DNA of 64,000 nucleotides, taken from positions 320,001 to 384,000 of the forward strand of contig CAWGLD010000007.1 in assembly GCA_963823335.1 (NCBI GenBank). The letters are read 5' to 3'. Below, piece after piece: positions 1 to 64,000 of this stretch. Position numbers and translations under genes: made by a program. The number at the start of each line of letters is the position of its first letter. The first letter of the stretch is position 1. The notes below the pieces were generated by a model, which saw nothing but the letters and a program-made list of their open reading frames with translations, was not told where the DNA came from and made no database searches. This DNA is from an uncultured delta proteobacterium. GTDB lineage: Bacteria > Desulfobacterota > Desulfobacteria > Desulfobacterales > B30-G6.

Positions 1-222
1 AATCGGCGAAAAATCGATACCACCTATATTGATGGGTATTCGTCGGCGAATGGGATAGAGGATCGGTTCTGTAGCATTATGAATAAAGCGTACAATGGGG
101 TTGAACGGGTCCGGGTTTACCCACGACAACAACGCTCGGGCGATGACAATCCACATGAATGCAATCAGCACGATGTCAAGCACCTTGGCTACAGCCATCA
201 GAAAATAGCCGATAATATACAT
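1..222 (-). CDS. yggT: YggT family membrane protein (3' end runs off window)
   Basis: Manual translation from ATG at 222: MYIIGYFLMAVAKVLDIVLIAFMWIVIARALLSWVNPDPFNPIVRFIHNATEPILYPIRRRIPINIGGIDFSPI, with the YGGT-type SWV.PDP.NP...TEP.L.P.RR...GIDFSP pattern. Not in the ORF track. Confidence 0.9.
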   Translation of the reverse strand, partial: MYIIGYFLMAVAKVLDIVLIAFMWIVIARALLSWVNPDPFNPIVRFIHNATEPILYPIRRRIPINIGGIDFSPI

Positions 223-380
223 AAAACAACACAGTCCTTCGATCTTTTTTTTGGGCCTGGTTAATAAAATCAGGTTGAAATTTTGATGTCAAACCTAAGT
301 ACATAATGAACAAGAAGTCAAGAATTTTCATGTAAAGTCACCGGCCCCATTCAAGGGAAATAGGGCCTCATCGTTCCGAA

Positions 381-418
381 ATTGAAGAACCTCGCAGCAA
401 GCTGCAAGGTTCTTCAAT
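381..418. repeat. Palindrome formed by two right ends of the 47-bp PATE-like element
   Basis: ATTGAAGAACCTCGCAGCAAGCTGCAAGGTTCTTCAAT matches the ends of the copies at 13571, 29614 and 56124. Confidence 0.7.
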
Positions 419-564
419 AGCTTTTTTTTGTCTTGCTTATTAGGCACTTTGTCATTAGGGTATGGTCCGTTTTGTTTTATCCGGTTCCAACACGATTTTC
501 TGCTGTCTTGTTCGTACAAATCCGTATAGACGCACTGTGAGACGGCAAGAGGGGGTATGCGTTA

Positions 565-1437
565 ATGTCTACAGGAGAAAAGACACTGCTTCAGGGGAAA
601 AAAATCTGTTTTATCGGCACGGGCAACATGGGCGAAGCGCTGTTGAGTGGACTGGTTTCAAATTCCATCAGACCCGAGGATATCATCTGTACCGATGTAC
701 GCGAATCTACCTTGACGCTCATCGCTGAAAAATACCGGGTCCGCACCACCACGGACAACAAGGCTGCCATTCGATCATCTGAGATTGTCATTTTCGCGGT
801 CAAGCCGCAGATACTGGCCCTTGTTCTCAAAGAGACCGCCGAGTGCCTGGACATGAGCAAACTGATCATTTCAATCGCAGCCGGTGTTCCACTCGCTGCG
901 ATTGAATCCTGTCTCAACAGGGAACTGCGACTTATTCGGGTCATGCCGAATATCGCAGCCTTTGTAAAGGAAAGCGCCACAGCCATCGCCCCGGGCAGAA
1001 ATGCCGGCAAAGAAGATATCGCCATGGCAAAAGCCATCTTCGATTCGGTGGGCAGGTCTGTTTTTATCGATGAAACAAATCTCATGGATGCCATTACCGG
1101 TTTGAGCGGCAGCGGTCCTGCATACATTTTTCTGATTGTGGATGCCATGGCTGATGCCGGTGTCAAGATGGGGCTCTCCAGACAGGATTCCCTGTTCCTT
1201 TCCATGCAGACCGTGCTGGGGTCGGCCAAGGTTCTCCTGGAAACCAAAGAGCATCCCGGCCAGCTCAAAGACAGGGTTACGTCACCGGGTGGAACCGCTA
1301 TTGCCGGAATCCACACACTTGAAAAGGGGGGGCTCCGGACAACCTTGATCAATGCAGTGGAAGCAGCCACCAATCGATCCAAGGAACTCGGAGAATTGAT
1401 GATTAAACATTTCGCCGAAAACGGCACCAGCAAATAA
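565..1437 (+). CDS. proC: Pyrroline-5-carboxylate reductase
   Basis: FIGTGNMG Rossmann motif, AVKPQ, RVMPN, TGLSGSGPAY, VTSPGGT. Confidence 0.97.
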   Translation: MSTGEKTLLQGKKICFIGTGNMGEALLSGLVSNSIRPEDIICTDVRESTLTLIAEKYRVRTTTDNKAAIRSSEIVIFAVKPQILALVLKETAECLDMSKLIISIAAGVPLAAIESCLNRELRLIRVMPNIAAFVKESATAIAPGRNAGKEDIAMAKAIFDSVGRSVFIDETNLMDAITGLSGSGPAYIFLIVDAMADAGVKMGLSRQDSLFLSMQTVLGSAKVLLETKEHPGQLKDRVTSPGGTAIAGIHTLEKGGLRTTLINAVEAATNRSKELGELMIKHFAENGTSK

Positions 1438-1579
1438 AACCCGGTTTCGGAAACCTCTATGACGTTGATATCTTAAGGGAATATACTGGTATACGACCTT
1501 CTAAATTCGACATTAAAAAAAAGATCTTTTATCACGAAAAAGACCATGACATTTTTATTATAACTATTTGATATATATC

Positions 1580-2284
1580 ATGTTTACTGAAACCGTTTCC
1601 TATTCCGCCGCGTTTGTGGCCGGACTGTTATCCTTTTTTTCTCCGTGTGTCCTCCCGCTGATACCGGCCTATTTTACCTTTATTTCCGGATTGTCTCTGG
1701 AGGAACTTACCCATGGCTACACTGCTGAAATCCGGAGAAAAGTCTTCTTCTCGACCATGTCTTTCATCGCAGGCTTCTCGGTAATTTTTATCCTGCTGGG
1801 AGCTTCCGCGTCTTATCTGGGTGGACTGACACACGATTACCGGGGTATCATCCGTGTTGCCGGTGGGGCTCTGATCGTTATACTGGGAATTCATTTGACG
1901 GGTATTGTCCGAATACCGTTCCTCGAATTTGAAAAAAAATTTCACCTGAAACAAAAACCATTGAATATTTTTGGAACATTTCTGGTGGGCATGGCATTCG
2001 GTGCCGGGTGGAGCCCCTGTACAGGGCCACAACTCGGATCCATTCTCGCTCTGGCCATGGGTAAAGGAACCGTCTGGCACGGCATCGGACTGTTAAGCAC
2101 CTACTCGGCGGGGATGGCGCTACCCTTTGTGGCCATATCGGTCTTTATCAATTATATGCTCGTTTTTGTCCGCAAAACATCCCGTTTTATGCCACTATTC
2201 AACAAAGTAGCAGGAACCATATTGATCCTGATCGGCCTGCTTCTCCTGGCGGACAAGCTCTATATTCTGACAGGAACAGGATAA
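1580..2284 (+). CDS. ccdA: Cytochrome c biogenesis protein CcdA
   Basis: SFFSPCVLPLIPAY and GWSPCTGP motifs, multiple TM helices. ATG 1580 preferred over TTG 1568. Confidence 0.92.
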   Translation: MFTETVSYSAAFVAGLLSFFSPCVLPLIPAYFTFISGLSLEELTHGYTAEIRRKVFFSTMSFIAGFSVIFILLGASASYLGGLTHDYRGIIRVAGGALIVILGIHLTGIVRIPFLEFEKKFHLKQKPLNIFGTFLVGMAFGAGWSPCTGPQLGSILALAMGKGTVWHGIGLLSTYSAGMALPFVAISVFINYMLVFVRKTSRFMPLFNKVAGTILILIGLLLLADKLYILTGTG

Positions 2285-2291
2285 TCACAAC

Positions 2292-2753
2292 ATGAAAAAT
2301 CACATAAAATTCAGCATATGCCTGACAGCAGCCCTGCTGATATGGGCTGTAGCGCTGCCTGTAACCGGTGCCGACCAGATTAAGTGGTACCCCCATGAAG
2401 AGGGGACGGCCCTGGGAGTCTTGGAAGGCAAAAAAGTTTTCATCTTTTTCCACGCGGACTGGTGCAGATACTGTGAAACCATGGACCGGAAGACCTTTCA
2501 GGATGCCGGCATCATCTCTTATTTAACTTCACACTTCATCTCTATTAAAGTCGACGTGGAACGGGAAAAATCCATTGCAAAGAAATACAATATCAATCCC
2601 CTGCCGGACTGCTGGTTTCTATCCGAAAAGGGAGACATCATTGGGAACAGACCTGGATATCTGTCGGCCGAAGACCTGATGCCGATTCTCCAGTTTATCA
2701 AGACGGAAAGCTTTTTAAAGATGAGTTACCAGCAGTTCAAAGAGAGCCTGTAA
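2292..2753 (+). CDS. Exported thioredoxin-family protein (SoxW/DUF255-like)
   Basis: Signal peptide, WCRYC motif, directly after ccdA. Confidence 0.85.
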   Translation: MKNHIKFSICLTAALLIWAVALPVTGADQIKWYPHEEGTALGVLEGKKVFIFFHADWCRYCETMDRKTFQDAGIISYLTSHFISIKVDVEREKSIAKKYNINPLPDCWFLSEKGDIIGNRPGYLSAEDLMPILQFIKTESFLKMSYQQFKESL

Positions 2754-2799
2754 GCAGATTAAATCCTGTTGAACCCGTTCTTTTCATGTACAAAAGCTG

Positions 2800-3075
2800 C
2801 TATCGGAAGAGATCTCCCTGTCTCGAAAATCGCCGGACAAGTCGAATCGATATTGAAATAATGACATAAAGACACATGAGTAACAGACTGGCCGGTAACC
2901 ATTGATGGGAAGTGTATTCTGAATTGACCTGTGCGACCCATAAACCACAAGCACTGAACAGCGACACTATAACCATCAAGAAGATGACCACGACACACAA
3001 CGTTTCGGAGTCATACCAGGGAGAAATGGTTTTTCTGAACAAAGGGCTTTGGTCGAATCTCATAATCTGACCCAT
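2800..3075 (-). CDS. Small hypothetical membrane protein (2 TM)
   Basis: Two hydrophobic helices, fills an otherwise empty gap. Start may be 3063. Confidence 0.6.
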   Translation of the reverse strand: MGQIMRFDQSPLFRKTISPWYDSETLCVVVIFLMVIVSLFSACGLWVAQVNSEYTSHQWLPASLLLMCLYVIISISIRLVRRFSRQGDLFR

Positions 3076-3112
3076 ATCACGTGGCCCGTCAACATATCAA
3101 GTAAAAGTGATT

Positions 3113-3236
3113 GGATCATCTCCCATTGGGTTGATCCAGTTGAAGGGTTCGAGGGTCCGAGGGTGATACAAGGGTTCGAGAGTAGCTAACGGCTGTAAGC
3201 AGAAAGCAACATCCCAGCCTTCGAGCATCCAAGCAT
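3113..3236 (+). repeat. Left end of the GGATCATCTCCCA element plus 8-mer repeat tracts
   Basis: GGATCATCTCCCAttggGTTGATCCA resembles the element end at 15105. GGGTCCGAGGGTGATACAAGGGTTCGAGAGTA recurs inverted at ~30781-30813. Confidence 0.65.
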
Positions 3237-3275
3237 AAATAGGGTGCTATAATTCCTTTGCCACGGTGGAATAGA

Positions 3276-3323
3276 TCACAACATATTGTAATATTTGTGT
3301 TGACAAGTATCAACATGTTGTTG
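3276..3323 (+). promoter_or_regulatory. Tandem NrdR boxes flanking a TTGACA -35 upstream of nrdD
   Basis: tcaCAACATATTGtaa (3276-3291) and tatCAACATGTTGttg (3308-3323), 32 bp apart, fit the acaCwAtATaTwGtgt consensus. TTGACA at 3300-3305. Confidence 0.8.
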
Positions 3324-3573
3324 TAGAAGCGGTTTCATCCTTCAGTATCCATCGTGTGGTACGTTGACTCCAAAAACCTTCAATTTACAAGTGGCGCATC
3401 CATAGCAGAACAGCAATTTGACAGTTTCTGCTCTGGCTTTTCGGTCAAAGGAGACGGCATGTCTCCGTTAGTTCAGGTTCGGAACCGCGTGCCAAGCACG
3501 CGGTTTGTAGAACAATGAAAACAGGGGATTTTTCAGCGATCTCCTCCAACAAGACAGGCGAGAGGAAAAACAC

Positions 3574-5787
3574 GTGTTCGAGCAGATAAAGAAACGGGAC
3601 GGCAGAATTCAGAAATTCGATTCAAAAAATATCATAGAAGCTATCGCCAAAGCTGGAAAAGCCACCGGAGAATTTACAGAAAGAGAAGCCAAAAAACTGA
3701 CGCTTCGCGTCCTTACCCTGGCCCATGAACTCAGACTGGCCTCGATACCGGAAGTGGAAGAAATTCAGGACATCGTCGAAAGAGTACTGCTCGATTCACC
3801 CTTTTACAAAACAGCCAAGGCCTATATCCTTTATCGGGAGCAGCACGCCCAGATCCGCCGAATTGCCACGGAAGCCAATGTCGATCTGGTTGAACACTAT
3901 ATCCAAAAACTGGACTGGAAGATTAAAGAGAACAGCAATATGTGCTATTCTCTGCAGGGACTCAACAATTACATCAGTTCGGACATCACCTCGGAATATT
4001 GGCTCAACAGTATCTATCCCCCGGAAATCAGGCGGGCGCATAAAACTGGTGACATGCATATACACGACCTCAGTCTCCTGTCCGTCTACTGTGTGGGCTG
4101 GGACCTGAAGGATCTTCTCGTCATGGGTTTCAGAGGGGTTGAGGGCAAGGTTGAAAGCGCCCCGCCCAAGCACCTCCGATCAGCCCTGGGTCAAATCGTC
4201 AACTTTTTCTATACGCTGCAGGGTGAAGCAGCCGGCGCCCAGGCGCTATCGAATTTCGACACATTGCTAGCGCCCTTTATCCGCTACGACAACCTCGACT
4301 ACAAGGATGTCAAACAAGCGTTGCAGGAATTCATTTTCAATATCAACATCCCCACACGGGTGGGGTTCCAGACTCCCTTTACCAACATTACCATGGATCT
4401 CTATGTTCCATCCATCCTTAAAGATCACCCGATCATCCTGGGAGGTCAGGAACAAGATGCCACCTATGCCGATTTTCAACCGGAGATGGACATCCTGAAT
4501 ATGGCTTTTGCGGAGGTTATGATGGAAGGCGACGCCAAAGGCCGGGTCTTTACCTTCCCCATACCGACGTATAACATTACAAAAGACTTTGACTGGGAAA
4601 ATCCCAACCTGGACATGATATGGAAAATGACCGGCAAATACGGCATCCCCTATTTCTCCAATTTCGTCAATTCGGACATGTCGCCTGAAGACGCACGATC
4701 CATGTGCTGTCGACTTCGCCTTGACAACCGTGAACTTCTAAAACGGGGCGGTGGTTTGTTCGGTGCCAATCCACTCACCGGATCCATCGGTGTTGTCACC
4801 ATCAACCTGCCGAGGATTGGCGTTTCAGCAGAGAATAGAACCGAATTCTTCCAGACCGTCCAGGAAAACATTCTTCTGGCCATCAAGAGCCTGGCCATCA
4901 AACGAAAGGTCCTGGAACGATTTACCGAAAAGAATCTCTATCCATATTCCAAGTTCTATTTGAGGGACATCAAGGAGGGATCCGGTCTTTACTGGAAAAA
5001 CCACTTCTCAACCATCGGGATCATCGGTATGAACGAAGCGTGCCTGAATTTTCTGGGAGAAGACATCGCCAGCAAAGCAGGCCACACGTTTGCACTGGAA
5101 GTCATGGACTATATTCGTGATATCATTTCTGAAATTCAAGAAGAAACCGGCGATATCTTCAATCTTGAAGCAACACCGGCAGAAGGAACTTCTTATCGAC
5201 TGGCCATGCTGGATAAAAATCTTTACCCGGAAATCATCTGTGCCAACGAGGCAGATTACCAGACCGGCGCAGCTCCCTATTACACCAATTCGACCCAGCT
5301 GCCGGTCAATTACACAGATGATGTTTTTGAAACCCTGCAACTTCAGGACACGCTTCAGACAAAATATACCGGTGGAACAGTCCTGCATATTTTTCTAGGA
5401 GAACAGGTTGAAGATCCAGCAGTAACCAAACAGCTCATCAGGAAAATTTCCAATAAATTTCACCTGCCCTACTTTACCCTCTCTCCTACATTCAGTATCT
5501 GCCCTTCCCACGGCTACCTGAAAGGCGAAAAGTCCCTGTGTGACTGCTGCAGCCAGGACACCGAAATCTACTCGCAGGTGGTGGGGTACTTGAGACCGAT
5601 CAAACAGTGGAACCCCGGTAAGCAGGCTGAGGTCAATCTGCGAAAAACCTACAAGGCGCTCGACCAGGCCAACCATCCGGGCACGGGAGCAGAAATAAGA
5701 CCTTCTGGGGAATGCTATAATCCCGCCCCATCATGTGACAGCGGTATAAACCGGGAAAAGACACCGCAACAGCGCGTGGCAAAATAG
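3574..5787 (+). CDS. nrdD: Class III anaerobic ribonucleoside-triphosphate reductase with N-terminal ATP cone
   Basis: IKKRDG ATP cone, HIHDL, SMCCRL, EATPAEG, CPSH..CDCC Zn site, C-terminal YSQVVGYLRP glycyl-radical loop. Confidence 0.96.
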   Translation: MFEQIKKRDGRIQKFDSKNIIEAIAKAGKATGEFTEREAKKLTLRVLTLAHELRLASIPEVEEIQDIVERVLLDSPFYKTAKAYILYREQHAQIRRIATEANVDLVEHYIQKLDWKIKENSNMCYSLQGLNNYISSDITSEYWLNSIYPPEIRRAHKTGDMHIHDLSLLSVYCVGWDLKDLLVMGFRGVEGKVESAPPKHLRSALGQIVNFFYTLQGEAAGAQALSNFDTLLAPFIRYDNLDYKDVKQALQEFIFNINIPTRVGFQTPFTNITMDLYVPSILKDHPIILGGQEQDATYADFQPEMDILNMAFAEVMMEGDAKGRVFTFPIPTYNITKDFDWENPNLDMIWKMTGKYGIPYFSNFVNSDMSPEDARSMCCRLRLDNRELLKRGGGLFGANPLTGSIGVVTINLPRIGVSAENRTEFFQTVQENILLAIKSLAIKRKVLERFTEKNLYPYSKFYLRDIKEGSGLYWKNHFSTIGIIGMNEACLNFLGEDIASKAGHTFALEVMDYIRDIISEIQEETGDIFNLEATPAEGTSYRLAMLDKNLYPEIICANEADYQTGAAPYYTNSTQLPVNYTDDVFETLQLQDTLQTKYTGGTVLHIFLGEQVEDPAVTKQLIRKISNKFHLPYFTLSPTFSICPSHGYLKGEKSLCDCCSQDTEIYSQVVGYLRPIKQWNPGKQAEVNLRKTYKALDQANHPGTGAEIRPSGECYNPAPSCDSGINREKTPQQRVAK

Positions 5788-5823
5788 CAACAATGTAAGG
5801 ATTTCATTGATCGGCAACCCTTC

Positions 5824-6522
5824 ATGATATTCGGTGGTCTTCAAAAACAGTCCCTGATCGACTTTCCCGGAAAGATCAGCTGTGTCCTTTTTACATCCGG
5901 ATGCAATTTCACCTGTCCCTACTGCCACAATCCTGACCTGGCCCGTGGACAGATTCATCCGTCCCGTATCTTGACAGAAGAAAGCATATACGATTTTCTT
6001 GAAAAACGTAAAGACTTCCTGGATGGCGTCGTCATCTCGGGTGGAGAGCCGACCCTCCACCGGGATCTTTCGACCATCTGTCACACCATCAAAAAAATGG
6101 GATATCCCGTCAAGCTGGATACCAATGGAAGCCGGCCTGAAATTCTGGAGCAGTTAATCCAGAACCAGGATGTCGACTACATCGCCATGGATATCAAATC
6201 AGACCCCGCCGCCTATCCTCGCGAAATTTCGAGCAATGAGCATACGGCCGCTATTCTTGAGAGCATTGCCCTCATCATGACCGCCGGAATTTCATATGAA
6301 TTTCGTACGACATGCATCAAGCCGTTTTTAGACCGACCCATTGTCGAAAAAATAGCACACGCCATCCAGGGTGCTCAATGTTATGCCCTGCAACAATTCA
6401 AGGATGCGAACGTGCTGTCACCGGAGTATTTTCGCCACAGATCACCCCACTATTCACGCGCAGACCTGGAACAGTTTCAGACCCTGGCAGCCCCTTGGGT
6501 AGAAGCGTGTATTGTTCGTTAG
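5824..6522 (+). CDS. nrdG: Anaerobic RNR activating radical SAM protein
   Basis: GCNFTCPYCHNP, SGGEPTL, KLDTNGS, directly after nrdD. Confidence 0.95.
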   Translation: MIFGGLQKQSLIDFPGKISCVLFTSGCNFTCPYCHNPDLARGQIHPSRILTEESIYDFLEKRKDFLDGVVISGGEPTLHRDLSTICHTIKKMGYPVKLDTNGSRPEILEQLIQNQDVDYIAMDIKSDPAAYPREISSNEHTAAILESIALIMTAGISYEFRTTCIKPFLDRPIVEKIAHAIQGAQCYALQQFKDANVLSPEYFRHRSPHYSRADLEQFQTLAAPWVEACIVR

Positions 6523-6806
6523 TGCCCATCCACAAATGGTCTTTTCACGCCCTGCCGGCAACAAGAATCTTTTATTAGCTCTAAACGCGATTCATAAATC
6601 ATATCGGATTCACATATTTCTTGACACATTGGATTTATATTCTCTATGTTAATTAAATTGTTGCACGATTTAATTAAACACGTCGTTATCGCTATTTGGA
6701 TGAAAGGTTTACAAGGTATCGGTCTTATCCCTGGCCTTACCAGGCAAACAGGTTTTACATAGTGAAATACACATGATTCCCTGTCTTGACAAAAGGAGGA
6801 GATGAT

Positions 6807-8717
6807 ATGACAACCCCGTACGATGCAGTGTTTAAAAAATCCATTGAAGACCCGAACGCGTTCTGGGCCGAAGCCGCTGAAGACTGTCACTGGTATAAAA
6901 AATGGGACAAGGTCCTCGACGACACCCACAAACCATTCTACCGCTGGTTTGCGGGCGGAGAAATCAATACCTGTTACAATGCCCTGGATTTTCACGTAGA
7001 GCAGGGCAGAGGGGACCAGTATGCCTTGATATACGACAGTCCTGTCACCAATACCGTTAAAAAATATACCTACAGCGAACTCCGGGACGACGTTGCCAAA
7101 TTTGCCGGTGTTCTGGCAGATCTGGATGTGCAAAAAGGGGATCGGGTCCTGATCTATATGCCCATGATCGCCGAAGCAGCCATTTCCATGCTGGCCTGTG
7201 CACGTATCGGGGCTGTTCACTCGGTCGTATTTGGTGGGTTTGCACCAAACGAACTGGCAACCCGCATCAATGATGCCAAGCCAAAGGTCATTGTTTCAGC
7301 GTCCTGCGGTATCGAAGTTTCCCGCGTCATCCCCTATAAACCCCTGCTGGATGCGGCCATTAACATGGCAAAAAGTGATTCCAAGCCCCAAAATTGTGTC
7401 ATTCTGCAGCGACCCATGGAAACAGCCGGTATGGTAGCGGGACGAGACCTGGACTGGCATGAGGCCGTGACGGCCGCAACACCCCACGACTGTGTTCCGG
7501 TGGCAGCTACAGACCCCCTCTATATTCTGTACACATCAGGTACGACGGGTGAGCCCAAAGGTGTTGTGCGGGACAACGGCGGTCATGTGGTGGCGCTGAA
7601 GTGGAGCATGAAGAATATCTACAACATCGATGCCGGTGATGTCTATTGGGCGGCTTCCGATGTAGGATGGGTGGTGGGTCACTCCTATATCATTTATGCC
7701 CCGCTCTTTAAAGGTTGCACCACGATTCTGTTCGAAGGCAAACCGGTTGGCACACCGGATGCGGGTGTTTTCTGGCGCGTCATATCAGACCATGGCGTCA
7801 AGACCATGTTTACCGCACCTACGGCTTTCCGTGCCATCAAACGCGAAGATCCAACCGCCGCGCTTACCAAGAAGTATGATCTCTCGAAATTCAAAACACT
7901 ATTTTTGGCGGGTGAACGCCTCGATCCGGACACACTCCACTGGGCGGAAAAGCATCTGGGAATTCCGGTAATCGATCACTGGTGGCAGACGGAAACCGGT
8001 TGGGCCATATGTGCCAACCCCATGGGCATCCACCCCTTTCCCGTCAAGGAAGGCTCACCCACAAAGCCGGCCCCGGGATGGGATGTCCAGGTCGTAGATG
8101 CCGAGAACCGTCAGGTCAAAGATGGCGAAATCGGTGCACTGGTTGTCAAACTACCGCTTCCCCCGGGCAGCCTGCCGACTCTCTGGAAAAAGGATGAGCG
8201 ATATATCAGCTCCTATCTGGAAGAATTTCCAGGGTATTATAAAACCGCCGACGCCGGTTTTATCGATGCCGACGGGTATGTTTTCGTCATGTCACGAACC
8301 GACGACATCATCAATGTCGCCGGCCATCGTCTTTCAACGGGTGCCATGGAGGAAATCCTGGCAGACCATCCGGATGTAGCTGAATGTGCCGTCCTGGGAG
8401 TGGCGGACGAACTCAAGGGACAGGTCCCGGTAGGTTTTCTGGTTCTGAATGCGGGCGTCGAAAGAGATCATGAAGAGATCATCAAAGAGGTTATCCAGTC
8501 TGTGAGAGATCGTATTGGTCCGGTAGCTTCGTTCAAGAAAGCCACGGTTGTCAAACGACTGCCCAAAACGCGGTCCGGCAAAATATTACGGGGTACGATC
8601 CAGAAGATTGCCGACAACAAGGAATACAAGGTCCCGGCAACCATCGATGATCCGACGATTCTGGGGGAAATGGAAGATGCACTGGTGGGCATCGGCTACG
8701 CCAAGGCCCGTAAATAA
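6807..8717 (+). CDS. prpE: Propionyl-CoA synthetase (acetate/propionate--CoA ligase family)
   Basis: YTSGTTGEPKG, DHWWQTETG, LPKTRSGKILR. RBS AGGAGG before ATG 6807. Confidence 0.9.
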   Translation: MTTPYDAVFKKSIEDPNAFWAEAAEDCHWYKKWDKVLDDTHKPFYRWFAGGEINTCYNALDFHVEQGRGDQYALIYDSPVTNTVKKYTYSELRDDVAKFAGVLADLDVQKGDRVLIYMPMIAEAAISMLACARIGAVHSVVFGGFAPNELATRINDAKPKVIVSASCGIEVSRVIPYKPLLDAAINMAKSDSKPQNCVILQRPMETAGMVAGRDLDWHEAVTAATPHDCVPVAATDPLYILYTSGTTGEPKGVVRDNGGHVVALKWSMKNIYNIDAGDVYWAASDVGWVVGHSYIIYAPLFKGCTTILFEGKPVGTPDAGVFWRVISDHGVKTMFTAPTAFRAIKREDPTAALTKKYDLSKFKTLFLAGERLDPDTLHWAEKHLGIPVIDHWWQTETGWAICANPMGIHPFPVKEGSPTKPAPGWDVQVVDAENRQVKDGEIGALVVKLPLPPGSLPTLWKKDERYISSYLEEFPGYYKTADAGFIDADGYVFVMSRTDDIINVAGHRLSTGAMEEILADHPDVAECAVLGVADELKGQVPVGFLVLNAGVERDHEEIIKEVIQSVRDRIGPVASFKKATVVKRLPKTRSGKILRGTIQKIADNKEYKVPATIDDPTILGEMEDALVGIGYAKARK

Positions 8718-8721
8718 AAAA

Positions 8722-9014
8722 AGGGTTCGAGGGGTAAGGGGTCAAGGGTTCGAGTGACACGAAGTAGAGCGTCAGCGCTCAATGCTTAAGAATTATAAAG
8801 AGATAAATGTTCGGAAAAATCGTATAAACAACGATGATATTCGGTTAGTTGGGCTAGGCAGAGAAAGAAAGGCGTCAGAAATTGAGAGAGGAGATCGGAG
8901 ATGTAGAGAGACTACTAAAAACGATGATCAACTATCTGGAAAACAGACACTTGAATCCTTGAATCCTTGAATCCTGGACTCCTTGTACCCTTTCTCCCAA
9001 TTGGGAGAAGAAGC
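8722..9014 (+). pseudogene. Degenerate four-helix-bundle protein gene inside an 8-mer-repeat-flanked element
   Basis: N-terminus MLKNYKEINV. C-terminus EEIGDVERLLKTMINYLENRHLNP* is in another frame. Flanked by GGGTTCGA and TTGAATCC tracts, with right end TTGGGAGAAGAAGC. Confidence 0.75.
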
Positions 9015-9020
9015 TTATTT

Positions 9021-9371
9021 TTAGCCGATAGTGTTTTTAACGATCCCGATAATCTTTTCAGGATCGAATGGTTTGCTCACGAAGGCCACGGCATTTTGAA
9101 CGGCATGATCGCCGTCGATCCCGCTGATGACAATCACCGGTATATCTTTAAGCCCTTCTTCCTTGCGCAGTTTACGGTAAAACCTGGGCCCCCATTCACC
9201 TGGCATTTGAAGATCCAGTGTGATCAGGTCCGGTTTTTCTTTCCTCACAACTTCCAGGCCTTCCATACTGCTGGATGCCGTACAGGTTCGATAGCCGTTG
9301 TCACTGAAAACGGCTTGGAGATATTTCACAATTATCGGATCGTCGTCGATGATCAGTATTTTTTTTGCCAT
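9021..9371 (-). CDS. Single-domain response regulator (tmc-associated, DivK-like)
   Basis: ILIIDDD, DLITLDLQMP, VISG, KPFD. Confidence 0.93.
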   Translation of the reverse strand: MAKKILIIDDDPIIVKYLQAVFSDNGYRTCTASSSMEGLEVVRKEKPDLITLDLQMPGEWGPRFYRKLRKEEGLKDIPVIVISGIDGDHAVQNAVAFVSKPFDPEKIIGIVKNTIG

Positions 9372-9382
9372 TGTGAGCCCCT

Positions 9383-9793
9383 CTATTCCCTCTTTGTAAC
9401 GTTAGACATCTGTTCCTTCCGATGGCACTCACCGCACATGATGGGACCTTTCTTTTCAGACAGATGGCAGCCTTTACAGTTCGTATGAAAGGCCTGCATC
9501 AGGGAAGGCTGCCCGTCAGATACCCCTATTTCATGGCAGTCGGAACACAGCATGTCTTCCGAGGATTCGTATTCGAGTTTGACGCCGTCTTCGTAGACAT
9601 GATGGCACTCGTTGCATTCATCGATTTCAGCTGCCTCGTTGTGGGCGTCGTGATTGAAGGTCGACGCCACTCTTTCAGGTTTGGGAAATACGCTGTTGTC
9701 TACGGCTGCCATTTCCTCCTGAGAGTAGGCAGCCACAAGAAGAAAAACAGTCAGCAACAAGACCGTCAGTAGACCAATGCCACGTTTTCTCAT
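9383..9793 (-). CDS. tmcA: Acidic tetraheme cytochrome c3 TmcA
   Basis: Signal peptide, FNHDAH, CNECHH, CSDCH, CKGCH, CGECH. Confidence 0.92.
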   Translation of the reverse strand: MRKRGIGLLTVLLLTVFLLVAAYSQEEMAAVDNSVFPKPERVASTFNHDAHNEAAEIDECNECHHVYEDGVKLEYESSEDMLCSDCHEIGVSDGQPSLMQAFHTNCKGCHLSEKKGPIMCGECHRKEQMSNVTKRE

Positions 9794-9893
9794 CTTCTCC
9801 CTCCCCCACCCAATTCACCGATGGAAATGAATACCTCTATCTTAGCGGTTAGTTTGGCAACACATCTGCCTTGATTGGTAAGTTTCAAAGGCA

Positions 9894-10019
9894 GCCTTGA
9901 AATTTCACGAAGTGAGATTATTGCAGCCGCAAGGCGTCGGACCATGAAGCTGTAGTTTGCTACCGCGAATGGTCCGCAACACAGCGGATGCGGTAAGATC
10001 GTTTCGTGAAATTAAGGCT
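9894..10019. repeat. ~125-bp inverted-repeat (MITE/REP-like) element between tmcB and tmcA
   Basis: AGCCTTGAAATTTCACGAA ... TTCGTGAAATTAAGGCT ends with internal CGGACCAT/ATGGTCCG pairing. Confidence 0.6.
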
Positions 10020-11343
10020 TTTCCATTACCTCATACAATATGTCACTGATAAATTTTAGATCCAAACCGACTTCGTAGTGATGAACGATATCTTCCAACC
10101 CGCTGTGACAGTTATGACAAGGGGTAACCAGGGTCTTGGCACCCTTGGCCTTTACGGCAAACAACTGTTCCGCTTTGACCTTGTTGCCTAGGACGCGGGT
10201 CATTTTATAGGGTGGTCCACAATTAATTACACCGCCCCCGGCGCAACAACAGTAATTGTGCTCCCGGTTGGGATGCATCTCGACAAGTTCGTCACATAGG
10301 GTTCTGATCACGTAGCGGGCCTTTTCATGAAGACCGCCGCCCCTCACCACATTGCATGGATCGTGAAGTGTGACGGGCTGGTCATATTTCTTGGCGATCT
10401 TGATTTGTCCTGATTTGAGCAGTTCATAGTAGAAATCGATGGCATGCACGATGGGTATGGGAGGCTCTCTCCATCCAAGCCACCGGTTTCCCATGTCATA
10501 GACCGATCGGAAAGCGTGCCCGCATTCACCCATGACAATCCGTTTCACCTTCAGCCGCGAGGCCGCCTCATAGTGCGTCCGTTTGATACGCCCCATGATT
10601 TCATTGTCCCCGGTAAACATGGCCATATCACTGTTGTCCCATCCGATACCGGAGGGCATGGTCCAATCGACACCGGCCGCATTCATGATCACTGCCGCCT
10701 GGTATATCAACTGAGCCTGGAATTTCGGCTCAGGCGCAATGACGGAATACATGATATCCGCCCCCTCCTTGTCGAGGGGGATCCGCAGGGTGGGCATTTC
10801 GGCCTGAGCTTCCTCCTCCTGCCACTGAAGTGTGTCCGGCCACTCATCCCCCTTGACCCACATCTGGTTCATGGTGACGGCGTGGCTGTGAGCCGTATCC
10901 TGGATATACAGAGGCGTAACCCCCAGTCGATGGATGATCCGCCTGACAACGCTCATGATGTATGCGATATCGATGCCGAAGGGGCAGTACATTGCACACC
11001 GCTTGCAGAGGTTGCATTCCGTGTGCGATATGACGGCGGCCTTTTTGATGAAATCGGGTGACACCTTTCCTTTTCTCCTGAGCATCTCCCACATGGTCTG
11101 TTTGACCTTGCCCACAGGAGAGTAACGCGGGTCGTTGTCATGGGACAAATAGTAATGACATGCCTCCGAACACAACCCACAATGGATACAGGTATCTACA
11201 TAGGTCTTGAGACGTGCCCCGGTTTCATTGGCAAGGACGCTCTTGATGACCCCTTCTATCTTCTCGTCCGTAAGACTGGCCGCACCAACCTCGATTCCCT
11301 GGTCCAGTCCTTTGGGTTCTTCCTTCTTAGCAGGTTCAGTCAT
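10012..11343 (-). CDS. tmcB: TmcB Fe-S protein (HdrD/CCG-domain family)
   Basis: CIHCGLCSEAC, CNLCKRCAMYCP, GECGH, HDPC, CCCAGGG. Confidence 0.9.
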   Translation of the reverse strand: MTEPAKKEEPKGLDQGIEVGAASLTDEKIEGVIKSVLANETGARLKTYVDTCIHCGLCSEACHYYLSHDNDPRYSPVGKVKQTMWEMLRRKGKVSPDFIKKAAVISHTECNLCKRCAMYCPFGIDIAYIMSVVRRIIHRLGVTPLYIQDTAHSHAVTMNQMWVKGDEWPDTLQWQEEEAQAEMPTLRIPLDKEGADIMYSVIAPEPKFQAQLIYQAAVIMNAAGVDWTMPSGIGWDNSDMAMFTGDNEIMGRIKRTHYEAASRLKVKRIVMGECGHAFRSVYDMGNRWLGWREPPIPIVHAIDFYYELLKSGQIKIAKKYDQPVTLHDPCNVVRGGGLHEKARYVIRTLCDELVEMHPNREHNYCCCAGGGVINCGPPYKMTRVLGNKVKAEQLFAVKAKGAKTLVTPCHNCHSGLEDIVHHYEVGLDLKFISDILYEVMEKP

Positions 11344-11382
11344 ACTGGTTGCCTCCGAGGGTTGTTATAACCATTTGTGGTA

Positions 11383-12042
11383 TCACCAATCTTTTGCATG
11401 CCTGACAGCGCCGAATTCCGATCCCATATAGGCCCGTGTGAAGGGGGCGAATATCATGTGACTCAGTCTTGTAAATGGGATGGCGGCCAGCATGATTTCT
11501 CCGGAAAGAATATGGAGATTGAGAAACAACGGATAATTGAACCACTGGTGATAGGCTACAAATCCGGTTACAAACGGTGCTGCAACAATAAGCAGAATCA
11601 CATAATCTGAAGCTGATGTGACATATTGAACCTCAGGCAGCGATATCCTTCGAATCAAATAAAAGACACAGGCTCCCACCACCACCAGGGTCATCATATC
11701 GGCCAGGCTGTCCGGTAGCGACCACCAGCTGATCTGCCAGGCTTCATCCCACAAAATGACGTGTGCCATAAGAAATAAAGGCGTCAGGATAAGACAGCAA
11801 TGAAAGGCGAATGTCACAATGGTCAAGACGGGGTGTTTCTTCCAGTTGGTCGTGGCAAAGGGGACAGCCCAGTGCAAAATGGAGCGTAAGCTGTATTTCC
11901 AGCTCATATAGGTGAAAATAAACTTTTCTTTCTTGTGTACCAGAACCAGCATCGCCGTCAGCCGATACAAACTGCCGAGAATGAAAATAAAAAACGCCGC
12001 CCAGGCCAATGGTCCGGTCAACAACCCATAAAATTCGTGCAT
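11383..12042 (-). CDS. tmcC: TmcC integral membrane cytochrome b (NarI-like)
   Basis: TM helices with His ligands (FH, AH, LH, PFTRLSH). Operon context. Confidence 0.9.
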   Translation of the reverse strand: MHEFYGLLTGPLAWAAFFIFILGSLYRLTAMLVLVHKKEKFIFTYMSWKYSLRSILHWAVPFATTNWKKHPVLTIVTFAFHCCLILTPLFLMAHVILWDEAWQISWWSLPDSLADMMTLVVVGACVFYLIRRISLPEVQYVTSASDYVILLIVAAPFVTGFVAYHQWFNYPLFLNLHILSGEIMLAAIPFTRLSHMIFAPFTRAYMGSEFGAVRHAKDW

Positions 12043-12053
12043 GCCCCCTCCCC

Positions 12054-13316
12054 TTATCGAGCGAATTCACCGACAGGTACCACCCGCCGGTAATAGGTGT
12101 TGTCTTCGATGGATCTGAGAAGTATCTTGTCACCCTCCGGGCTGAAAATCGGATCCCAGGCTGCATCGCAGATATGGGGGCCCAGCTGACCGTTCAGCGC
12201 CACGGCAAACTTTCCATTCTTTTCGATTTTCGCGGCCACATATTCCCCATCAGGGCTGAAAACCGGCTGCCAAGCCATATCAAAGGCGTTGGACCAGGGA
12301 ATGCCATCCGTTACCACATACCAGTTCCGGCCTTCCTTGGCCAAAGCCCCCACTCGTTTACCATTGGGGCTGAATACGGCATCGGTGACCATATCTCTGA
12401 AACTTTGTTTCCATGGCAAGCCATCGATAGCGACCGTCCAACGGCCATATTTGGGTGCCACGATAGCTGCTATTCGATCCCCTTCAGGGCTGAACATCTG
12501 GTGCCACAGTTGCACAAAGGGCCGGTCCCATAGAAATTCGCCATCCTGAGCCAGCATCCATTGCCCGCCCACGCGAACCGGAGCCACCACATGATGCTTC
12601 TTGGGATGGAACACCGGCTCCCAGACACAGTTGTACACACGATTCCAGGTCCGACCATCAACGGCAATGGTATAGTCATAGAGGCTTTGTCGAACCTCTG
12701 CAGCCAGGTGCTCGCCATCCGGACTGATGGTCAGGTTCCAGACATTGACAAATGTCGTATCCCAGGCTTTTCCCTGCAATGCCGCTGTAAATGTTCCCTG
12801 CTTGAATTTATGAATCTCACCCGAATCGGCAGCCACAACCTGGACGGCTCCCGCGGTTTTTCTTCCACAGTCGCTCAAGGCAAAATAAGTCATATTGGCA
12901 TAGGTCTCGTCCCATGGCTTTCCATCCAATACCATGCAGTAACGCATGTCCTGCTGGACGGCCACGGCCATACGGCCACTGTGCCTGCTGTAAAGTGGAT
13001 TCCATACATAGTCGAAGGTGTTTTCCCAGGTGGTCCCGTCTATGGCGACGGTCCATTGGCCCTGCTCCGACACCAGAGCGGCCAAACCTCCGTCCGACAA
13101 GAATCTGAGATGCCATATTTTATCATAATCGCTTTCCCATGTATCACCGTTCACACATACATTGAAAGCTGCCTCACCAATATTGACGATGGCGGCCACT
13201 TTTTCGCCATCCGGACTTGCATACGGCTCTTCAACCCATCCGAAGCGGTCTTGCCAGTCTGTCATGGGGATCTTTTTTTGGCCTGTCTCCCAGTCCCAAT
13301 CCCTGCCGTCGATCAT
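12054..13316 (-). CDS. tmcD: TmcD, Trp-rich beta-propeller subunit
   Basis: WDWETG N-terminus, repeated FSPDG/W..P.FSP units, adjacent to tmcC. Confidence 0.88.
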   Translation of the reverse strand: MIDGRDWDWETGQKKIPMTDWQDRFGWVEEPYASPDGEKVAAIVNIGEAAFNVCVNGDTWESDYDKIWHLRFLSDGGLAALVSEQGQWTVAIDGTTWENTFDYVWNPLYSRHSGRMAVAVQQDMRYCMVLDGKPWDETYANMTYFALSDCGRKTAGAVQVVAADSGEIHKFKQGTFTAALQGKAWDTTFVNVWNLTISPDGEHLAAEVRQSLYDYTIAVDGRTWNRVYNCVWEPVFHPKKHHVVAPVRVGGQWMLAQDGEFLWDRPFVQLWHQMFSPEGDRIAAIVAPKYGRWTVAIDGLPWKQSFRDMVTDAVFSPNGKRVGALAKEGRNWYVVTDGIPWSNAFDMAWQPVFSPDGEYVAAKIEKNGKFAVALNGQLGPHICDAAWDPIFSPEGDKILLRSIEDNTYYRRVVPVGEFAR

Positions 13317-13558
13317 ACGTCCCCCTTATTCCCACTTGAACTGACCCTCTCAGTGTGCTGATAATTTAGTAGCATCTCCTCAACACGAAAGATGCTAATT
13401 TATACAGAATATGTGCTGAAATAGCAACCTTGAACAGATTCCTGAAACGATTTTACCTGACCAACCGTCGATGCTTAAAGAACCCCTTGTCTAACACGAC
13501 GTTACATGCTATCAGAAGACATCGTTTCAGGAATTTCCCGGCAGCAATTTAGGGGGTA

Positions 13559-13747
13559 GAGACCTTTGAACCGCAGCAGCGAGCGCATTCCCCGTAGCTT
13601 GCTGCGAGGTTCTTCAAAAATGCTCAATTTCGTTATGGTTCAAGGAAGGCGAAATTTTTAACCGCAGGAATACATTGAGTATTTTGAGGATTAAAATTTG
13701 AGCCTGACACCGAAATTGAGCGAAACGGGGTGTTTTGCAAAGGTCTC
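13559..13747. mobile_element. MITE with GAGACCTTTG(C/A)AAAA terminal inverted repeats, interrupted by a 47-bp PATE-like element
   Basis: GAGACCTTTGAA|AAA at left (after removing 13571-13617) and TTTTGCAAAGGTCTC at right. Internal GCTCAATTTCG/CGAAATTGAGC inverted repeat. Confidence 0.75.
13571..13617 (+). mobile_element. 47-bp palindromic non-autonomous element (PATE-like)
   Basis: CCGCAGCAGCGAGCGCATTCCCCGTAGCTTGCTGCGAGGTTCTTCAA, preceded by TTGAA. Near-identical copies elsewhere. Confidence 0.75.
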
Positions 13748-13781
13748 GGTATTTTTTTGTTTTAACAAGGAGGGTAGCTCA

Positions 13782-14279
13782 ATGCCAGATGTAAGCAAGT
13801 ATGTACCACTGCTTGTGGTGATTTGTGTTGGAATCGTCGTTCAATTACTGCTGATCCCGCTCGATTGTATCAACAAGCCCCACAAAACAGCCGTTGCCTT
13901 TACAGAGGCTTATTTAAAAATAGACCCGTCCATGGCCAACTATTTATGCGAAGACAGCAAAACAGCCGATGATATCGACACGGTGACGCAGTATGTCTAC
14001 GACATGACAAAACAGGCCCGGGATCGCGGATTTAATAAGATCTACATCAAAAGCAAGCTCTACCATGTCATGACGCACACCACATATCTTGGCGATTCAG
14101 AAGCAACGGTTTCCATTTCTGCCGAGAGGAGAACCGCTATCAACCCGGTTTTTGCGTTAATTGCCAAGTTGTTTCACATAGGTGAAACCCACCCATTCGA
14201 TGAAACCTTAGAAATCGTCAAGGAAGACGGCAAATGGAAAGTCTGCGGATCTCCCTTGGCCTTGCATCAGAATGTCTGA
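13782..14279 (+). CDS. Hypothetical protein with N-terminal membrane anchor (possible DUF4878-like)
   Basis: RBS AGGAGG before ATG 13782, N-terminal TM helix, C-terminal VKEDGKWKVC. Confidence 0.75.
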   Translation: MPDVSKYVPLLVVICVGIVVQLLLIPLDCINKPHKTAVAFTEAYLKIDPSMANYLCEDSKTADDIDTVTQYVYDMTKQARDRGFNKIYIKSKLYHVMTHTTYLGDSEATVSISAERRTAINPVFALIAKLFHIGETHPFDETLEIVKEDGKWKVCGSPLALHQNV

Positions 14280-14287
14280 TTTAAGAT

Positions 14288-15058
14288 ATGGAGACGGTTT
14301 ACACAAGGATCCGGACTATAGCCCGTGAGATTGTCTCTAGATTTCCTACGCCCGATTTTTACAAAGAAGAAGCCGACGCCATCGCATCCTCTCGCAAGTT
14401 GATGCAGCAGAGCAGGCACATTTCCGATCTCAGAACCATCGTTACCAAACACCTCGAAGACGACTTTGGACATGGCCTGCAGCATGCCGTTAAAGTCAGC
14501 CTTGAAGCCGGCTCCCTGGCTCTGATCGAGGGGCAACGGATGCCTCTCTCCGATCTGACCATCGCCAGACAGGTCCTCCTGGTCCAATGTGCGGGACTGC
14601 TGCACGATATTCGGCGGAAAAAGAAAAATCACGCCATCAAAGGGGCTGAATTTACCAAAAAACTGCTCCAGGATTTTCCCCTGTCATCCCGAGAGGTGGC
14701 GGATATCTGCCTTGCCATTCAAAATCATGAAGCTTTTAAAAATAAAATTGAGATCGACTCAGCCCGGGGAAAACTCATCTCGGACTGTCTCTACGATGCC
14801 GATAAATTTCGATGGGGCCCGGACAATTTTACGGACACACTTTGGGAGATGGTCTCCTTTCTGAATCCGCCGCTGAAAACATTTATCGCGCACTACCCCA
14901 AGGGCATGAAAGGCCTCGAAAGAATCAAACAGACCTTCAGAACCCAGGCGGGACAACGATACGGCCCTCAGTTCATCGACATCGGCCTGGCTATCGGTGA
15001 AGAACTGTACCGCGTGATTCGGGAAGAATTTGTGCAGCCGCCGGCAGGAAGTTATTAA
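14288..15058 (+). CDS. HD-domain phosphohydrolase
   Basis: GHGLQHA, GLLHDI, NHE, LYDADKF. Confidence 0.88.
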   Translation: METVYTRIRTIAREIVSRFPTPDFYKEEADAIASSRKLMQQSRHISDLRTIVTKHLEDDFGHGLQHAVKVSLEAGSLALIEGQRMPLSDLTIARQVLLVQCAGLLHDIRRKKKNHAIKGAEFTKKLLQDFPLSSREVADICLAIQNHEAFKNKIEIDSARGKLISDCLYDADKFRWGPDNFTDTLWEMVSFLNPPLKTFIAHYPKGMKGLERIKQTFRTQAGQRYGPQFIDIGLAIGEELYRVIREEFVQPPAGSY

Positions 15059-15104
15059 CCTGCCCGAAGGCTCTCAGCAACACAACAAACACAATAGACA
15101 ATAT

Positions 15105-15298
15105 GGATCATCTCCCAAAGAGTTGATCCAAATTAAGGATTCAAGGATTCCAGGGGCCCAGGGGTCGAGTGAGATGAAGTGAGGTACCAGCTAAATGCTT
15201 AAGAATTATAAAGAGTTAAAGGTCTGGAAAACAAACACTTGAATCCTTGAATCCTGGACTCCTTGTACCCTTTCTCCCAACTTATTGGGAGAAGAACC
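15105..15298 (+). mobile_element. 194-bp MITE with ~21-bp TIRs, 8-bp TSD and internally deleted four-helix-bundle gene
   Basis: GGATCATCTCCCAAAGAGTTG...CAACTTATTGGGAGAAGAACC. Flanks GACAATAT/AACAATAT (7/8). Contains MLKNYKELKVW joined directly to LENKHLNP*. Confidence 0.8.
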
Positions 15299-15326
15299 AA
15301 CAATATAAACCATCAGGAGGCATTCT

Positions 15327-15980
15327 ATGGATCAACCGATCGATATGTATTGGAATATTAGATTAAATGAGACAAAAGAACAATTGGAAGCCAACAATTT
15401 CGAGGTTACCATCGCCACGGATATGTCCCATGCCAAAACCATTGTCCTGGAGAAACTCATCCCGCAGCTGAAACCCCAGAGCATCTCCTGGGGTGGCTCC
15501 ATGACATTTGTCGCCAGTGGTCTGTATCAGATCCTCAAGGATGCCCAGGACATGCAAGTTGTGGACACCTTTGACAAATCGCTTTCGGCATCGGAGTCGA
15601 TGGAACGGAGGCGCGCGTCGCTGCTGGTTGACCTCTTTATTACCGGAACCAACGCCGTTACAGAAGATGGACAACTGGTTAATCTAGACATGATCGGCAA
15701 CCGGGTCGGCGCCCTGACATTCGGCCCAAAACATGTCATAGTACTGGTGGGACGCAATAAAATTGTCCCGGATATAGAGGATGCCATGGCGCGTATCAAG
15801 GACTATGCAGCACCAGCCAATGCCATGCGTCTCGACAAGAAAACGCCCTGTACCAAAACAGCTTTTTGCCATGAGTGTAACAGCCCGGATCGCATATGTA
15901 ATACCTGGACCATTACGGAGAAATCATTCCCCAAGCACAGGGTTAAAATCGTACTGATCAATGACGTCATGGGGTTGTAA
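15327..15980 (+). CDS. LUD-domain (LutC/YkgG family) protein
   Basis: GGSMT, TGTNAVTEDGQLVNLDMIGNRV, GRNKIV, Cys-rich PC..C..C..C tail. Confidence 0.88.
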   Translation: MDQPIDMYWNIRLNETKEQLEANNFEVTIATDMSHAKTIVLEKLIPQLKPQSISWGGSMTFVASGLYQILKDAQDMQVVDTFDKSLSASESMERRRASLLVDLFITGTNAVTEDGQLVNLDMIGNRVGALTFGPKHVIVLVGRNKIVPDIEDAMARIKDYAAPANAMRLDKKTPCTKTAFCHECNSPDRICNTWTITEKSFPKHRVKIVLINDVMGL

Positions 15981-16097
15981 TAGTTTGAGGGTACAAGGGT
16001 TTGATGGTGGCTGACAGCTTATAGCCGATAGCAGCATCCCAGCTTCCAAACATCATAGCCTCCCAGCATACAAGAACCCTCACAGACGGAGGTAAGC

Positions 16098-17942
16098 ATG
16101 TCTGAACAGGTACATCCGGGGTCAAAGCAATCCCATGGCCAGCCGATCGCCCTGCTACTCATATGCCTGGCGATACTGGTCGGTGCCATGGCGCTGGCGT
16201 CTGCCGTACAAAGAGATTTCGGGAATGTCCATATCTCGAATGTGACTTTCCGTAACTTCAACGGCATAGCGGTCCGGGCAAAGCTGCTTGAGCCCGGAAA
16301 AAATCCTGGCCGACAGACATTTCCGGGAGTCGTCTACATCCACGGCTACCAGAACAATCGGGAAACAGGTGATGCATACTGCATCGAGCTGGCAAGAAGG
16401 GGCTTTGTTGTCCTGAATATCGATGCCATCGGCAGGGGCAACTCCGGGGTCCCCAACGACCCTTCCGCCCCCGACTTTGACAGCAGCTACGGTGGTCTTT
16501 CAGCGTTGAATTATCTTCGAGCCCTCCCTGGTGTCAATCCCCAGGCTCTCGGTATGATGGGGCACAGTCTGGGCGCGGAAATGGCCTACCAGGTTGCCAT
16601 GCAAAACCCATCGGTAAAAGCCCTTGTCATCACCGGATTCGCCTATACAGCTGCTGCGAATACATCCGTTCCCAGGAACATGCTGATGGTTATCGGTAAA
16701 TGGGACGAATTTCGTGATCGCATGACCCGTACCCGGGATATCGAAAAAGAGTGGATGAAGACCGACGAGACACGCAGGGTCATCTCCCATCCAAACCCGC
16801 AAACAGGTGTGACCTATGGTGAGTTCGAAGATGGTACCGCCCGCCGTGTGGTGGTACCGAACGCGATTCACATTCAGGAATCCCATAGTCGCCTGGCCAT
16901 CACAGAGTCCCTGATATGGATGAAGCAGGCCCTGTCTCCACCCGCAACCTTCTGGATCGACCCTGATCGCCAGATATGGCCTGTCAAGGAATGGGCGACG
17001 CTGATAGCCATGCTAGCCGGCCTGTGGTCGCTGCTCCCCCTGGGGTCCCTACTGGTCCGGATGTCGTTTTTCAGCGACCTCCAGGCGGCACCGTCAACCC
17101 GTTATGCCTGCAAAAGAAACACCTGCCTTGGATACGCCTTTGTCAACGGCTTGCTCATGTGGCTTTATTTGCCCCTTATTTTCGTTCTTTTCGGTATTCA
17201 TATTTATATCGTCCGTATCGACAAAGCCTTTCCCATGATGATGGTGAATGCCATCGTCTGGTGGTTTCTGTGGGTCAACGTAATTGGATTTGTCCTTTTT
17301 CGAAGATGGTTTAAGAAGAATCAAGTAGTTGAAAACCTGTCCCTTGCCGACCTGGGTGTTTCCTGGAACCCGGACCGGTTTTATCTCGATGGACGGTGTC
17401 TGGCTAAAACCGCCCTGCTGGCTTTTTTTCTGTTCGGGTTTGCCTGTCTGGGTGAACACATCCTGGAACAAATTTTTATCGTCGACTACCGTTTTATCTT
17501 CCCCTTTGCCAGTGATCTGACACCCTATCGCGTTAAGATGGCGCTTTTGTACTTCCCGTTTCTCCTGCTGGGTTTTCTTCAGACCGGTGTTTTCCTTCAC
17601 GGCCAAATGAGACGTCCGCAAAGATCCACACCCATTGCAACCTTTTTGCACGGGTCCTTCACAAATATCATGATCATGGTTCTTCCTTTGCTGCTATTTG
17701 CGGCTGTACAATACGTCCCCCTGTTCCTCAACGGTTTCATTCCCCTGGTGGGTCCGGGCGGTATGTTCGTTTCATTTGTCATCAACCTGTTGCATATCAT
17801 CGGGGTACTCATTGTGGTGATACCCCTTTCCACCTGGCTGTTTCAGCTTACCGGGAAAATCTATCTCGGCGCCATGACCAGCGCGGCACTGGTATCCTGG
17901 ATGTTTGCATCGTCCCAGGTGATAGCACCGATACCGATATAG
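16098..17942 (+). CDS. Membrane-bound alpha/beta hydrolase
   Basis: N-terminal TM, HGY oxyanion motif, GHSLG nucleophile elbow, multi-TM C-terminal domain. Confidence 0.85.
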   Translation: MSEQVHPGSKQSHGQPIALLLICLAILVGAMALASAVQRDFGNVHISNVTFRNFNGIAVRAKLLEPGKNPGRQTFPGVVYIHGYQNNRETGDAYCIELARRGFVVLNIDAIGRGNSGVPNDPSAPDFDSSYGGLSALNYLRALPGVNPQALGMMGHSLGAEMAYQVAMQNPSVKALVITGFAYTAAANTSVPRNMLMVIGKWDEFRDRMTRTRDIEKEWMKTDETRRVISHPNPQTGVTYGEFEDGTARRVVVPNAIHIQESHSRLAITESLIWMKQALSPPATFWIDPDRQIWPVKEWATLIAMLAGLWSLLPLGSLLVRMSFFSDLQAAPSTRYACKRNTCLGYAFVNGLLMWLYLPLIFVLFGIHIYIVRIDKAFPMMMVNAIVWWFLWVNVIGFVLFRRWFKKNQVVENLSLADLGVSWNPDRFYLDGRCLAKTALLAFFLFGFACLGEHILEQIFIVDYRFIFPFASDLTPYRVKMALLYFPFLLLGFLQTGVFLHGQMRRPQRSTPIATFLHGSFTNIMIMVLPLLLFAAVQYVPLFLNGFIPLVGPGGMFVSFVINLLHIIGVLIVVIPLSTWLFQLTGKIYLGAMTSAALVSWMFASSQVIAPIPI

Positions 17943-18077
17943 CCTTCGGCTGTCATTAGCGCTATGCGCGATATTTGCCCTTACGGGCGTCATTAGCGCT
18001 ATGCGCGTCATTAGTCCTGCGGACGTTATTTACCCTTTCGGGTGTAATTTATCCTGCGGATGACATTTGCCTTTCGA
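17941..18077. repeat. Array of 11-12-nt mini-hairpins separated by 7-nt GTCATT(A/T)-like linkers
   Basis: AGCCTTCGGCT-gtcatta-GCGCTATGCGC-gatattt-GCCCTTACGGGC-gtcatta-GCGCTATGCGC-gtcatta-GTCCTGCGGAC-gttattt-ACCCTTTCGGGT-gtaattt-ATCCTGCGGAT-gacattt. Confidence 0.75.
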
Positions 18078-18094
18078 ACTCTCGATCCTTGCTT

Positions 18095-18178
18095 TCCCCC
18101 TCCACCCCTCCAAACCTCTGACCCTCCAACCCTGCCTTCCCCCCTCCAACCCTCCAAAACTCAAACCCTCCAACCCTT
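18095..18178. repeat. Degenerate 8-mer tandem repeat (CCCTCCAA)
   Basis: Multiple ccctccaa/accctcca units. Similar tract at ~48450-48490. Confidence 0.7.
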
Positions 18179-18291
18179 TTCTTAATTGACACGTCTTTTA
18201 GATTTCACTATACTCTCCCAGAATTAATGAAAGTCGGTTTTCTCAGTTTTTCTGCAATCTCTACAAGATGTTATCAACAAAGGAGCGTATT

Positions 18292-20037
18292 ATGGCGGAC
18301 AGACCCTGGCACGGAAAAAAATGGCCCAAAGGTGTACCCTTGGAAATTTCCGGGTACGACAACCCCCTGTACAATATTCTGGACGAGTCGGCGGAAAAAT
18401 ATCCGAATAATGTATATACGATCTTTAACGATGCGACACGAACGTATGCCCAGGTAAAAGACACCGCCGACCGGATCGCCAATTTCCTGGTATCCAAGGG
18501 TATCAAGAAGGGTGACCGGGTCGCCATCTTTCTCCCCAACCTACCGCATTATCCGGCCATTTTTTTTGGTATCCTCAAAGCCGGTGCTGTCTGTGTAACC
18601 TGCAACCCTGTTTACACTGCCAGTGAACTGAATTACCAGTTGGGTGATGCAGGCGCCAAAATGGTCTTCTGCATGGATCATCCCCTCTTCTACCCCACAA
18701 CCGTCAAGGCCATCAAAGACACCAATGTGGAAAACGTGGTTGTCTGCAGCGTCAAATCTTATCTGCCCTGGATCAAAGGCTTTCTGGGGGGTCTGCTGGG
18801 TAAAATTCCCAAAGCGGAGAGCTATCAGACCGGTCATCTCTTTTTTGACGATGTGGTGGCATCTGCCCAACCGCAGCCACCTGTGATCGATATCGATCCC
18901 ATGAATGATCTTGCCTTGATCATCTATACCGGGGGAACAACCGGTCGCCCCAAAGGCGCCGCTCTCACCCACGCCAATTTTTATCACAATGTTCTGGCCC
19001 TGGGGGAATGGGGCCTGCTTCCCCATGAGCCCAATGGTGCGCCGGAAAAAATCCGCCACGGTGGCTTTCACACCTATCTTGGCGTATTGCCGTGGTATCA
19101 CAGCTTCGGCCTGACCGTGGCCATGCTTTCCGCCTGCGGCTCAGGCAGCAAACTGATCTGTATTCCAGACCCTCGTGCCGGCGATCCCCCATTTACAGAC
19201 GTCCTCAAGGCCGTCCAAAAATATCGACCCACATTGATGCCGGCCGTGCCTACGATTTTTGTGGCCTTTACCAATCATGCACTGCTGGATCAATTTGACC
19301 TGACATCCCTCATGGGTTGTTTTTCGGGTGGTGCACCACTTCCGCCCGAAGTCTGCAAACAGTTCGAGGATAAAACAGGTTCGATTATCTTCGAGGGTTA
19401 CGGGCTCAGTGAAACATCCCCTGTGGTCACAGCAAATCCCACCAACCAAAAGGATCGTAAAATCGGCTCCATTGGGTTTCCCGTACCCAGCACCGATGTG
19501 AAGATCGTGGATCTCGACACCGGTTTGAAGGAACTCCCCCAGGGTGAAGATGGAGAGATTGCCATCAATGGGCCACAGGTCATGCAGGGTTACTGGAACA
19601 AACCCGATGCAAATAAAGAGGTTTTCAGAGAACTCGATGGCAAGCGCTATTTTCTCACCGGTGACATCGGCCATATTGATGACGATGGATACATACTGAT
19701 CACCGACCGTAAGAAAGACCTGATCATCGTCGGGGGATTCAACGTTTATCCCAGAGAGGTTGAAGACACACTCTTTACCCATCCCAAGGTCGCCCTGGTC
19801 GCCGTTGTGGGTGTTCCGGATGCCAAGAGTGGTGAAATTGTAAAGGCCTACATACAACTGAAACCCGGAGAAACCGCAACCGAAGAAGAGATCACAGCCT
19901 TTTGCAAGGAAAACATGGCCGGATACAAACGCCCCCGCGTTATCGAGTTCCGGAATGAGGTGCCGGTGTCGAATGTCGGTAAGGTCCTGCGGCGGGTTCT
20001 GAGGGATGAAGAAATAGAGAAACAGAAAAACCAATGA
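18292..20037 (+). CDS. fadD: Long-chain-fatty-acid--CoA ligase
   Basis: [48 protein letters not shown] before ATG 18292. Confidence 0.9.
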
Positions 20038-20921
20038 AACAAAAATTCGACAAAGTCGGCAGGAACGACCCCTGCCCCTGCGGAAGCGGTTTGAAATACA
20101 AGCGCTGCTGCATCGGCAGGGATCCTGCGTCCCGGGAAAGCCTGGAAAAACGCTATGAGAAGGAACACCAGATTCATCTTAAAAAGGGGCTGGACATCGA
20201 AAGAATCCGCAAGGCCGGGAAGCTGGTTGTAGAAACCCTGGATCTTGCGGAAACCATCGTCAAACCCGGTTTGAAAACAGATGCCATCAATACACTGGTA
20301 CATGACTTCACCATTCAGAACCACGCCATACCCGCACCACTCAATTACCGTGGGTTCCCCAAGAGTGTCTGCGTCTCGGTCAACGATGTTATCTGTCACG
20401 GTATCCCGGGAGACTATCGGCTGGCAGATGGTGACATTGTCAACATAGACGTCACTTCGATTCTGGACGGGTACTACGCCGACGCCAGCAAAACTTTTTT
20501 TGTCGGATCTCCCGGCCCCGAAGCCAGAAAAATTGTCCGGGTTGCCAGACAGTCTCTCAAAAAAGGCATGGCCATGGTAAAGCCCGGAAACAGAGTCGGT
20601 GACATCGGCCATGCCATACAACACTATGCCGAAAGCAAAGGCTGCTCGGTTGTGCGGGATTTTGTGGGTCACGGCATCGGCACGGACTTTCATGAACATC
20701 CGCAAATCCCCCATTTCGGAAATAAAGGCGAGGGAATTGAACTGGTGCCGGGTATGGTGTTCACCATCGAGCCCATGATCAATCTGGGAGGATTATCCCT
20801 GCGCATTCTCAAAGACAAATGGACCGCCGTAACCAGAGACGGCTCCCTGTCCGCCCAGTTTGAACAGACCCTCCTGGTGACAGAAAATGGACTGGAGAGC
20901 CTGACCCCGTATGATCTGTAG
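20034..20921 (+). CDS. map: Type I methionine aminopeptidase with N-terminal SEC-C motif
   Basis: [50 protein letters not shown]. Confidence 0.95.
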
Positions 20922-21206
20922 CAATGGAACCCCTGGTCATCTCTCTGGTACCGATTCATTCGAACGCTGTTTTCCATAGTCATATTCGTCGGCTGCTATC
21001 TTATCGCCATTGCAGGCGGATAGGTTTTTTCATCAATATCCTGAAATGTGATTGAACTGAATTGGTGCGCGCTGACCCCGTGGCCTGCTGCAGGGTACTC
21101 TTCAATCATTGTTGCCGGTATTCGTTCTTGACACAGAACTGGGATCCTAGTATCCTAATCTCACTTGACGATTTTATTGACAACCGCGATAATACCGGAT
21201 CAAGAC

Positions 21207-21893
21207 ATGTCACCTATTCTCACCCAAAACAACTGGAGTCTGCGCAAGGAGATTTTCGATTATCTCAGCAGCCAGATAGAAAAAGGTACCCTGATACCGG
21301 GCTCCCTCATCAACGTACGCAAGTTGACCGAAAAGCTGAATGTAAGTCGCACACCACTGCGCGAGGCCCTTGCCCAGTTGGAGATCCAGGGTCTGGTCTC
21401 CATCTTGCCCCAGCGTGGCGTACGGATCAATGTCCTGATGTATGAGGACCTGCTGGATCTTTTTGAAATTATCGGGGCGCTAGAGTCCCAGGTGATTTTG
21501 ACGATTTTTCATCAGATCACGGAGAACAAGATCAATCTGATGAAACGCTACAACCGGGCCATGGAGAAAGCCCTCAAACAAGGCAAAAATAGGGCTTTTC
21601 ATGAAACCAACATTCTCTTTCACCGGGTTTTTCTCGATCTGTCTGCCAACCGGGAACTGACCGTGTATGTGAGCAGCCTGAAGCTGAGATTGTTCGGGTT
21701 TGCGCTCAAGAGTTACCGGGATCGTTTTAAAAGGGCGATTATCGCAGAACACGATGTGTTTATCGCACTGCTGAGGAAAGGCAAACGGCAATCCGCTGCG
21801 GATTATCTGAAAGACGTTCACTGGAAATTCAATTATCCTGATAATTTTATCCGGCCCGATGCAGTTGAAAACAACAATACTGCAACCGTATAA
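21207..21893 (+). CDS. GntR/FCD family transcriptional regulator
   Basis: wHTH VSRTPLREAL, C-terminal N..FH and EH...H FCD residues. Confidence 0.9.
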   Translation: MSPILTQNNWSLRKEIFDYLSSQIEKGTLIPGSLINVRKLTEKLNVSRTPLREALAQLEIQGLVSILPQRGVRINVLMYEDLLDLFEIIGALESQVILTIFHQITENKINLMKRYNRAMEKALKQGKNRAFHETNILFHRVFLDLSANRELTVYVSSLKLRLFGFALKSYRDRFKRAIIAEHDVFIALLRKGKRQSAADYLKDVHWKFNYPDNFIRPDAVENNNTATV

Positions 21894-21992
21894 ATTGCAT
21901 AAGCTTCTCCGAAAGAGTTAAATAAAATGAAAGAATTATAACATTGATACATGCAAAAAGACTCACACCAAGCCGATAGAAGGAGACCGAAA

Positions 21993-23774
21993 ATGAGCAA
22001 ACAAAAAATGACCACCGAAGAAGCTTTTATTAAAGTTCTTCAGATGCATGGGATCGACAGCGCCTTTGGTATTATTGGTTCTGCGATGATGCCGGTTACC
22101 GACCTGTTTCCCAAAGCAGGTATCACTTTCTGGGATTGTGGGCATGAATTCAGCGCGGGCATGATGGCGGACGGGTTCACCCGCGCCTCCGGCAAGATGA
22201 GTATGCTGGTCGGTCAGAACGGCCCCGGTATCGCAAATTTTGTTACACCGGTAAAAACCGCCTACTGGAACCACACGCCTCTCTTGCTGATTACCGGCCA
22301 GGCTGCCAACATGACCATGGGGCAAGGCGGTTTTCAGGAAGTCCCGCAGATGGCCATGTTTGAGGACATGGTTGCCTACCAGGAAGAAGTTCTTCATCCA
22401 TCCCGTATGGCCGAGGTTCTCAATCGTGTGATCATGCGAGCAAAGCGTGCCTCTGCACCGGCCCAGATCAATATCCCGCGTGACTTCTGGACCCAGGTCA
22501 TTGACATCGAACTGCCCCCCATTATTGACTTTGAGCGTCCGGCGGGTGGTGAGGAAGCCATCGCCCGCGCAGCCGAACTTCTGTCCCATGCCAAATTCCC
22601 CGTCATCCTGAACGGCGGCGGCGTTGTGATCGGTGGTGCCATCAAAGCTTCCATAGCGCTGGCCGAGCGCCTGGACGCCCCGGTCTGCTGCAACTATCAA
22701 CACAATGACGCTTTCCCCGGCAGCCACCCGCTGTTCCTGGGCCCTTTGGGTTACAATGGTTCAAAAGCCGGGATGAAAAGTATCGCCAGGGCCGACGTTG
22801 TACTGGCCCTGGGCAACCGCTTGAATCCTTTCTCAACCCTGCCATGCTACGGTATTGAATACTGGCCAACCGATGCAGCCATTATTCAGGTCGACATCAA
22901 CCCCGACCGTATTGGCCTCACCAAACCCATCACTGTGGGAATTGTAGGGGATGCCTCGAAAGTGGCCAATTCCATTCTGGAGAAACTGTCTCCCACTGCC
23001 GGTGATGATGGCCGTGAAGAACGCAAGGCAGTCGTCAAAAAAGCCAAGGCGGACTGGGGTCTGGAGTTGGCCACCATGGATCATGAAGAAGACGATCTCG
23101 GTACCACATGGAACGAACGTTGCCAGAAGCGTGAACCGGAGAAAATAACGGCGCGTATGGCCTGGCGCGCCATCAAGGCCGCTCTTCCCAAAGAAGCGAT
23201 CATCTCTTCGGACATCGGGAACAACTGTGCCATTGGTAATGCGTATCCGGACTTTGAAGAAGGTCGCAAGTACCTGGCACCAGGCATGTTCGGTTGCTGC
23301 GGCTATGGTTTTCCGGCCATCCTGGGTGCAAAAATCGCCAAGCCCGGCGTACCTGTGGTTGGTTTTGCCGGAGATGGGGCCTTTGGTATCTCAATGAACG
23401 AAATGACTGCCTGTGGTCGTGACCAATGGCCTGCCATCACCATGATCATTTTCCGCAACTACCAGTGGGGCGCCGAGAAACGGAACACCACCCTTTGGTA
23501 CCACGACAACTTCGTCGGAACCGAGTTGAATCCGAAAGTCTCCTACGCCGACATAGCCAAGGCCTGCGGATTAGACGGTGTCCAGGCGACCACCATGGAG
23601 GATCTAACCGAGAAACTGAATACGGCCATCAAAGCACAAATGGAAGAGGGTAAAACCACTTTCATCGAGGTTATGACGAACCAGGAACTGGGTGAACCGT
23701 TCCGTCGCGATGCCATGACAACCCCCGTTCGGATTGCAGGAATTGACAAGGCTGACATGCGTCCTCAAAAATGA
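21993..23774 (+). CDS. xsc: Sulfoacetaldehyde acetyltransferase (ThDP-dependent)
   Basis: MTTEEAF.KVLQMHGI, GIIGSAMM, GDGAFG ThDP motif, RNYQWGAEKRNTTLW, ELGEPFRRDAM. RBS AGGAG. Confidence 0.93.
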   Translation: MSKQKMTTEEAFIKVLQMHGIDSAFGIIGSAMMPVTDLFPKAGITFWDCGHEFSAGMMADGFTRASGKMSMLVGQNGPGIANFVTPVKTAYWNHTPLLLITGQAANMTMGQGGFQEVPQMAMFEDMVAYQEEVLHPSRMAEVLNRVIMRAKRASAPAQINIPRDFWTQVIDIELPPIIDFERPAGGEEAIARAAELLSHAKFPVILNGGGVVIGGAIKASIALAERLDAPVCCNYQHNDAFPGSHPLFLGPLGYNGSKAGMKSIARADVVLALGNRLNPFSTLPCYGIEYWPTDAAIIQVDINPDRIGLTKPITVGIVGDASKVANSILEKLSPTAGDDGREERKAVVKKAKADWGLELATMDHEEDDLGTTWNERCQKREPEKITARMAWRAIKAALPKEAIISSDIGNNCAIGNAYPDFEEGRKYLAPGMFGCCGYGFPAILGAKIAKPGVPVVGFAGDGAFGISMNEMTACGRDQWPAITMIIFRNYQWGAEKRNTTLWYHDNFVGTELNPKVSYADIAKACGLDGVQATTMEDLTEKLNTAIKAQMEEGKTTFIEVMTNQELGEPFRRDAMTTPVRIAGIDKADMRPQK

Positions 23775-23863
23775 AAAGATGAACATCGAACGTTGGACGT
23801 TCATCAGTAGGAAGTTCGTAGAATATTCTGTATCTTTGATTAGTATAATCCTGGAGGAGGCCT

Positions 23864-25087
23864 ATGCCCACGCAGAATAAATTCGCTGTGCTGGTAATCA
23901 ATTCAGGAAGTTCATCCGTAAAATTCAGCCTGTACCGGATGCCTGAAGAAACCATTCTGGCATCTGGTGCCGTGGATCGTATAGGTCTTCAAACCCCTCT
24001 GCTGGAGTTCCGAAACAATCGGGGGGATATCCATCGCCGACCAGCATGCGGAAACAGCGTCCAGGAGGCCGTTGCAGAACTTATCGGTCTCCTGACCCAT
24101 GATGAATTCGGTGTAATAAAGACAAAAGGGGATGTTTACGCCGTGGGCCACAGGGTGGTGCATGGGGGCGAAGCCATCGCGGTACCCGTGATCATCGATG
24201 ACGCCGTCAAACACGTCATCACCGAAAACAGCAGACTGGCCCCCCTCCACAACCCTCCCAACCTGGAAGGCATCCAGGCCTGCGAACAGTTTTTCCCGGG
24301 CATCCCCCATGTGGCCGTATTCGACACGGCCTTTCATGCCACCCTGCCCGAGCATGCCTATCTTTACGGATTGCCTTATGAAATGTACAAAGATGAAGGC
24401 ATTCGGCGATACGGGTTTCATGGCACGAGCCATCGGTTCGTGGCCGGGAAAGCGGCTGTCCATCTCAATCGCTCTCTGGCGGAGCTCAGGCTGATTACCT
24501 GTCACCTGGGCAACGGCAGCAGCATCACCGCCGTGAAAGACGGTCGAAGTATCGACACCAGCATGGGATTCACCCCCCTGGAAGGCACCATCATGGGCAC
24601 CCGCTGCGGCAGCATCGACCCGGCCATCGTCGTTCACATGATGACCCGCCTCAAGATGCAGCCCCACCAGATAGACCACCTGCTCAACAGGAAAAGCGGC
24701 TTTAAAGGATTGGCAGGCATCGACAGCGGTGATATAAGGGATGTGCTCTCTGCCATGCAAACCGGCAACACCCGTTCCGCCACCGCCATCAATCTCTATG
24801 TGTACCAGATCAGAAAATACATCGGGTCCTATATGGCCGCCATGAACGGCCTGGATGCCATTGTTTTTACCGCGGGCATCGGAGAGAACTCACCGGCCAT
24901 ACGGGACCTGGTCTGCAACGGCGGTGATGGGTTGGATAAACTCGGTATCGTCCTGGATCCGGAAAGAAACACGGCCGTACCCCTCACGACGCCTGAAATT
25001 CAATCAGACAACAGCCGGGTCAAAATCCTGGTCGTCCCCACGGATGAGGCCCTTGAAATCGCCAGACAGACGTGTGTATTGCTTTGA
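23864..25087 (+). CDS. ackA: Acetate kinase
   Basis: VINSGSSS.K, GHRVVHGG, APLHNP, FDTAFH, YGFHGTSH, HLGNGSS, FTAGIGEN. Confidence 0.96.
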   Translation: MPTQNKFAVLVINSGSSSVKFSLYRMPEETILASGAVDRIGLQTPLLEFRNNRGDIHRRPACGNSVQEAVAELIGLLTHDEFGVIKTKGDVYAVGHRVVHGGEAIAVPVIIDDAVKHVITENSRLAPLHNPPNLEGIQACEQFFPGIPHVAVFDTAFHATLPEHAYLYGLPYEMYKDEGIRRYGFHGTSHRFVAGKAAVHLNRSLAELRLITCHLGNGSSITAVKDGRSIDTSMGFTPLEGTIMGTRCGSIDPAIVVHMMTRLKMQPHQIDHLLNRKSGFKGLAGIDSGDIRDVLSAMQTGNTRSATAINLYVYQIRKYIGSYMAAMNGLDAIVFTAGIGENSPAIRDLVCNGGDGLDKLGIVLDPERNTAVPLTTPEIQSDNSRVKILVVPTDEALEIARQTCVLL

Positions 25088-25106
25088 TGTCAACATTGAG
25101 GTTGCC

Positions 25107-26249
25107 ATGAAACGACGAATTTTCAAACCCGAGCACGAAATATTCAGAAAATCCTTTCGAGGCTATTTAAAAGATAAAATCATCCTTCAATACGATGAAT
25201 GGGAAAAAGCCGGCATAACCCCCAGACAGGTGTGGCTGGAAGCCGGGGAAAATGGTTGGTTATGTCCAACAGCTGAAAAACGCTATGGTGGTCCGGAAGG
25301 CGACTTTCTGTATTCCCTCATCATCACCGAAGAAATTTATTATCACGCCTTGAATGGCCTTTTCTGGTGGGTACACAGCGACATTTTTCTGCCTTACATT
25401 GAAAAATATGCCAATGAACGGCTCAAACAAAAATGGATACCCAGATGCATAAGCGGGGAAAGCATACTCGCCCTTGCCATGACGGAACCCGAGGTGGGTT
25501 CGGATATCGCCCGACTGACGACTTCCGCCCGGCGAGAGGGCGACCATTATGTTGTCAATGGAAGCAAAACCTTTATCAGTAACGGCCAGTTGGCCGATGT
25601 ATGTATCGTGGCGGTACGAACCGCCGAAACCGATCGAGCCCATGATGGCATCAGTCTGTTACTTGTCGAGACAGATAGAAAAGGCTTTCACAAGGGCGCG
25701 AACCTGAAAAAAATCGGTCTGCATGCTCAGGATACGTCTGAACTGTTTTTTAATGACTGCCGGGTTCCAATTGAAAACCTTCTGGGCGTTGAAGGATGCG
25801 GTTTCAAATACCTGATGGAAAACCTGCAACAGGAGCGGCTCTTATTGGCCATCGGCGCATGCGCTGCGGCCAGGGGTGCTTTCGATTTAACCTTAAAGTA
25901 TGTCAAAAAGCGCCGGGCTTTCGGGCAATCGCTTGGTGAATTTCAGAATACCCGCTTTAGCATGGCAGAGATGCTCACCAAAATTCAACTGGCCCAATCC
26001 TTCCTGGATGATTTGATCCCGAGACATATGGCGGGTGAAGACATCGTCAGTGAAGTCAGTATGGCCAAGTACTGGATAACGGATTTGCAGTTCGACGTGG
26101 CCCATCGTTGCCTGCAGTTTTTTGGTGGTTACGGATACATGAAGGAATTCCCCATTTCACGGCATTTTGTTGACGCCCGGGTCCAAAGCATTTATGGAGG
26201 AAGCAATGAAATCATGAAAGAGCTCATTGCGCGTCGGATGGGTCTATGA
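25107..26249 (+). CDS. Acyl-CoA dehydrogenase (LCAD-like)
   Basis: AMTEPEVGSD, NGSKTFISNG, QERL, FGGYGYM.E, IYGGSNEIM. Real start ATG 25107; the track ORF overlaps ackA. Confidence 0.92.
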   Translation: MKRRIFKPEHEIFRKSFRGYLKDKIILQYDEWEKAGITPRQVWLEAGENGWLCPTAEKRYGGPEGDFLYSLIITEEIYYHALNGLFWWVHSDIFLPYIEKYANERLKQKWIPRCISGESILALAMTEPEVGSDIARLTTSARREGDHYVVNGSKTFISNGQLADVCIVAVRTAETDRAHDGISLLLVETDRKGFHKGANLKKIGLHAQDTSELFFNDCRVPIENLLGVEGCGFKYLMENLQQERLLLAIGACAAARGAFDLTLKYVKKRRAFGQSLGEFQNTRFSMAEMLTKIQLAQSFLDDLIPRHMAGEDIVSEVSMAKYWITDLQFDVAHRCLQFFGGYGYMKEFPISRHFVDARVQSIYGGSNEIMKELIARRMGL

Positions 26250-26393
26250 ATTTCCATCAGACATGACGATACAAAATTCTCGTATGCGGCCGCTGAAACC
26301 CGGTGTTATAAAACTTTAAAGGATAAATTAATTTGGATGCTTGTTTGGTTAATTATTAGAACCCATCTGAAAAATCGATCCGGCACCGCTTCG

Positions 26394-27422
26394 TTATTGC
26401 CCGCCGGAAAGCGATTTCACACCCAGTGTTTCGATCAAGCGGTTGATGTTTGTGGTTTTGAGATTCATTCCACCCTCCGAGACCGGCAACAGTATAATAC
26501 GCTTTCCTTGAATCGCCTCGGCAATTCTCAGTTTTACAATCGCCTCGCCACCTGATCCGGCAAGCGCATTGTTCATTTCCTGGATTCCGGTCGCTTCTGC
26601 AATGCCTTCTGCCTGGATGGCTTTGGCGAGAAGCTGTTGCTGTTCCTGGTATACATCTGCCTCGATCTTGTCCTTGAGGTATTGACCGTCGGCATCCGCC
26701 ACCATCTTGTTGACTTCGCCACGGGCTTCTTCCAGTTTTCGCTTGTATTCCTCTGCAGCGGCGTGCTGGGCCGACTTGTTCTTCTCCACCTGCTGATCAG
26801 CCACTTTCTTGTCCTCGATGGCTTTCTGATACTCGGGGTTGAAACGATAATCATTGGTCAGCACTTTCTCCACGACGATACCCATGGGCCCTAAGATCTC
26901 CTGAAGCGCCTCCTTGGCCTTGATCGCCTGGGCCTCCCGAGCATCGGCCACATAGAAGGCTTCCGTTTTAAGTTCGCCGAAAATGTCTCTCGGCTTGCTG
27001 CGGGCCACGGTTCGGACAATTTTATCCCGCAGGGTTGCGTCATTGCGGGCCACGTACTGGAGGATGTGGGGAGCCATCTTCGCATCGATGCGGTAGGCGA
27101 TGATCACATCCAGGCTGATGTCGTTGCCGTCAATGGTTTTGAGTACCAGATCATCTCTGGATTTGCGGTCTCCCCGCACTTGCGAATATGTCATCTCAAG
27201 ATTCTGCAGTTTGGTGTCAAAAACATCCCAGTCATTGATAAACGGCAGAAAAAAATAGGTGGCTCCCGGAGCGTAGGACCGGTCCTCAACGCCCTTTGGT
27301 CCGAAAAAAGCCATTTTACGGGTCCTGACCCCCACCTCTGTCTCCCCGGTGGTATGGGGGACACAACCGGCCACGGTTAACAGGGCCAGCAATATCACAA
27401 TCCAGTAAAAAAAGTGTTTCAT
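26394..27422 (-). CDS. SPFH/prohibitin-domain protein, possible lipoprotein
   Basis: Signal ending VAGC, band-7-like core, coiled-coil EA-rich C-terminal half. Confidence 0.82.
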   Translation of the reverse strand: MKHFFYWIVILLALLTVAGCVPHTTGETEVGVRTRKMAFFGPKGVEDRSYAPGATYFFLPFINDWDVFDTKLQNLEMTYSQVRGDRKSRDDLVLKTIDGNDISLDVIIAYRIDAKMAPHILQYVARNDATLRDKIVRTVARSKPRDIFGELKTEAFYVADAREAQAIKAKEALQEILGPMGIVVEKVLTNDYRFNPEYQKAIEDKKVADQQVEKNKSAQHAAAEEYKRKLEEARGEVNKMVADADGQYLKDKIEADVYQEQQQLLAKAIQAEGIAEATGIQEMNNALAGSGGEAIVKLRIAEAIQGKRIILLPVSEGGMNLKTTNINRLIETLGVKSLSGGQ

Positions 27423-28519
27423 TTGCCGTCTCCTTTGCGAACATCGAATAATTGCAGGGTGTTGTCCAAATTCAGCGGGTTGACCCCGTCCGGACCGTCA
27501 CTGGGCAGGATGATCACCTCGAGCCCCTGGTAGGCATCGGCCATTTTCAGACCCACCATCCGTTCGGAGCCGATCCCTTTCAGGGCCTCGTTTTTAAGGC
27601 GTACGCGTTCCGCTTCTGCCAGCTTCACCAGAAGGTCGGCTTCTGCTTTTTTCTTGCGAACGTAAAAATCCTTTTCAGCCATCTTGCGGGTGACATAGGC
27701 TTTGCCCTTTTCGAGCTCAACAGCGGCGATGACCATACCTTCTTGCACGATTTTCTTCAATTCGGCTTCTTCCTTGGCCGCACGGGCCGCCGCCTGATTG
27801 GTGAACACCATCTGGTCCTGGAGTTTTTTTTCTTCGATGTTTTTCTGGATTTCTTTACTGTATATAAAATAGCGAACCAGCACCTGGTCTACCTCGAGAC
27901 CTTTTAAATTCAATTCTTTGTTGAGCCGTTGCTTGGCCTCTTCCGCTTTTTGGACTCGCATGGGGCTGTTATAAAATTCCTCGGTGGTCAGCTTACCCAG
28001 GGTCTCCTTGAGAGCCGGCTCTGCCTTGGGAATAATGCCGTTGTCTTCAAAAAGGGTTCCAGGACCGATGGTGGTAAAAACCATGTAGGGGTCCTTGATG
28101 TGGTAAAGAAAAGAAACGTCCACATCGACAAAAAAGCCATCCGATGTCTGAATGTGTGCCGCCCGGTCTTTGCGCGCCATCGCTGCGGCAGTATCGGGAA
28201 AATTGGTCAACTCCAGCACCTGAATGCCCTTGGGGAGCTGGTACATCTGCTGCAGCCCGAAGGGTAAAACAAACGTCAGGCCCGCCGGATAGATCTTTTT
28301 CTGAACGCCGCGGTTTATTCCGACTCTGGCCACCTTGATCCCGTATTTGTCCGGCTGCACATAAACGAAAAAGAGATTAAAGCCGATAACTATCAGCACG
28401 ATCACCACAATGAAGATCTTAACGCTGCCGGCCAGCCGGAGATTGAGCCGGGGAAACTTGAATCTTCCTATCCATTCATTGATGTTCGATGACATCTTGT
28501 CCATCGGGTCATTCTCCAT
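27419..28519 (-). CDS. SPFH/band-7-domain membrane protein
   Basis: TM anchor, TSDG..V.VDV motif, coiled coil. ATGA overlap with the next gene. Confidence 0.82.
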   Translation of the reverse strand: MENDPMDKMSSNINEWIGRFKFPRLNLRLAGSVKIFIVVIVLIVIGFNLFFVYVQPDKYGIKVARVGINRGVQKKIYPAGLTFVLPFGLQQMYQLPKGIQVLELTNFPDTAAAMARKDRAAHIQTSDGFFVDVDVSFLYHIKDPYMVFTTIGPGTLFEDNGIIPKAEPALKETLGKLTTEEFYNSPMRVQKAEEAKQRLNKELNLKGLEVDQVLVRYFIYSKEIQKNIEEKKLQDQMVFTNQAAARAAKEEAELKKIVQEGMVIAAVELEKGKAYVTRKMAEKDFYVRKKKAEADLLVKLAEAERVRLKNEALKGIGSERMVGLKMADAYQGLEVIILPSDGPDGVNPLNLDNTLQLFDVRKGDGK

Positions 28520-28709
28520 GATCCATTTCTCCTTTCAAATCGTATCGCCTCGACTGACGAGGTTGATGGGTGTCTTATCGTTTGTTTCTCCTGAGGGAAT
28601 GCGCTCGCTGTTTCGGTTCATTTCTTGATGGATTGATAGGATCATACAAGATGCATCGGGATCGATCAATAGCGTAACGTGACATCATTGCACGATAGAG
28701 CAGCCATGG

Positions 28710-29576
28710 CTACCCGAGTATCGGCCGGATCCATGCCGTCACCAACACAACGACCACACAGGCGAGCGCTCCAAACTGAATTCGCCACGCGAAGGGATAT
28801 CGGACCAACCGGTAATAGACGAGCCCCAGAGCCACACCCGACAAAAAGCCGAACAGATGGGCCATGATGTCCGTGTGGCTGGACGACCCTAAAAATGCCA
28901 GGAGAGCCAGACCGGCCCCCAAGGGCAGCAGGACCTGAAATCGGGAAAACGGTGTGTGTATTTTTTTCAGGAACTGGTAGGAAGACAGAAGACCCAGGGC
29001 GCCGAAAACGGCGGTGGATGCACCGATGGAGCTGTGGCCGTACCCATACGCATAGGCATTGATGAGATTGCCGGATATGCCGGAGGCAAGAATCAGCAGC
29101 CACCCCACCCCCCATCCAGTAATGGAACAGACCGCCGTGGCAAAAATTGCCATTCCCGCCAGATTCCCTGCCAGGTGCAGACTGTCTGCGTGAAGAAGCA
29201 GTGCTGTGGCGCAGCGGTACCATTCACCATTGACAACAAGGCCTGCGGACGATCCATACAACCTGTGCAACAGACCGGCATCATTCCCCGCCAGCGTAAG
29301 GCCTATATGCAGGACCAGCAGAACGAACACACCCCCTGCACCTGACCAGGTTCTTGGGTACGTCTCCCCAAGAGATTTTTTTGAGGTTTTGAAGCCCTTG
29401 TTCTCCTCCAGATAGGTTTTCAACAGGCTTTCAGCCACTTCCGATGCATCTTCCGCAACCCACAGTGCCCAGTCCTTTTCCCCTCGCCGGATCTCATGGT
29501 CTATCCCCGAGGACAAAAGAACGAGTCCAAAAGTGTCTGCCTGTTCTCTGCTTAGATTGCCGAGAAGGATCTGCAT
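28710..29576 (-). CDS. Rhomboid family intramembrane serine protease
   Basis: W.R..TALLLH, HLAGN, GAS catalytic Ser, AHLFG catalytic His. Confidence 0.9.
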   Translation of the reverse strand: MQILLGNLSREQADTFGLVLLSSGIDHEIRRGEKDWALWVAEDASEVAESLLKTYLEENKGFKTSKKSLGETYPRTWSGAGGVFVLLVLHIGLTLAGNDAGLLHRLYGSSAGLVVNGEWYRCATALLLHADSLHLAGNLAGMAIFATAVCSITGWGVGWLLILASGISGNLINAYAYGYGHSSIGASTAVFGALGLLSSYQFLKKIHTPFSRFQVLLPLGAGLALLAFLGSSSHTDIMAHLFGFLSGVALGLVYYRLVRYPFAWRIQFGALACVVVVLVTAWIRPILG

Positions 29577-29613
29577 GCCGCTCCCCTCTTCGCACTGCTT
29601 CAGCACTTCGATA

Positions 29614-29660
29614 TTGAAGAACCTCGCAGTAAGCTACGAGGAATGTGCTCGCTTTTTCGG
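29614..29660 (-). mobile_element. 47-bp PATE-like element
   Basis: Reverse copy of 13571-13617, with the TTGAA target (TTCAA at 29661-29665). Confidence 0.72.
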
Positions 29661-29713
29661 TTCAATATTCCTTGTTCGACATTCTGCGGTTCAATAAAAT
29701 ATCCAACTGCCGA

Positions 29714-30697
29714 TTATAGACCGTGTCCTTCATTCAACCAGCAAGCCACCCTATGACCCACAGCAATTTCGACAAGTTTTGGCCGCTCCACCCGACAGCG
29801 GTCAAAACAATACGGGCATCGCGTATGAAACAAGCAGCCGGAAGGCGGGTCCACCGGGCTGGGAATCTCTCCCTCCAGAGCAACGGGTAACTGTTTTCGG
29901 TGTGGATCCGGTATGGGGACTGCGGAAACAAGCGCCGCTGTATAGGGGTGCCGCTGGTTGCTGTCGAACATGCTGGACGACGCCATCTCCACGATAACAC
30001 CCAGATACATGACGGCAACACGTTCACACATGTGACTGACGACACTCAAATCATGGGAAATGATCAGACTGGAAAAATCGAATGACGTCTTGAGGTCTGC
30101 CAGAAGATTCAACACCTGGGCCTGAATGGACATATCGAGGGCGCTCACCGGTTCATCGGCAACAATCAGACTCGGGTTGAGACAAAGAGCCCTGGCAATA
30201 CCGATACGTTGCCGCTCACCGCCTGAGAAAGCATGGGGGTACTTATCCAGATCAGCCGCCTTCAGACCGACCTTTTCCAGCAGGTTCACCGCCCTGGCGC
30301 GAAGTTCCTGCCTGCCGACCTTCTGAAACGCGCGCAGGGGCTCCGTAACGATCGACGCCACCGTCATCCTTGGATCCAGGCTCGCGTGGGGATCCTGAAA
30401 AACCATCTGTACATCCCGGCGAAGAGGTCGCATCTCTCTTCGATTCAACCGGGTAATTTCAACACCATTGAGCCGGATTTCACCGGAAGTAGGCTCCAGC
30501 AACCGGAGTATGATGCGCCCCAAGGTGGTTTTACCGCAGCCGGATTCCCCCACCAGACCGAAATTTTCACCTTTGTGTATCTGGAAAGAGACACCATCGA
30601 TGGCTTTTATCCAGGATTTCGGCTTTGACCAGAGACCCGTCGCCACAGGAAAGTATTTAACGATATCCTGAACGTCAAGTAGGGGCTTTTGTGGCAT
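29714..30697 (-). CDS. Dipeptide/oligopeptide ABC transporter ATP-binding subunit (DppF/OppF)
   Basis: GESGCGKT, FSGGERQR, DEPVSALD, HPYT, C.FHTRC. Confidence 0.93.
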   Translation of the reverse strand: MPQKPLLDVQDIVKYFPVATGLWSKPKSWIKAIDGVSFQIHKGENFGLVGESGCGKTTLGRIILRLLEPTSGEIRLNGVEITRLNRREMRPLRRDVQMVFQDPHASLDPRMTVASIVTEPLRAFQKVGRQELRARAVNLLEKVGLKAADLDKYPHAFSGGERQRIGIARALCLNPSLIVADEPVSALDMSIQAQVLNLLADLKTSFDFSSLIISHDLSVVSHMCERVAVMYLGVIVEMASSSMFDSNQRHPYTAALVSAVPIPDPHRKQLPVALEGEIPSPVDPPSGCLFHTRCPYCFDRCRVERPKLVEIAVGHRVACWLNEGHGL

Positions 30698-30821
30698 GTC
30701 AGTTATGTTCCTTCCTATAACATATAGCCTTTTAGGGGGTTGGACTGTAGGCTATAGGCCGCTTATTGCCGATAGATTTTTACTCTCGAACCCTTGTATC
30801 ACCCTCGGACCCTGGACCCTG

Positions 30822-31805
30822 TCATACACCATAAAGCCAGCACCGCGCCTGCTGGCCATCCTGAACACGTAACAGGACAGGTCTTTTTTGCCTGCAGGGT
30901 TCGAAGACCTCAGGGCATCTGTCTGCAAACCTGCACCCGTATATGGGTTTGTCCAGGGACGGCAGCGAACCCCGTATCTCCTGCAAGCGCGCTCCAGGTC
31001 CATCTGCGGACCGCCCCATACGGGGTATGGATTTCAGCAAACCCTTTGTATATGGATGCGCAGGTCTGTCAAATATGTCGATAACCGTCGCCGTCTCTAC
31101 AACCTGTCCGGCATACATTACCACCACCCGATTGGCCGTCTGGGCCACGATGCCCAGGTCGTGTGTTATGAACAGTACCGACATCTTGAGCTCTGTCTTG
31201 AGATTCTCGATAAGGGTGAGTATTTGGGCCTGCGTACTCACATCCAGCGCAGTGGTGGGTTCGTCCGCAATCAGCAGAGCGGGTCTGCAGATCATGGCCA
31301 TGGCTATCATCACACGCTGCCGCATACCCCCGGAAAGCTGGAAGGGATATTCCCTGATCCGCCTCCCGGCCATGGGTATGTTGACACGTTCCAGCCATGC
31401 CTCTGCCGAAATGTAGGCTTCGGTTTTTGACAGCCCCTGGTGAACCATGAGGGGTTCGGCGATCTGTCTACCCACAGGCAGAATCGGATTGAGAGATGTC
31501 ATAGGCTCCTGAAAAACCATGGAGATCTCATTACCCCGCAACCGACGCAGTGCTTGCGGGCTGATGTTCAGAAGATCTTGCCCTCTGAACAGAATACGCC
31601 CTGAGTCCACGACACCCGTTGACCTATCCACCAAGCCGAGAATACTCAGAGCGGTTACACTTTTGCCACATCCGGATTCGCCCACAAGCCCCAGGGTCTC
31701 TCCTTCTTGCAGGGAGAAGGAGACATGCTCCACCGCACCCTTAACACCTTGCGGTGTATGAAAGGAAACCGACAGATCCTGGATTTCCAGAAGCGTTGCG
31801 GGCAT
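30822..31805 (-). CDS. Dipeptide/oligopeptide ABC transporter ATP-binding subunit (DppD/OppD)
   Basis: GESGCGKS, LSGGMRQR, DEPTTALD, HPYT. Confidence 0.93.
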   Translation of the reverse strand: MPATLLEIQDLSVSFHTPQGVKGAVEHVSFSLQEGETLGLVGESGCGKSVTALSILGLVDRSTGVVDSGRILFRGQDLLNISPQALRRLRGNEISMVFQEPMTSLNPILPVGRQIAEPLMVHQGLSKTEAYISAEAWLERVNIPMAGRRIREYPFQLSGGMRQRVMIAMAMICRPALLIADEPTTALDVSTQAQILTLIENLKTELKMSVLFITHDLGIVAQTANRVVVMYAGQVVETATVIDIFDRPAHPYTKGLLKSIPRMGRSADGPGARLQEIRGSLPSLDKPIYGCRFADRCPEVFEPCRQKRPVLLRVQDGQQARCWLYGV

Positions 31806-31867
31806 GGTGATTATCCTTTTAGCGGTAAGTTTTAGGTTTTAAGTAGCTTACAGCTTAGTGCTTAGTG

Positions 31868-31984
31868 CTCAACTTTCGGGTTTCACCGCAGATAGAGCAA
31901 AATGGGTGATCCAATGGCGATTTGCGCTGTTTGAGCCAATTAGGGGATGATTCATTTCGCGTTTCCTGAATCCCGAAAGTTGAG
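31868..31984. mobile_element. 117-bp MITE-like element with 13-bp perfect TIR
   Basis: CTCAACTTTCGGG ... CCCGAAAGTTGAG. Its interior recurs at 50103-50148. Confidence 0.65.
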
Positions 31985-32800
31985 TTATAGCATATACGGA
32001 TCCAGATTGTCCCGGATACCATCGCCCAGCAGGTTGAAACCGAGCACGGTCCAGGCAATGGCAATACCCGGAAATATGGACATCCAGGGTGATATTTCCA
32101 TGAATGTTTGAGCTTCGTAGAGCATTCTGCCCCACGAGGCATGCGGTGGTTGGGTACCGAGCCCCAGATAACTCAAACCAGCCTCGGCCAAAATAGCGAC
32201 GGCAAATTGAATGGTGGCCTGGACAATCAGAGGGGACATTAAATTGGGCAGTACATGCCGGACGGTGATATCCCAGTCACTGGCACCGCTGGCCCGGGCA
32301 GCATCGATAAATTCCCGCCCCCACAGGGTCAGGGCCACAGCCCTGGTGAGTCTGGCAAAAACAGGAATGTAAAAAATACCGATGGCCACCATGACATTGC
32401 CCACAGAAGGCCCCCATATGGCGGAAATAAGTATGGCTGTCAGAACGGCGGGGAACCCGAAAAGAAGGTCGGAAAAGCGCATAATGGACTCGTCCGCCCA
32501 TTTCCCGAAATAGGCCGCGATCAAACCCAGAACAACACCTGCCATCATACCGATGGCAACAGTGGCCAGTCCCACAAGAATCGAATTGACGGAACCTACC
32601 ATGACACGGGACATAATATCCCGTCCGTACTGATCCGTACCCAGCAGATACTGGAAAGACGGCGCCTCCAGTCGGTGGCCGGGATTCATTGTGTTGGCCT
32701 CGTAAGGCGTCCAGACAAGGCTGATGGCTGCTGTCAAAAGAACCACGGCAGTTAAGACAACACCACATCTGAAGTTAAACTTTTTGAAATGCTTCTTCAT
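31985..32800 (-). CDS. Peptide ABC transporter permease (DppC/OppC)
   Basis: LGTDQYGRD, EFIDAARASGA, LSYLGLG. Confidence 0.93.
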   Translation of the reverse strand: MKKHFKKFNFRCGVVLTAVVLLTAAISLVWTPYEANTMNPGHRLEAPSFQYLLGTDQYGRDIMSRVMVGSVNSILVGLATVAIGMMAGVVLGLIAAYFGKWADESIMRFSDLLFGFPAVLTAILISAIWGPSVGNVMVAIGIFYIPVFARLTRAVALTLWGREFIDAARASGASDWDITVRHVLPNLMSPLIVQATIQFAVAILAEAGLSYLGLGTQPPHASWGRMLYEAQTFMEISPWMSIFPGIAIAWTVLGFNLLGDGIRDNLDPYML

Positions 32801-33744
32801 CTCTCGAGTCTTATTCTGGGGTCGATGAAAGCATATGCCAGATCCACGAGAAAGTGAACGATGACCACCGCCGCTGCCATAAACAGGACAATTTCCCTGA
32901 CGACCGGCAAATCCCTTTGCCCGATGGCCTGGAACACCAGACGCCCAAGCCCGGGCAGGTAAAAAACATTTTCAATGATGATGGCACCGGCCAACAACTG
33001 ACCCATCTGAAGACCCAGAATGGTCAGCACGGGTATAAGGGCATTCCTCAAGGCATGCACATACAGAACGGTTCTTTCCCTAAGCCCCTTTGCCCGTGCA
33101 GTGCGGATATAATCCTCCTGCAGCACATCCAGAACAGATGAACGCGTTACGCGGGTGAGAATGGATGCTCTAACAACCCCCAGGGCGAATGCGGGCAGGA
33201 GCAGGGACTTGAAAGAACCCTGGAAATCCGCCAACCAGCCGGGGAAACCACCTGCCGGAAACACTCCCAGCTTAACGGAAAAAAAGAGTATCAACAAAAT
33301 TCCCAGCCAGAATTCAGGTGTTGCCAGACCCAGCTGTGTAAATGTCATCACCGAAATATCACCGCTTCGATTCTGGTGACGCGCCGCAAATATCCCCAGG
33401 GGCAGAGAAATGGCCACGGCGATCAGCATGGCCATGAGTGCCAGTGGACCCGTGACGGCCAGGCGCGAAATGATCAGATCGAACACCGGTATGTCATAAT
33501 GAATGGAGCGACTGCCAATACCGGAAAGGGTGCGACCGATCCAGTCAACATACTGAACCCGGAAGGGTCGGTCGAGCCCCAGCTCACTTCTCAGATTGGC
33601 CAGGGTTTCCGGCGTGGCATTGATGCCCAGCATAATCTGGGCCGGATCACCAGGCAGGATAAACAGGACCGCGAAAACAATCCATGACACCAGGAACAGA
33701 AGAATACCAAGGGTGAGGATTTTTTTAATGATATATTTAGACAT
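32797..33744 (-). CDS. Peptide ABC transporter permease (DppB/OppB)
   Basis: PGDPA, DYIRTARAKGL, HALRNA, DPRIR. Confidence 0.93.
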   Translation of the reverse strand: MSKYIIKKILTLGILLFLVSWIVFAVLFILPGDPAQIMLGINATPETLANLRSELGLDRPFRVQYVDWIGRTLSGIGSRSIHYDIPVFDLIISRLAVTGPLALMAMLIAVAISLPLGIFAARHQNRSGDISVMTFTQLGLATPEFWLGILLILFFSVKLGVFPAGGFPGWLADFQGSFKSLLLPAFALGVVRASILTRVTRSSVLDVLQEDYIRTARAKGLRERTVLYVHALRNALIPVLTILGLQMGQLLAGAIIIENVFYLPGLGRLVFQAIGQRDLPVVREIVLFMAAAVVIVHFLVDLAYAFIDPRIRLER

Positions 33745-33942
33745 ATCGAATTGATGAAACTTTAAATTCGAAAACCGAAATCCGTATGAAATATCCCGAC
33801 GGGGATAAACAAATTCTAATATGGAATGCTCAAATGACCAAAACTTGACTCAAGAATTATGATCTGAATGACTTGTTTAAAGCATTCGTGTTTAGGTCAT
33901 TATAGATTGTTTAGGATTTGGAATTTCGTGCTTCGTATTTAC

Positions 33943-34259
33943 GGATCTTCTCCCAATAAGTTGGGAGAAAGGGTTCAAGGAGTCCAGGATTCAAGGATTC
34001 AAGTGTTTGTTTTCCAGGGATGTGATCATGGCTTTTAGCATTCTCTCTTCATCCCCAAGCGCCTCTCTTAATTCCTGAAGCTTTTCCTTGTTCATATAAT
34101 CCAAATCACCGGATATCATCGTCTGCGTTTCCAATTCACAACCTTTAACTCTTTATAATTTTTAAGTATTCAGCTGGTGCCTCACGTCATCTCACTCGAA
34201 CCCTGGACCCCTAGAATCCTTGAATCCTTAATTTGGATCAACTCTTTGGGAGATGATCC
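33943..34259 (-). mobile_element. 317-bp MITE with ~21-bp TIRs, perfect 8-bp TSD and truncated four-helix-bundle gene
   Basis: TSD GTATTTAC at 33935-33942 and 34260-34267. Minus strand encodes (I)LKNYKELKV, then CELETQTMISGDLDY...ERMLKAMITSLENKHLNP*. Confidence 0.85.
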
Positions 34260-34263
34260 GTAT

Positions 34264-35760
34264 TTACTTCTTCAGCCACACCCGGGTACAATCCAGGGCC
34301 ACGGTGGGATAGTTCTCCCACCAGCCCATGACGTTGCTTTTCATGGTCGGCAACCCCGAGGCCGAAAACAGATAGCCGTTGACGGCATCATCGGCGATAA
34401 TCTCCTGGCACCGGCCGAACCATTTGGCTTTCTCTGTTTCATTAGGAGCTTTCAGGGCCATTGCATAGGCATCCCTGAACGCCTGAGAGTCATACTGAAA
34501 GTAATAATCCGGATTGGCATAGATGCCGATATCCCAGGCTTCCACATGACCGATCATGGTCAGCTGGTATTCTCTTTTCTTGAAAATCCGCTCAATCCAC
34601 TGACCCCATTCCACAATTTCGATCTTCAAACGGATACCGACCTTCCCGAGCATGTCCGCAATGACTTCCCCCGCTCTTTTGGAGTAGCTGTAGATGGCCG
34701 GCAGTTTGATGGTGGCATCAAAACCATCCGGGAAACCTGCTGCGGCCAGCAATTCTCTGGCTTTTTCCGGGTTATAGGAAAACTTTTCCGTTAAATCGAC
34801 ATAATAGGGTGTCGACGGGGACCAGTGCGAACCAATAGGTGTGCCATAGCCGAACATCACCAGATCGACAACCGTCTGCCGGTCGATGGCATATGCCATG
34901 GCTTGTCGCACACGCACATCATCAAACGGTTTGGCTTTATTGTTGGTGGACATGATGACTTCGCCGGTGGTCGAGCCGGCAAAAACCTTGAACCGTGGAT
35001 CCTTTGAAAGTGCCATCACCGACTCCGGAGCCCCGATATAACCGATGACATCGATATCACCGGCTTTAAGCGCCGCTATCTGAGCGCTGTCATCACCGAT
35101 AAATTTGAAGACCACCCTGTCCAGATACGGAAGCGCCGGATCCCAGTAATCGTCAAACCGCTGCATTTCAACGCGATCTCCCCGCAGCCAGGTGACAAAT
35201 CTGAAGGGTCCGGTTCCGATGGGGTTCGACTTGGCCGACGCGTAACCCTTCATGGGGAGCATCACGGCATCTCCTTCAGCCATGTGAGCAATGAAAAGGG
35301 CATCCACTTCCTTGAGTACGATACGAAGGGTATGGGTACCCATGATATCAATCTTCTGGATGCCCCTGAAATACTCCGGATGCGGATTGACGGTCCCCTC
35401 ACCCATGGCACGTTCGAGATTCCATTTGGCTACCGGGGCATCGAACACTTCACCGTTGTGAAAGCGCACCTCTTTTCGAAGATTGAAATCATAGCTAAGC
35501 CCGTCCGCTGACACCGACCAGTCCGTGGCCAGTCCCGGTACAAACCGGCCGTTACTGTCAACTTTGATGAGCCCTTCAAAAATATTTGCATACACCACCC
35601 TGTCGATGGCGGCGGCTGTGTTGGCTGTCGGATCCAGACCCGGCGGTTCCGCAGGCTGGCAGACAGTCAGGCTGCCGCCCTTTTGGGGATCGGATGCCAG
35701 GGCATGCAACACAGGAAGAACAAAAACCAGCAACAGAACGAGAAATGTAATTTTCTTCAT
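34264..35760 (-). CDS. ABC transporter substrate-binding protein (family 5, DppA/OppA-like)
   Basis: Signal peptide, LDP, FEGL, PGLA..W, PIGTGPF, PFDDVRVRQA. Confidence 0.93.
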   Translation of the reverse strand: MKKITFLVLLLVFVLPVLHALASDPQKGGSLTVCQPAEPPGLDPTANTAAAIDRVVYANIFEGLIKVDSNGRFVPGLATDWSVSADGLSYDFNLRKEVRFHNGEVFDAPVAKWNLERAMGEGTVNPHPEYFRGIQKIDIMGTHTLRIVLKEVDALFIAHMAEGDAVMLPMKGYASAKSNPIGTGPFRFVTWLRGDRVEMQRFDDYWDPALPYLDRVVFKFIGDDSAQIAALKAGDIDVIGYIGAPESVMALSKDPRFKVFAGSTTGEVIMSTNNKAKPFDDVRVRQAMAYAIDRQTVVDLVMFGYGTPIGSHWSPSTPYYVDLTEKFSYNPEKARELLAAAGFPDGFDATIKLPAIYSYSKRAGEVIADMLGKVGIRLKIEIVEWGQWIERIFKKREYQLTMIGHVEAWDIGIYANPDYYFQYDSQAFRDAYAMALKAPNETEKAKWFGRCQEIIADDAVNGYLFSASGLPTMKSNVMGWWENYPTVALDCTRVWLKK

Positions 35761-35870
35761 GGTGTCTCCTCATGGGCTCTGATGTGAACAATCTACAGCG
35801 CGTCAGCAGTCTTTTGACAATGACCGATGGACTATAGGGTATTTTTCGATGATATTCAAGGAGATAAGTC

Positions 35871-36878
35871 TTAAGCTCTATCCAGCAGATCCCTGAATGA
35901 TGGAAAGTCACCCTGGGTTTCAGCGGCAAGAATTCCATGGATAATGGCTCTTGACATGCATTGGGCGGCCGCATGCCCCAAATCGTTAATGGCCTGGGCA
36001 CAATTACCGGGCAGAATTCCCTGAATTTCCGGAAGCTCCTGCCTGCCCGTAGCCAGGCAAAAGATGGTATCCCCGTCAAACATGGTGTGGGATGGCCTGA
36101 CGGCCCTTGCCAAACCGTCGTGAGCCATCTGGGCTATCTTACAGGCCTGGACCTTGGTCATCTTGGCATCGGTTGCGACAATACCGATGGTTGTATTGGC
36201 AATCGGCAAGGACGACGGTTGCTGAGGCAATTGGACCCTTCTTTTCCCCTGGTCACCATACTCATTGTTTATCTCTGTACCCCGCTCCCATATCATTCCC
36301 GTGTGAGGGTTTACCACCGAACCAAAGGAATTGACGGCTGCAACGGCTGCAACGGTAATCCCCGATGCCATCACAAGGCTCGCTGACCCCAATCCGCCCT
36401 TAATGGCACCAGACACTGCCCCGGTGCCTGCGCCCAGGCAGCCATTCGGCAGGGGTCCAGAGTCGGCGGCCGCACACGCGCTGACACCCCAGTCTGCCTG
36501 AATCGGGGGAATAAAATCAGCGCCCCTCCCCAGATCACACAGGACCGCTGCGGGCACAATGGGTACGACATTGTTTTCACCCATGGGAAAGCCAAGCTGT
36601 CTATCCGCCAGCCAGCGCACAACCCCGTCCGCAGCCGCCAGGCCATAGACAGACCCACCGCAAAGCACCACTGCCTGTACGCTCTCTACCAGGTTGATGG
36701 GGTTCAGAAGATCGGTTTCGCGGGTACCGGGAGCAGACCCCCGAACATCAACCCCGGCAACGGCCCCTTGCTTACACAAAATGACCGTCACACCGCTGGC
36801 GGCCGCCTTGTCTGTGTAATTCCCGGCCCTTATTCCGGCTACGTCCGTAATCGAGTTATGCCTTCCCACTATCGCCAT
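35871..36878 (-). CDS. P1/S58 family (DmpA-like) peptidase
   Basis: SITDV.G, DVRGSAPGTRETDLL, GGS.YGL, GAGTGA, NTTIG autoproteolysis site, HTMFDGDTIF. Confidence 0.9.
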   Translation of the reverse strand: MAIVGRHNSITDVAGIRAGNYTDKAAASGVTVILCKQGAVAGVDVRGSAPGTRETDLLNPINLVESVQAVVLCGGSVYGLAAADGVVRWLADRQLGFPMGENNVVPIVPAAVLCDLGRGADFIPPIQADWGVSACAAADSGPLPNGCLGAGTGAVSGAIKGGLGSASLVMASGITVAAVAAVNSFGSVVNPHTGMIWERGTEINNEYGDQGKRRVQLPQQPSSLPIANTTIGIVATDAKMTKVQACKIAQMAHDGLARAVRPSHTMFDGDTIFCLATGRQELPEIQGILPGNCAQAINDLGHAAAQCMSRAIIHGILAAETQGDFPSFRDLLDRA

Positions 36879-37199
36879 CGCAGATTCCTCACACAGCTTT
36901 TTTATTGACAGCAGCCGGACGATCACCTAATTTTTGGTGTAAACGTCTCTGCCTGCCATTTATTTATACTCGAATCTATCGCCGTCCTACCATTTTCTTC
37001 ACTCGATGAAAAGTCCTTTACATTGGGCTCAAGGTTCGAACACCCCGAAGATATTGTCCTGCGTGGCCTCTACAACCATATCAGCTCCCTGCCCTTCACG
37101 GACATGGAATTTTTGTTAATACCTTAACTACTTGTAACATTTAAACATCTCACTCGACACCTTGGGTCCTTGACCCCTCGAACCCTAAATTTCTTAAAA

Positions 37200-37256
37200 A
37201 CACCACATATAGTACTACGTTGTTCTTGACACACTATATATATAGCGCTATACATT
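37200..37256 (+). promoter_or_regulatory. NrdR-box pair around a sigma70 promoter
   Basis: acaCCACATATAGtac (37200-37215), TTGACA (37226-37231), then acaCTATATATATAGcg (imperfect second box). Same layout as at nrdD. Confidence 0.65.
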
Positions 37257-37411
37257 TTTATCGCTTGTAAAGAGGTTTGTCTCCCTGTTCTTTCTCAATC
37301 TAAATCCCACACACTCCCCTGGCAAATATACCCCTGGTTCCAACCTGGGTTTTATTTATAAACAACTATTGACCTTATAAACAGAATGCAGAAAAAAGAC
37401 GGAGGATGTTT

Positions 37412-37762
37412 ATGGCTACTATGACGATCAAAAGACTTCACGAACTATTGGATAACAATGCCGACAAAGATGTGCTGGCATGGGCAGGGGCCTGCCACGA
37501 TTGCAGGACCGAGGCCCAGGTTACGGCGATACCAAAAGAAGACGGCATCCATATCAATGGGGGAAGCGTGTACGAACCCGCCGCCAACAAGTTCATGATC
37601 AAGTGTGATGCCTGTTTTGAAAAAGATCCTGTTCTGAGGGATTATCAGGATTGTGAGGTCTACAGCAGGGTGGTAGGATACCTGCGGCCCGTTGCCCAGT
37701 GGAATGATGCCAAGCAGGCGGAGTTCAAGGACAGGAAACTGTATGATCCAAGTATCTGCTAA
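37412..37762 (+). CDS. Stand-alone NrdD C-terminal glycyl-radical domain protein with Zn-ribbon N-terminus
   Basis: CHDC...CDAC, then CEVYSRVVGYLRPVAQWNDAKQAEF. RBS GGAGGA; start 37412 (or 37406). Confidence 0.85.
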   Translation: MATMTIKRLHELLDNNADKDVLAWAGACHDCRTEAQVTAIPKEDGIHINGGSVYEPAANKFMIKCDACFEKDPVLRDYQDCEVYSRVVGYLRPVAQWNDAKQAEFKDRKLYDPSIC

Positions 37763-38090
37763 CCATTAAAATCACAGATCGATTCTAATGGATGTCTTGA
37801 AAAAGCATGATCCGCCAGAGGTGATATCACTGGCGGATCAGTTGTTTTCGGCATCCTGTGGTTTAGCTTCCGGTGGTTTGCTTGCCACCTGGCAAGCATT
37901 GCGAGCTCAGGTGGATATACCGAGTTTTGGGAGGATATATACCTGAAGTAATATCCAGACACCTACAACGATGAACAATATAATGGCTTCTTTCATGGGG
38001 TTCCTTTCCTGGCGCCGTTCAGCACAGGATCGTTATTAATTTATAAACATCAATATGGGATCAAATTAAGCCCCGAGACAACAATTGTCA

Positions 38091-39572
38091 ATGAAATACA
38101 AAAGAAAACAATTCCCGATACTTTTTAGCGCTCTTTTCGGTACGATTTTTCTGTCTCTTCTCTTCACCCGCATGGGAGTATTTGACAGTCAGCCGGGACG
38201 GACGGAAATCGCCGACATATCGTCATCGGAAATCATTGCAGATCGGGATACCTGGATGAATATCTTCCAGGACAAGAAAAAGATCGGCTTTTCCCATTCA
38301 CACTATGCGCGACTGGACCAGGGATATCGTTTCAACGAAACCCTGTTTATGAGAATCAACACCATGGGGATGGTTCAGGACATCGGTCTCAACACCAGCG
38401 GTCTCCTCAACACGGATTTTTCGCTCAAGTCCTTTGATTTTGAAATTGCCTCCGGGCGTTTCAATTTCTCTGCGGCCGGCAGCATAACCAACAAAACCCT
38501 TGCTTTGAACACCCAAAGCGCCGGTGCAGAACAGACCTACAAGTTGAGCCTGACCGATGATATCTACTTCACTTCCGGTATTGTTCAGGCAGCCAGCGCC
38601 GGCAAGTTGAAACCGGGAGACCAGCTTGCTTTGAAGGTCTTCGACCCCATTGCCATGGGCCAGGAATCGATTCTGCTGCATGTCCTGGAAGAAGAAGCGA
38701 TCACCATCATGGGACAGGTGAAAAAAGCGACCAAGATTTCACTGAAATTCAAAGGTGCCACCCAATTGGCGTGGATGGATGAAAAAGGAGATCTTTTAAG
38801 GGAAAAGGGCATGCTGGGGATTATTCTCGAGAAAACATCCCGTGAAGACGCCATGCACGGCCTCCCCATCCAGTCAAGTCAGGATCTCACAGAAGCCGCA
38901 TCAATTCCATCCAACATCGATATCCACAATCCAGGTGAACTGATGCAAATGCGATTCGAGATAACCGGTTCAGGTGATTTCGCAGAACAGCTTCAGGGTG
39001 GCAGACAGACCTATGATTCCCCGGTTCTCTCGATCCAAAAGGAGTCCCTCGACGACCTTGGGCAACAAGATCCTCCTCTGGTTCCCACGGAAAATATCAC
39101 GGCCTTTCTGGCACCCAGCCCCTTTATTCAGTCAGATCATCCTGCCATACACAGACTGGTATCCGATCTGCTTACCGACAAGACTCCCCCGCTTGAAAAA
39201 GCGCGTAAACTGGTTGACTGGATGCAGGCACATATTCAAAAACGCCCGGTCATTTCTCTCCCCGATGCCCTGTCCACCCTTGAAAACCGCGTGGGGGACT
39301 GCAATGAACATGCGGTGCTCTTTGCAGCCCTGGCAAGAGCTGCCGGAATCCCCACCAGGCTCGAAGCCGGTGTGGTCTTTCTACGAAAACGTTTCTTTTA
39401 TCATGCATGGAACAGTATTTATGTCGGCAGATGGATCACTGTCGATGCGCTGTTTGACCAGATACCGGCCGATGTCACCCACATTCGTCTTGCCAGCGGT
39501 ATGCAGAAAGACCAGCTCGACATATTAGGACTCATCGGAAATTTGAAAATCCAGATCCTGAACGGAATATGA
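38091..39572 (+). CDS. Membrane-anchored transglutaminase-like domain protein
   Basis: N-terminal TM, GDCNEHA..F.ALARAAGIP.R, YHAW, W..VD (Cys-His-Asp triad). Confidence 0.88.
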   Translation: MKYKRKQFPILFSALFGTIFLSLLFTRMGVFDSQPGRTEIADISSSEIIADRDTWMNIFQDKKKIGFSHSHYARLDQGYRFNETLFMRINTMGMVQDIGLNTSGLLNTDFSLKSFDFEIASGRFNFSAAGSITNKTLALNTQSAGAEQTYKLSLTDDIYFTSGIVQAASAGKLKPGDQLALKVFDPIAMGQESILLHVLEEEAITIMGQVKKATKISLKFKGATQLAWMDEKGDLLREKGMLGIILEKTSREDAMHGLPIQSSQDLTEAASIPSNIDIHNPGELMQMRFEITGSGDFAEQLQGGRQTYDSPVLSIQKESLDDLGQQDPPLVPTENITAFLAPSPFIQSDHPAIHRLVSDLLTDKTPPLEKARKLVDWMQAHIQKRPVISLPDALSTLENRVGDCNEHAVLFAALARAAGIPTRLEAGVVFLRKRFFYHAWNSIYVGRWITVDALFDQIPADVTHIRLASGMQKDQLDILGLIGNLKIQILNGI

Positions 39573-39576
39573 TCAA

Positions 39577-40305
39577 ATGATAGAACTTAAACATCTCACC
39601 AAACGCTACGGCGATGTCGTTGCGGTGAACGAGCTGAACATCCATATCCCCCAAGGTGAAATTTTCGGGTTCATCGGTCCAAACGGCGCTGGAAAAACAA
39701 CCACCATCAAAATGATCGGGGGCATACTGGTGCCGACCTTCGGAGACATCCGGATCTGCGATATCGCCATGGCCGAAAATCCGGAAGCGGCAAAACTCAA
39801 GATCGGATTCATTCCCGACCGCCCATACCTTTATGAGAAACTCACCGGTATGGAATTCTTGAAATTCATCGCCGATCTGTATCGGATGGACTCCCGTGAT
39901 TTCCTGAAAAAAGCCCATGAAAAACTGGAACTGTTTACTCTCTCGGACTGGTCGGAAGAGCTCATCGAGTCTTACTCCCACGGTATGAAGCAGCGTTTGA
40001 TCATGGCCTCGGCCCTCCTGCACGAACCAGAGGTCATCATTGTCGATGAGCCCATGGTCGGGCTCGATCCTCTGGGTATCAAACTGGTCAAGGATCTTTT
40101 CAAACATCTGTCCGAAAACGGCACCACTGTTTTTATCTCCACGCACACCCTCCAGGTAGCGGAGGATCTGTGCCATCGTGTTGGCATTATCAATAAAGGC
40201 GCCTTGATCGCAATCGATTCCCCTGAAAAACTGAAACAGGACATGCAAGACGCCGATGCCGACCTGGAGGATGTGTTTTTAAGATTGACCAACCCGGGCA
40301 TGTAA
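39577..40305 (+). CDS. ABC transporter ATP-binding protein
   Basis: GPNGAGKTT, YSHGMKQR, VDEPMVGLD, STH. Confidence 0.93.
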   Translation: MIELKHLTKRYGDVVAVNELNIHIPQGEIFGFIGPNGAGKTTTIKMIGGILVPTFGDIRICDIAMAENPEAAKLKIGFIPDRPYLYEKLTGMEFLKFIADLYRMDSRDFLKKAHEKLELFTLSDWSEELIESYSHGMKQRLIMASALLHEPEVIIVDEPMVGLDPLGIKLVKDLFKHLSENGTTVFISTHTLQVAEDLCHRVGIINKGALIAIDSPEKLKQDMQDADADLEDVFLRLTNPGM

Positions 40306-40452
40306 AGACGCTTCGCTGTCATTTGCTTCGCGTCATTAATAGTCATTTACTTCGTGTCATTTATTGTCGTTATCAGCTATAAGCTACAATTAATAACGCC
40401 CGCAGGGCAAATGTCGTCCGAAGGACAAATGACGCACGCAGTGCTAATGACC
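40306..40452. repeat. Second mini-hairpin/7-mer linker array (both orientations)
   Basis: gtcattt-GCTTCGC-gtcatta... then taataac-GCCCGCAGGGC-aaatgtc-GTCCGAAGGAC-aaatgac-GCACGCAGTGC-taatgac. Confidence 0.7.
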
Positions 40453-40523
40453 CCTGAAGAACAGCTATTTATTTCTTGGTCCCTATTGTCTTCTACGAAT
40501 TGTCAAAAAATGACGAGTTAATT

Positions 40524-42215
40524 ATGAATGACATCCTCACCCTTGTCAGACCCAGGCTCTTGAGTTTCAAGAACGCCTCATTTTTCCGGGGTAAAAAACA
40601 GGGCAGCCTCATGAAACTGCTGCTGTTTGGTGGTATCGGATTCGCTTTCTGGGGGACTATTTTTGGGGTATCGTTCCGAGTTCTACGTTATTTTAAAGGG
40701 GTTGAAGAACTGGGCCACCTCCTCGCATTCAAACTTTTGTCCATGATACTGATCACGCTCCTGTCTCTGCTCATTTTCAGCAGTATTCTCACATCCCTGT
40801 CAAAACTTTTCTTGAGCAAAGATCTGAATCTGGTACACGCCATGCCGGTTTCCACTTACCGGATCTTTCTGGCCAGATGGATCGAAAGTACGCTGGACAG
40901 CTCCTGGATGGTCGTCGTCTACCTGCTGCCGGTTTTTCTGGCCTATGGAATCGTGTTTAATGCGGGTCTGTTTTATTACCTCACCGTTGGATCGGCGATT
41001 CTCTCCCTGGCTGTCATCGCTTCCTGCTTGAGTGCCATGATCGTAGTGTCCGCCGTCGTCTTAATACCGGCCAATCGAATTCGAAATCTCTTCGTCTTTC
41101 TGGGTCTGTTGCTTTTTGTTATCCTTTTTATTGCTTTCCGGCTCCTGAAACCCGAAAGGCTGGTCAATCCGGAAGTCTTTTCAACGGCGCTGATGTACCT
41201 TTCGGCGCTTAGGACACCGAATCTGCCCTACCTTCCCAGTACCTGGGCCTTTGATGGTATCCAAGCCGCAATCAATGGATCCATTTCTGAAACCCTCTTT
41301 CATATGGGTCTTTCTTGGTCATGCGCCGGCATGATGGTATTCCTGATGATCCTCATGGCCGACCGGCTCTATCTGACAGGCGTGTCCAAAGCCCAGACGT
41401 CACCGGCCAGGCTTTTGAAGCATAAACTTTCGGGCGACAAAATCCTCCGCTTTCTGCCGGCGCCTCTGAAAGCGTTTGTGGTAAAGGAGATAAAATCGTT
41501 TTTTCGAGATCAGACCCAATGGTCCCAGATATTCCTCATTGGTGGCCTGGTGCTGATTTATATCTTCAATTTCAAGGCACTTCCCCTTGATAAAGCCCCC
41601 ATCAAAACCGTATATCTGCAGAATCTCCTGTCTTTTCTAAATGTAGGCCTGGCATCATTTGTCCTGATCGCCATTGCCGGGCGTTTTGCCTACCCGGCCA
41701 TCAGTAACGAGAACGAAGCTTTCTGGATTGTCAAATCGTCACCCATCTCCCTGGGGCAGTTTTTATGGGTGAAATTCTTCATCTACCTGCTGCCGCTCCT
41801 CATCCTAACCGAAATTCTCATCGTGGTCACGAATATCTTTTTGAATGTCACGCCTTTTATGATGTGTCTATCCACCATAACGATCTTTTTCATGGTGCCC
41901 GGTGTGGTAGGCATCGGCATCGGGTTCGGGGCGGCTTATCCGAATTTCAAATCGGAAAACCCGGCTCAGTCGGTCACAAGTTTTGGCGGACTGCTTTTTA
42001 TGATTTTTTGCGCCGCGTTTGTCGGCGGGATCGTCATGCTGGAAGCCGGGCCTGTCTATAATCTGTTCATGGCCGGCTTTCATCAAAGAACACTGTCCAT
42101 TCTGGAATGGGTGTGGATCATTGGATCCTTTTTGCTGTCTTTGGTAATTTGCATACTGGCGCTGATCCTGCCCATGCGTTTCGGTGAGAAACGCCTGACA
42201 GAGCGCGTCATCTAA
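40524..42215 (+). CDS. Putative ABC-2 exporter permease
   Basis: About 12-14 TM helices, DL.L...MP motif, KE..SFFRD, follows the ABC ATPase. Confidence 0.85.
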   Translation: MNDILTLVRPRLLSFKNASFFRGKKQGSLMKLLLFGGIGFAFWGTIFGVSFRVLRYFKGVEELGHLLAFKLLSMILITLLSLLIFSSILTSLSKLFLSKDLNLVHAMPVSTYRIFLARWIESTLDSSWMVVVYLLPVFLAYGIVFNAGLFYYLTVGSAILSLAVIASCLSAMIVVSAVVLIPANRIRNLFVFLGLLLFVILFIAFRLLKPERLVNPEVFSTALMYLSALRTPNLPYLPSTWAFDGIQAAINGSISETLFHMGLSWSCAGMMVFLMILMADRLYLTGVSKAQTSPARLLKHKLSGDKILRFLPAPLKAFVVKEIKSFFRDQTQWSQIFLIGGLVLIYIFNFKALPLDKAPIKTVYLQNLLSFLNVGLASFVLIAIAGRFAYPAISNENEAFWIVKSSPISLGQFLWVKFFIYLLPLLILTEILIVVTNIFLNVTPFMMCLSTITIFFMVPGVVGIGIGFGAAYPNFKSENPAQSVTSFGGLLFMIFCAAFVGGIVMLEAGPVYNLFMAGFHQRTLSILEWVWIIGSFLLSLVICILALILPMRFGEKRLTERVI

Positions 42216-42243
42216 CCCGGGCAGCTCAAAGCATAACGAAGAA

Positions 42244-42321
42244 CCGAAATAGCGAGCGCACTCTCCGTGGGTTCTGCCGTACGGCAGAACATTCCTCGCA
42301 GTTTGCTGTGAGGTTCTTCAA
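42244..42321 (+). mobile_element. PATE-like element carrying a nested ~31-bp hairpin insertion
   Basis: CCGAAATAGCGAGCGCA...TTCCTCGCAGTTTGCTGTGAGGTTCTTCAA, interrupted by a segment containing the palindrome GTTCTGCCGTACGGCAGAAC. Confidence 0.65.
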
Positions 42322-42338
42322 TTCTTTCTATAAATGCG

Positions 42339-42809
42339 CTACTTGATAATGAAAATCGAAACATTCCTGGCTGCGTTAAGAACCTTTTGCGATGTGCTCC
42401 CGAAAAAGAAATCCTTTATTCCGGAATTCCCCCCCCTGCCGATAACCACTACATCATAGCCGTCTTCAGCCTCGTGAATGATATCCCTGGCAACCCCATC
42501 TTTCAGGTTTTCGTGTTTGATGCTGATGTTTTTTTCCTCGAAACCTTTGTTCATGAGCGTCTCTTTGGCCTGCTGTATGGCGGTCTCCACAAGCTCCTTA
42601 TTTTTGTCTGCCATGCTGCAAAAAGCACTCTGCTGGGATTTAAAATAGGGTATCAGGGCAGGACTGTTCATTTTACACAGGGCTTCTGTATCCATGGCTA
42701 CGCTGAACAGAGTGATGTGCGAGTCCCTGGTAAATGTTTCTGCTACTGCGTTCACTGCCCTTTGTGCATTTTCCGAGTCGTCAAGTGCGATCAAGATCTT
42801 TTTGCTCAT
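42339..42809 (-). CDS. Universal stress protein
   Basis: KILIALDDS, YDVVVIGRGG, FFGSTSQKVL. Confidence 0.92.
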   Translation of the reverse strand: MSKKILIALDDSENAQRAVNAVAETFTRDSHITLFSVAMDTEALCKMNSPALIPYFKSQQSAFCSMADKNKELVETAIQQAKETLMNKGFEEKNISIKHENLKDGVARDIIHEAEDGYDVVVIGRGGNSGIKDFFFGSTSQKVLNAARNVSIFIIK

Positions 42810-42963
42810 GGGGTGTCTCCTTTCGATTCCAGGTTAAAACAAATATAAACGTATTACTTTACTGAAAAATGCCTCATGCATCAACTCTGTTTTTCAAACT
42901 GTTTGACATGCATAACATCTTAATGATTTTATTAGAAGTCATCTCAAAAAAGGAGTCGATATT

Positions 42964-43404
42964 ATGCTGTCCGGTAAGTATCCCCAGCAACCTGTCATTG
43001 CGGTCGGTGCTGTCGTGGTGCGTCAAAACCGCATATTACTGATTCGTCGGGGTAAGGAACCGGCCATGGGGGAATGGGCCATACCCGGAGGGCGGGTTGA
43101 ATTAGGGGAAACCATGCATGAAGCAGCGGCAAGGGAAGTTATGGAAGAAACCTGTGTTTCCATCCGTCCAGGGGAATTGGTATATTTCTTTGAAACGATT
43201 CTGCCCGACCCGGACGGCAGAATTCAGTTTCACTACGCCATCTTCGATTTCATGGCCGAATACCTGGCAGGTGAACCCAATCCCCGGGACGATGCCATGG
43301 ATGCCAGGTGGGTATCGGCCGAAGACGCCGACACCTACAACCTGAACACCAGAACCCGGGAGCTTCTGAACCGTATCGAATTTATCGACAGAACTGGTTT
43401 ATAG
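42964..43404 (+). CDS. NUDIX hydrolase
   Basis: Nudix box GGRVELGETMHEAAAREVMEET. Confidence 0.93.
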   Translation: MLSGKYPQQPVIAVGAVVVRQNRILLIRRGKEPAMGEWAIPGGRVELGETMHEAAAREVMEETCVSIRPGELVYFFETILPDPDGRIQFHYAIFDFMAEYLAGEPNPRDDAMDARWVSAEDADTYNLNTRTRELLNRIEFIDRTGL

Positions 43405-43499
43405 ATATACGTGCCTATAACCACTGCAAAAGTAAGGCCCTAGGGCCGATGGGTGATCCTTGAGCGACCGTGAAACGAGTCTGCCCGTTATCTTTTCCC

Positions 43500-44111
43500 T
43501 TACGATGTCAGCTTGGATGCAATGCTGGCCACATGCCGTCCCTGAAATCGGGCTGCTTCCAGTTCGTTAGCGCTCGGCATTCTCTCACCGGACCCACCGG
43601 CAATCGTGGAAGCACCATAGGGAGATCCACCTGTTATCTCGTCGATTCTCATCTGACCCTGAAAGGTATATGGCAGCCCCACAACCACCATACCATGATG
43701 CAGTAGCGTTACATGAAAGGTCAGGGCAGTCGATTCCTGCCCCCCATGCTGGGTAGCGGTACTTGTAAACACACTGCCGGCCTTGCCCACCAGCGTCCCC
43801 TCGGCCCACAATTGCCCGGTGGCATCCAGGAACTGACGCATCTGGCCACACATATTGCCAAAGCGGGTCGGTGTACCAAAAATTACGGCATCCGCCGATG
43901 CCAGGTCTTCCACCGTGGCCACCGGCACATCCGCCTGTGCTTTTTGGGCATCCAGGGCACCCATTTTTTCAAGAACCGCTTCCGGGAGTGTTTCCGGTAC
44001 GCGCCGCAGAACAGCTTCTGAATGCGGCACCGAATCAACACCGGCTGCCACCGCCTCTGCCATTTGGCGAACATGTCCATAGGTCGAATAATATAAAACG
44101 AGTACTTTCAT
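43500..44111 (-). CDS. wrbA: NAD(P)H:quinone oxidoreductase WrbA
   Basis: [29 protein letters not shown]. Confidence 0.95.
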
Positions 44112-44295
44112 GTCGTTGTCCTCCTTTTTGGGTCATATTTACAATGCAATTTCAGGATTTGTCACACCCATTGCATTTTTTTTATTGCATGTTTTTTGTT
44201 TCTGGTTATCATGGAGTATGGTTCGTTCATATACAATTCGGACCTGTCATTACGGGTCCGATCGAAACAGGTGACTTGGCAAGGGAGATTAGGTC

Positions 44296-44526
44296 ATGAA
44301 AGAACTCATCAGTAAAATTGCGCAGGCGCTAGTTGACAAACCCGAAGTTGTGTCGGTTGATGAAGTACATGGCGAGCATACAACGGTTCTTAAACTGACT
44401 GTGGACAAATCAGACCTGGGAAAAATCATTGGTAAAAAGGGCAACACCGCCCGGGCCATCCGGACACTTTTGAGCGCCGCTTCCGGAAAAGTGCAACGAC
44501 GGCATTTCCTTGAAATAGTTGAGTAA
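44296..44526 (+). CDS. khpA: KH-domain RNA-binding protein (KhpA/YlqC family)
   Basis: ALVDKPE.V, DLGKIIGKKG.TARAIRTLL, LEIVE. Confidence 0.88.
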   Translation: MKELISKIAQALVDKPEVVSVDEVHGEHTTVLKLTVDKSDLGKIIGKKGNTARAIRTLLSAASGKVQRRHFLEIVE

Positions 44527-44568
44527 AAAAATAATTACCCGATTATATTGAGCCTTTTAACGCCTTGC

Positions 44569-44637
44569 TCAGGGCTGGGATATGCAGCCACTGCTGCAGT
44601 GGGCCACTCTTCTGAGCATAAATCGTTTGCTAATCAT
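44569..44637 (-). CDS. Putative 22-aa Cys-containing small peptide
   Basis: Strong SD (AAGGGAGGTGA) 4 nt before ATG 44637. MISKRFMLRRVAHCSSGCISQP-TGA. Confidence 0.4.
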   Translation of the reverse strand: MISKRFMLRRVAHCSSGCISQP

Positions 44638-44669
44638 AATCTCACCTCCCTTCTTTCTGTTCGTCCATC

Positions 44670-44921
44670 TCAAATGAATTTTGCGCCAAAAACACCCTCT
44701 TCAGACCACATAACGTTGGCATCCCGGGTGTTTTCCTGGTCATCACATGATATGGCGAGACGGATTCTCATTCCCTTTTCCACGCAACCAGGGGTCTCCG
44801 CATGTATACTGGCACCATAGTTGCTCATATTTTCAATGGCGCCGTTGTAGGTTCTCTCACCCACAATAAACGTCACATCCCTCTTACAGACAGCTCTATC
44901 AGCAAATCTTTTGTCGTTCAT
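44670..44921 (-). CDS. Stand-alone PilZ-domain protein
   Basis: KRFADR (RxxxR) and NMSNYGA (D/NxSxxG), W...G.KF. Confidence 0.8.
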   Translation of the reverse strand: MNDKRFADRAVCKRDVTFIVGERTYNGAIENMSNYGASIHAETPGCVEKGMRIRLAISCDDQENTRDANVMWSEEGVFGAKFI

Positions 44922-45115
44922 ATTGTCACCCCTCATTATTTTTCACTGCCCTGCCATGGGGGCACCTGTATATGTTATTTTACCTGGTATATACTACATC
45001 GTGGTATAGATTTGTCAAGATCAATTGAAAATCAAATTTGCAGATTTGTGGGTTTGAAACAAGAGCCCAACACAGGATTTTGAGCAAAAGACATTTTTGG
45101 GATGGGTTTTAACGA

Positions 45116-46711
45116 TCAATCGTCTTCCCAGTCATATGCCCTGCCGTCCTCATGGCACGCAATATTTCCGACACTTCTGACCCCACAGCTTCGAGCACCG
45201 GAGGCGTAATCTAAATTGTCCTGAATCGTCTGACTGGGGGCTTGCTCGAACCTGGCCGTATCCAGGCCCACAAAATGTCCGACAGCCAGTTTTTGCGTAG
45301 CATGACAGATCGTGCAGAAGATGTCTTTCTCCTCCACGTGCTTTCTGTGCTCGCCGGAATTGAAACTGTTATACTGGTCGTTTCCACGCTCGTGGCATTC
45401 CAGACAATCCGTATCCACATTGATGGTACCGTCGACCCAACTCCGGGTGGATTGGCCGCCATGGCAACGCACCCCGCTACAGGATGCATTGCCGGAATTA
45501 TAACTGAACCCACCCGTTTCCGCACGGTAGTTAGCCGATAGTGCTACATTGGCCGGTGAATCATCATCAAAATGAACCTCTGTGTCGGTACCGGAACCAT
45601 TGTGACAGGCGCTGCACTGCCCGGTGACCCGGTTGAGAGCGTTGTGAAGCACATGGGCTCCCGATCGATTGGGTCGCTGATCTCCAACCGGAAGCAGGGC
45701 GTCGGGTGGATCGTTGTGACAGGTAACACAGTTTTGATCCACCAGGGGGTCTCCGGTCAGATGACAGCCGCCGCAGGCCGTTCCGACACCCCCTTCCGCA
45801 GCTCCCAACAGGTTTGCGCCATGACACAGCGTACAGGCAGTCTCAAAATTATCGGCTGCCTTGTGACTGTTGCCAACAGCTCCCATCCAGGGCAGGGGAT
45901 GGGCGGTTCGTTTCGAATGACAGTCTTCACACCCTTCTGCCAGCTCTCCGACAAGAAGGTCGAAGCGGGGGTTGCTGCCCGGACCGCCGTCAAAGGGGCG
46001 GGCATGACATCTCTGGCAATAGGTCAGGTCGGCTCTGGCCTCCGGCCCATGAAGATCCGGGTCTGTAAAAGGAATGTCGTGCGGCTTGGCAGGACCATCA
46101 GCGTGGCACCCGGATAGAATATTATCGGTGTTCCTGAACGTGTCGCTAAAGCAACTGGGCGCCTCTGAATTGGGTGCTGGACGGTTCTTTGTAAAATCGT
46201 GACAGATGCTGCAGGTAATGCTCTGTCTGCCGGCATTGCGGTGACTCGACAAGTAGTCCGGGGTCACGTCCGTGCTGCCCTGCCATCGTACAGGATGGGC
46301 GCCTGCCTCCGGGTGGCATCCAATTGCCGAACATCCCGTCGTAGCAAAGCCACCGTCGAATCGTATGGTCCCTGGTTCACCATGGCATTCCTGGCAATAA
46401 TAAAGATCTGCCTTGGCGGCAGGCCCGTGGTCAACGGCGTCTGTAAACGGTAGGGCATGCATGCTGAAAGGAGGTCCGGCCGGATGACATTCCAGACAAC
46501 TGGGGGACTTCCCGGCACCTTTAAAATCAATACCGTGACACACTTGGCATCCGGACAAATCATCGTTGGCCACTTCTCCGTGCTCCTCAATGTACTTGGC
46601 CGGATGTGACGCACGGGGTCCCGGCGCTTCCGGGTTGCTTGTGGAACAGGCCAGCAGACCGCTGAAGATCAGCGTCAATACGATCAGAAGGGATGTTTGT
46701 CTGATGGCCAT
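45116..46711 (-). CDS. Multiheme c-type cytochrome lipoprotein (CxxCH/CxxxxCH)
   Basis: Lipobox LLAC, 12 CxxCH, 2 CxxxxCH, plus possible Cx14CH and Cx9CH. Confidence 0.9.
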   Translation of the reverse strand: MAIRQTSLLIVLTLIFSGLLACSTSNPEAPGPRASHPAKYIEEHGEVANDDLSGCQVCHGIDFKGAGKSPSCLECHPAGPPFSMHALPFTDAVDHGPAAKADLYYCQECHGEPGTIRFDGGFATTGCSAIGCHPEAGAHPVRWQGSTDVTPDYLSSHRNAGRQSITCSICHDFTKNRPAPNSEAPSCFSDTFRNTDNILSGCHADGPAKPHDIPFTDPDLHGPEARADLTYCQRCHARPFDGGPGSNPRFDLLVGELAEGCEDCHSKRTAHPLPWMGAVGNSHKAADNFETACTLCHGANLLGAAEGGVGTACGGCHLTGDPLVDQNCVTCHNDPPDALLPVGDQRPNRSGAHVLHNALNRVTGQCSACHNGSGTDTEVHFDDDSPANVALSANYRAETGGFSYNSGNASCSGVRCHGGQSTRSWVDGTINVDTDCLECHERGNDQYNSFNSGEHRKHVEEKDIFCTICHATQKLAVGHFVGLDTARFEQAPSQTIQDNLDYASGARSCGVRSVGNIACHEDGRAYDWEDD

Positions 46712-46873
46712 TTTTTTGGAATTCCTTGTAAAATTGGATGCGTGATATTTATTTACACGTTGTTCCTGCTGATTGTCAAGAAAGTCGCACCGGACTTAGC
46801 GAAAGATCCACTAGATGGTTTGAATATTTTAACTGTCAATGATAACAAGAATAGAATTATAGGAACGATTTAT

Positions 46874-48352
46874 ATGAAAAAATCAAAAGCCGTCATCGCG
46901 ACCCCTTCCTTTTCCGACTTCTACACCACCACCCATCGCCTGTCGGCTCTGGGCGAAAAAATCGTTGAAAAAATTCTGCGCCGCCGGGCATGGGACACCC
47001 GCTTGCTGCATTTTCCCAGGACGGGAAAACAGACCCTGCCACTACCAGCGGCCCTCTCCCATCTGAAAACCTGTCTGGTTCCAGGTGAGTTCGGTCCCAC
47101 CGCATTCTTTTCCAAATATCAGCGTTTTGGGCCCTCTGCCGAAGACAGTGCCGCCGTCATTCTGACGGAAAATCCCGATGCTGTTTTCCTATCCTGTTTT
47201 GCCTTCGCCTACGCCGACGACACCCTGTCTCTTGCCAGACATCTCAAGGCGCAACGCCCATCCGTGCCCGTCTATGTGGGGGGGGCCGGGGTCAGCGTAC
47301 TCCCGGGATATTTTCAAGCCGAAAAAAGTATCGATGCGGTTATTGCCGGTGAAGCAGAATGGGCCCTGGCAAATTTTCTGGGAGAAGATACAGCCCCGGA
47401 TGACAGTATCGATCCTCACCTCGATAGCCCGGTCCGTATCGACGTCGCCATTGCAAGCACACAGTCTGCCAAAACCGGACAGTGGCTGACAACGGCCCTC
47501 AGTCGGGGATGCCCCCGAAAGTGTCGTTTCTGCGCCAATCACCTGACCCATGGCAGGGTCTTTCGAACCGTCCCCATCGAGGCGTTTTTAGCGGCCCTCC
47601 AGACCTTTTCCAGGGACGTTCCCCTGCACATCAACTTTGAAGACGACAATCTTCTCTTGGGCAAGGACTATTTCTTTGCCCTGCTGGAAGCCATCCGAAA
47701 CCGATTCCCCCGGGTGGATTTCAGCGCAGAAAACGGCATGGACTACCTATTGCTCGACGTCAGCACACTGGACAGGCTCATTGCCCTAGGTTTCAGACAG
47801 TTCAATCTTTCCATGGCATCCCTGTCCCCATCCATTCTGAAGGAATCGCACCGTCAGGGAAACCCGGAACACCTGCAGGAGATTCTTTCTTACCTGAGGC
47901 ACAAAAATATCCCGTCCATCACCTATTTCATTTGCGGTCTGAAACAGGACACACCCGATTCCGTACTTGAAAACCTACGCTTTCTATCCAGACAACCGAC
48001 GCTTATCGGCATATCGCTGTTTTATCCGGTACCGGGTCTGCCGGGATTCAGGGACACCCGACCCTTTTTCGAATCCGACTCCCATCTCTGCACCGGAAGC
48101 GCTGCGTTTCCATGGTCAGGATCCCTCACCACGGCCCAGATGATCACCGCCTTCCGTTTGGCCCGTTTTGTCAATTTCATCCAAAAAAAAGAATACCAGT
48201 CACACGAGGGCGATCTGTTGACACGTATTAAAAATGAAAGAAAACTCTATACCTTCCAGCGCAAGGGAAGGCAAAAATGGATGCTGCGACCGCCGGGTCT
48301 GGATAAAGACATGGAAAAGGCGTTTTTTGAAAATATATATTTTCAGTTTTAG
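46874..48352 (+). CDS. B12-binding-domain radical SAM protein
   Basis: N-terminal cobalamin-binding-like region (V.VGG.G), SRGCPRKCRFC, FEDDN. ATG 46874. Confidence 0.85.
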   Translation: MKKSKAVIATPSFSDFYTTTHRLSALGEKIVEKILRRRAWDTRLLHFPRTGKQTLPLPAALSHLKTCLVPGEFGPTAFFSKYQRFGPSAEDSAAVILTENPDAVFLSCFAFAYADDTLSLARHLKAQRPSVPVYVGGAGVSVLPGYFQAEKSIDAVIAGEAEWALANFLGEDTAPDDSIDPHLDSPVRIDVAIASTQSAKTGQWLTTALSRGCPRKCRFCANHLTHGRVFRTVPIEAFLAALQTFSRDVPLHINFEDDNLLLGKDYFFALLEAIRNRFPRVDFSAENGMDYLLLDVSTLDRLIALGFRQFNLSMASLSPSILKESHRQGNPEHLQEILSYLRHKNIPSITYFICGLKQDTPDSVLENLRFLSRQPTLIGISLFYPVPGLPGFRDTRPFFESDSHLCTGSAAFPWSGSLTTAQMITAFRLARFVNFIQKKEYQSHEGDLLTRIKNERKLYTFQRKGRQKWMLRPPGLDKDMEKAFFENIYFQF

Positions 48353-48605
48353 GTGTTACGTTTTAGGTTTTAGGTTCAGGTTGGACTTGCTCGCTGGGAT
48401 TCTGGAAGCGGGAGGCTGCATATAACATGGCGTTCTATACTAAGGACGACCCCTCAAACCCTCCAAACCTCCAACCCTAAAACCCTGCTCTTCCATCCCT
48501 CGGACCCTTGAATCCTTGATCCCTTGAATCCTCTGCCCAACCAGTCGGAAGAAGATCTACCAATAAAGATTTTGACAGATCTGACACACTCGGCAGGATG
48601 CAACA

Positions 48606-50081
48606 TCACGCCTCCATATGCTCATTCTTCAACGTTTCCAATGCCCTTTCTCGTATCTGATCCAGGGATTGCTGAACATCGGCAGGCAATTTCAGCGGCC
48701 GGTGGTTTTCGAGAATGTCCATGGCCTTACTGACCGCTTTTTGGCCCCATGTTTTTTGCCCCTGGGCCATCCAGGGTTCAAGGGTTTCACGGTTGCAGAG
48801 CTGGGGTTGCCAATGTTCCTGTTTAAAATATTTCATGGTCTGTTCGGTTGAAATAAAGGCGCCCTGGGGACCCACCTGGCGGATCACATCCATGCCGATA
48901 TGCTCCGGGTCGATGTCAAAACCGCGAATAACACGCCTCACGTAGCTGATGATCTCCGCATTCATTACAAGTGCCGCCGGAGACCCCACCAGGCCCTGTC
49001 CCAGATATCCAATGTCATGAATCAGATTGGCACCGTCCAGTCCGGCCATGAGTAAAGAGATAGACCATTCCATGCCGGCCTGCTCATCAGGCACGTGTGC
49101 GTCGCTGACCCCGGCTGTTCCCCACATGGGAATGCCGTAATAATGATACAGATCCGCGCAGGCCGACAGAGCCAGCCTGTATTCCGGACAACCATATACA
49201 CATGCAGATGTCTTCATATCCAGGGTGGACATACCGAACCCGGAAATGATCGGCGCACCTTTGGCCCTTAACTGATGAAGGACGATGCCACTCAAGGCTT
49301 CGGCATTTCCAACGGTAATGGCACCGGCCAGGGTCACCGGTGCGCTGGCCCCGGACATCATACCGGGTGTATAGTTTACCGGGACCGCATTGTCGGCACA
49401 AAAAAAGAGTTTTTTGATGGCCCCCGATGAGTGCATCAACGGCGTCAGTGGCTCAGCATAATGGATATGAATCGGCTTTTCCCTCAAGACATCTTTTCCG
49501 CCAACGACAGCCGCAGCCATCTCATTGATGATGGCGATGTCTTTGGTTCCGGCCGCAGTAAAAAAAATGGGCTTTATGGCGTTTTCCAACTGGGTCTTGA
49601 AGGAATCGATGTACATCAGGTTGGTGGGTGAGTCATATGGCAGGGCATAGGATCCCAAAAAATCGATCTCTTCGAGGGAATCGGCTATCCTGGCGGCATT
49701 TGCCACATCCGCCAGTCTCGACTCTCTCAACACGCCGGACACCAGGTCATAGGTTTTGATCAAATCCGTCCCCATACCGAAATAGGATTTATTGCCTTCC
49801 AGGAGCATGGCCTCCTGACCTAAGCGGTTATAGATGGTGATCCGTGAAGGCGCACTGCGGATGCAGTCTTCAACCAGCCAGTTGGGAATCTGGACGATGT
49901 TGTCTGGTTTTATCCGGCAACCGGCATGGGCCATCATATCCAGGGCCTCCGGATGCATCACCTTGACACCCACCGTTTCCAGGAGTTCCAGGGTGGCACA
50001 ATGAATATGTTCGATCTGATCCCGGGTCAGCACCCGATAGACCGGCAGACATTGTGATTTAAAGCCTGTGTTCATTACCAT
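48606..50081 (-). CDS. Trimethylamine methyltransferase (MttB) superfamily protein, non-pyrrolysine
   Basis: IH..TLELLETVG, GASAPVTLAG...NAE.LSG, SDA.VPDEQAG.E, GANLIHD.G. No in-frame amber. Confidence 0.9.
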   Translation of the reverse strand: MVMNTGFKSQCLPVYRVLTRDQIEHIHCATLELLETVGVKVMHPEALDMMAHAGCRIKPDNIVQIPNWLVEDCIRSAPSRITIYNRLGQEAMLLEGNKSYFGMGTDLIKTYDLVSGVLRESRLADVANAARIADSLEEIDFLGSYALPYDSPTNLMYIDSFKTQLENAIKPIFFTAAGTKDIAIINEMAAAVVGGKDVLREKPIHIHYAEPLTPLMHSSGAIKKLFFCADNAVPVNYTPGMMSGASAPVTLAGAITVGNAEALSGIVLHQLRAKGAPIISGFGMSTLDMKTSACVYGCPEYRLALSACADLYHYYGIPMWGTAGVSDAHVPDEQAGMEWSISLLMAGLDGANLIHDIGYLGQGLVGSPAALVMNAEIISYVRRVIRGFDIDPEHIGMDVIRQVGPQGAFISTEQTMKYFKQEHWQPQLCNRETLEPWMAQGQKTWGQKAVSKAMDILENHRPLKLPADVQQSLDQIRERALETLKNEHMEA

Positions 50082-50156
50082 CTGTTTCTCCTCCCAACAT
50101 CCGTTTCACCCTCGACAGAGCGAAATGGGTGATCCTATGGCGATTTGCCATGTTGT

Positions 50157-52307
50157 TTATGCAAATTTAGGGTTCATCCGTTTGCATGCCCCGCACACAT
50201 GTATTGTTTCCGGCGCAACCCCATATGGTTTGACCTGTTTTTCCATATACGAAATGTATCTGCCTGCTCCCAGTTCTTTGCCGCATCCATGACAGTATAC
50301 CAGGATATCCCTGCAGAGGGTGATACCGCAAAGCCTGAGAACACACTGACCGTTTTCATGGGTCATGGTCATGGCGCCGGTGGGGCAGCTGTTGACACAA
50401 GCACCGCACAGGATGCACCTTCCGGCGGTTAACTCGAAATCGGTCGGCCCCGGAGCCTGGTGATCAAAATAACCGAGACCCAGTGCTTGAAAACCCAATT
50501 TTTCATGACATGCGTCCACGCATCTGCCGCACTGAATGCACACATCGCACCTGAGGCACCGTAAAGCCTCTGTCCTGGCTGCCTGCGGTGCAAGCGTCAA
50601 TTCCACCTGTTCGAAAGTCTTTTTCCTTTTCTCTATATCAAGCAGGGGCAACGATGGTCTGGTTAGCGTTGTTTTCTGAGATGCCGTTGTTTCAAGAAAA
50701 GCTGTCTGTGTCCTGCGGGCCGAAAGATATCGTGTTTTCAGCAAAGGCTGTCCCTGGAAGTATCGATGGACGTTCTCCGCCGCTAGTTTTCCAGCCGCAA
50801 TGGCCTCGATAATGGTGGCCGGACCTGTAACCAAATCGCCGCCTGCAAAAACACCTTTTGCTCCTGTCTGCCCCGTCAAAGGATCCGCGACGATGGTGTT
50901 GTGTTCCGTCCACGTCAGACCATTAAAGGCCGAAAGCCCTTCCCGGTCAGACCACTGCCCTATGGCATGAAGAACAGCATCGGTCTTGAGCTCATGCATG
51001 CTCCCCTGGATGGGGATGGGTCTTTTTCTGCCGTTTTCATCGGCCTCCCCGAGCCTGGCGTCCACACAACAAATACCGGACACCTTGCTCTGGGACCCCG
51101 ATATCTCCACAGGAATCTTCAAAAAGGACACCCGGACACCCTCCTGCTCCGCCTGGATGACATCCTCCTTCAGGGCCGGCATTTCACTCCGGGTCCGTCG
51201 GTACAGAACCGTAACATCGCTGCTACCCAAACGCAGTGCCGTTCGGGCGGCATCCAGCGCGACATTACCTCCCCCCACAACTGCCACACGAGAACCAATG
51301 GAAGGTGCATGCCCCAGACCGGCCTGATGTAAATACGTAATGGCATCCATGACCGGTGAAAAATCATTTTCACCTTTTATACCCATTCGCAGCCCTTTGT
51401 GGGCTCCCGTTGCAACATAGAAGGATTCAAACCCTTCCTGTCGCAACGCTTCAACCGTTATGTCCTTTCCCATACGCGTGTTGAAACGAAAGACAACACC
51501 CAGTTCTTGAATCAAAGAAATCTCTCTTTCGAGAACGGACAGGGGCAGCCGGTATCTTGGGATGCCAACACGCATCATCCCGCCGGCCCACGGCAGAGAT
51601 TCGATGACGGTTACACCATAGCCCTTGAGGGATAAATAGTAGGCCGCGCTGAGTCCGGATGGTCCGGCACCCACAATACAGACTTTGTGACCGTTGTCCT
51701 GTGCCCTGGCAGGGTTTTTAAAGCCATCACCCTCAAGGACAATTTTGGATGAAAAGGCTTTGAGGGCCTTGATGGCAACAGGTGTGTCGATGTTTTTCCT
51801 CAGGCAGGCTGTTTCACACGGATGTGTACAGGTCAGGCCGCACACCCATGGGAAAGGGTTGGCTTCCCGAATCAGCGCTATTGCTTCATGATCTCTACCC
51901 TGCCCGATCAAGGTCACGTAGCTTGCCACATCGATACCGGCTGGGCAGGCACATTGACACGCTGCCGGTGACAAAATTTCGCAATCACCCGTCAGACAGA
52001 CATGATCCCTCATATGGGTCTCAAAACAGACACCTTCTGAAAACAGTACCGCTGCAATGGTTTTGCCCAAGAATGCGACCATTTCATTTTGTGAGGATTC
52101 AAGATATTTCCCCAGAGATTCGACCCTGGACAGGTCTTGGGGAAGTGCTTTTCCAAGAGAGATTTTTTCCAGGCTGGCACACAGCGATAAAAGCGCTTTT
52201 ATTAAATGAGGGGCGAGTTGTTTCTGTGATAAACAGGTGCAATCCGAGAGTAGTCGGAACACCGGGCATGAAGGACGTTTTCCTTTCTCAACACTTGTAA
52301 CTTTCAT
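50157..52307 (-). CDS. NAD(P)H-dependent FAD/Fe-S oxidoreductase (GltD/NfnB-like with degenerate NuoF tail and C-terminal ferredoxin)
   Basis: CQCACPAG, CGLTC..PCE..C, VGAGPSG, VGGGNVA.D, RR, FAGGD, CLRC, CIQCGRC, CILCGACVNSCP. Confidence 0.88.
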   Translation of the reverse strand: MKVTSVEKGKRPSCPVFRLLSDCTCLSQKQLAPHLIKALLSLCASLEKISLGKALPQDLSRVESLGKYLESSQNEMVAFLGKTIAAVLFSEGVCFETHMRDHVCLTGDCEILSPAACQCACPAGIDVASYVTLIGQGRDHEAIALIREANPFPWVCGLTCTHPCETACLRKNIDTPVAIKALKAFSSKIVLEGDGFKNPARAQDNGHKVCIVGAGPSGLSAAYYLSLKGYGVTVIESLPWAGGMMRVGIPRYRLPLSVLEREISLIQELGVVFRFNTRMGKDITVEALRQEGFESFYVATGAHKGLRMGIKGENDFSPVMDAITYLHQAGLGHAPSIGSRVAVVGGGNVALDAARTALRLGSSDVTVLYRRTRSEMPALKEDVIQAEQEGVRVSFLKIPVEISGSQSKVSGICCVDARLGEADENGRKRPIPIQGSMHELKTDAVLHAIGQWSDREGLSAFNGLTWTEHNTIVADPLTGQTGAKGVFAGGDLVTGPATIIEAIAAGKLAAENVHRYFQGQPLLKTRYLSARRTQTAFLETTASQKTTLTRPSLPLLDIEKRKKTFEQVELTLAPQAARTEALRCLRCDVCIQCGRCVDACHEKLGFQALGLGYFDHQAPGPTDFELTAGRCILCGACVNSCPTGAMTMTHENGQCVLRLCGITLCRDILVYCHGCGKELGAGRYISYMEKQVKPYGVAPETIHVCGACKRMNPKFA

Positions 52308-52422
52308 ACCTGCACCATATATATACGCTCTATTTAAACCAGGGGTCGCGGAGTTTTTCCACCAAACCTTTCGTTGGAGCGGGAGGGGTGATCAGCAGCG
52401 AAAGCGGCACTGTCTGAATGTA

Positions 52423-53493
52423 TTAGGCTCTATCCAGATTTTCCTCTATATTCTCGAAATCAAAGCCTTCAGGATACTTGGAATAATACTCATGGTACCA
52501 TTCCCTTGCCTCATAAGCCTGGATCAGATGTTCCGCCGGAACACCGAATGGGAGATCTCAGCCGGGGGCAAATGTGAACCCCTGGGTACCGCCTGCCGCA
52601 AGACTGATCAGGGCATCTTCTCTGGGTGACAGAAGTCCCAGGCCGAGGGCAAGGGTCAACTTCAGATTTCCACCAAACCCTTTACCGTATTTTCTTGCGA
52701 TATCACGGACAAAATTCAGGTTCATCTGTTCATCGATGGCAAATCCGTGGGTACCGACCTTGCAGACATCTTCAATGACCTTTGTGCAGTCACCACAGAT
52801 GAAGAAGCTGGAAGTCTTGCCGGCATCATGTATGGCTGTTACGGCTTCCTGGCAGTTGGGTGTCACATATTCCTGAAAAGTCTCAGGTCGAATCTGCGAC
52901 GCTACCGGATCCACGATAGCGATGATATCACACCCCATTTGCGTATAAAACCGGGCAGACTCGGCACAGAGTTTACCGGCATAGGCTATAATGGCATGAG
53001 CGAAATCCTTCTTTTTTTTCAATGCCGTAAAAATACGCACACCGGCCAGATGAGAAGCCAGGGTCAGGGGTCCGGTCACCAGGCCGAGCATGGCGCAGTC
53101 CATTTCGTCGAGTTGCGGTTTGACCTTGGCTGCCGCCTGGAAAATGATCGGCCACCTTCCGGATGTTTTTGTAAACACCCCCAGCCCGAGTTCTTCGGGT
53201 GTCAACTTTTCACAGGGATGGGTCTTCACCGAAGGCACATTGTCTTCCCAGTATTCCAGTTCACAACCAATGGATTCCGCTTCCAGGGAGAGATCGAACA
53301 AGAGGGGGATGCCATCCGCATGATAGGTTTTGGCGGCATGGACAACTCCCCGGGAAAGGATATCCGCATCCTTGAGATACCTGTCTGCTTTTTCATTGAT
53401 AAGATAGGCACAGTTGACACCGGCATACGGAACCCAGGGGGCCTTGTCCGTTTCTTTCCCCCGTGTGGCGTCGATGAGCATCTGTTTGGCCAT
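52423..53493 (-). CDS. MtaA/CmuA (UroD-family) methylcobamide methyltransferase, predicted selenoprotein (356 aa, Sec312)
   Basis: PWVPY.G, DL.LEAE..GC, GPLTLASHL, DPVASQI, GGNL. In-frame TGA (52558-52560) falls in APG*DLP where the family has Cys. Frame continues 44 aa to TAA at 52423. Confidence 0.82.
52522..52557 (-). promoter_or_regulatory. Putative bacterial SECIS element
   Basis: Immediately after UGA: GATCTCCCATTCGGTGTTCC-GGC-GGAACATCTGATC. Apical loop begins with G ~20 nt from the UGA. Confidence 0.65.
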
Positions 53494-53654
53494 GAAATGC
53501 CTCCTTTATGATTTTTTAATTACCTCAGGATTCCCAAAACCTCTTTTCTTCAATACTGCTCGGTGATATTCGATGGTAAGGCAAGCGTTGATCCTCTGAT
53601 TTTTAAGGTCAAGAAGGTCACTCGAACCCTCGACCCCTTGAATCCTTGAACCCT

Positions 53655-54404
53655 TTATTTTTCTCGTATAGATCTGAACTGGCAGTGTTTCATCGCGCAT
53701 TGCAGGCATTTACTGCCCACGGGCTTTTGCTGCGCCGAATCACTGTATATGACAAAACCGGATATGGATTTTGCCGGTTGCATGACAAACGCATCATTCA
53801 GGTGCACACCGGCTGTGTCTTGTCCCAACAGATCGAATATCAGGGTCTGGCTTTCCAGGGCCACGCCATTCAGACCCGGTCCCATCCGACATCCGGAAAA
53901 AAGACCCATCCGTTGTGCATGCATCTCAATCATGTCATTGCATATCAACCCCATGGCATCCAGCATGGCTGTGCCAACAGCATCCAGCAGCAGGGATTGG
54001 TATATGCTGTTGCGTTTTGCAAGATCCCGGCACATGGTCTCGAGGGCACTGCCCAGGCTGCCGACAAAAACAGCAACATACCGGGCATCACTCTCCCACC
54101 TGTCAGGAAGCATGTCAGCATATGCGCCCCTTGACAAAACGATTCCGTATACTTCTTCAATCATGTCCATCGGAATCGCTCGATAACAAATAACCGCCTG
54201 TATCATCCCGACAGTCTGCCGGATGCCCTGGCATACCTGTTGACGTGTCTCCGGGGTCATGGGATAGTCCGGCCCCCCGAAGTAGCGGGCAACAGCCTCT
54301 GGTGACGGCCTGACATCTTCCGGGTCGACGTCAATTCTCACCGTCGATGAATCACCTGCCCCGAATATATCGGCAGTTATGAGTTTTTTCGGTTTGACAG
54401 TCAT
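53655..54404 (-). CDS. Stand-alone cobalamin-dependent methionine synthase activation-domain protein
   Basis: F.GSLG..LE, LLDAVGTA, R.GPG, Q..IFDLL, GV.L...VMQPAKSISG, C-terminal CLQC...C.FR. Confidence 0.85.
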   Translation of the reverse strand: MTVKPKKLITADIFGAGDSSTVRIDVDPEDVRPSPEAVARYFGGPDYPMTPETRQQVCQGIRQTVGMIQAVICYRAIPMDMIEEVYGIVLSRGAYADMLPDRWESDARYVAVFVGSLGSALETMCRDLAKRNSIYQSLLLDAVGTAMLDAMGLICNDMIEMHAQRMGLFSGCRMGPGLNGVALESQTLIFDLLGQDTAGVHLNDAFVMQPAKSISGFVIYSDSAQQKPVGSKCLQCAMKHCQFRSIREK

Positions 54405-54521
54405 TCCATAAAAAACCGTTTTACGGTCACCACAGGAGTGTTCAACGACCGAAACACGAAAGATCCGACCATGCTTGAGAAAGGTCGTAATTTGGCTTTA
54501 AAAAAGCGGCGCAGCCGCGTC

Positions 54522-54548
54522 AAATAAAATCGCCCGGCGATTTTATTT
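54522..54548. terminator. Intrinsic terminator-like hairpin after the mtmB-like gene
   Basis: AAATAAAATCGC-CCG-GCGATTTTATTT 12-bp perfect stem abutting the stop codon. Confidence 0.55.
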
Positions 54549-55930
54549 TAGTAGGGAAACTCAATTCCCATGTCTGCGATTTCATCTTTGATTCTGCGGT
54601 ACATATCGTAATGTTCCTGGGTCGGCACCGCTTTGGCGACATCGTAGCATTCATGGTACTCACTCCCGATGGGCGCATCTGCGGCATGGTCCTCGTATTT
54701 TGCCAGCAATTTCTTGGCAATCGCATTGACTTCGGCCCGGGACAAGCCCTGGCACGCGACAGCATGGCCCACTTCCATGCCGATTCTGGCTTCCAGCGGT
54801 GTTGCACGATTCTTGTATTTGTTGCGGGTCGAAGCCATCTCCCACAGGTGCCATCCAGTGACCGTCGAGACCATGGCGTGAACCGCGGTTTCCCGAAACA
54901 GCATCTCCGTCATGGGACCGGCATTGGCGAATCCATTGGAAGTATGCAGCAGTTTACTGTTTCTGGCCAGCGCCTGCCCTGCCATGGCGATGGCCCACAG
55001 CAACTCCCGGGTGGTGTTGGAACCGTAATTCAAATGAAATGGAAAGTGCTGATTGAAAACAGCACCGTGAATCACCAGACCGATAAGACTGTAGGCGACC
55101 GTGGTCACCGCCGTTCCCTCTGAGCCGCCGCACCATCCACCGTAAATCGCCCCGGTCAGGTTCCCGGTATAGCAGCCATACTGGGCATAATGAAGGGAGC
55201 GATTGAGAAGTGTGTCGGCGGTCTTGAACTCGGTCAGGGACCCTACAAGCCGTGCATCTGATTTTTGAACGCCCCACTCCTGGTTTGATACGGCGATTTG
55301 ACCGCTGTCGTGCTCCGCGGTCCCCACGGCAACCATAAATGTTCCCGGCCGTCCCAGCAGTCTTGCCGCCAGCTTCTGATTGGTGATGTGCTGGATACAG
55401 CCGCTGATTTCAGAGGGACCCGAAGATTCGATCAGATGACCAAAGGTCTCTTCCAGGATCGGCCCGCAAATGCCGTCCAGAAGTGGTTCCTTGAGATAGG
55501 CCATGCACATGGACTGGTGGTACTGCTCGTCACAGGTGATGTCCGGGCTCATGATACAGAATGGGGGGGCCGTGTCTTCCACCTGCCGGTGTTTCCACAG
55601 GACAGCGTCTTTTCCGGCACCCACCCAATATTGATCATGGGCCATATACAGCGCTTCCCGAATCTCTTCATCGGTGACCTGGATCAGCCGGTGGGAATCG
55701 GTATTGTAATACCCCACATCCCGGAACAGCTCCCAGGCAGCCTGCCAGATTCTGTCAGCCATGGCATCGTCTGTGGGGCACGGGTTTTCCGGGTCATATT
55801 TTATTTCATATTTTTTGATAAGTTTTTTCAGGGTCGGTGTAAAGTGCTTGGGAAGAAAATCATCCTCCTCCATAAAAGGACCGGTCTGGGATCGTTCGAG
55901 AATCTCCCAGTGCCTGTAGGCTGTTGTCAT
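54548..55930 (-). CDS. Monomethylamine methyltransferase (MtmB) family protein, non-pyrrolysine
   Basis: 460 aa. TGP.M.E.DF, DD.MAD..WQA, GRPG, IYGG.CGG.EG.A, AGP.TEM, P.EAR, P.G..Y.ECYD. No amber. Confidence 0.88.
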   Translation of the reverse strand: MTTAYRHWEILERSQTGPFMEEDDFLPKHFTPTLKKLIKKYEIKYDPENPCPTDDAMADRIWQAAWELFRDVGYYNTDSHRLIQVTDEEIREALYMAHDQYWVGAGKDAVLWKHRQVEDTAPPFCIMSPDITCDEQYHQSMCMAYLKEPLLDGICGPILEETFGHLIESSGPSEISGCIQHITNQKLAARLLGRPGTFMVAVGTAEHDSGQIAVSNQEWGVQKSDARLVGSLTEFKTADTLLNRSLHYAQYGCYTGNLTGAIYGGWCGGSEGTAVTTVAYSLIGLVIHGAVFNQHFPFHLNYGSNTTRELLWAIAMAGQALARNSKLLHTSNGFANAGPMTEMLFRETAVHAMVSTVTGWHLWEMASTRNKYKNRATPLEARIGMEVGHAVACQGLSRAEVNAIAKKLLAKYEDHAADAPIGSEYHECYDVAKAVPTQEHYDMYRRIKDEIADMGIEFPY

Positions 55931-56123
55931 GTCACTCCTCCTTATCTTTCCTGGCAGTTACTCAGGGTATTCATTCTATGGCTCTTCTTCAATTTCATTG
56001 GTAAAAAAGGGTCCGAGGGGTCAAGGGGGTCACGTGTTTGATTACCAGGTATTTGACCATCGTTTGGGTTTCCAATTTTCCAAAACATTTAACGATTGAT
56101 GGCCCGCCACCATTTCACTTGAA

Positions 56124-56170
56124 CCGCGACAGCGAGCGCATTCCCCGTAGCTTGCTGCGAGGTTCTTCAA
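56124..56170 (+). mobile_element. 47-bp PATE-like element inserted in an 8-mer tract
   Basis: CCGCGACAGCGAGCGCATTCCCCGTAGCTTGCTGCGAGGTTCTTCAA after TTGAA. Removal restores CACTTGAATCCTGG. Confidence 0.75.
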
Positions 56171-56205
56171 TCCTGGAACCCTTGAATCCTTGAACTTTGA
56201 TCATC

Positions 56206-56841
56206 TCATTTTGAGATGATCAAGTTTGCTAAAAGTTCAGGCGCACTCTTGGCGTCCTTACAGTAAAGGTCGGCACCGATCTGGTCGGCCCAAAGCTGGG
56301 AAGTGGGCGCACCACCGATAACAACCTTATATTGATCCCTTATCCCTTTTGAATTTAAAATCTCTATGATTTCTTTCTGACGTGGCATGGTGGTGGTCAT
56401 CAGCGATGAAGCGCCGATGAAATCAGCACCCATGGCCTCGGCCTCCTTGATAAAGGTCAGCGGATCCACGTTGTATCCCAGATCCTTCACCACGAAACCA
56501 TTGGTTTCCAGGATGAGCTTGACGATATTTTTGCCGATTTCATGCAGGTCCCCTTTGACCACGCCGATCACGATCTTGCCTTTGACTTCCTGTCCGCCGA
56601 CCTCGTCCAGATAGGGCGCCATTACCTCGACCACAGCGGACAAGGCCTCTCCGGCCAGCATGATCTCGGGAAGGAAAATTTCCAGTTTTGAAAACAGGTC
56701 CCCCACATGTGCCATGGTCCTGGTCATGGCCGCTATCATTTCCAGAGGGTTTGCACCGTCCTTGAGAAGCCTTTCGGCAAGCTCCCGGGCCTCCTCTGCT
56801 TCACCGTCTTCCACAAATTTGCTCAATTCCTCCAACGACAT
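56206..56841 (-). CDS. Corrinoid (cobalamin-binding) protein, MtmC/MttC family
   Basis: VG.LF...EIFLPE, GDLHEIGKN (DxHxxG), SSLMTTT, IGGAP. RBS AAGGAGG before ATG 56841. Confidence 0.93.
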   Translation of the reverse strand: MSLEELSKFVEDGEAEEARELAERLLKDGANPLEMIAAMTRTMAHVGDLFSKLEIFLPEIMLAGEALSAVVEVMAPYLDEVGGQEVKGKIVIGVVKGDLHEIGKNIVKLILETNGFVVKDLGYNVDPLTFIKEAEAMGADFIGASSLMTTTMPRQKEIIEILNSKGIRDQYKVVIGGAPTSQLWADQIGADLYCKDAKSAPELLANLIISK

Positions 56842-57047
56842 GTCAGGCCTCCTTGCTATCAGCTCTTTTAGGATAATAATATAGATTGTTATAATAACGC
56901 ATTTCACCTTGCCCTGAAGCAAGATGTTGCCGTAAAAAATCAGAAATTCCGGAGAACTAGATGAACATCGAATCCCGTCACGGCGGGAAACGTTCAGCAT
57001 CCAACGTCGAATACGACAGGTCTCCGCATTTTGTACGGCTTCCTAAG

Positions 57048-57061
57048 GTTGTATATACAAC
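57048..57061. promoter_or_regulatory. HutC-type operator upstream of the corrinoid methyltransferase operon
   Basis: Perfect palindrome GTTGTATATACAAC. Confidence 0.75.
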
Positions 57062-57120
57062 TTCTGTGTCTATAAAATAGGATTTTGCTTTTTGTCAAGG
57101 CATAACATGGCACTACGATG

Positions 57121-57867
57121 TTATGGGGTCATGTTTTCCTGTTTAAAGAAATCGGCTGGGTCGAACTGGGGCGAGAAGGTATCCCGGAAAGCCATCTCAC
57201 CGCGCATGTAATACTCCACATAGGTAACCGGATCGTCAAATGAATAGATCGTCCGCTTGATATGGAACACAGGATAACCCGGTTTTACACCAAAGATGGG
57301 GGCGGTCTCTTCTGAAAGAACGATCGCCTCCATACTCTGGCTGATCCTGGTAAGCTGCAGTTTGTATTTATTGATCAGAATGCTGTGAATGGATTCGTTT
57401 TTGAGATCCTCCCAGAGAATACCGGCACAGATATCAGGCCGTAGGTACCGTATTTCGTAACGCACCGGCTTTTGATCGAAATACCACAGACGGCTGATAA
57501 GAATCAACTGCTCCCCGGTTTCCAGCTGTTTTGAAACATCGGCCGGAGGGTCTACCACCTGTGCCTTTTGAACATCCGTTGTCAGAACCACGTTCAGATC
57601 GTCAGCCCACTTCTGAAACGGTCTGACCCGGAAAAATCCGGTGGTGTAATGCTTCTTCTTCACGAAGGTACCCTTGCCCGGCACGCGCTCAACAAACCCT
57701 TCCCTCTCTATGGCATCGATGGCTTTTCTGGCCGTCATGCGGCTGACACCAAAGGTTTCCGCCAGCCTGTTTTCCGAAGGCACAACATCCAAAAAATTTC
57801 GTGCCTTGATGCCTTTGATGACATACTCCTTTATCTTTTCGTATTTCGGAATCTTTTTTTGCATCAT
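57121..57867 (-). CDS. hutC: GntR/UTRA family regulator, HutC-like
   Basis: PKYEKIK, PSE..LA..FGVSRMTARKA, PGKGTFV, UTRA domain, divergent from hutU. Confidence 0.82.
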   Translation of the reverse strand: MMQKKIPKYEKIKEYVIKGIKARNFLDVVPSENRLAETFGVSRMTARKAIDAIEREGFVERVPGKGTFVKKKHYTTGFFRVRPFQKWADDLNVVLTTDVQKAQVVDPPADVSKQLETGEQLILISRLWYFDQKPVRYEIRYLRPDICAGILWEDLKNESIHSILINKYKLQLTRISQSMEAIVLSEETAPIFGVKPGYPVFHIKRTIYSFDDPVTYVEYYMRGEMAFRDTFSPQFDPADFFKQENMTP

Positions 57868-57895
57868 ACATCCCCGTTTCACGGTCTGAAAACCC

Positions 57896-57905
57896 TGTAT
57901 ATACA
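57896..57905. promoter_or_regulatory. HutC-type operator upstream of hutC
   Basis: TGTATATACA. Confidence 0.7.
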
Positions 57906-57995
57906 TCTGGCACACTATAGCCCCACCCGTTTGGATTGTCGAGAGCAAATTCCGCTTGACAAGTCCGGGAACGATGGTCATAACTACTCTTTGAT

Positions 57996-58005
57996 TGTAT
58001 ATACA
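57996..58005. promoter_or_regulatory. HutC-type operator upstream of hutU
   Basis: TGTATATACA, downstream of TTGACA at ~57956. Confidence 0.75.
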
Positions 58006-58062
58006 GGTCTGGCTCGTCTCCGCCTGGCTTTATAGAACCTTTCAGGGTGCAAAGGAGGTCCC

Positions 58063-60096
58063 GTGACAACCCATCCCCTTGCTGGTGATACCATGATGAT
58101 CGAACCGGACCAAAATCTCCCCGAACTGCCTGAGTTTGAAAGAGATATTCGCCGGGCCCCGGACCGCGGCTTTCGTCTGACACCCCAACAGGCTGAAATA
58201 TCGCTGAAAAATGCCCTGCGCTATATTCCCGTAAAATGGCACGAAACCCTGGCATCCGAATTTCTGAATGAGTTGATGACACGTGGGAGGATCTATGGTT
58301 ACCGGTATAGACCCGCAGGGCCCATCAAGGCCAGGCCGGTTCATTCCTACACAGGCAGATGTCTTGCCGGAAAAGCCTTCCAGGTGATGATCGACAACAA
58401 CCTTGATTTTGACGTCGCCCTCTATCCTTATGAACTGGTGACCTATGGAGAAACCGGGTCTGTCTGCCAGAACTGGATGCAGTATCGCCTGATAAAAAAA
58501 TATCTGGAAGTACTCACCGAGGACCAGACTCTGGTGGTGGCATCCGGTCATCCCCTGGGGCTTTTTCAATCAAGACCGACCAACCCCCGGGTCATCATTA
58601 CCAACGGATTGATGGTTGGCAGATATGACAACCTGGATGATTGGGAAATTGCCGCCCAGATGGGAGTGGCAAGTTACGGCCAGATGACGGCTGGAGGATG
58701 GATGTATATCGGTCCCCAGGGTATTGTGCATGGGACCTACAATACACTCCTGAACGCAGGTAGAATAAGATTCGGTCTGAGCAAGGAAGCCAATCTTGCC
58801 GGACGACTGTTTGTCTCTTCAGGCCTGGGGGGCATGAGCGGCGCTCAACCAAAAGCCGCAGAGATCGCCGGAGCCGTATCCATTATCGCCGAGGTTGATG
58901 GCTCCAGGATACTGACCCGGCACCAGCAGGGCTGGGTAAAACATGTCTCTGACGATCTGGAAGAAACCTTTGCCCTGGCGGCTCAGGCCACTCAGAAGGG
59001 GGAACCGCTCTCCATCGCTTTTGCCGGGAACATCGTCGATCTGCTGGAGTACGCGGTGGACCACAACATAAAAATCGACCTGCTTTCGGATCAGACGTCA
59101 TGCCATGTGGCCTATACCGGCGGGTACTGCCCCCAGGGCATCACCTTTGAAGAAAGAACCCGGCTCCTGGCAGAAAACAGAGGGACATTCTGTAAGCTTG
59201 TGGATAAAAGCCTCCGTCGCCACTTTGAATTGATCAAGATTCTCACGTCCAGGGGTGTCTATTTTTTTGATTACGGCAATGCGTTTCTAAAAGCGGTTTT
59301 CGACGCAGGCGTAACCGAAATTTCCAACAATGGCCTCGACGAAAAGGACGGGTTCATCTTTCCATCCTACTTTGAGGACATCATGGGACCCCATATTTTT
59401 GATTTCGGATACGGCCCGTTCCGCTGGGTCTGTTTGAGCGGTGATCATAATGACCTGGTAAAGACCGACAAGGCAGCCATGGACTGCATCGATCCCCTTC
59501 GCAGGTATCAGGACAGGGACAACTGGACCTGGATCAGGGATGCGGAAAAGTACCATCTCGTAGTGGGAACCCAGGCCAGGATCCTGTATCAGGACGCGGA
59601 AGGCAGAATCAGGATCGCACTGAAATTCAACGAGATGGTAAGAAAGGGAGACGTGGGCCCCATAATGATCGGCCGGGATCACCACGATCCCGGCGGGACG
59701 GATTCACCCTTCCGGGAAACAGCCAATATAAATGATGGCAGCAATGTGATGGCCGACATGGCCACCCACTGTTTTGGTGGAAACTGCGCCAGGGGTATGT
59801 CCATGGTCGCTCTGCACAACGGTGGCGGGACAGGGATAGGAAATGCCATAAACGGCGGGTTTGGCCTGGTGCTGGACGGCAGTCAGAGAGTGGACGACAC
59901 CATCCGGTCCGCTATTTCCTGGGATGTCATGGGCGGTGTGGCCAGACGGAACTGGGCCCGCAATACCAATGCCATGGAGGTCTGCCGAACCTTCAATGAG
60001 GCGAACAAGGGTGTGGGTCATGTCACCATTCCCTATCTGCCGGAAGAAAGCCTGGTTAAGGATATCGTGTCCAACGCTTTTAAGAAAAGGTCCTGA
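58063..60096 (+). CDS. hutU: Urocanate hydratase (long form)
   Basis: MIDNNLD..VA.YPYELVTYG, YGQMTAGGWMYIGPQGIVHGT, GLGGMSGAQ, SDQTSCH, GRDHHD, HNGGG. RBS AAGGAGG. Confidence 0.95.
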   Translation: MTTHPLAGDTMMIEPDQNLPELPEFERDIRRAPDRGFRLTPQQAEISLKNALRYIPVKWHETLASEFLNELMTRGRIYGYRYRPAGPIKARPVHSYTGRCLAGKAFQVMIDNNLDFDVALYPYELVTYGETGSVCQNWMQYRLIKKYLEVLTEDQTLVVASGHPLGLFQSRPTNPRVIITNGLMVGRYDNLDDWEIAAQMGVASYGQMTAGGWMYIGPQGIVHGTYNTLLNAGRIRFGLSKEANLAGRLFVSSGLGGMSGAQPKAAEIAGAVSIIAEVDGSRILTRHQQGWVKHVSDDLEETFALAAQATQKGEPLSIAFAGNIVDLLEYAVDHNIKIDLLSDQTSCHVAYTGGYCPQGITFEERTRLLAENRGTFCKLVDKSLRRHFELIKILTSRGVYFFDYGNAFLKAVFDAGVTEISNNGLDEKDGFIFPSYFEDIMGPHIFDFGYGPFRWVCLSGDHNDLVKTDKAAMDCIDPLRRYQDRDNWTWIRDAEKYHLVVGTQARILYQDAEGRIRIALKFNEMVRKGDVGPIMIGRDHHDPGGTDSPFRETANINDGSNVMADMATHCFGGNCARGMSMVALHNGGGTGIGNAINGGFGLVLDGSQRVDDTIRSAISWDVMGGVARRNWARNTNAMEVCRTFNEANKGVGHVTIPYLPEESLVKDIVSNAFKKRS

Positions 60097-60097
60097 A

Positions 60098-61663
60098 ATG
60101 CAATCCATTGTTATCGACAAGGAAAATTTGACCATTGAGGATGTGGTGGCCATCGCCCGAAAAGGTGTGCGGGTCGATGCCTCCAGCCAGGGCGTGCTGC
60201 GGGTCGAAAAAGCCCGTGAGCTGATCGCCAAATGGGTCAGTGAAAAAAAAGTGATCTATGGAATCACCACCGGGTTTGGCGCCTTGTGCAATGTTCCCAT
60301 TTCGGAATCCGACACCCGGTTGCTGCAGAATAAAATCATCATGAGCCACGCCTCGGGCGTGGGGTCACCCCTTCCCGAAGATGTTGTTCGGGCTGTAATG
60401 GCCGTCCGGCTGCATGACCTGTTCATGGGATACTCCGGCTGTTCAATCACGACCCTGCGGTACTTGATGGCCTTTCTCAACCAGGGGCTGACACCGGTCG
60501 TGCCTGAAAAGGGATCGGTGGGATCCAGCGGAGACCTGGCACCCATGGCTCACCTGGGTCTGGTTCTGTTAGGAAAAGGCGAGGCTTTTTATAAGGGCGA
60601 ACGCCTCAGCGGTGCCAGGGCACTGGAAAAGATCGGACTTTCCCCCATCAGCCTTGCAGCCGGGGAAGGTCTGGCCCTTATCAACGGTACCCAGGTAATG
60701 ACCGGCATCGCCACCCTGGTGGTTCACGATGCCATCCGCCTGGCAAAAATGGCTGACATCGCCTGCGCCATGAGCCTGGAAGTGCTCATGGGAAGCAATT
60801 CTGAATTCGACCCGCGAATTCATCAGATACGACCTCATCCGGGGCAGATTGCGTCAGCCGAAAATATGCTGCGACTGACCAGTGAAAGTGAAATCATTCT
60901 CTCCCACGAAGGATGCGCCCGTGTTCAGGATGCCTATACCCTGCGATGTTCGCCCCAGATTCACGGTGCCAGTAAGGATGCCGTCGTACATGCTCAAAAT
61001 GTTGTGAAGATTGAAATCAATGCATCCACCACCAACCCGTTGATCTTCACCGACACCCAGGAGATCCGCCTGGGAGGAAATTTTCACGGCCAGCCCATCG
61101 CCATGGCAGCCGATTACCTCTCCATGGGGATTGCCGAATTAGGGAATGTGTCCGAACGTCGCATCGAAAGGCTGGTCAACCCGCAATTGAGCGAACTGCC
61201 CGCCTTTCTGGTAAAAAACGGCGGACTCAATTCAGGATTCATGATAGCCCAGTACACGGCCGCCGCCCTGGTTTCCGAAAACAAAGTGCTGGCACATCCA
61301 GCTTGTGTGGACTCGATTCCCACTTCTGCGAACAAGGAAGACCATGTCAGCATGGGCACCATCGCTATTCGACAGTGCCGGGAAATTCTGGATAATGTAG
61401 AGCATGTTCTTGCCGTGGAGATGCTGTGCGCTGCTCAGGCCTATGATCTCCTGAATGAAAAGAACAAAATGATGGGAGGCAGGGGCACTCGGGTAGCCCA
61501 CCAGGTAATTCGAGAAACAATTTCCTATCTTGAAGAAGACCGGGAGCTGTTCATAGATATCGAAAAGATGGTGGCCCTGATCCGCTCAGGTAAAATAATA
61601 CACGCAGTGGAAAAGGCTGTGGGTAAGCTCGATCTGGTCAGCTTTGATAAACAGAGCTGCTGA
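60098..61663 (+). CDS. hutH: Histidine ammonia-lyase
   Basis: YGITTGFG, SHASG, GSVGSSGDLAP (MIO-forming tripeptide SSG), LINGTQ, QDAYTLRC, GGNFHG, EDHVSMG. Confidence 0.92.
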   Translation: MQSIVIDKENLTIEDVVAIARKGVRVDASSQGVLRVEKARELIAKWVSEKKVIYGITTGFGALCNVPISESDTRLLQNKIIMSHASGVGSPLPEDVVRAVMAVRLHDLFMGYSGCSITTLRYLMAFLNQGLTPVVPEKGSVGSSGDLAPMAHLGLVLLGKGEAFYKGERLSGARALEKIGLSPISLAAGEGLALINGTQVMTGIATLVVHDAIRLAKMADIACAMSLEVLMGSNSEFDPRIHQIRPHPGQIASAENMLRLTSESEIILSHEGCARVQDAYTLRCSPQIHGASKDAVVHAQNVVKIEINASTTNPLIFTDTQEIRLGGNFHGQPIAMAADYLSMGIAELGNVSERRIERLVNPQLSELPAFLVKNGGLNSGFMIAQYTAAALVSENKVLAHPACVDSIPTSANKEDHVSMGTIAIRQCREILDNVEHVLAVEMLCAAQAYDLLNEKNKMMGGRGTRVAHQVIRETISYLEEDRELFIDIEKMVALIRSGKIIHAVEKAVGKLDLVSFDKQSC

Positions 61664-61749
61664 AAAGTATAGTCTTGTGTATTGATAGCCGTTAGATTAT
61701 AGCGCTTTCTTTAAATCCGAATGTTCAAATGACAATAGAAGAGTGCTGA

Positions 61750-62241
61750 ATGAATGTTGTATTTGTTGAACTTGATCGGTGCATTGCCTGCTTGAGTTGT
61801 GAAAAGGCATGTCTGTTTCAACAGGCAGCCAGAAACACAGAGGCAAGCCCGAATATCTTTGTTCGCGTGGACCTGGACCGACGCCGGATTTATGCCGGCA
61901 CATGCCTGCAGTGTGAAACCGCTCTCTGCCTGGAAGTATGCCCGATCAAAGCCATAACACGAGATCCGGAAACGTCGGCCGTTATCGTCGATCAGAAGAT
62001 TTGTCTCGGGTGTGGTATGTGCGTATCGGCCTGCCCTTTTGGATACATGTACCTGGAAGACTCCTGCCAAAAGGCAACCAAATGCGACCTGTGCGGCGGT
62101 ACGCCGAAGTGCGTTCAGATGTGCATGGCCAGGGCCTTACATTTCGGCAGCATCAATTCTCTTGCCGAACGCAAACGTAAACAGACCGATTTGCGCCTGA
62201 GTCTTAGGGCCGTCCCAATCCATACGGGTGAAGAAAAATGA
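61750..62241 (+). CDS. 4Fe-4S dicluster electron-transfer subunit (DmsB/HydN-like)
   Basis: CIACLSCEKAC, CLQC...CLEVCP, CLGCGMCVSACP, KCDLC...CV..C. Confidence 0.9.
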   Translation: MNVVFVELDRCIACLSCEKACLFQQAARNTEASPNIFVRVDLDRRRIYAGTCLQCETALCLEVCPIKAITRDPETSAVIVDQKICLGCGMCVSACPFGYMYLEDSCQKATKCDLCGGTPKCVQMCMARALHFGSINSLAERKRKQTDLRLSLRAVPIHTGEEK

Positions 62242-64000
62242 CGGGCAGGACCTTTGTTGAAAACGCGGTCGTAAAAACCCTGTGCCGCATGTGCAGCAAC
62301 CGCTGCAGCATCGATGTACACGTCCAGGATGGCCGTATGGTTGAAATCACACCCGGGCAGGGAAACCCCTGCAACCAGGGCAGGATGTGCCCCCGGGGAG
62401 GTGCTGCGCTGGATATGTTTTATCACCCCGACCGTATCCGCACACCCTTGAAGAGACTTGACGACGGCTCATTTGTGAAAATCAGCCGCGAAACAGCCAT
62501 TGCTGAAATTGCCGAGAAGATGATGCAGATTAAGCATCGCTATGGTGCCCGGTCCATGGGGGTATGGAAAGGCGAGGCGATCGGTTTCCTTCAGCAGGAG
62601 GAGTATGCCCGCAGGTTTGCCCACGCATTCGGCACACCCAATTATTTTTCCAACGATTCTGCCTGTTACAATGGCCGATTTCTGGGGCACATGCTGGTAA
62701 ACGGTTTCTGGAATCCCTTTTCCTACTATGCCAAGGCGGACCTGATTCTGATTTTCGGCACCAACCCACCTGTGTGCCACCCGCCTTTCATGGCCGAATT
62801 TGCCGATGCCAAGGCAAACGGTGCCAATCTGGTGGTGATCGATCCGAGACTGAATCCCATTGCCTGCTACGCCGATGTTTTTGCCCAGCCCCTGCCGGGC
62901 ACCGATGGTGCCATAGCCTGGGGTCTGATTCGTTATATTGTCAAGGCCGGTGAATATGATCACGAGCTGATGGATCGCTACAGCATCGGATTTGAGGAAG
63001 TAGTCGCCTACGCGGAAAAATTCAGCCCTGATTATGTCGAAGAACAAACCGGTGTCTATGCCGATGTTGTGGTCAAAATCGCTCAACTGATTGTTGAGAA
63101 CCGTCCCAAGATCAGTTTTTATATGGGTGCCGGTCTGGAGCACCACGACAACGGCGTCGACAACATCCGTGCCCTGGTGATCCTGTCCTGCATTACGGGT
63201 GCCTTTGATATGGATTGCGGGCTTTACTGGCCCGACGACATGCCCAGGAACGCCTTGACTCTGTATGACGAACTGCCTCTGGAAAAGGAAAAACCCATCG
63301 GTGCCGACCGCTTCCCGGTGCTTTACGAGCTTCGCAAGGAGTGCCATTCCATGACCGCCATGGATTATATGCTCGGCAAGGGCGAGTATCCGTTGAAGGG
63401 ACTCATCGTCACCGCCGCCAATCCAGCCGTCACCAATCCCAACACCCGCAAGGTGGAAGCGGCCCTGGGATCTCTGGACCTCCTGGTGGTCAATGACCTG
63501 TTTCTGACGAAGACCGCCCGGCTGGCACATTATATCCTGCCCGCCGCCTCCTTTTTGGAACGTTCCGAAATCCACATCGACCCTAAATATCAACGTGTCT
63601 ATCTCACCAGCAAGGTGGCGGAAATTCCGGGAATAAAAGACGAATACATGCTCTGGCACGACCTGGCCCATGTCCTGGGCTTTGGTGAGCGCTACTTCCC
63701 GTGGGAAAACGAGACCCAGGTCAACCAGTTTATACTGGAGCCTTCCAATATCCGGCTCGAACAGCTGCAGGCCCATCCGGAAGGGATTCAGTATAAACCA
63801 CTGACGTTCCAGAAACATCTCTCGCGACCCCTGCCGACAGCCTCAGGAAAAATCGAACTGGCTTCCTCTTACTTAAAAAAGCTCGGTTTTTCAGCAATCC
63901 CCGAATACGTGCCGCCCTATCACCTGCGCGAGAAGTCAGAGGACTACCCTTTCATTCTCACCACAGGTGCACGCAAGACCCTGTTGTATCACTCCAGACA
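62238..64000 (+). CDS. Mo/W-bisPGD (DMSO reductase family) oxidoreductase, no Tat signal; 3' end beyond window
   Basis: Manual translation from ATG 62238 (ATGA overlap): KTLCRMCSNRC...MCPRG, HPDRIRTPLKR, NDSACY, GTNP, VIDPR, PGTDGA, DLFLTKTA..A.YILPAAS.LER, PTASGKIEL, ILTTGAR. Absent from the ORF track. Confidence 0.92.
   Translation, partial: MTGRTFVENAVVKTLCRMCSNRCSIDVHVQDGRMVEITPGQGNPCNQGRMCPRGGAALDMFYHPDRIRTPLKRLDDGSFVKISRETAIAEIAEKMMQIKHRYGARSMGVWKGEAIGFLQQEEYARRFAHAFGTPNYFSNDSACYNGRFLGHMLVNGFWNPFSYYAKADLILIFGTNPPVCHPPFMAEFADAKANGANLVVIDPRLNPIACYADVFAQPLPGTDGAIAWGLIRYIVKAGEYDHELMDRYSIGFEEVVAYAEKFSPDYVEEQTGVYADVVVKIAQLIVENRPKISFYMGAGLEHHDNGVDNIRALVILSCITGAFDMDCGLYWPDDMPRNALTLYDELPLEKEKPIGADRFPVLYELRKECHSMTAMDYMLGKGEYPLKGLIVTAANPAVTNPNTRKVEAALGSLDLLVVNDLFLTKTARLAHYILPAASFLERSEIHIDPKYQRVYLTSKVAEIPGIKDEYMLWHDLAHVLGFGERYFPWENETQVNQFILEPSNIRLEQLQAHPEGIQYKPLTFQKHLSRPLPTASGKIELASSYLKKLGFSAIPEYVPPYHLREKSEDYPFILTTGARKTLLYHSR

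Follow-up and report, generated by a model that had tools for sequence, protein, structure and literature searches.

A Mo/W enzyme gene follows the histidine utilization genes

The window, as we call the whole 64,000-nucleotide stretch of DNA analyzed here, corresponds to positions 320001-384000 of contig C7. Two divergent operons flank a minus-strand gene (57121..57981) for a GntR/UTRA regulator with Pfam GntR and UTRA matches, the true start of which probably lies downstream of the first in-frame start codon. Its best NCBIfam match is HutC (120.5 bits, under the cut-off of 220), and we refer to it as HutC-like. On the plus strand, hutU (58063..60096) encodes a long-form urocanate hydratase of 677 aa (TIGR01228, 435 bits; cut-off 375), and hutH (60098..61663) encodes a histidine ammonia-lyase (TIGR01225, 668 bits; cut-off 539) that carries the cofactor-forming MIO motif as S-S-G. 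HutU falls under the thiourocanate hydratase cut-offs (305 vs 930 and 344 vs 880 bits). The three HutH paralogues all retain an X-S-G MIO motif.

The minus-strand operon is dominated by corrinoid methyl transfer. It encodes a corrinoid (B12-binding) protein (56206..57000; Pfam B12-binding and B12-binding_2; MtgC/pyl_corrinoid-like at 181 bits, under the cut-offs) and a non-pyrrolysine MtmB-like methyltransferase (54548..55930; Pfam MtmB, E 9.4e-87), whose 460-aa ORF is uninterrupted and whose gene is single copy in this genome. There follow a protein like the B12 activation domain of methionine synthase (53655..54404; Pfam Met_synt_B12, E 4.6e-9; no NCBIfam match) and a URO-D family, MtaA/CmuA-like methylcorrinoid methyltransferase (52558..53493; Pfam URO-D; TIGR01463, 121 bits; cut-off 235). 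A GltD/YgfK-like NAD(P)H flavoprotein with Fe-S domains (50157..52307; Pfam Pyr_redox_2, Fer4_20 and Fer4_7; PRK12771, 501 bits vs a cut-off of 516) precedes the last gene, which encodes a non-pyrrolysine MttB-family methyltransferase (48606..50081; Pfam MTTB, E 2.2e-97; TIGR02369, 428 bits, under the cut-off of 525).

Behind hutH lies the gene for Fer (61750..62241, plus strand), a 163-aa protein that matches Fer4_11 (E 3.8e-16) and related Pfam families and is a putative electron-transfer subunit; its best NCBIfam match, DmsB-type, is under cut-off. Since its 16 Cys residues, invariant in 14 of 14 homologues, would suffice for four [4Fe-4S] clusters, we describe Fer as a four-cluster ferredoxin. 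The 86 nt between the end of hutH (61663) and the start of Fer are poorly conserved and contain no plus-strand terminator-like hairpin; one promoter-like match lies at the hutH end. The stop codon of Fer overlaps the start of the next gene, Mo1, as ATGA.

Mo1 (62238..64000, plus strand) continues past the window. Reading on along the genome contig, we found that the ORF starts with ATG at 62238 and stops 298 nt past the window end, giving a protein of 686 aa of which residues 1-587 are encoded in the window; the complete gene occupies 6238-8298 of locus L004. Pfam recognizes Molybdop_Fe4S4 (PF04879, residues 11-63, E 1e-14), Molybdopterin (PF00384, residues 66-452, E 1.5e-33) and Molydop_binding (PF01568, residues 572-680, E 1.9e-16). 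A preliminary description of the window had proposed a cytoplasmic enzyme encoded from 62238, with a CxxCxxxC...C motif, a Cys metal ligand in the sequence NDSAC and no Tat signal, and each of these features is in place. The motif cysteines are C16, C19, C23 and C51, and all 23 of the 23 family members aligned have them. Cys143 of the NDSAC motif is likewise invariant (23 of 23 and, in a second alignment, 7 of 7), and it aligns with the Cys ligands of acetylene hydratase (2e7z) and HDCR FdhF (7qv7) as well as with the TGA-encoded residue of the same genome's selenocysteine formate dehydrogenase. Only 15 residues, one of them Arg, precede the first cluster Cys, and this N-terminus contains no Tat motif. 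The same description had asked for the C-terminus beyond the window to be read for fusions; the protein ends after its three Pfam domains. An AlphaFold model of Mo1 (pLDDT 83.8, pTM 0.88) superimposed on solved superfamily members with TMq values of 0.73-0.86, acetylene hydratase 2e7z being the closest at 0.86. ORF, translation, domains, alignment and model place Mo1 in the Mo/W-bisPGD (DMSO reductase/MopB) superfamily. It is the putative catalytic subunit of an enzyme, soluble and cytoplasmic, that would use Mo- or W-bis-pyranopterin, bind the metal through Cys and carry a [4Fe-4S] cluster near its N-terminus.

Mo1 belongs to a clade of its own

None of the 26 NCBIfam matches to Mo1 attains its cut-off. 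The best was Fdh-alpha (TIGR01591; 316.4 bits vs a cut-off of 666.25), and PhsA (258 bits; cut-off 694) and NasC (247 bits; cut-off 1100) were further matches. Among 68 representatives of the surrounding radiation, the sole curated NCBIfam match at E <= 1e-140 was PhsA, at 500 bits (cut-off 694). The preliminary description had left the subfamily to a DMSO-reductase-family phylogeny; in ours, Mo1 falls in a distinct clade without a characterized member, supported at 100 in FastTree (139 rows) and at 99 in a quick IQ-TREE run (52 rows). One tree joined Mo1 to the genome's own selenocysteine formate dehydrogenase (support 96) over a long branch of 1.52. A Phs-like clade (P0271 and a gene on contig C3) was placed elsewhere than Mo1. 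This genome has two Mo1-clade genes and 18 MttB-family genes.

Several characterized enzymes nevertheless resemble Mo1. Cytoplasmic formate dehydrogenases, such as FdhF of HDCR (7qv7), gave the best HMM and PDB sequence scores and have similar ferredoxin-type partners. Mo1 differs from them in its score (316 vs 666 bits), in having C143-Y144 in place of the ligand followed by His, and in having GLYWP where they have PLRGQNNVQG with its Arg; across the Mo1 clade, the residue after Cys143 is Y, F, N or A. That His and Arg are active-site residues of formate dehydrogenase, and we rejected this identity for Mo1. Acetylene hydratase (26% identity; second-best PDB sequence match, E 3.8e-61) shares the size, cluster motif and Cys ligand of Mo1 along with the closest fold, but it is a single non-redox subunit, whereas Mo1 has electron-transfer partners and is coupled to a ferredoxin subunit. 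In acetylene hydratase, the second cluster Cys is immediately followed by an Asp with a functional role. Mo1 has Ser there (C19-S20) and its clade S, A, N or G, and this identity was rejected as well. PsrA/PhsA, which work with PsrB, perform reductive sulfur chemistry with a Cys-ligated metal, a four-cluster partner and a similar fold (TMq 0.83). Mo1, however, has no twin-Arg N-terminus, no adjacent gene for a membrane anchor subunit and a score of 258 vs 694 bits, and it was not assigned to this group.

A fourth candidate was the metallopterin module of ergothioneine synthase (MES) from Caldithrix abyssi, which is cytoplasmic and has an N-terminal four-Cys cluster motif and a Cys metal ligand. 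Its substrate is a histidine derivative, on whose imidazole ring it moves sulfur reversibly (PMC9516567). The best-scoring relative of Mo1 of any known kind was P0237 (276 bits, 32% identity), a 1139-aa protein with Molybdopterin, Molydop_binding and Aminotran_5 domains that we term MES-like by domain build alone; acetylene hydratase and FdhF reached 211-212 bits. The MES-like clade (7 rows, support 100) excluded Mo1 in both trees, and a sisterhood of Mo1 and MES was neither rejected nor shown by an AU test (p 0.529). Special residues common to Mo1 and the MES-like proteins numbered one position, as against 0-2 for five control clades. Unlike MES, Mo1 ends at 686 aa without Aminotran_5 or any fused cysteine desulfurase, and the next gene is RACo; lying outside the MES-like clade, it was not identified as an MES. 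With a four-cluster ferredoxin of its own and a likely NAD(P)H flavoprotein, Mo1 would catalyze a net redox reaction and not a transfer of sulfur. No EgtD-type methyltransferase was found among the Pfam and NCBIfam matches for the genes from position 38085 of the window to position 20000 of L004.

Mo1 is inherited with a corrinoid methyltransferase system

Fer was encoded directly upstream of Mo1 homologues on public contigs at 16 of 18 loci with at least 70% identity, at 24 of 29 with 55-69%, and at 9 of 25 below 55%. Because the pair recurs in this way, it is not a chance arrangement, and the translational coupling of Mo1 to a ferredoxin that the preliminary description had read from the ATGA overlap holds. 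So does the tie to hutUH, at close range: hutH stands directly before fer on the same strand at 12 of 13 loci with at least 70% identity, but at 2 of 21 with 55-69% and none of 8 below 55%. Five loci (L015, L029, L030, L031 and L054) have the order hutU-FTCD-hutI-hutH-fer-Mo1, so that Mo1 closes a complete hut operon. Below 55% identity, a HutH gene was near Mo1 at 1 of 22 loci.

Contigs from four estuary RNA libraries match the region from hutU through RACo at 95% identity or above and bridge both the fer/Mo1 (X4 record 30) and Mo1/RACo junctions, although RNA libraries can contain DNA. RNA-library contigs cover the bin; a hutH-fer bridge was absent among those listed, and contigs cannot show single transcripts.

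The association with methyltransferases reaches further. In one set of 201 genomes of the order, 24 have Mo1 and every one of these has an MtmB-like gene, which only 2 of the 177 Mo1-negative genomes share; in 18 of the 24, read by eye from the listed positions, it lay within 13 kb of Mo1 on one contig. An MtmB-like, MttB or corrinoid protein was encoded near Mo1 at 30 of the 53 loci with at least 6 kb of flank, MttB-family neighbors specifically at 18 of 53. Co-directional genes for the corrinoid protein, MtmB-like protein, MttB and Mo1 occur at five loci of 48-59% identity, and at L080 (42% identity) URO-D and corrinoid proteins are encoded near the Mo1-family gene. RACo directly follows Mo1 at 5 of 8 loci with at least 70% identity and at 0 of 19 and 0 of 23 at lower identity. 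Twelve of the 53 loci, none above 61% identity, have no partner gene nearby. Both the co-occurrence of Mo1 with the MtmB-like gene and the hutH gene order are conserved across genera. We conclude that the Mo1 family is tied more deeply and more strictly to a corrinoid methyltransferase system than to Hut, a link absent from the preliminary description. In both inheritance and gene placement, the clade goes together with an MtmB-like enzyme, a corrinoid protein, RACo and often MttB, and in this lineage histidine utilization genes under a HutC-like regulator also travel with it. Since hut genes are rarely near below 55% identity and 12 of 53 loci lack partners, the family may act on several substrates.

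Two further functions recur around Mo1. A polar-amino-acid (SBP_bac_3-type) ABC importer is encoded at 17-18 of the 53 loci, and the nearest named solved relatives of its binding protein are cationic-amino-acid binders. This importer type, together with the MIO-type HutH, makes a substrate with a free alpha-amino group a better fit than the betaine ergothioneine. The GltD/YgfK-like flavoprotein is the likely electron input for Fer and Mo1: L046 and L047 both read hutH-GltD-like-fer-Mo1, and a Pyr_redox_2 gene precedes fer-Mo1 in L048, L057, L058, L063, L078 and L086. Contig C3 of the same genome has a paralogous Mo/Fe-S/GltD-like module.

A proposed role in removing a ring substituent

What might Mo1 do between a histidine pathway and a demethylation system? 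Our tentative proposal is a reductase that works ahead of the Hut pathway and strips a methylated histidine derivative of one substituent of its ring, probably sulfur; this reading is possible but less likely than not. The island would import a ring-modified, methylated L-histidine. Electrons from NAD(P)H would reach the Mo1 metal by way of the GltD-like flavoprotein and then the ferredoxin, and Mo1 would bring about the two-electron reductive removal of a ring substituent beyond the reach of the methyltransferase and HutH. The corrinoid system would then take off the methyl group, leaving plain histidine for HutH and HutU. The sulfur step comes from asking which histidine derivatives are methylated and also bear a group whose removal calls for redox chemistry. 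If sulfur is indeed the substituent, as seems most likely within this scheme, the reduced metal would abstract the S atom and H2S would be released. Marine animals and algae make methylated, sulfur-bearing histidine compounds in quantity. The gene set is best matched by a methylated thiohistidine whose alpha-amino group is free, for example ovothiol A or an S-methyl-thiohistidine, and ergothioneine is a poorer fit. Our literature search found no paper on the anaerobic breakdown of methylated, sulfur-bearing histidine compounds. The metallopterin module of MES passes sulfur back and forth between ergothioneine and trimethylhistidine (PMC9516567), and the Mo1 sulfur step would be the reverse of that transfer. 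The fully specified pathway, in which Fer-Mo1 with NAD(P)H is a thiohistidine desulfurizing reductase and an ovothiol A-type compound is taken up, gives off H2S, is demethylated by the MtmB-like enzyme and enters Hut, is a rather doubtful proposition. Such a Fer-Mo1 would be a counterpart of DMSO reductase for the sulfur atom and a catabolic mirror of the ergothioneine synthase module.

Perhaps Mo1 instead reduces some other oxidized group within the same island and substrate class, with no C-S cleavage? The group would be an S-oxide, an N-oxide or a ring oxo or hydroxy group undergoing reductive dehydroxylation, and it would sit on the methylated histidine-type substrate or else on the methyl donor. 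O-atom abstraction is the commonest reaction of the DMSO-reductase-type family, the NAD(P)H-flavoprotein-ferredoxin wiring suits any reductase, and the several methyltransferase types linked to the family (L080) fit a pattern of demethylation and removal of a ring heteroatom. However, S/N-oxide reductase models score low on Mo1 (bisC_fam, 117 bits vs a cut-off of 1017; TorA, 58 bits), and methylated histidines whose alpha-amino group is free are not known to us to be abundant in nature as an S-oxide, N-oxide or oxo form; we consider this reading unlikely. The preliminary description had suggested ergothioneine or thiourocanate, which would make Mo1 either an ergothioneine synthase run in reverse (ergothioneine to hercynine and H2S) or a thiourocanate desulfurase. 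MttB and the MtmB-like enzyme would then demethylate the betaine. The kinship behind this idea stands in part: P0237 is still the best relative of known kind, the AU test leaves a Mo1+MES clade standing, and the MES module's sulfur exchange is reversible (available text of PMC9516567). The MttB-family neighbors at 18 of 53 loci also agree with it, known MttB-family substrates being quaternary amines. Yet Mo1 lies in a separate clade with no excess of MES-shared residues and no fused or adjacent cysteine desulfurase, hutH and hutU pass canonical models with hutU far under the thiourocanate hydratase cut-offs, and of three N-methyl groups to be removed, no enzyme is evident for the second and third. 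The importer is of the polar-amino-acid rather than betaine type, and every HutH paralogue keeps the MIO motif that a primary amine would call for, both of which favor a free alpha-amino group. We regard the ergothioneine reading as very unlikely.

Other readings take Mo1 away from the ring altogether. Mo1 and Fer could supply low-potential electrons, from some unspecified donor or as an NAD(P)H relay, for RACo-driven reactivation of the corrinoid without acting on the substrate. The RACo gene at 5 of the 8 closest loci, the RNA contigs across the Mo1/RACo junction, and a family that follows corrinoid systems deeper than hut with strict MtmB-like co-occurrence all agree with this, but RACo is adjacent at none of the 19 and 23 loci of lower identity. 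Formate oxidation, the sole obvious donor reaction, is excluded because Mo1 lacks the His and Arg. Other corrinoid systems function without a Mo1-type enzyme, and 18 MttB-family genes in this genome stand against two of the Mo1 clade. Electron supply is a distinctly unlikely role. There is only a slight chance that Mo1 works by oxidative demethylation, dehydrogenating or hydroxylating one N-methyl group once corrinoid demethylation has yielded a secondary or tertiary amine, in place of pyrrolysine enzymes that the organism may lack. The consistent placement of Mo1 with two different methyltransferases and one corrinoid protein fits such a task. The known C-H hydroxylating members of the superfamily, however, are periplasmic with an Asp ligand and haem subunits, while Mo1 has a Cys ligand of the formate dehydrogenase or acetylene hydratase kind and a flavoprotein partner resembling those of NAD(P)H-dependent reductases. 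In favor of this reading, quaternary amines are so far the sole known substrates of the non-pyrrolysine members of these methyltransferase families (PMC13044021). Finally, it is hardly credible that Mo1 simply happens to adjoin hutH and is an ordinary member of a characterized family, be it formate dehydrogenase, acetylene hydratase or thiosulfate/polysulfide reductase. Its best matches do come from these families (Fdh-alpha 316, PhsA 258 and NasC 247 bits; FdhF, acetylene hydratase and PsrA by PDB sequence or fold), and one tree joins it to the genome's own formate dehydrogenase. Those scores are far under the cut-offs of 666, 694 and 1100 bits, though, and the ligand-adjacent Tyr, the lost Arg, the Ser for Asp, the want of a Tat signal and membrane subunit, and the gene order and MtmB-like co-occurrence kept across genera all speak against it.

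Discussion

The gene set points to an undescribed breakdown of a modified, possibly sulfur-bearing, histidine compound in sulfate-reducing sediment bacteria. The nearest precedent for its methyltransferase is MtqB/MtqC of Methanococcoides methylutens, where, in the available text of PMC13044021, an MtmB-family protein without pyrrolysine is encoded beside a corrinoid protein, as here. There, the host is a methanogen and the substrates of MtqB are tetramethylammonium and choline; the MtmB-like gene described here instead belongs to sulfate reducers, in which it accompanies Mo1, hut genes and an importer for amino acids.

Even if the sulfur step is wrong, the pairing of Mo1 with the MtmB-like gene (24 of 24 Mo1-positive genomes, 201 in total) is a sharply testable lead, and the gene set indicates which proteins to express and a few substrates to try. 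If the proposed desulfurizing role is correct, it would give a first function to a widespread, uncharacterized clade of cytoplasmic Mo/W enzymes and would add a second example of an imidazole ring being modified by metallopterin chemistry. Likewise, it would be only the second context, after MtqB, to give a non-pyrrolysine MtmB homologue a physiological role, and it would provide an anaerobic fate for methylated, sulfur-bearing histidine compounds.

Mo1 is a cytoplasmic redox enzyme outside known families

The open reading frame that begins at position 62238 crosses the window end; the full protein in the genome, Mo1, has 686 aa and the Pfam domains Molybdop_Fe4S4, Molybdopterin and Molydop_binding. 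Its start overlaps the stop of the ferredoxin gene fer (61750-62241) in an ATGA, and the 163-aa ferredoxin has 16 cysteines that are invariant in all 14 homologues. C16, C19, C23, C51 and Cys143 of Mo1 are likewise invariant in the 23 family members aligned. Cys143 aligns with the metal-ligand cysteine of acetylene hydratase and FdhF and, in the formate dehydrogenase of this genome, with the residue that TGA encodes. Ahead of the first cysteine are 15 residues with a single arginine; hence there is no Tat signal. The reading frame, its coupling to a ferredoxin, the cluster cysteines, the cysteine ligand and the lack of a Tat signal had all been claimed in the preliminary description, and translation, Pfam and the alignments bear them out. 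We conclude that Mo1 is a cytoplasmic redox enzyme outside known families.

Perhaps Mo1 is simply an ordinary known enzyme? Its sequence-nearest solved relatives are FdhF of HDCR, acetylene hydratase and F420-formate dehydrogenase (about E 1e-60), and the predicted Mo1 model resembles the folds of acetylene hydratase (TMq 0.86), PsrA (0.83) and formate dehydrogenases (0.75-0.81). However, Mo1 stayed below the cut-off of every NCBIfam model; its three best scores were 316 bits for Fdh-alpha (cut-off 666), 258 for PhsA (694) and 247 for NasC (1100). Unlike formate dehydrogenases, Mo1 lacks the His following the ligand and the Arg motif, and the Asp of acetylene hydratase is replaced by Ser; we take these His, Arg and Asp residues to have functional roles in their own enzymes. 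From the score cut-offs and key residues we rejected Mo1 as a formate dehydrogenase, an acetylene hydratase or a Phs/Psr enzyme.

A search of 1.84 billion representatives returned 16,039 relatives of Mo1 at E <= 0.001. The Mo1 clade, made up of Mo1, its paralogue Mo2 and the search relatives P0122 and P0125-P0128, had a support of 100 in a FastTree tree of 139 rows and of 99 in a quick IQ-TREE tree of 52 rows. P0124 joins the clade in the 139-row tree only, since its divergent C-terminal part led us to omit it from the 52-row tree and the shared-residue count. Members of the clade are present in Bacillota MAGs too. We scanned 68 of the 131 proteins of the surrounding radiation against NCBIfam, and none of these 68 representatives, spread across the radiation, reached a curated cut-off; look-ups in sequence clusters and a protein atlas gave generic labels only. 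Both trees, in line with the phylogenetic check suggested earlier, place Mo1 in a well-supported clade of its own. We conclude that Mo1 represents a new clade within an established enzyme superfamily.

We also compared Mo1 with metallopterin ergothioneine synthase (MES). The relative P0237 (1139 aa) has the MES domain build, as given in the excerpts of PMC9516567, and matches Mo1 at 276 bits and 32% identity, above the scores of solved enzymes. The MES-like clade of P0237 (7 rows) stands apart from the Mo1 clade in both trees, and in the 52-row tree, whose backbone lacks resolution, Mo1 instead groups with the formate dehydrogenase of this genome across a long branch. Forcing the Mo1 and MES-like clades together gave a p-AU of 0.529, with the constrained tree better by 1.82 log-likelihood units. 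One residue was common to the two clades and rare elsewhere; five control clades gave 0-2. With the clades apart, a joint clade not rejected by the AU test and a residue count no higher than in controls, we find a specific kinship between Mo1 and MES unsupported. The excerpts of PMC9516567 do describe a chemical precedent, in that the metallopterin module of MES moves sulfur on and off imidazole.

Mo1 lies in an island of hut and methyl transfer genes

Upstream of fer are hutU (58063-60096) and hutH (60098-61663), both above their curated equivalog cut-offs, with HutU far under the cut-offs for thiourocanate hydratases. A HutC-like GntR/UTRA regulator is divergent from hutU, and behind it a minus-strand operon encodes, in order, a corrinoid protein, an MtmB-like methyltransferase (54548-55930), a protein like the methionine-synthase B12 activation domain, a URO-D-type methyltransferase, a GltD/YgfK-like NAD(P)H flavoprotein and a non-pyrrolysine MttB. 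The MtmB-family gene has no in-frame stop and is therefore a non-pyrrolysine form; to our knowledge, MtqB is the only such protein with a known function. It is present in one copy in this genome, and its product is far better conserved than its neighbors (95-97% identity where Mo1 shows 84-90%). Just upstream of the operon, at 45116-48352, genes for a multihaem cytochrome c (531 aa, minus strand) and a B12-binding radical SAM protein (551 aa, plus strand) lie back to back.

Past the window end, the gene next after Mo1 encodes the corrinoid activator RACo. A second minus-strand operon (10401-17458 of L004, the locus overlapping the window end; G000:C7:386401-393458) encodes a GntR-FCD regulator, an MttB, Mo2, a BBE-type FAD enzyme and a 321-aa protein that neither Pfam nor NCBIfam matched. 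Mo2 (705 aa) is 46% identical to Mo1 and has no adjoining ferredoxin gene; the Mo2-MttB pairing was found again in L018. Farther on are FTCD genes, hutI and a second pair of hutH and hutU, together with a further MttB and an ABC importer of the polar-amino-acid type. Contig C8 has a third set, hutU/hutH/hutI, again with an MttB. These two extra hut sets lie at G000:C7:395579-405957 (L025) and G000:C8:5826-18805 (L026). All three hutH/hutU sets of the genome have an adjoining MttB-family gene and ABC importer. The C8 HutU scored 715 bits with the HutU model and 778 with that for S-methyl thiourocanate hydratase (cut-off 880), and its set also includes an M20 hydrolase and an amidase. The whole genome has 18 MttB-family matches (tblastn, at least half of the query covered), many for a bacterium. 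For the importer binding protein the nearest solved structure is 9e2b, an entry without a ligand name, for which a literature search gave unrelated papers only. Rfam matched no riboswitch or other structured RNA in L004 1-20000 (E <= 0.1).

How well is this arrangement conserved? We searched 20 loci from species genomes and 80 from metagenomes with the island proteins; 99 had a Mo1 match. A ferredoxin gene was directly upstream of Mo1 in 16 of 18 loci at >=70% identity, 24 of 29 at 55-69% and 9 of 25 below 55%. The order hutH-fer was found in 12/13, 2/21 and 0/8 loci of the same classes, and fer-Mo1 ends a complete hut operon in L015, L029, L030, L031 and L054. The sole exception among the 13 close loci is L013, from a Desulfosarcina sp. 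MAG (Mo1 84% identical), where the regulator and fer-Mo1 have no hutU-hutH between them but the island is otherwise the same. A flank of 6 kb or more was available for 53 loci, of which 30 had an MtmB-like protein, MttB or corrinoid protein, 17 had hut genes, 18 had an importer and 12, none above 61% identity, had no partner gene. Five loci at 48-59% identity have co-directional genes for a corrinoid protein, MtmB-like, MttB and Mo1. Since methyl transfer partners persist at low identity and hutH is found mostly at >=70%, the methyl transfer link is deeper than the hut link. L080, a metagenome locus with a Mo1 homologue of 42% identity, has a URO-D-type methyltransferase and two corrinoid proteins along with an ABC system of the oligopeptide type, and so extends the family's corrinoid link to other methyltransferase types.

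We drew one even sample of 201 genomes from the order, in which related genomes are not independent. Mo1 (E <= 1e-150) occurred in 24 genomes spanning 18 genera, all within the 26 that have the MtmB-like protein (E <= 1e-120). The two genes lie within 13 kb on one contig in 18 of these 24 genomes, as read from their listed positions.

The Mo1 module is detected in sediment RNA libraries

Parts of the locus were found in 19 RNA runs (17 labeled estuary and 2 sediment), libraries that may include DNA, and 4 of them hold at least half of the sampled words. In 27-28 of the 30 bins of L004 1-11000, contigs of these 4 matched at >=95% identity. The fer/Mo1 junction is spanned by record 30 of contig set X4, and the Mo1/RACo junction by X1 record 7, X2 record 15 and X4 record 32. 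No bridge from hutH to fer was among the RNA pieces listed, and such contigs are no proof of a single transcript. On the plus strand the hutH-fer spacer shows no hairpin resembling a terminator, and it has no Rfam match; one promoter-like match lies at the end of hutH. Conservation of the spacer among 9 close loci is low, and they have no element in common.

A proposed role for Mo1

Several observations constrain the role of Mo1. It accompanies a particular single-copy MtmB-like methyltransferase and often occurs with a cationic- or polar-amino-acid-type importer. In this lineage it adjoins canonical hut genes whose lyases retain the MIO motif; hence a free alpha-amino group is expected on the substrate. 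Such a substrate would be an L-histidine methylated on the ring or on sulfur, with a further substituent whose departure takes two electrons. Of the natural products known to us, methylated thiohistidines (ovothiol A and S-methyl-thiohistidines) are those that combine these features. Given the context, these compounds and the sulfur precedent of MES, we tentatively suggest that Mo1 may catalyze reductive desulfurization of a methylated thiohistidine-type substrate, a possibility we rate somewhat below even. Ergothioneine itself, which the preliminary description had offered together with thiourocanate, is a less likely substrate, being a betaine that carries three methyl groups.

Where would the electrons come from? 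In L046 and L047, hutH and fer-Mo1 are separated by a GltD-like gene, and a Pyr_redox_2 flavoprotein gene precedes fer-Mo1 in L048, L057, L058, L063, L078 and L086. On contig C3 (G000:C3:106737-112387, minus strand; L107 2737-8387) a paralogous module combines a Mo enzyme with Fe-S proteins and a GltD-like flavoprotein: the Mo enzyme is PhsA-like and has 694 aa, a 2Fe-2S/4Fe-4S protein has 344 aa, and the flavoprotein has 718 aa and is 45% identical to that of the window. These gene placements suggest a path from NAD(P)H through a flavoprotein and ferredoxin to Mo1. As alternatives to desulfurization, Mo1 might reduce another oxidized group, or it might supply electrons to RACo, its downstream neighbor. 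It might also perform oxidative N-demethylation or, least probably, be an ordinary known enzyme. We favor desulfurization over these rivals only tentatively.

Our literature search, mostly by title, found no published link between a molybdoenzyme and MttB- or MtmB-type demethylation, nor one between such an enzyme and the anaerobic degradation of methylated or thiolated histidines. By title, nothing linked hercynine or methylhistidine to corrinoid demethylation, and no title among the matches listed dealt with ovothiol catabolism. Excerpts of PMC9516567 and PMC13044021 were the sole sources beyond title level for molybdoenzymes and demethylation; those of PMC11887813 and an arsenic-demethylation preprint held nothing relevant. 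The specific chemistry proposed above is inferred. The finding itself is real and unusual: the Mo1 clade is tightly tied to an undescribed catabolic module.
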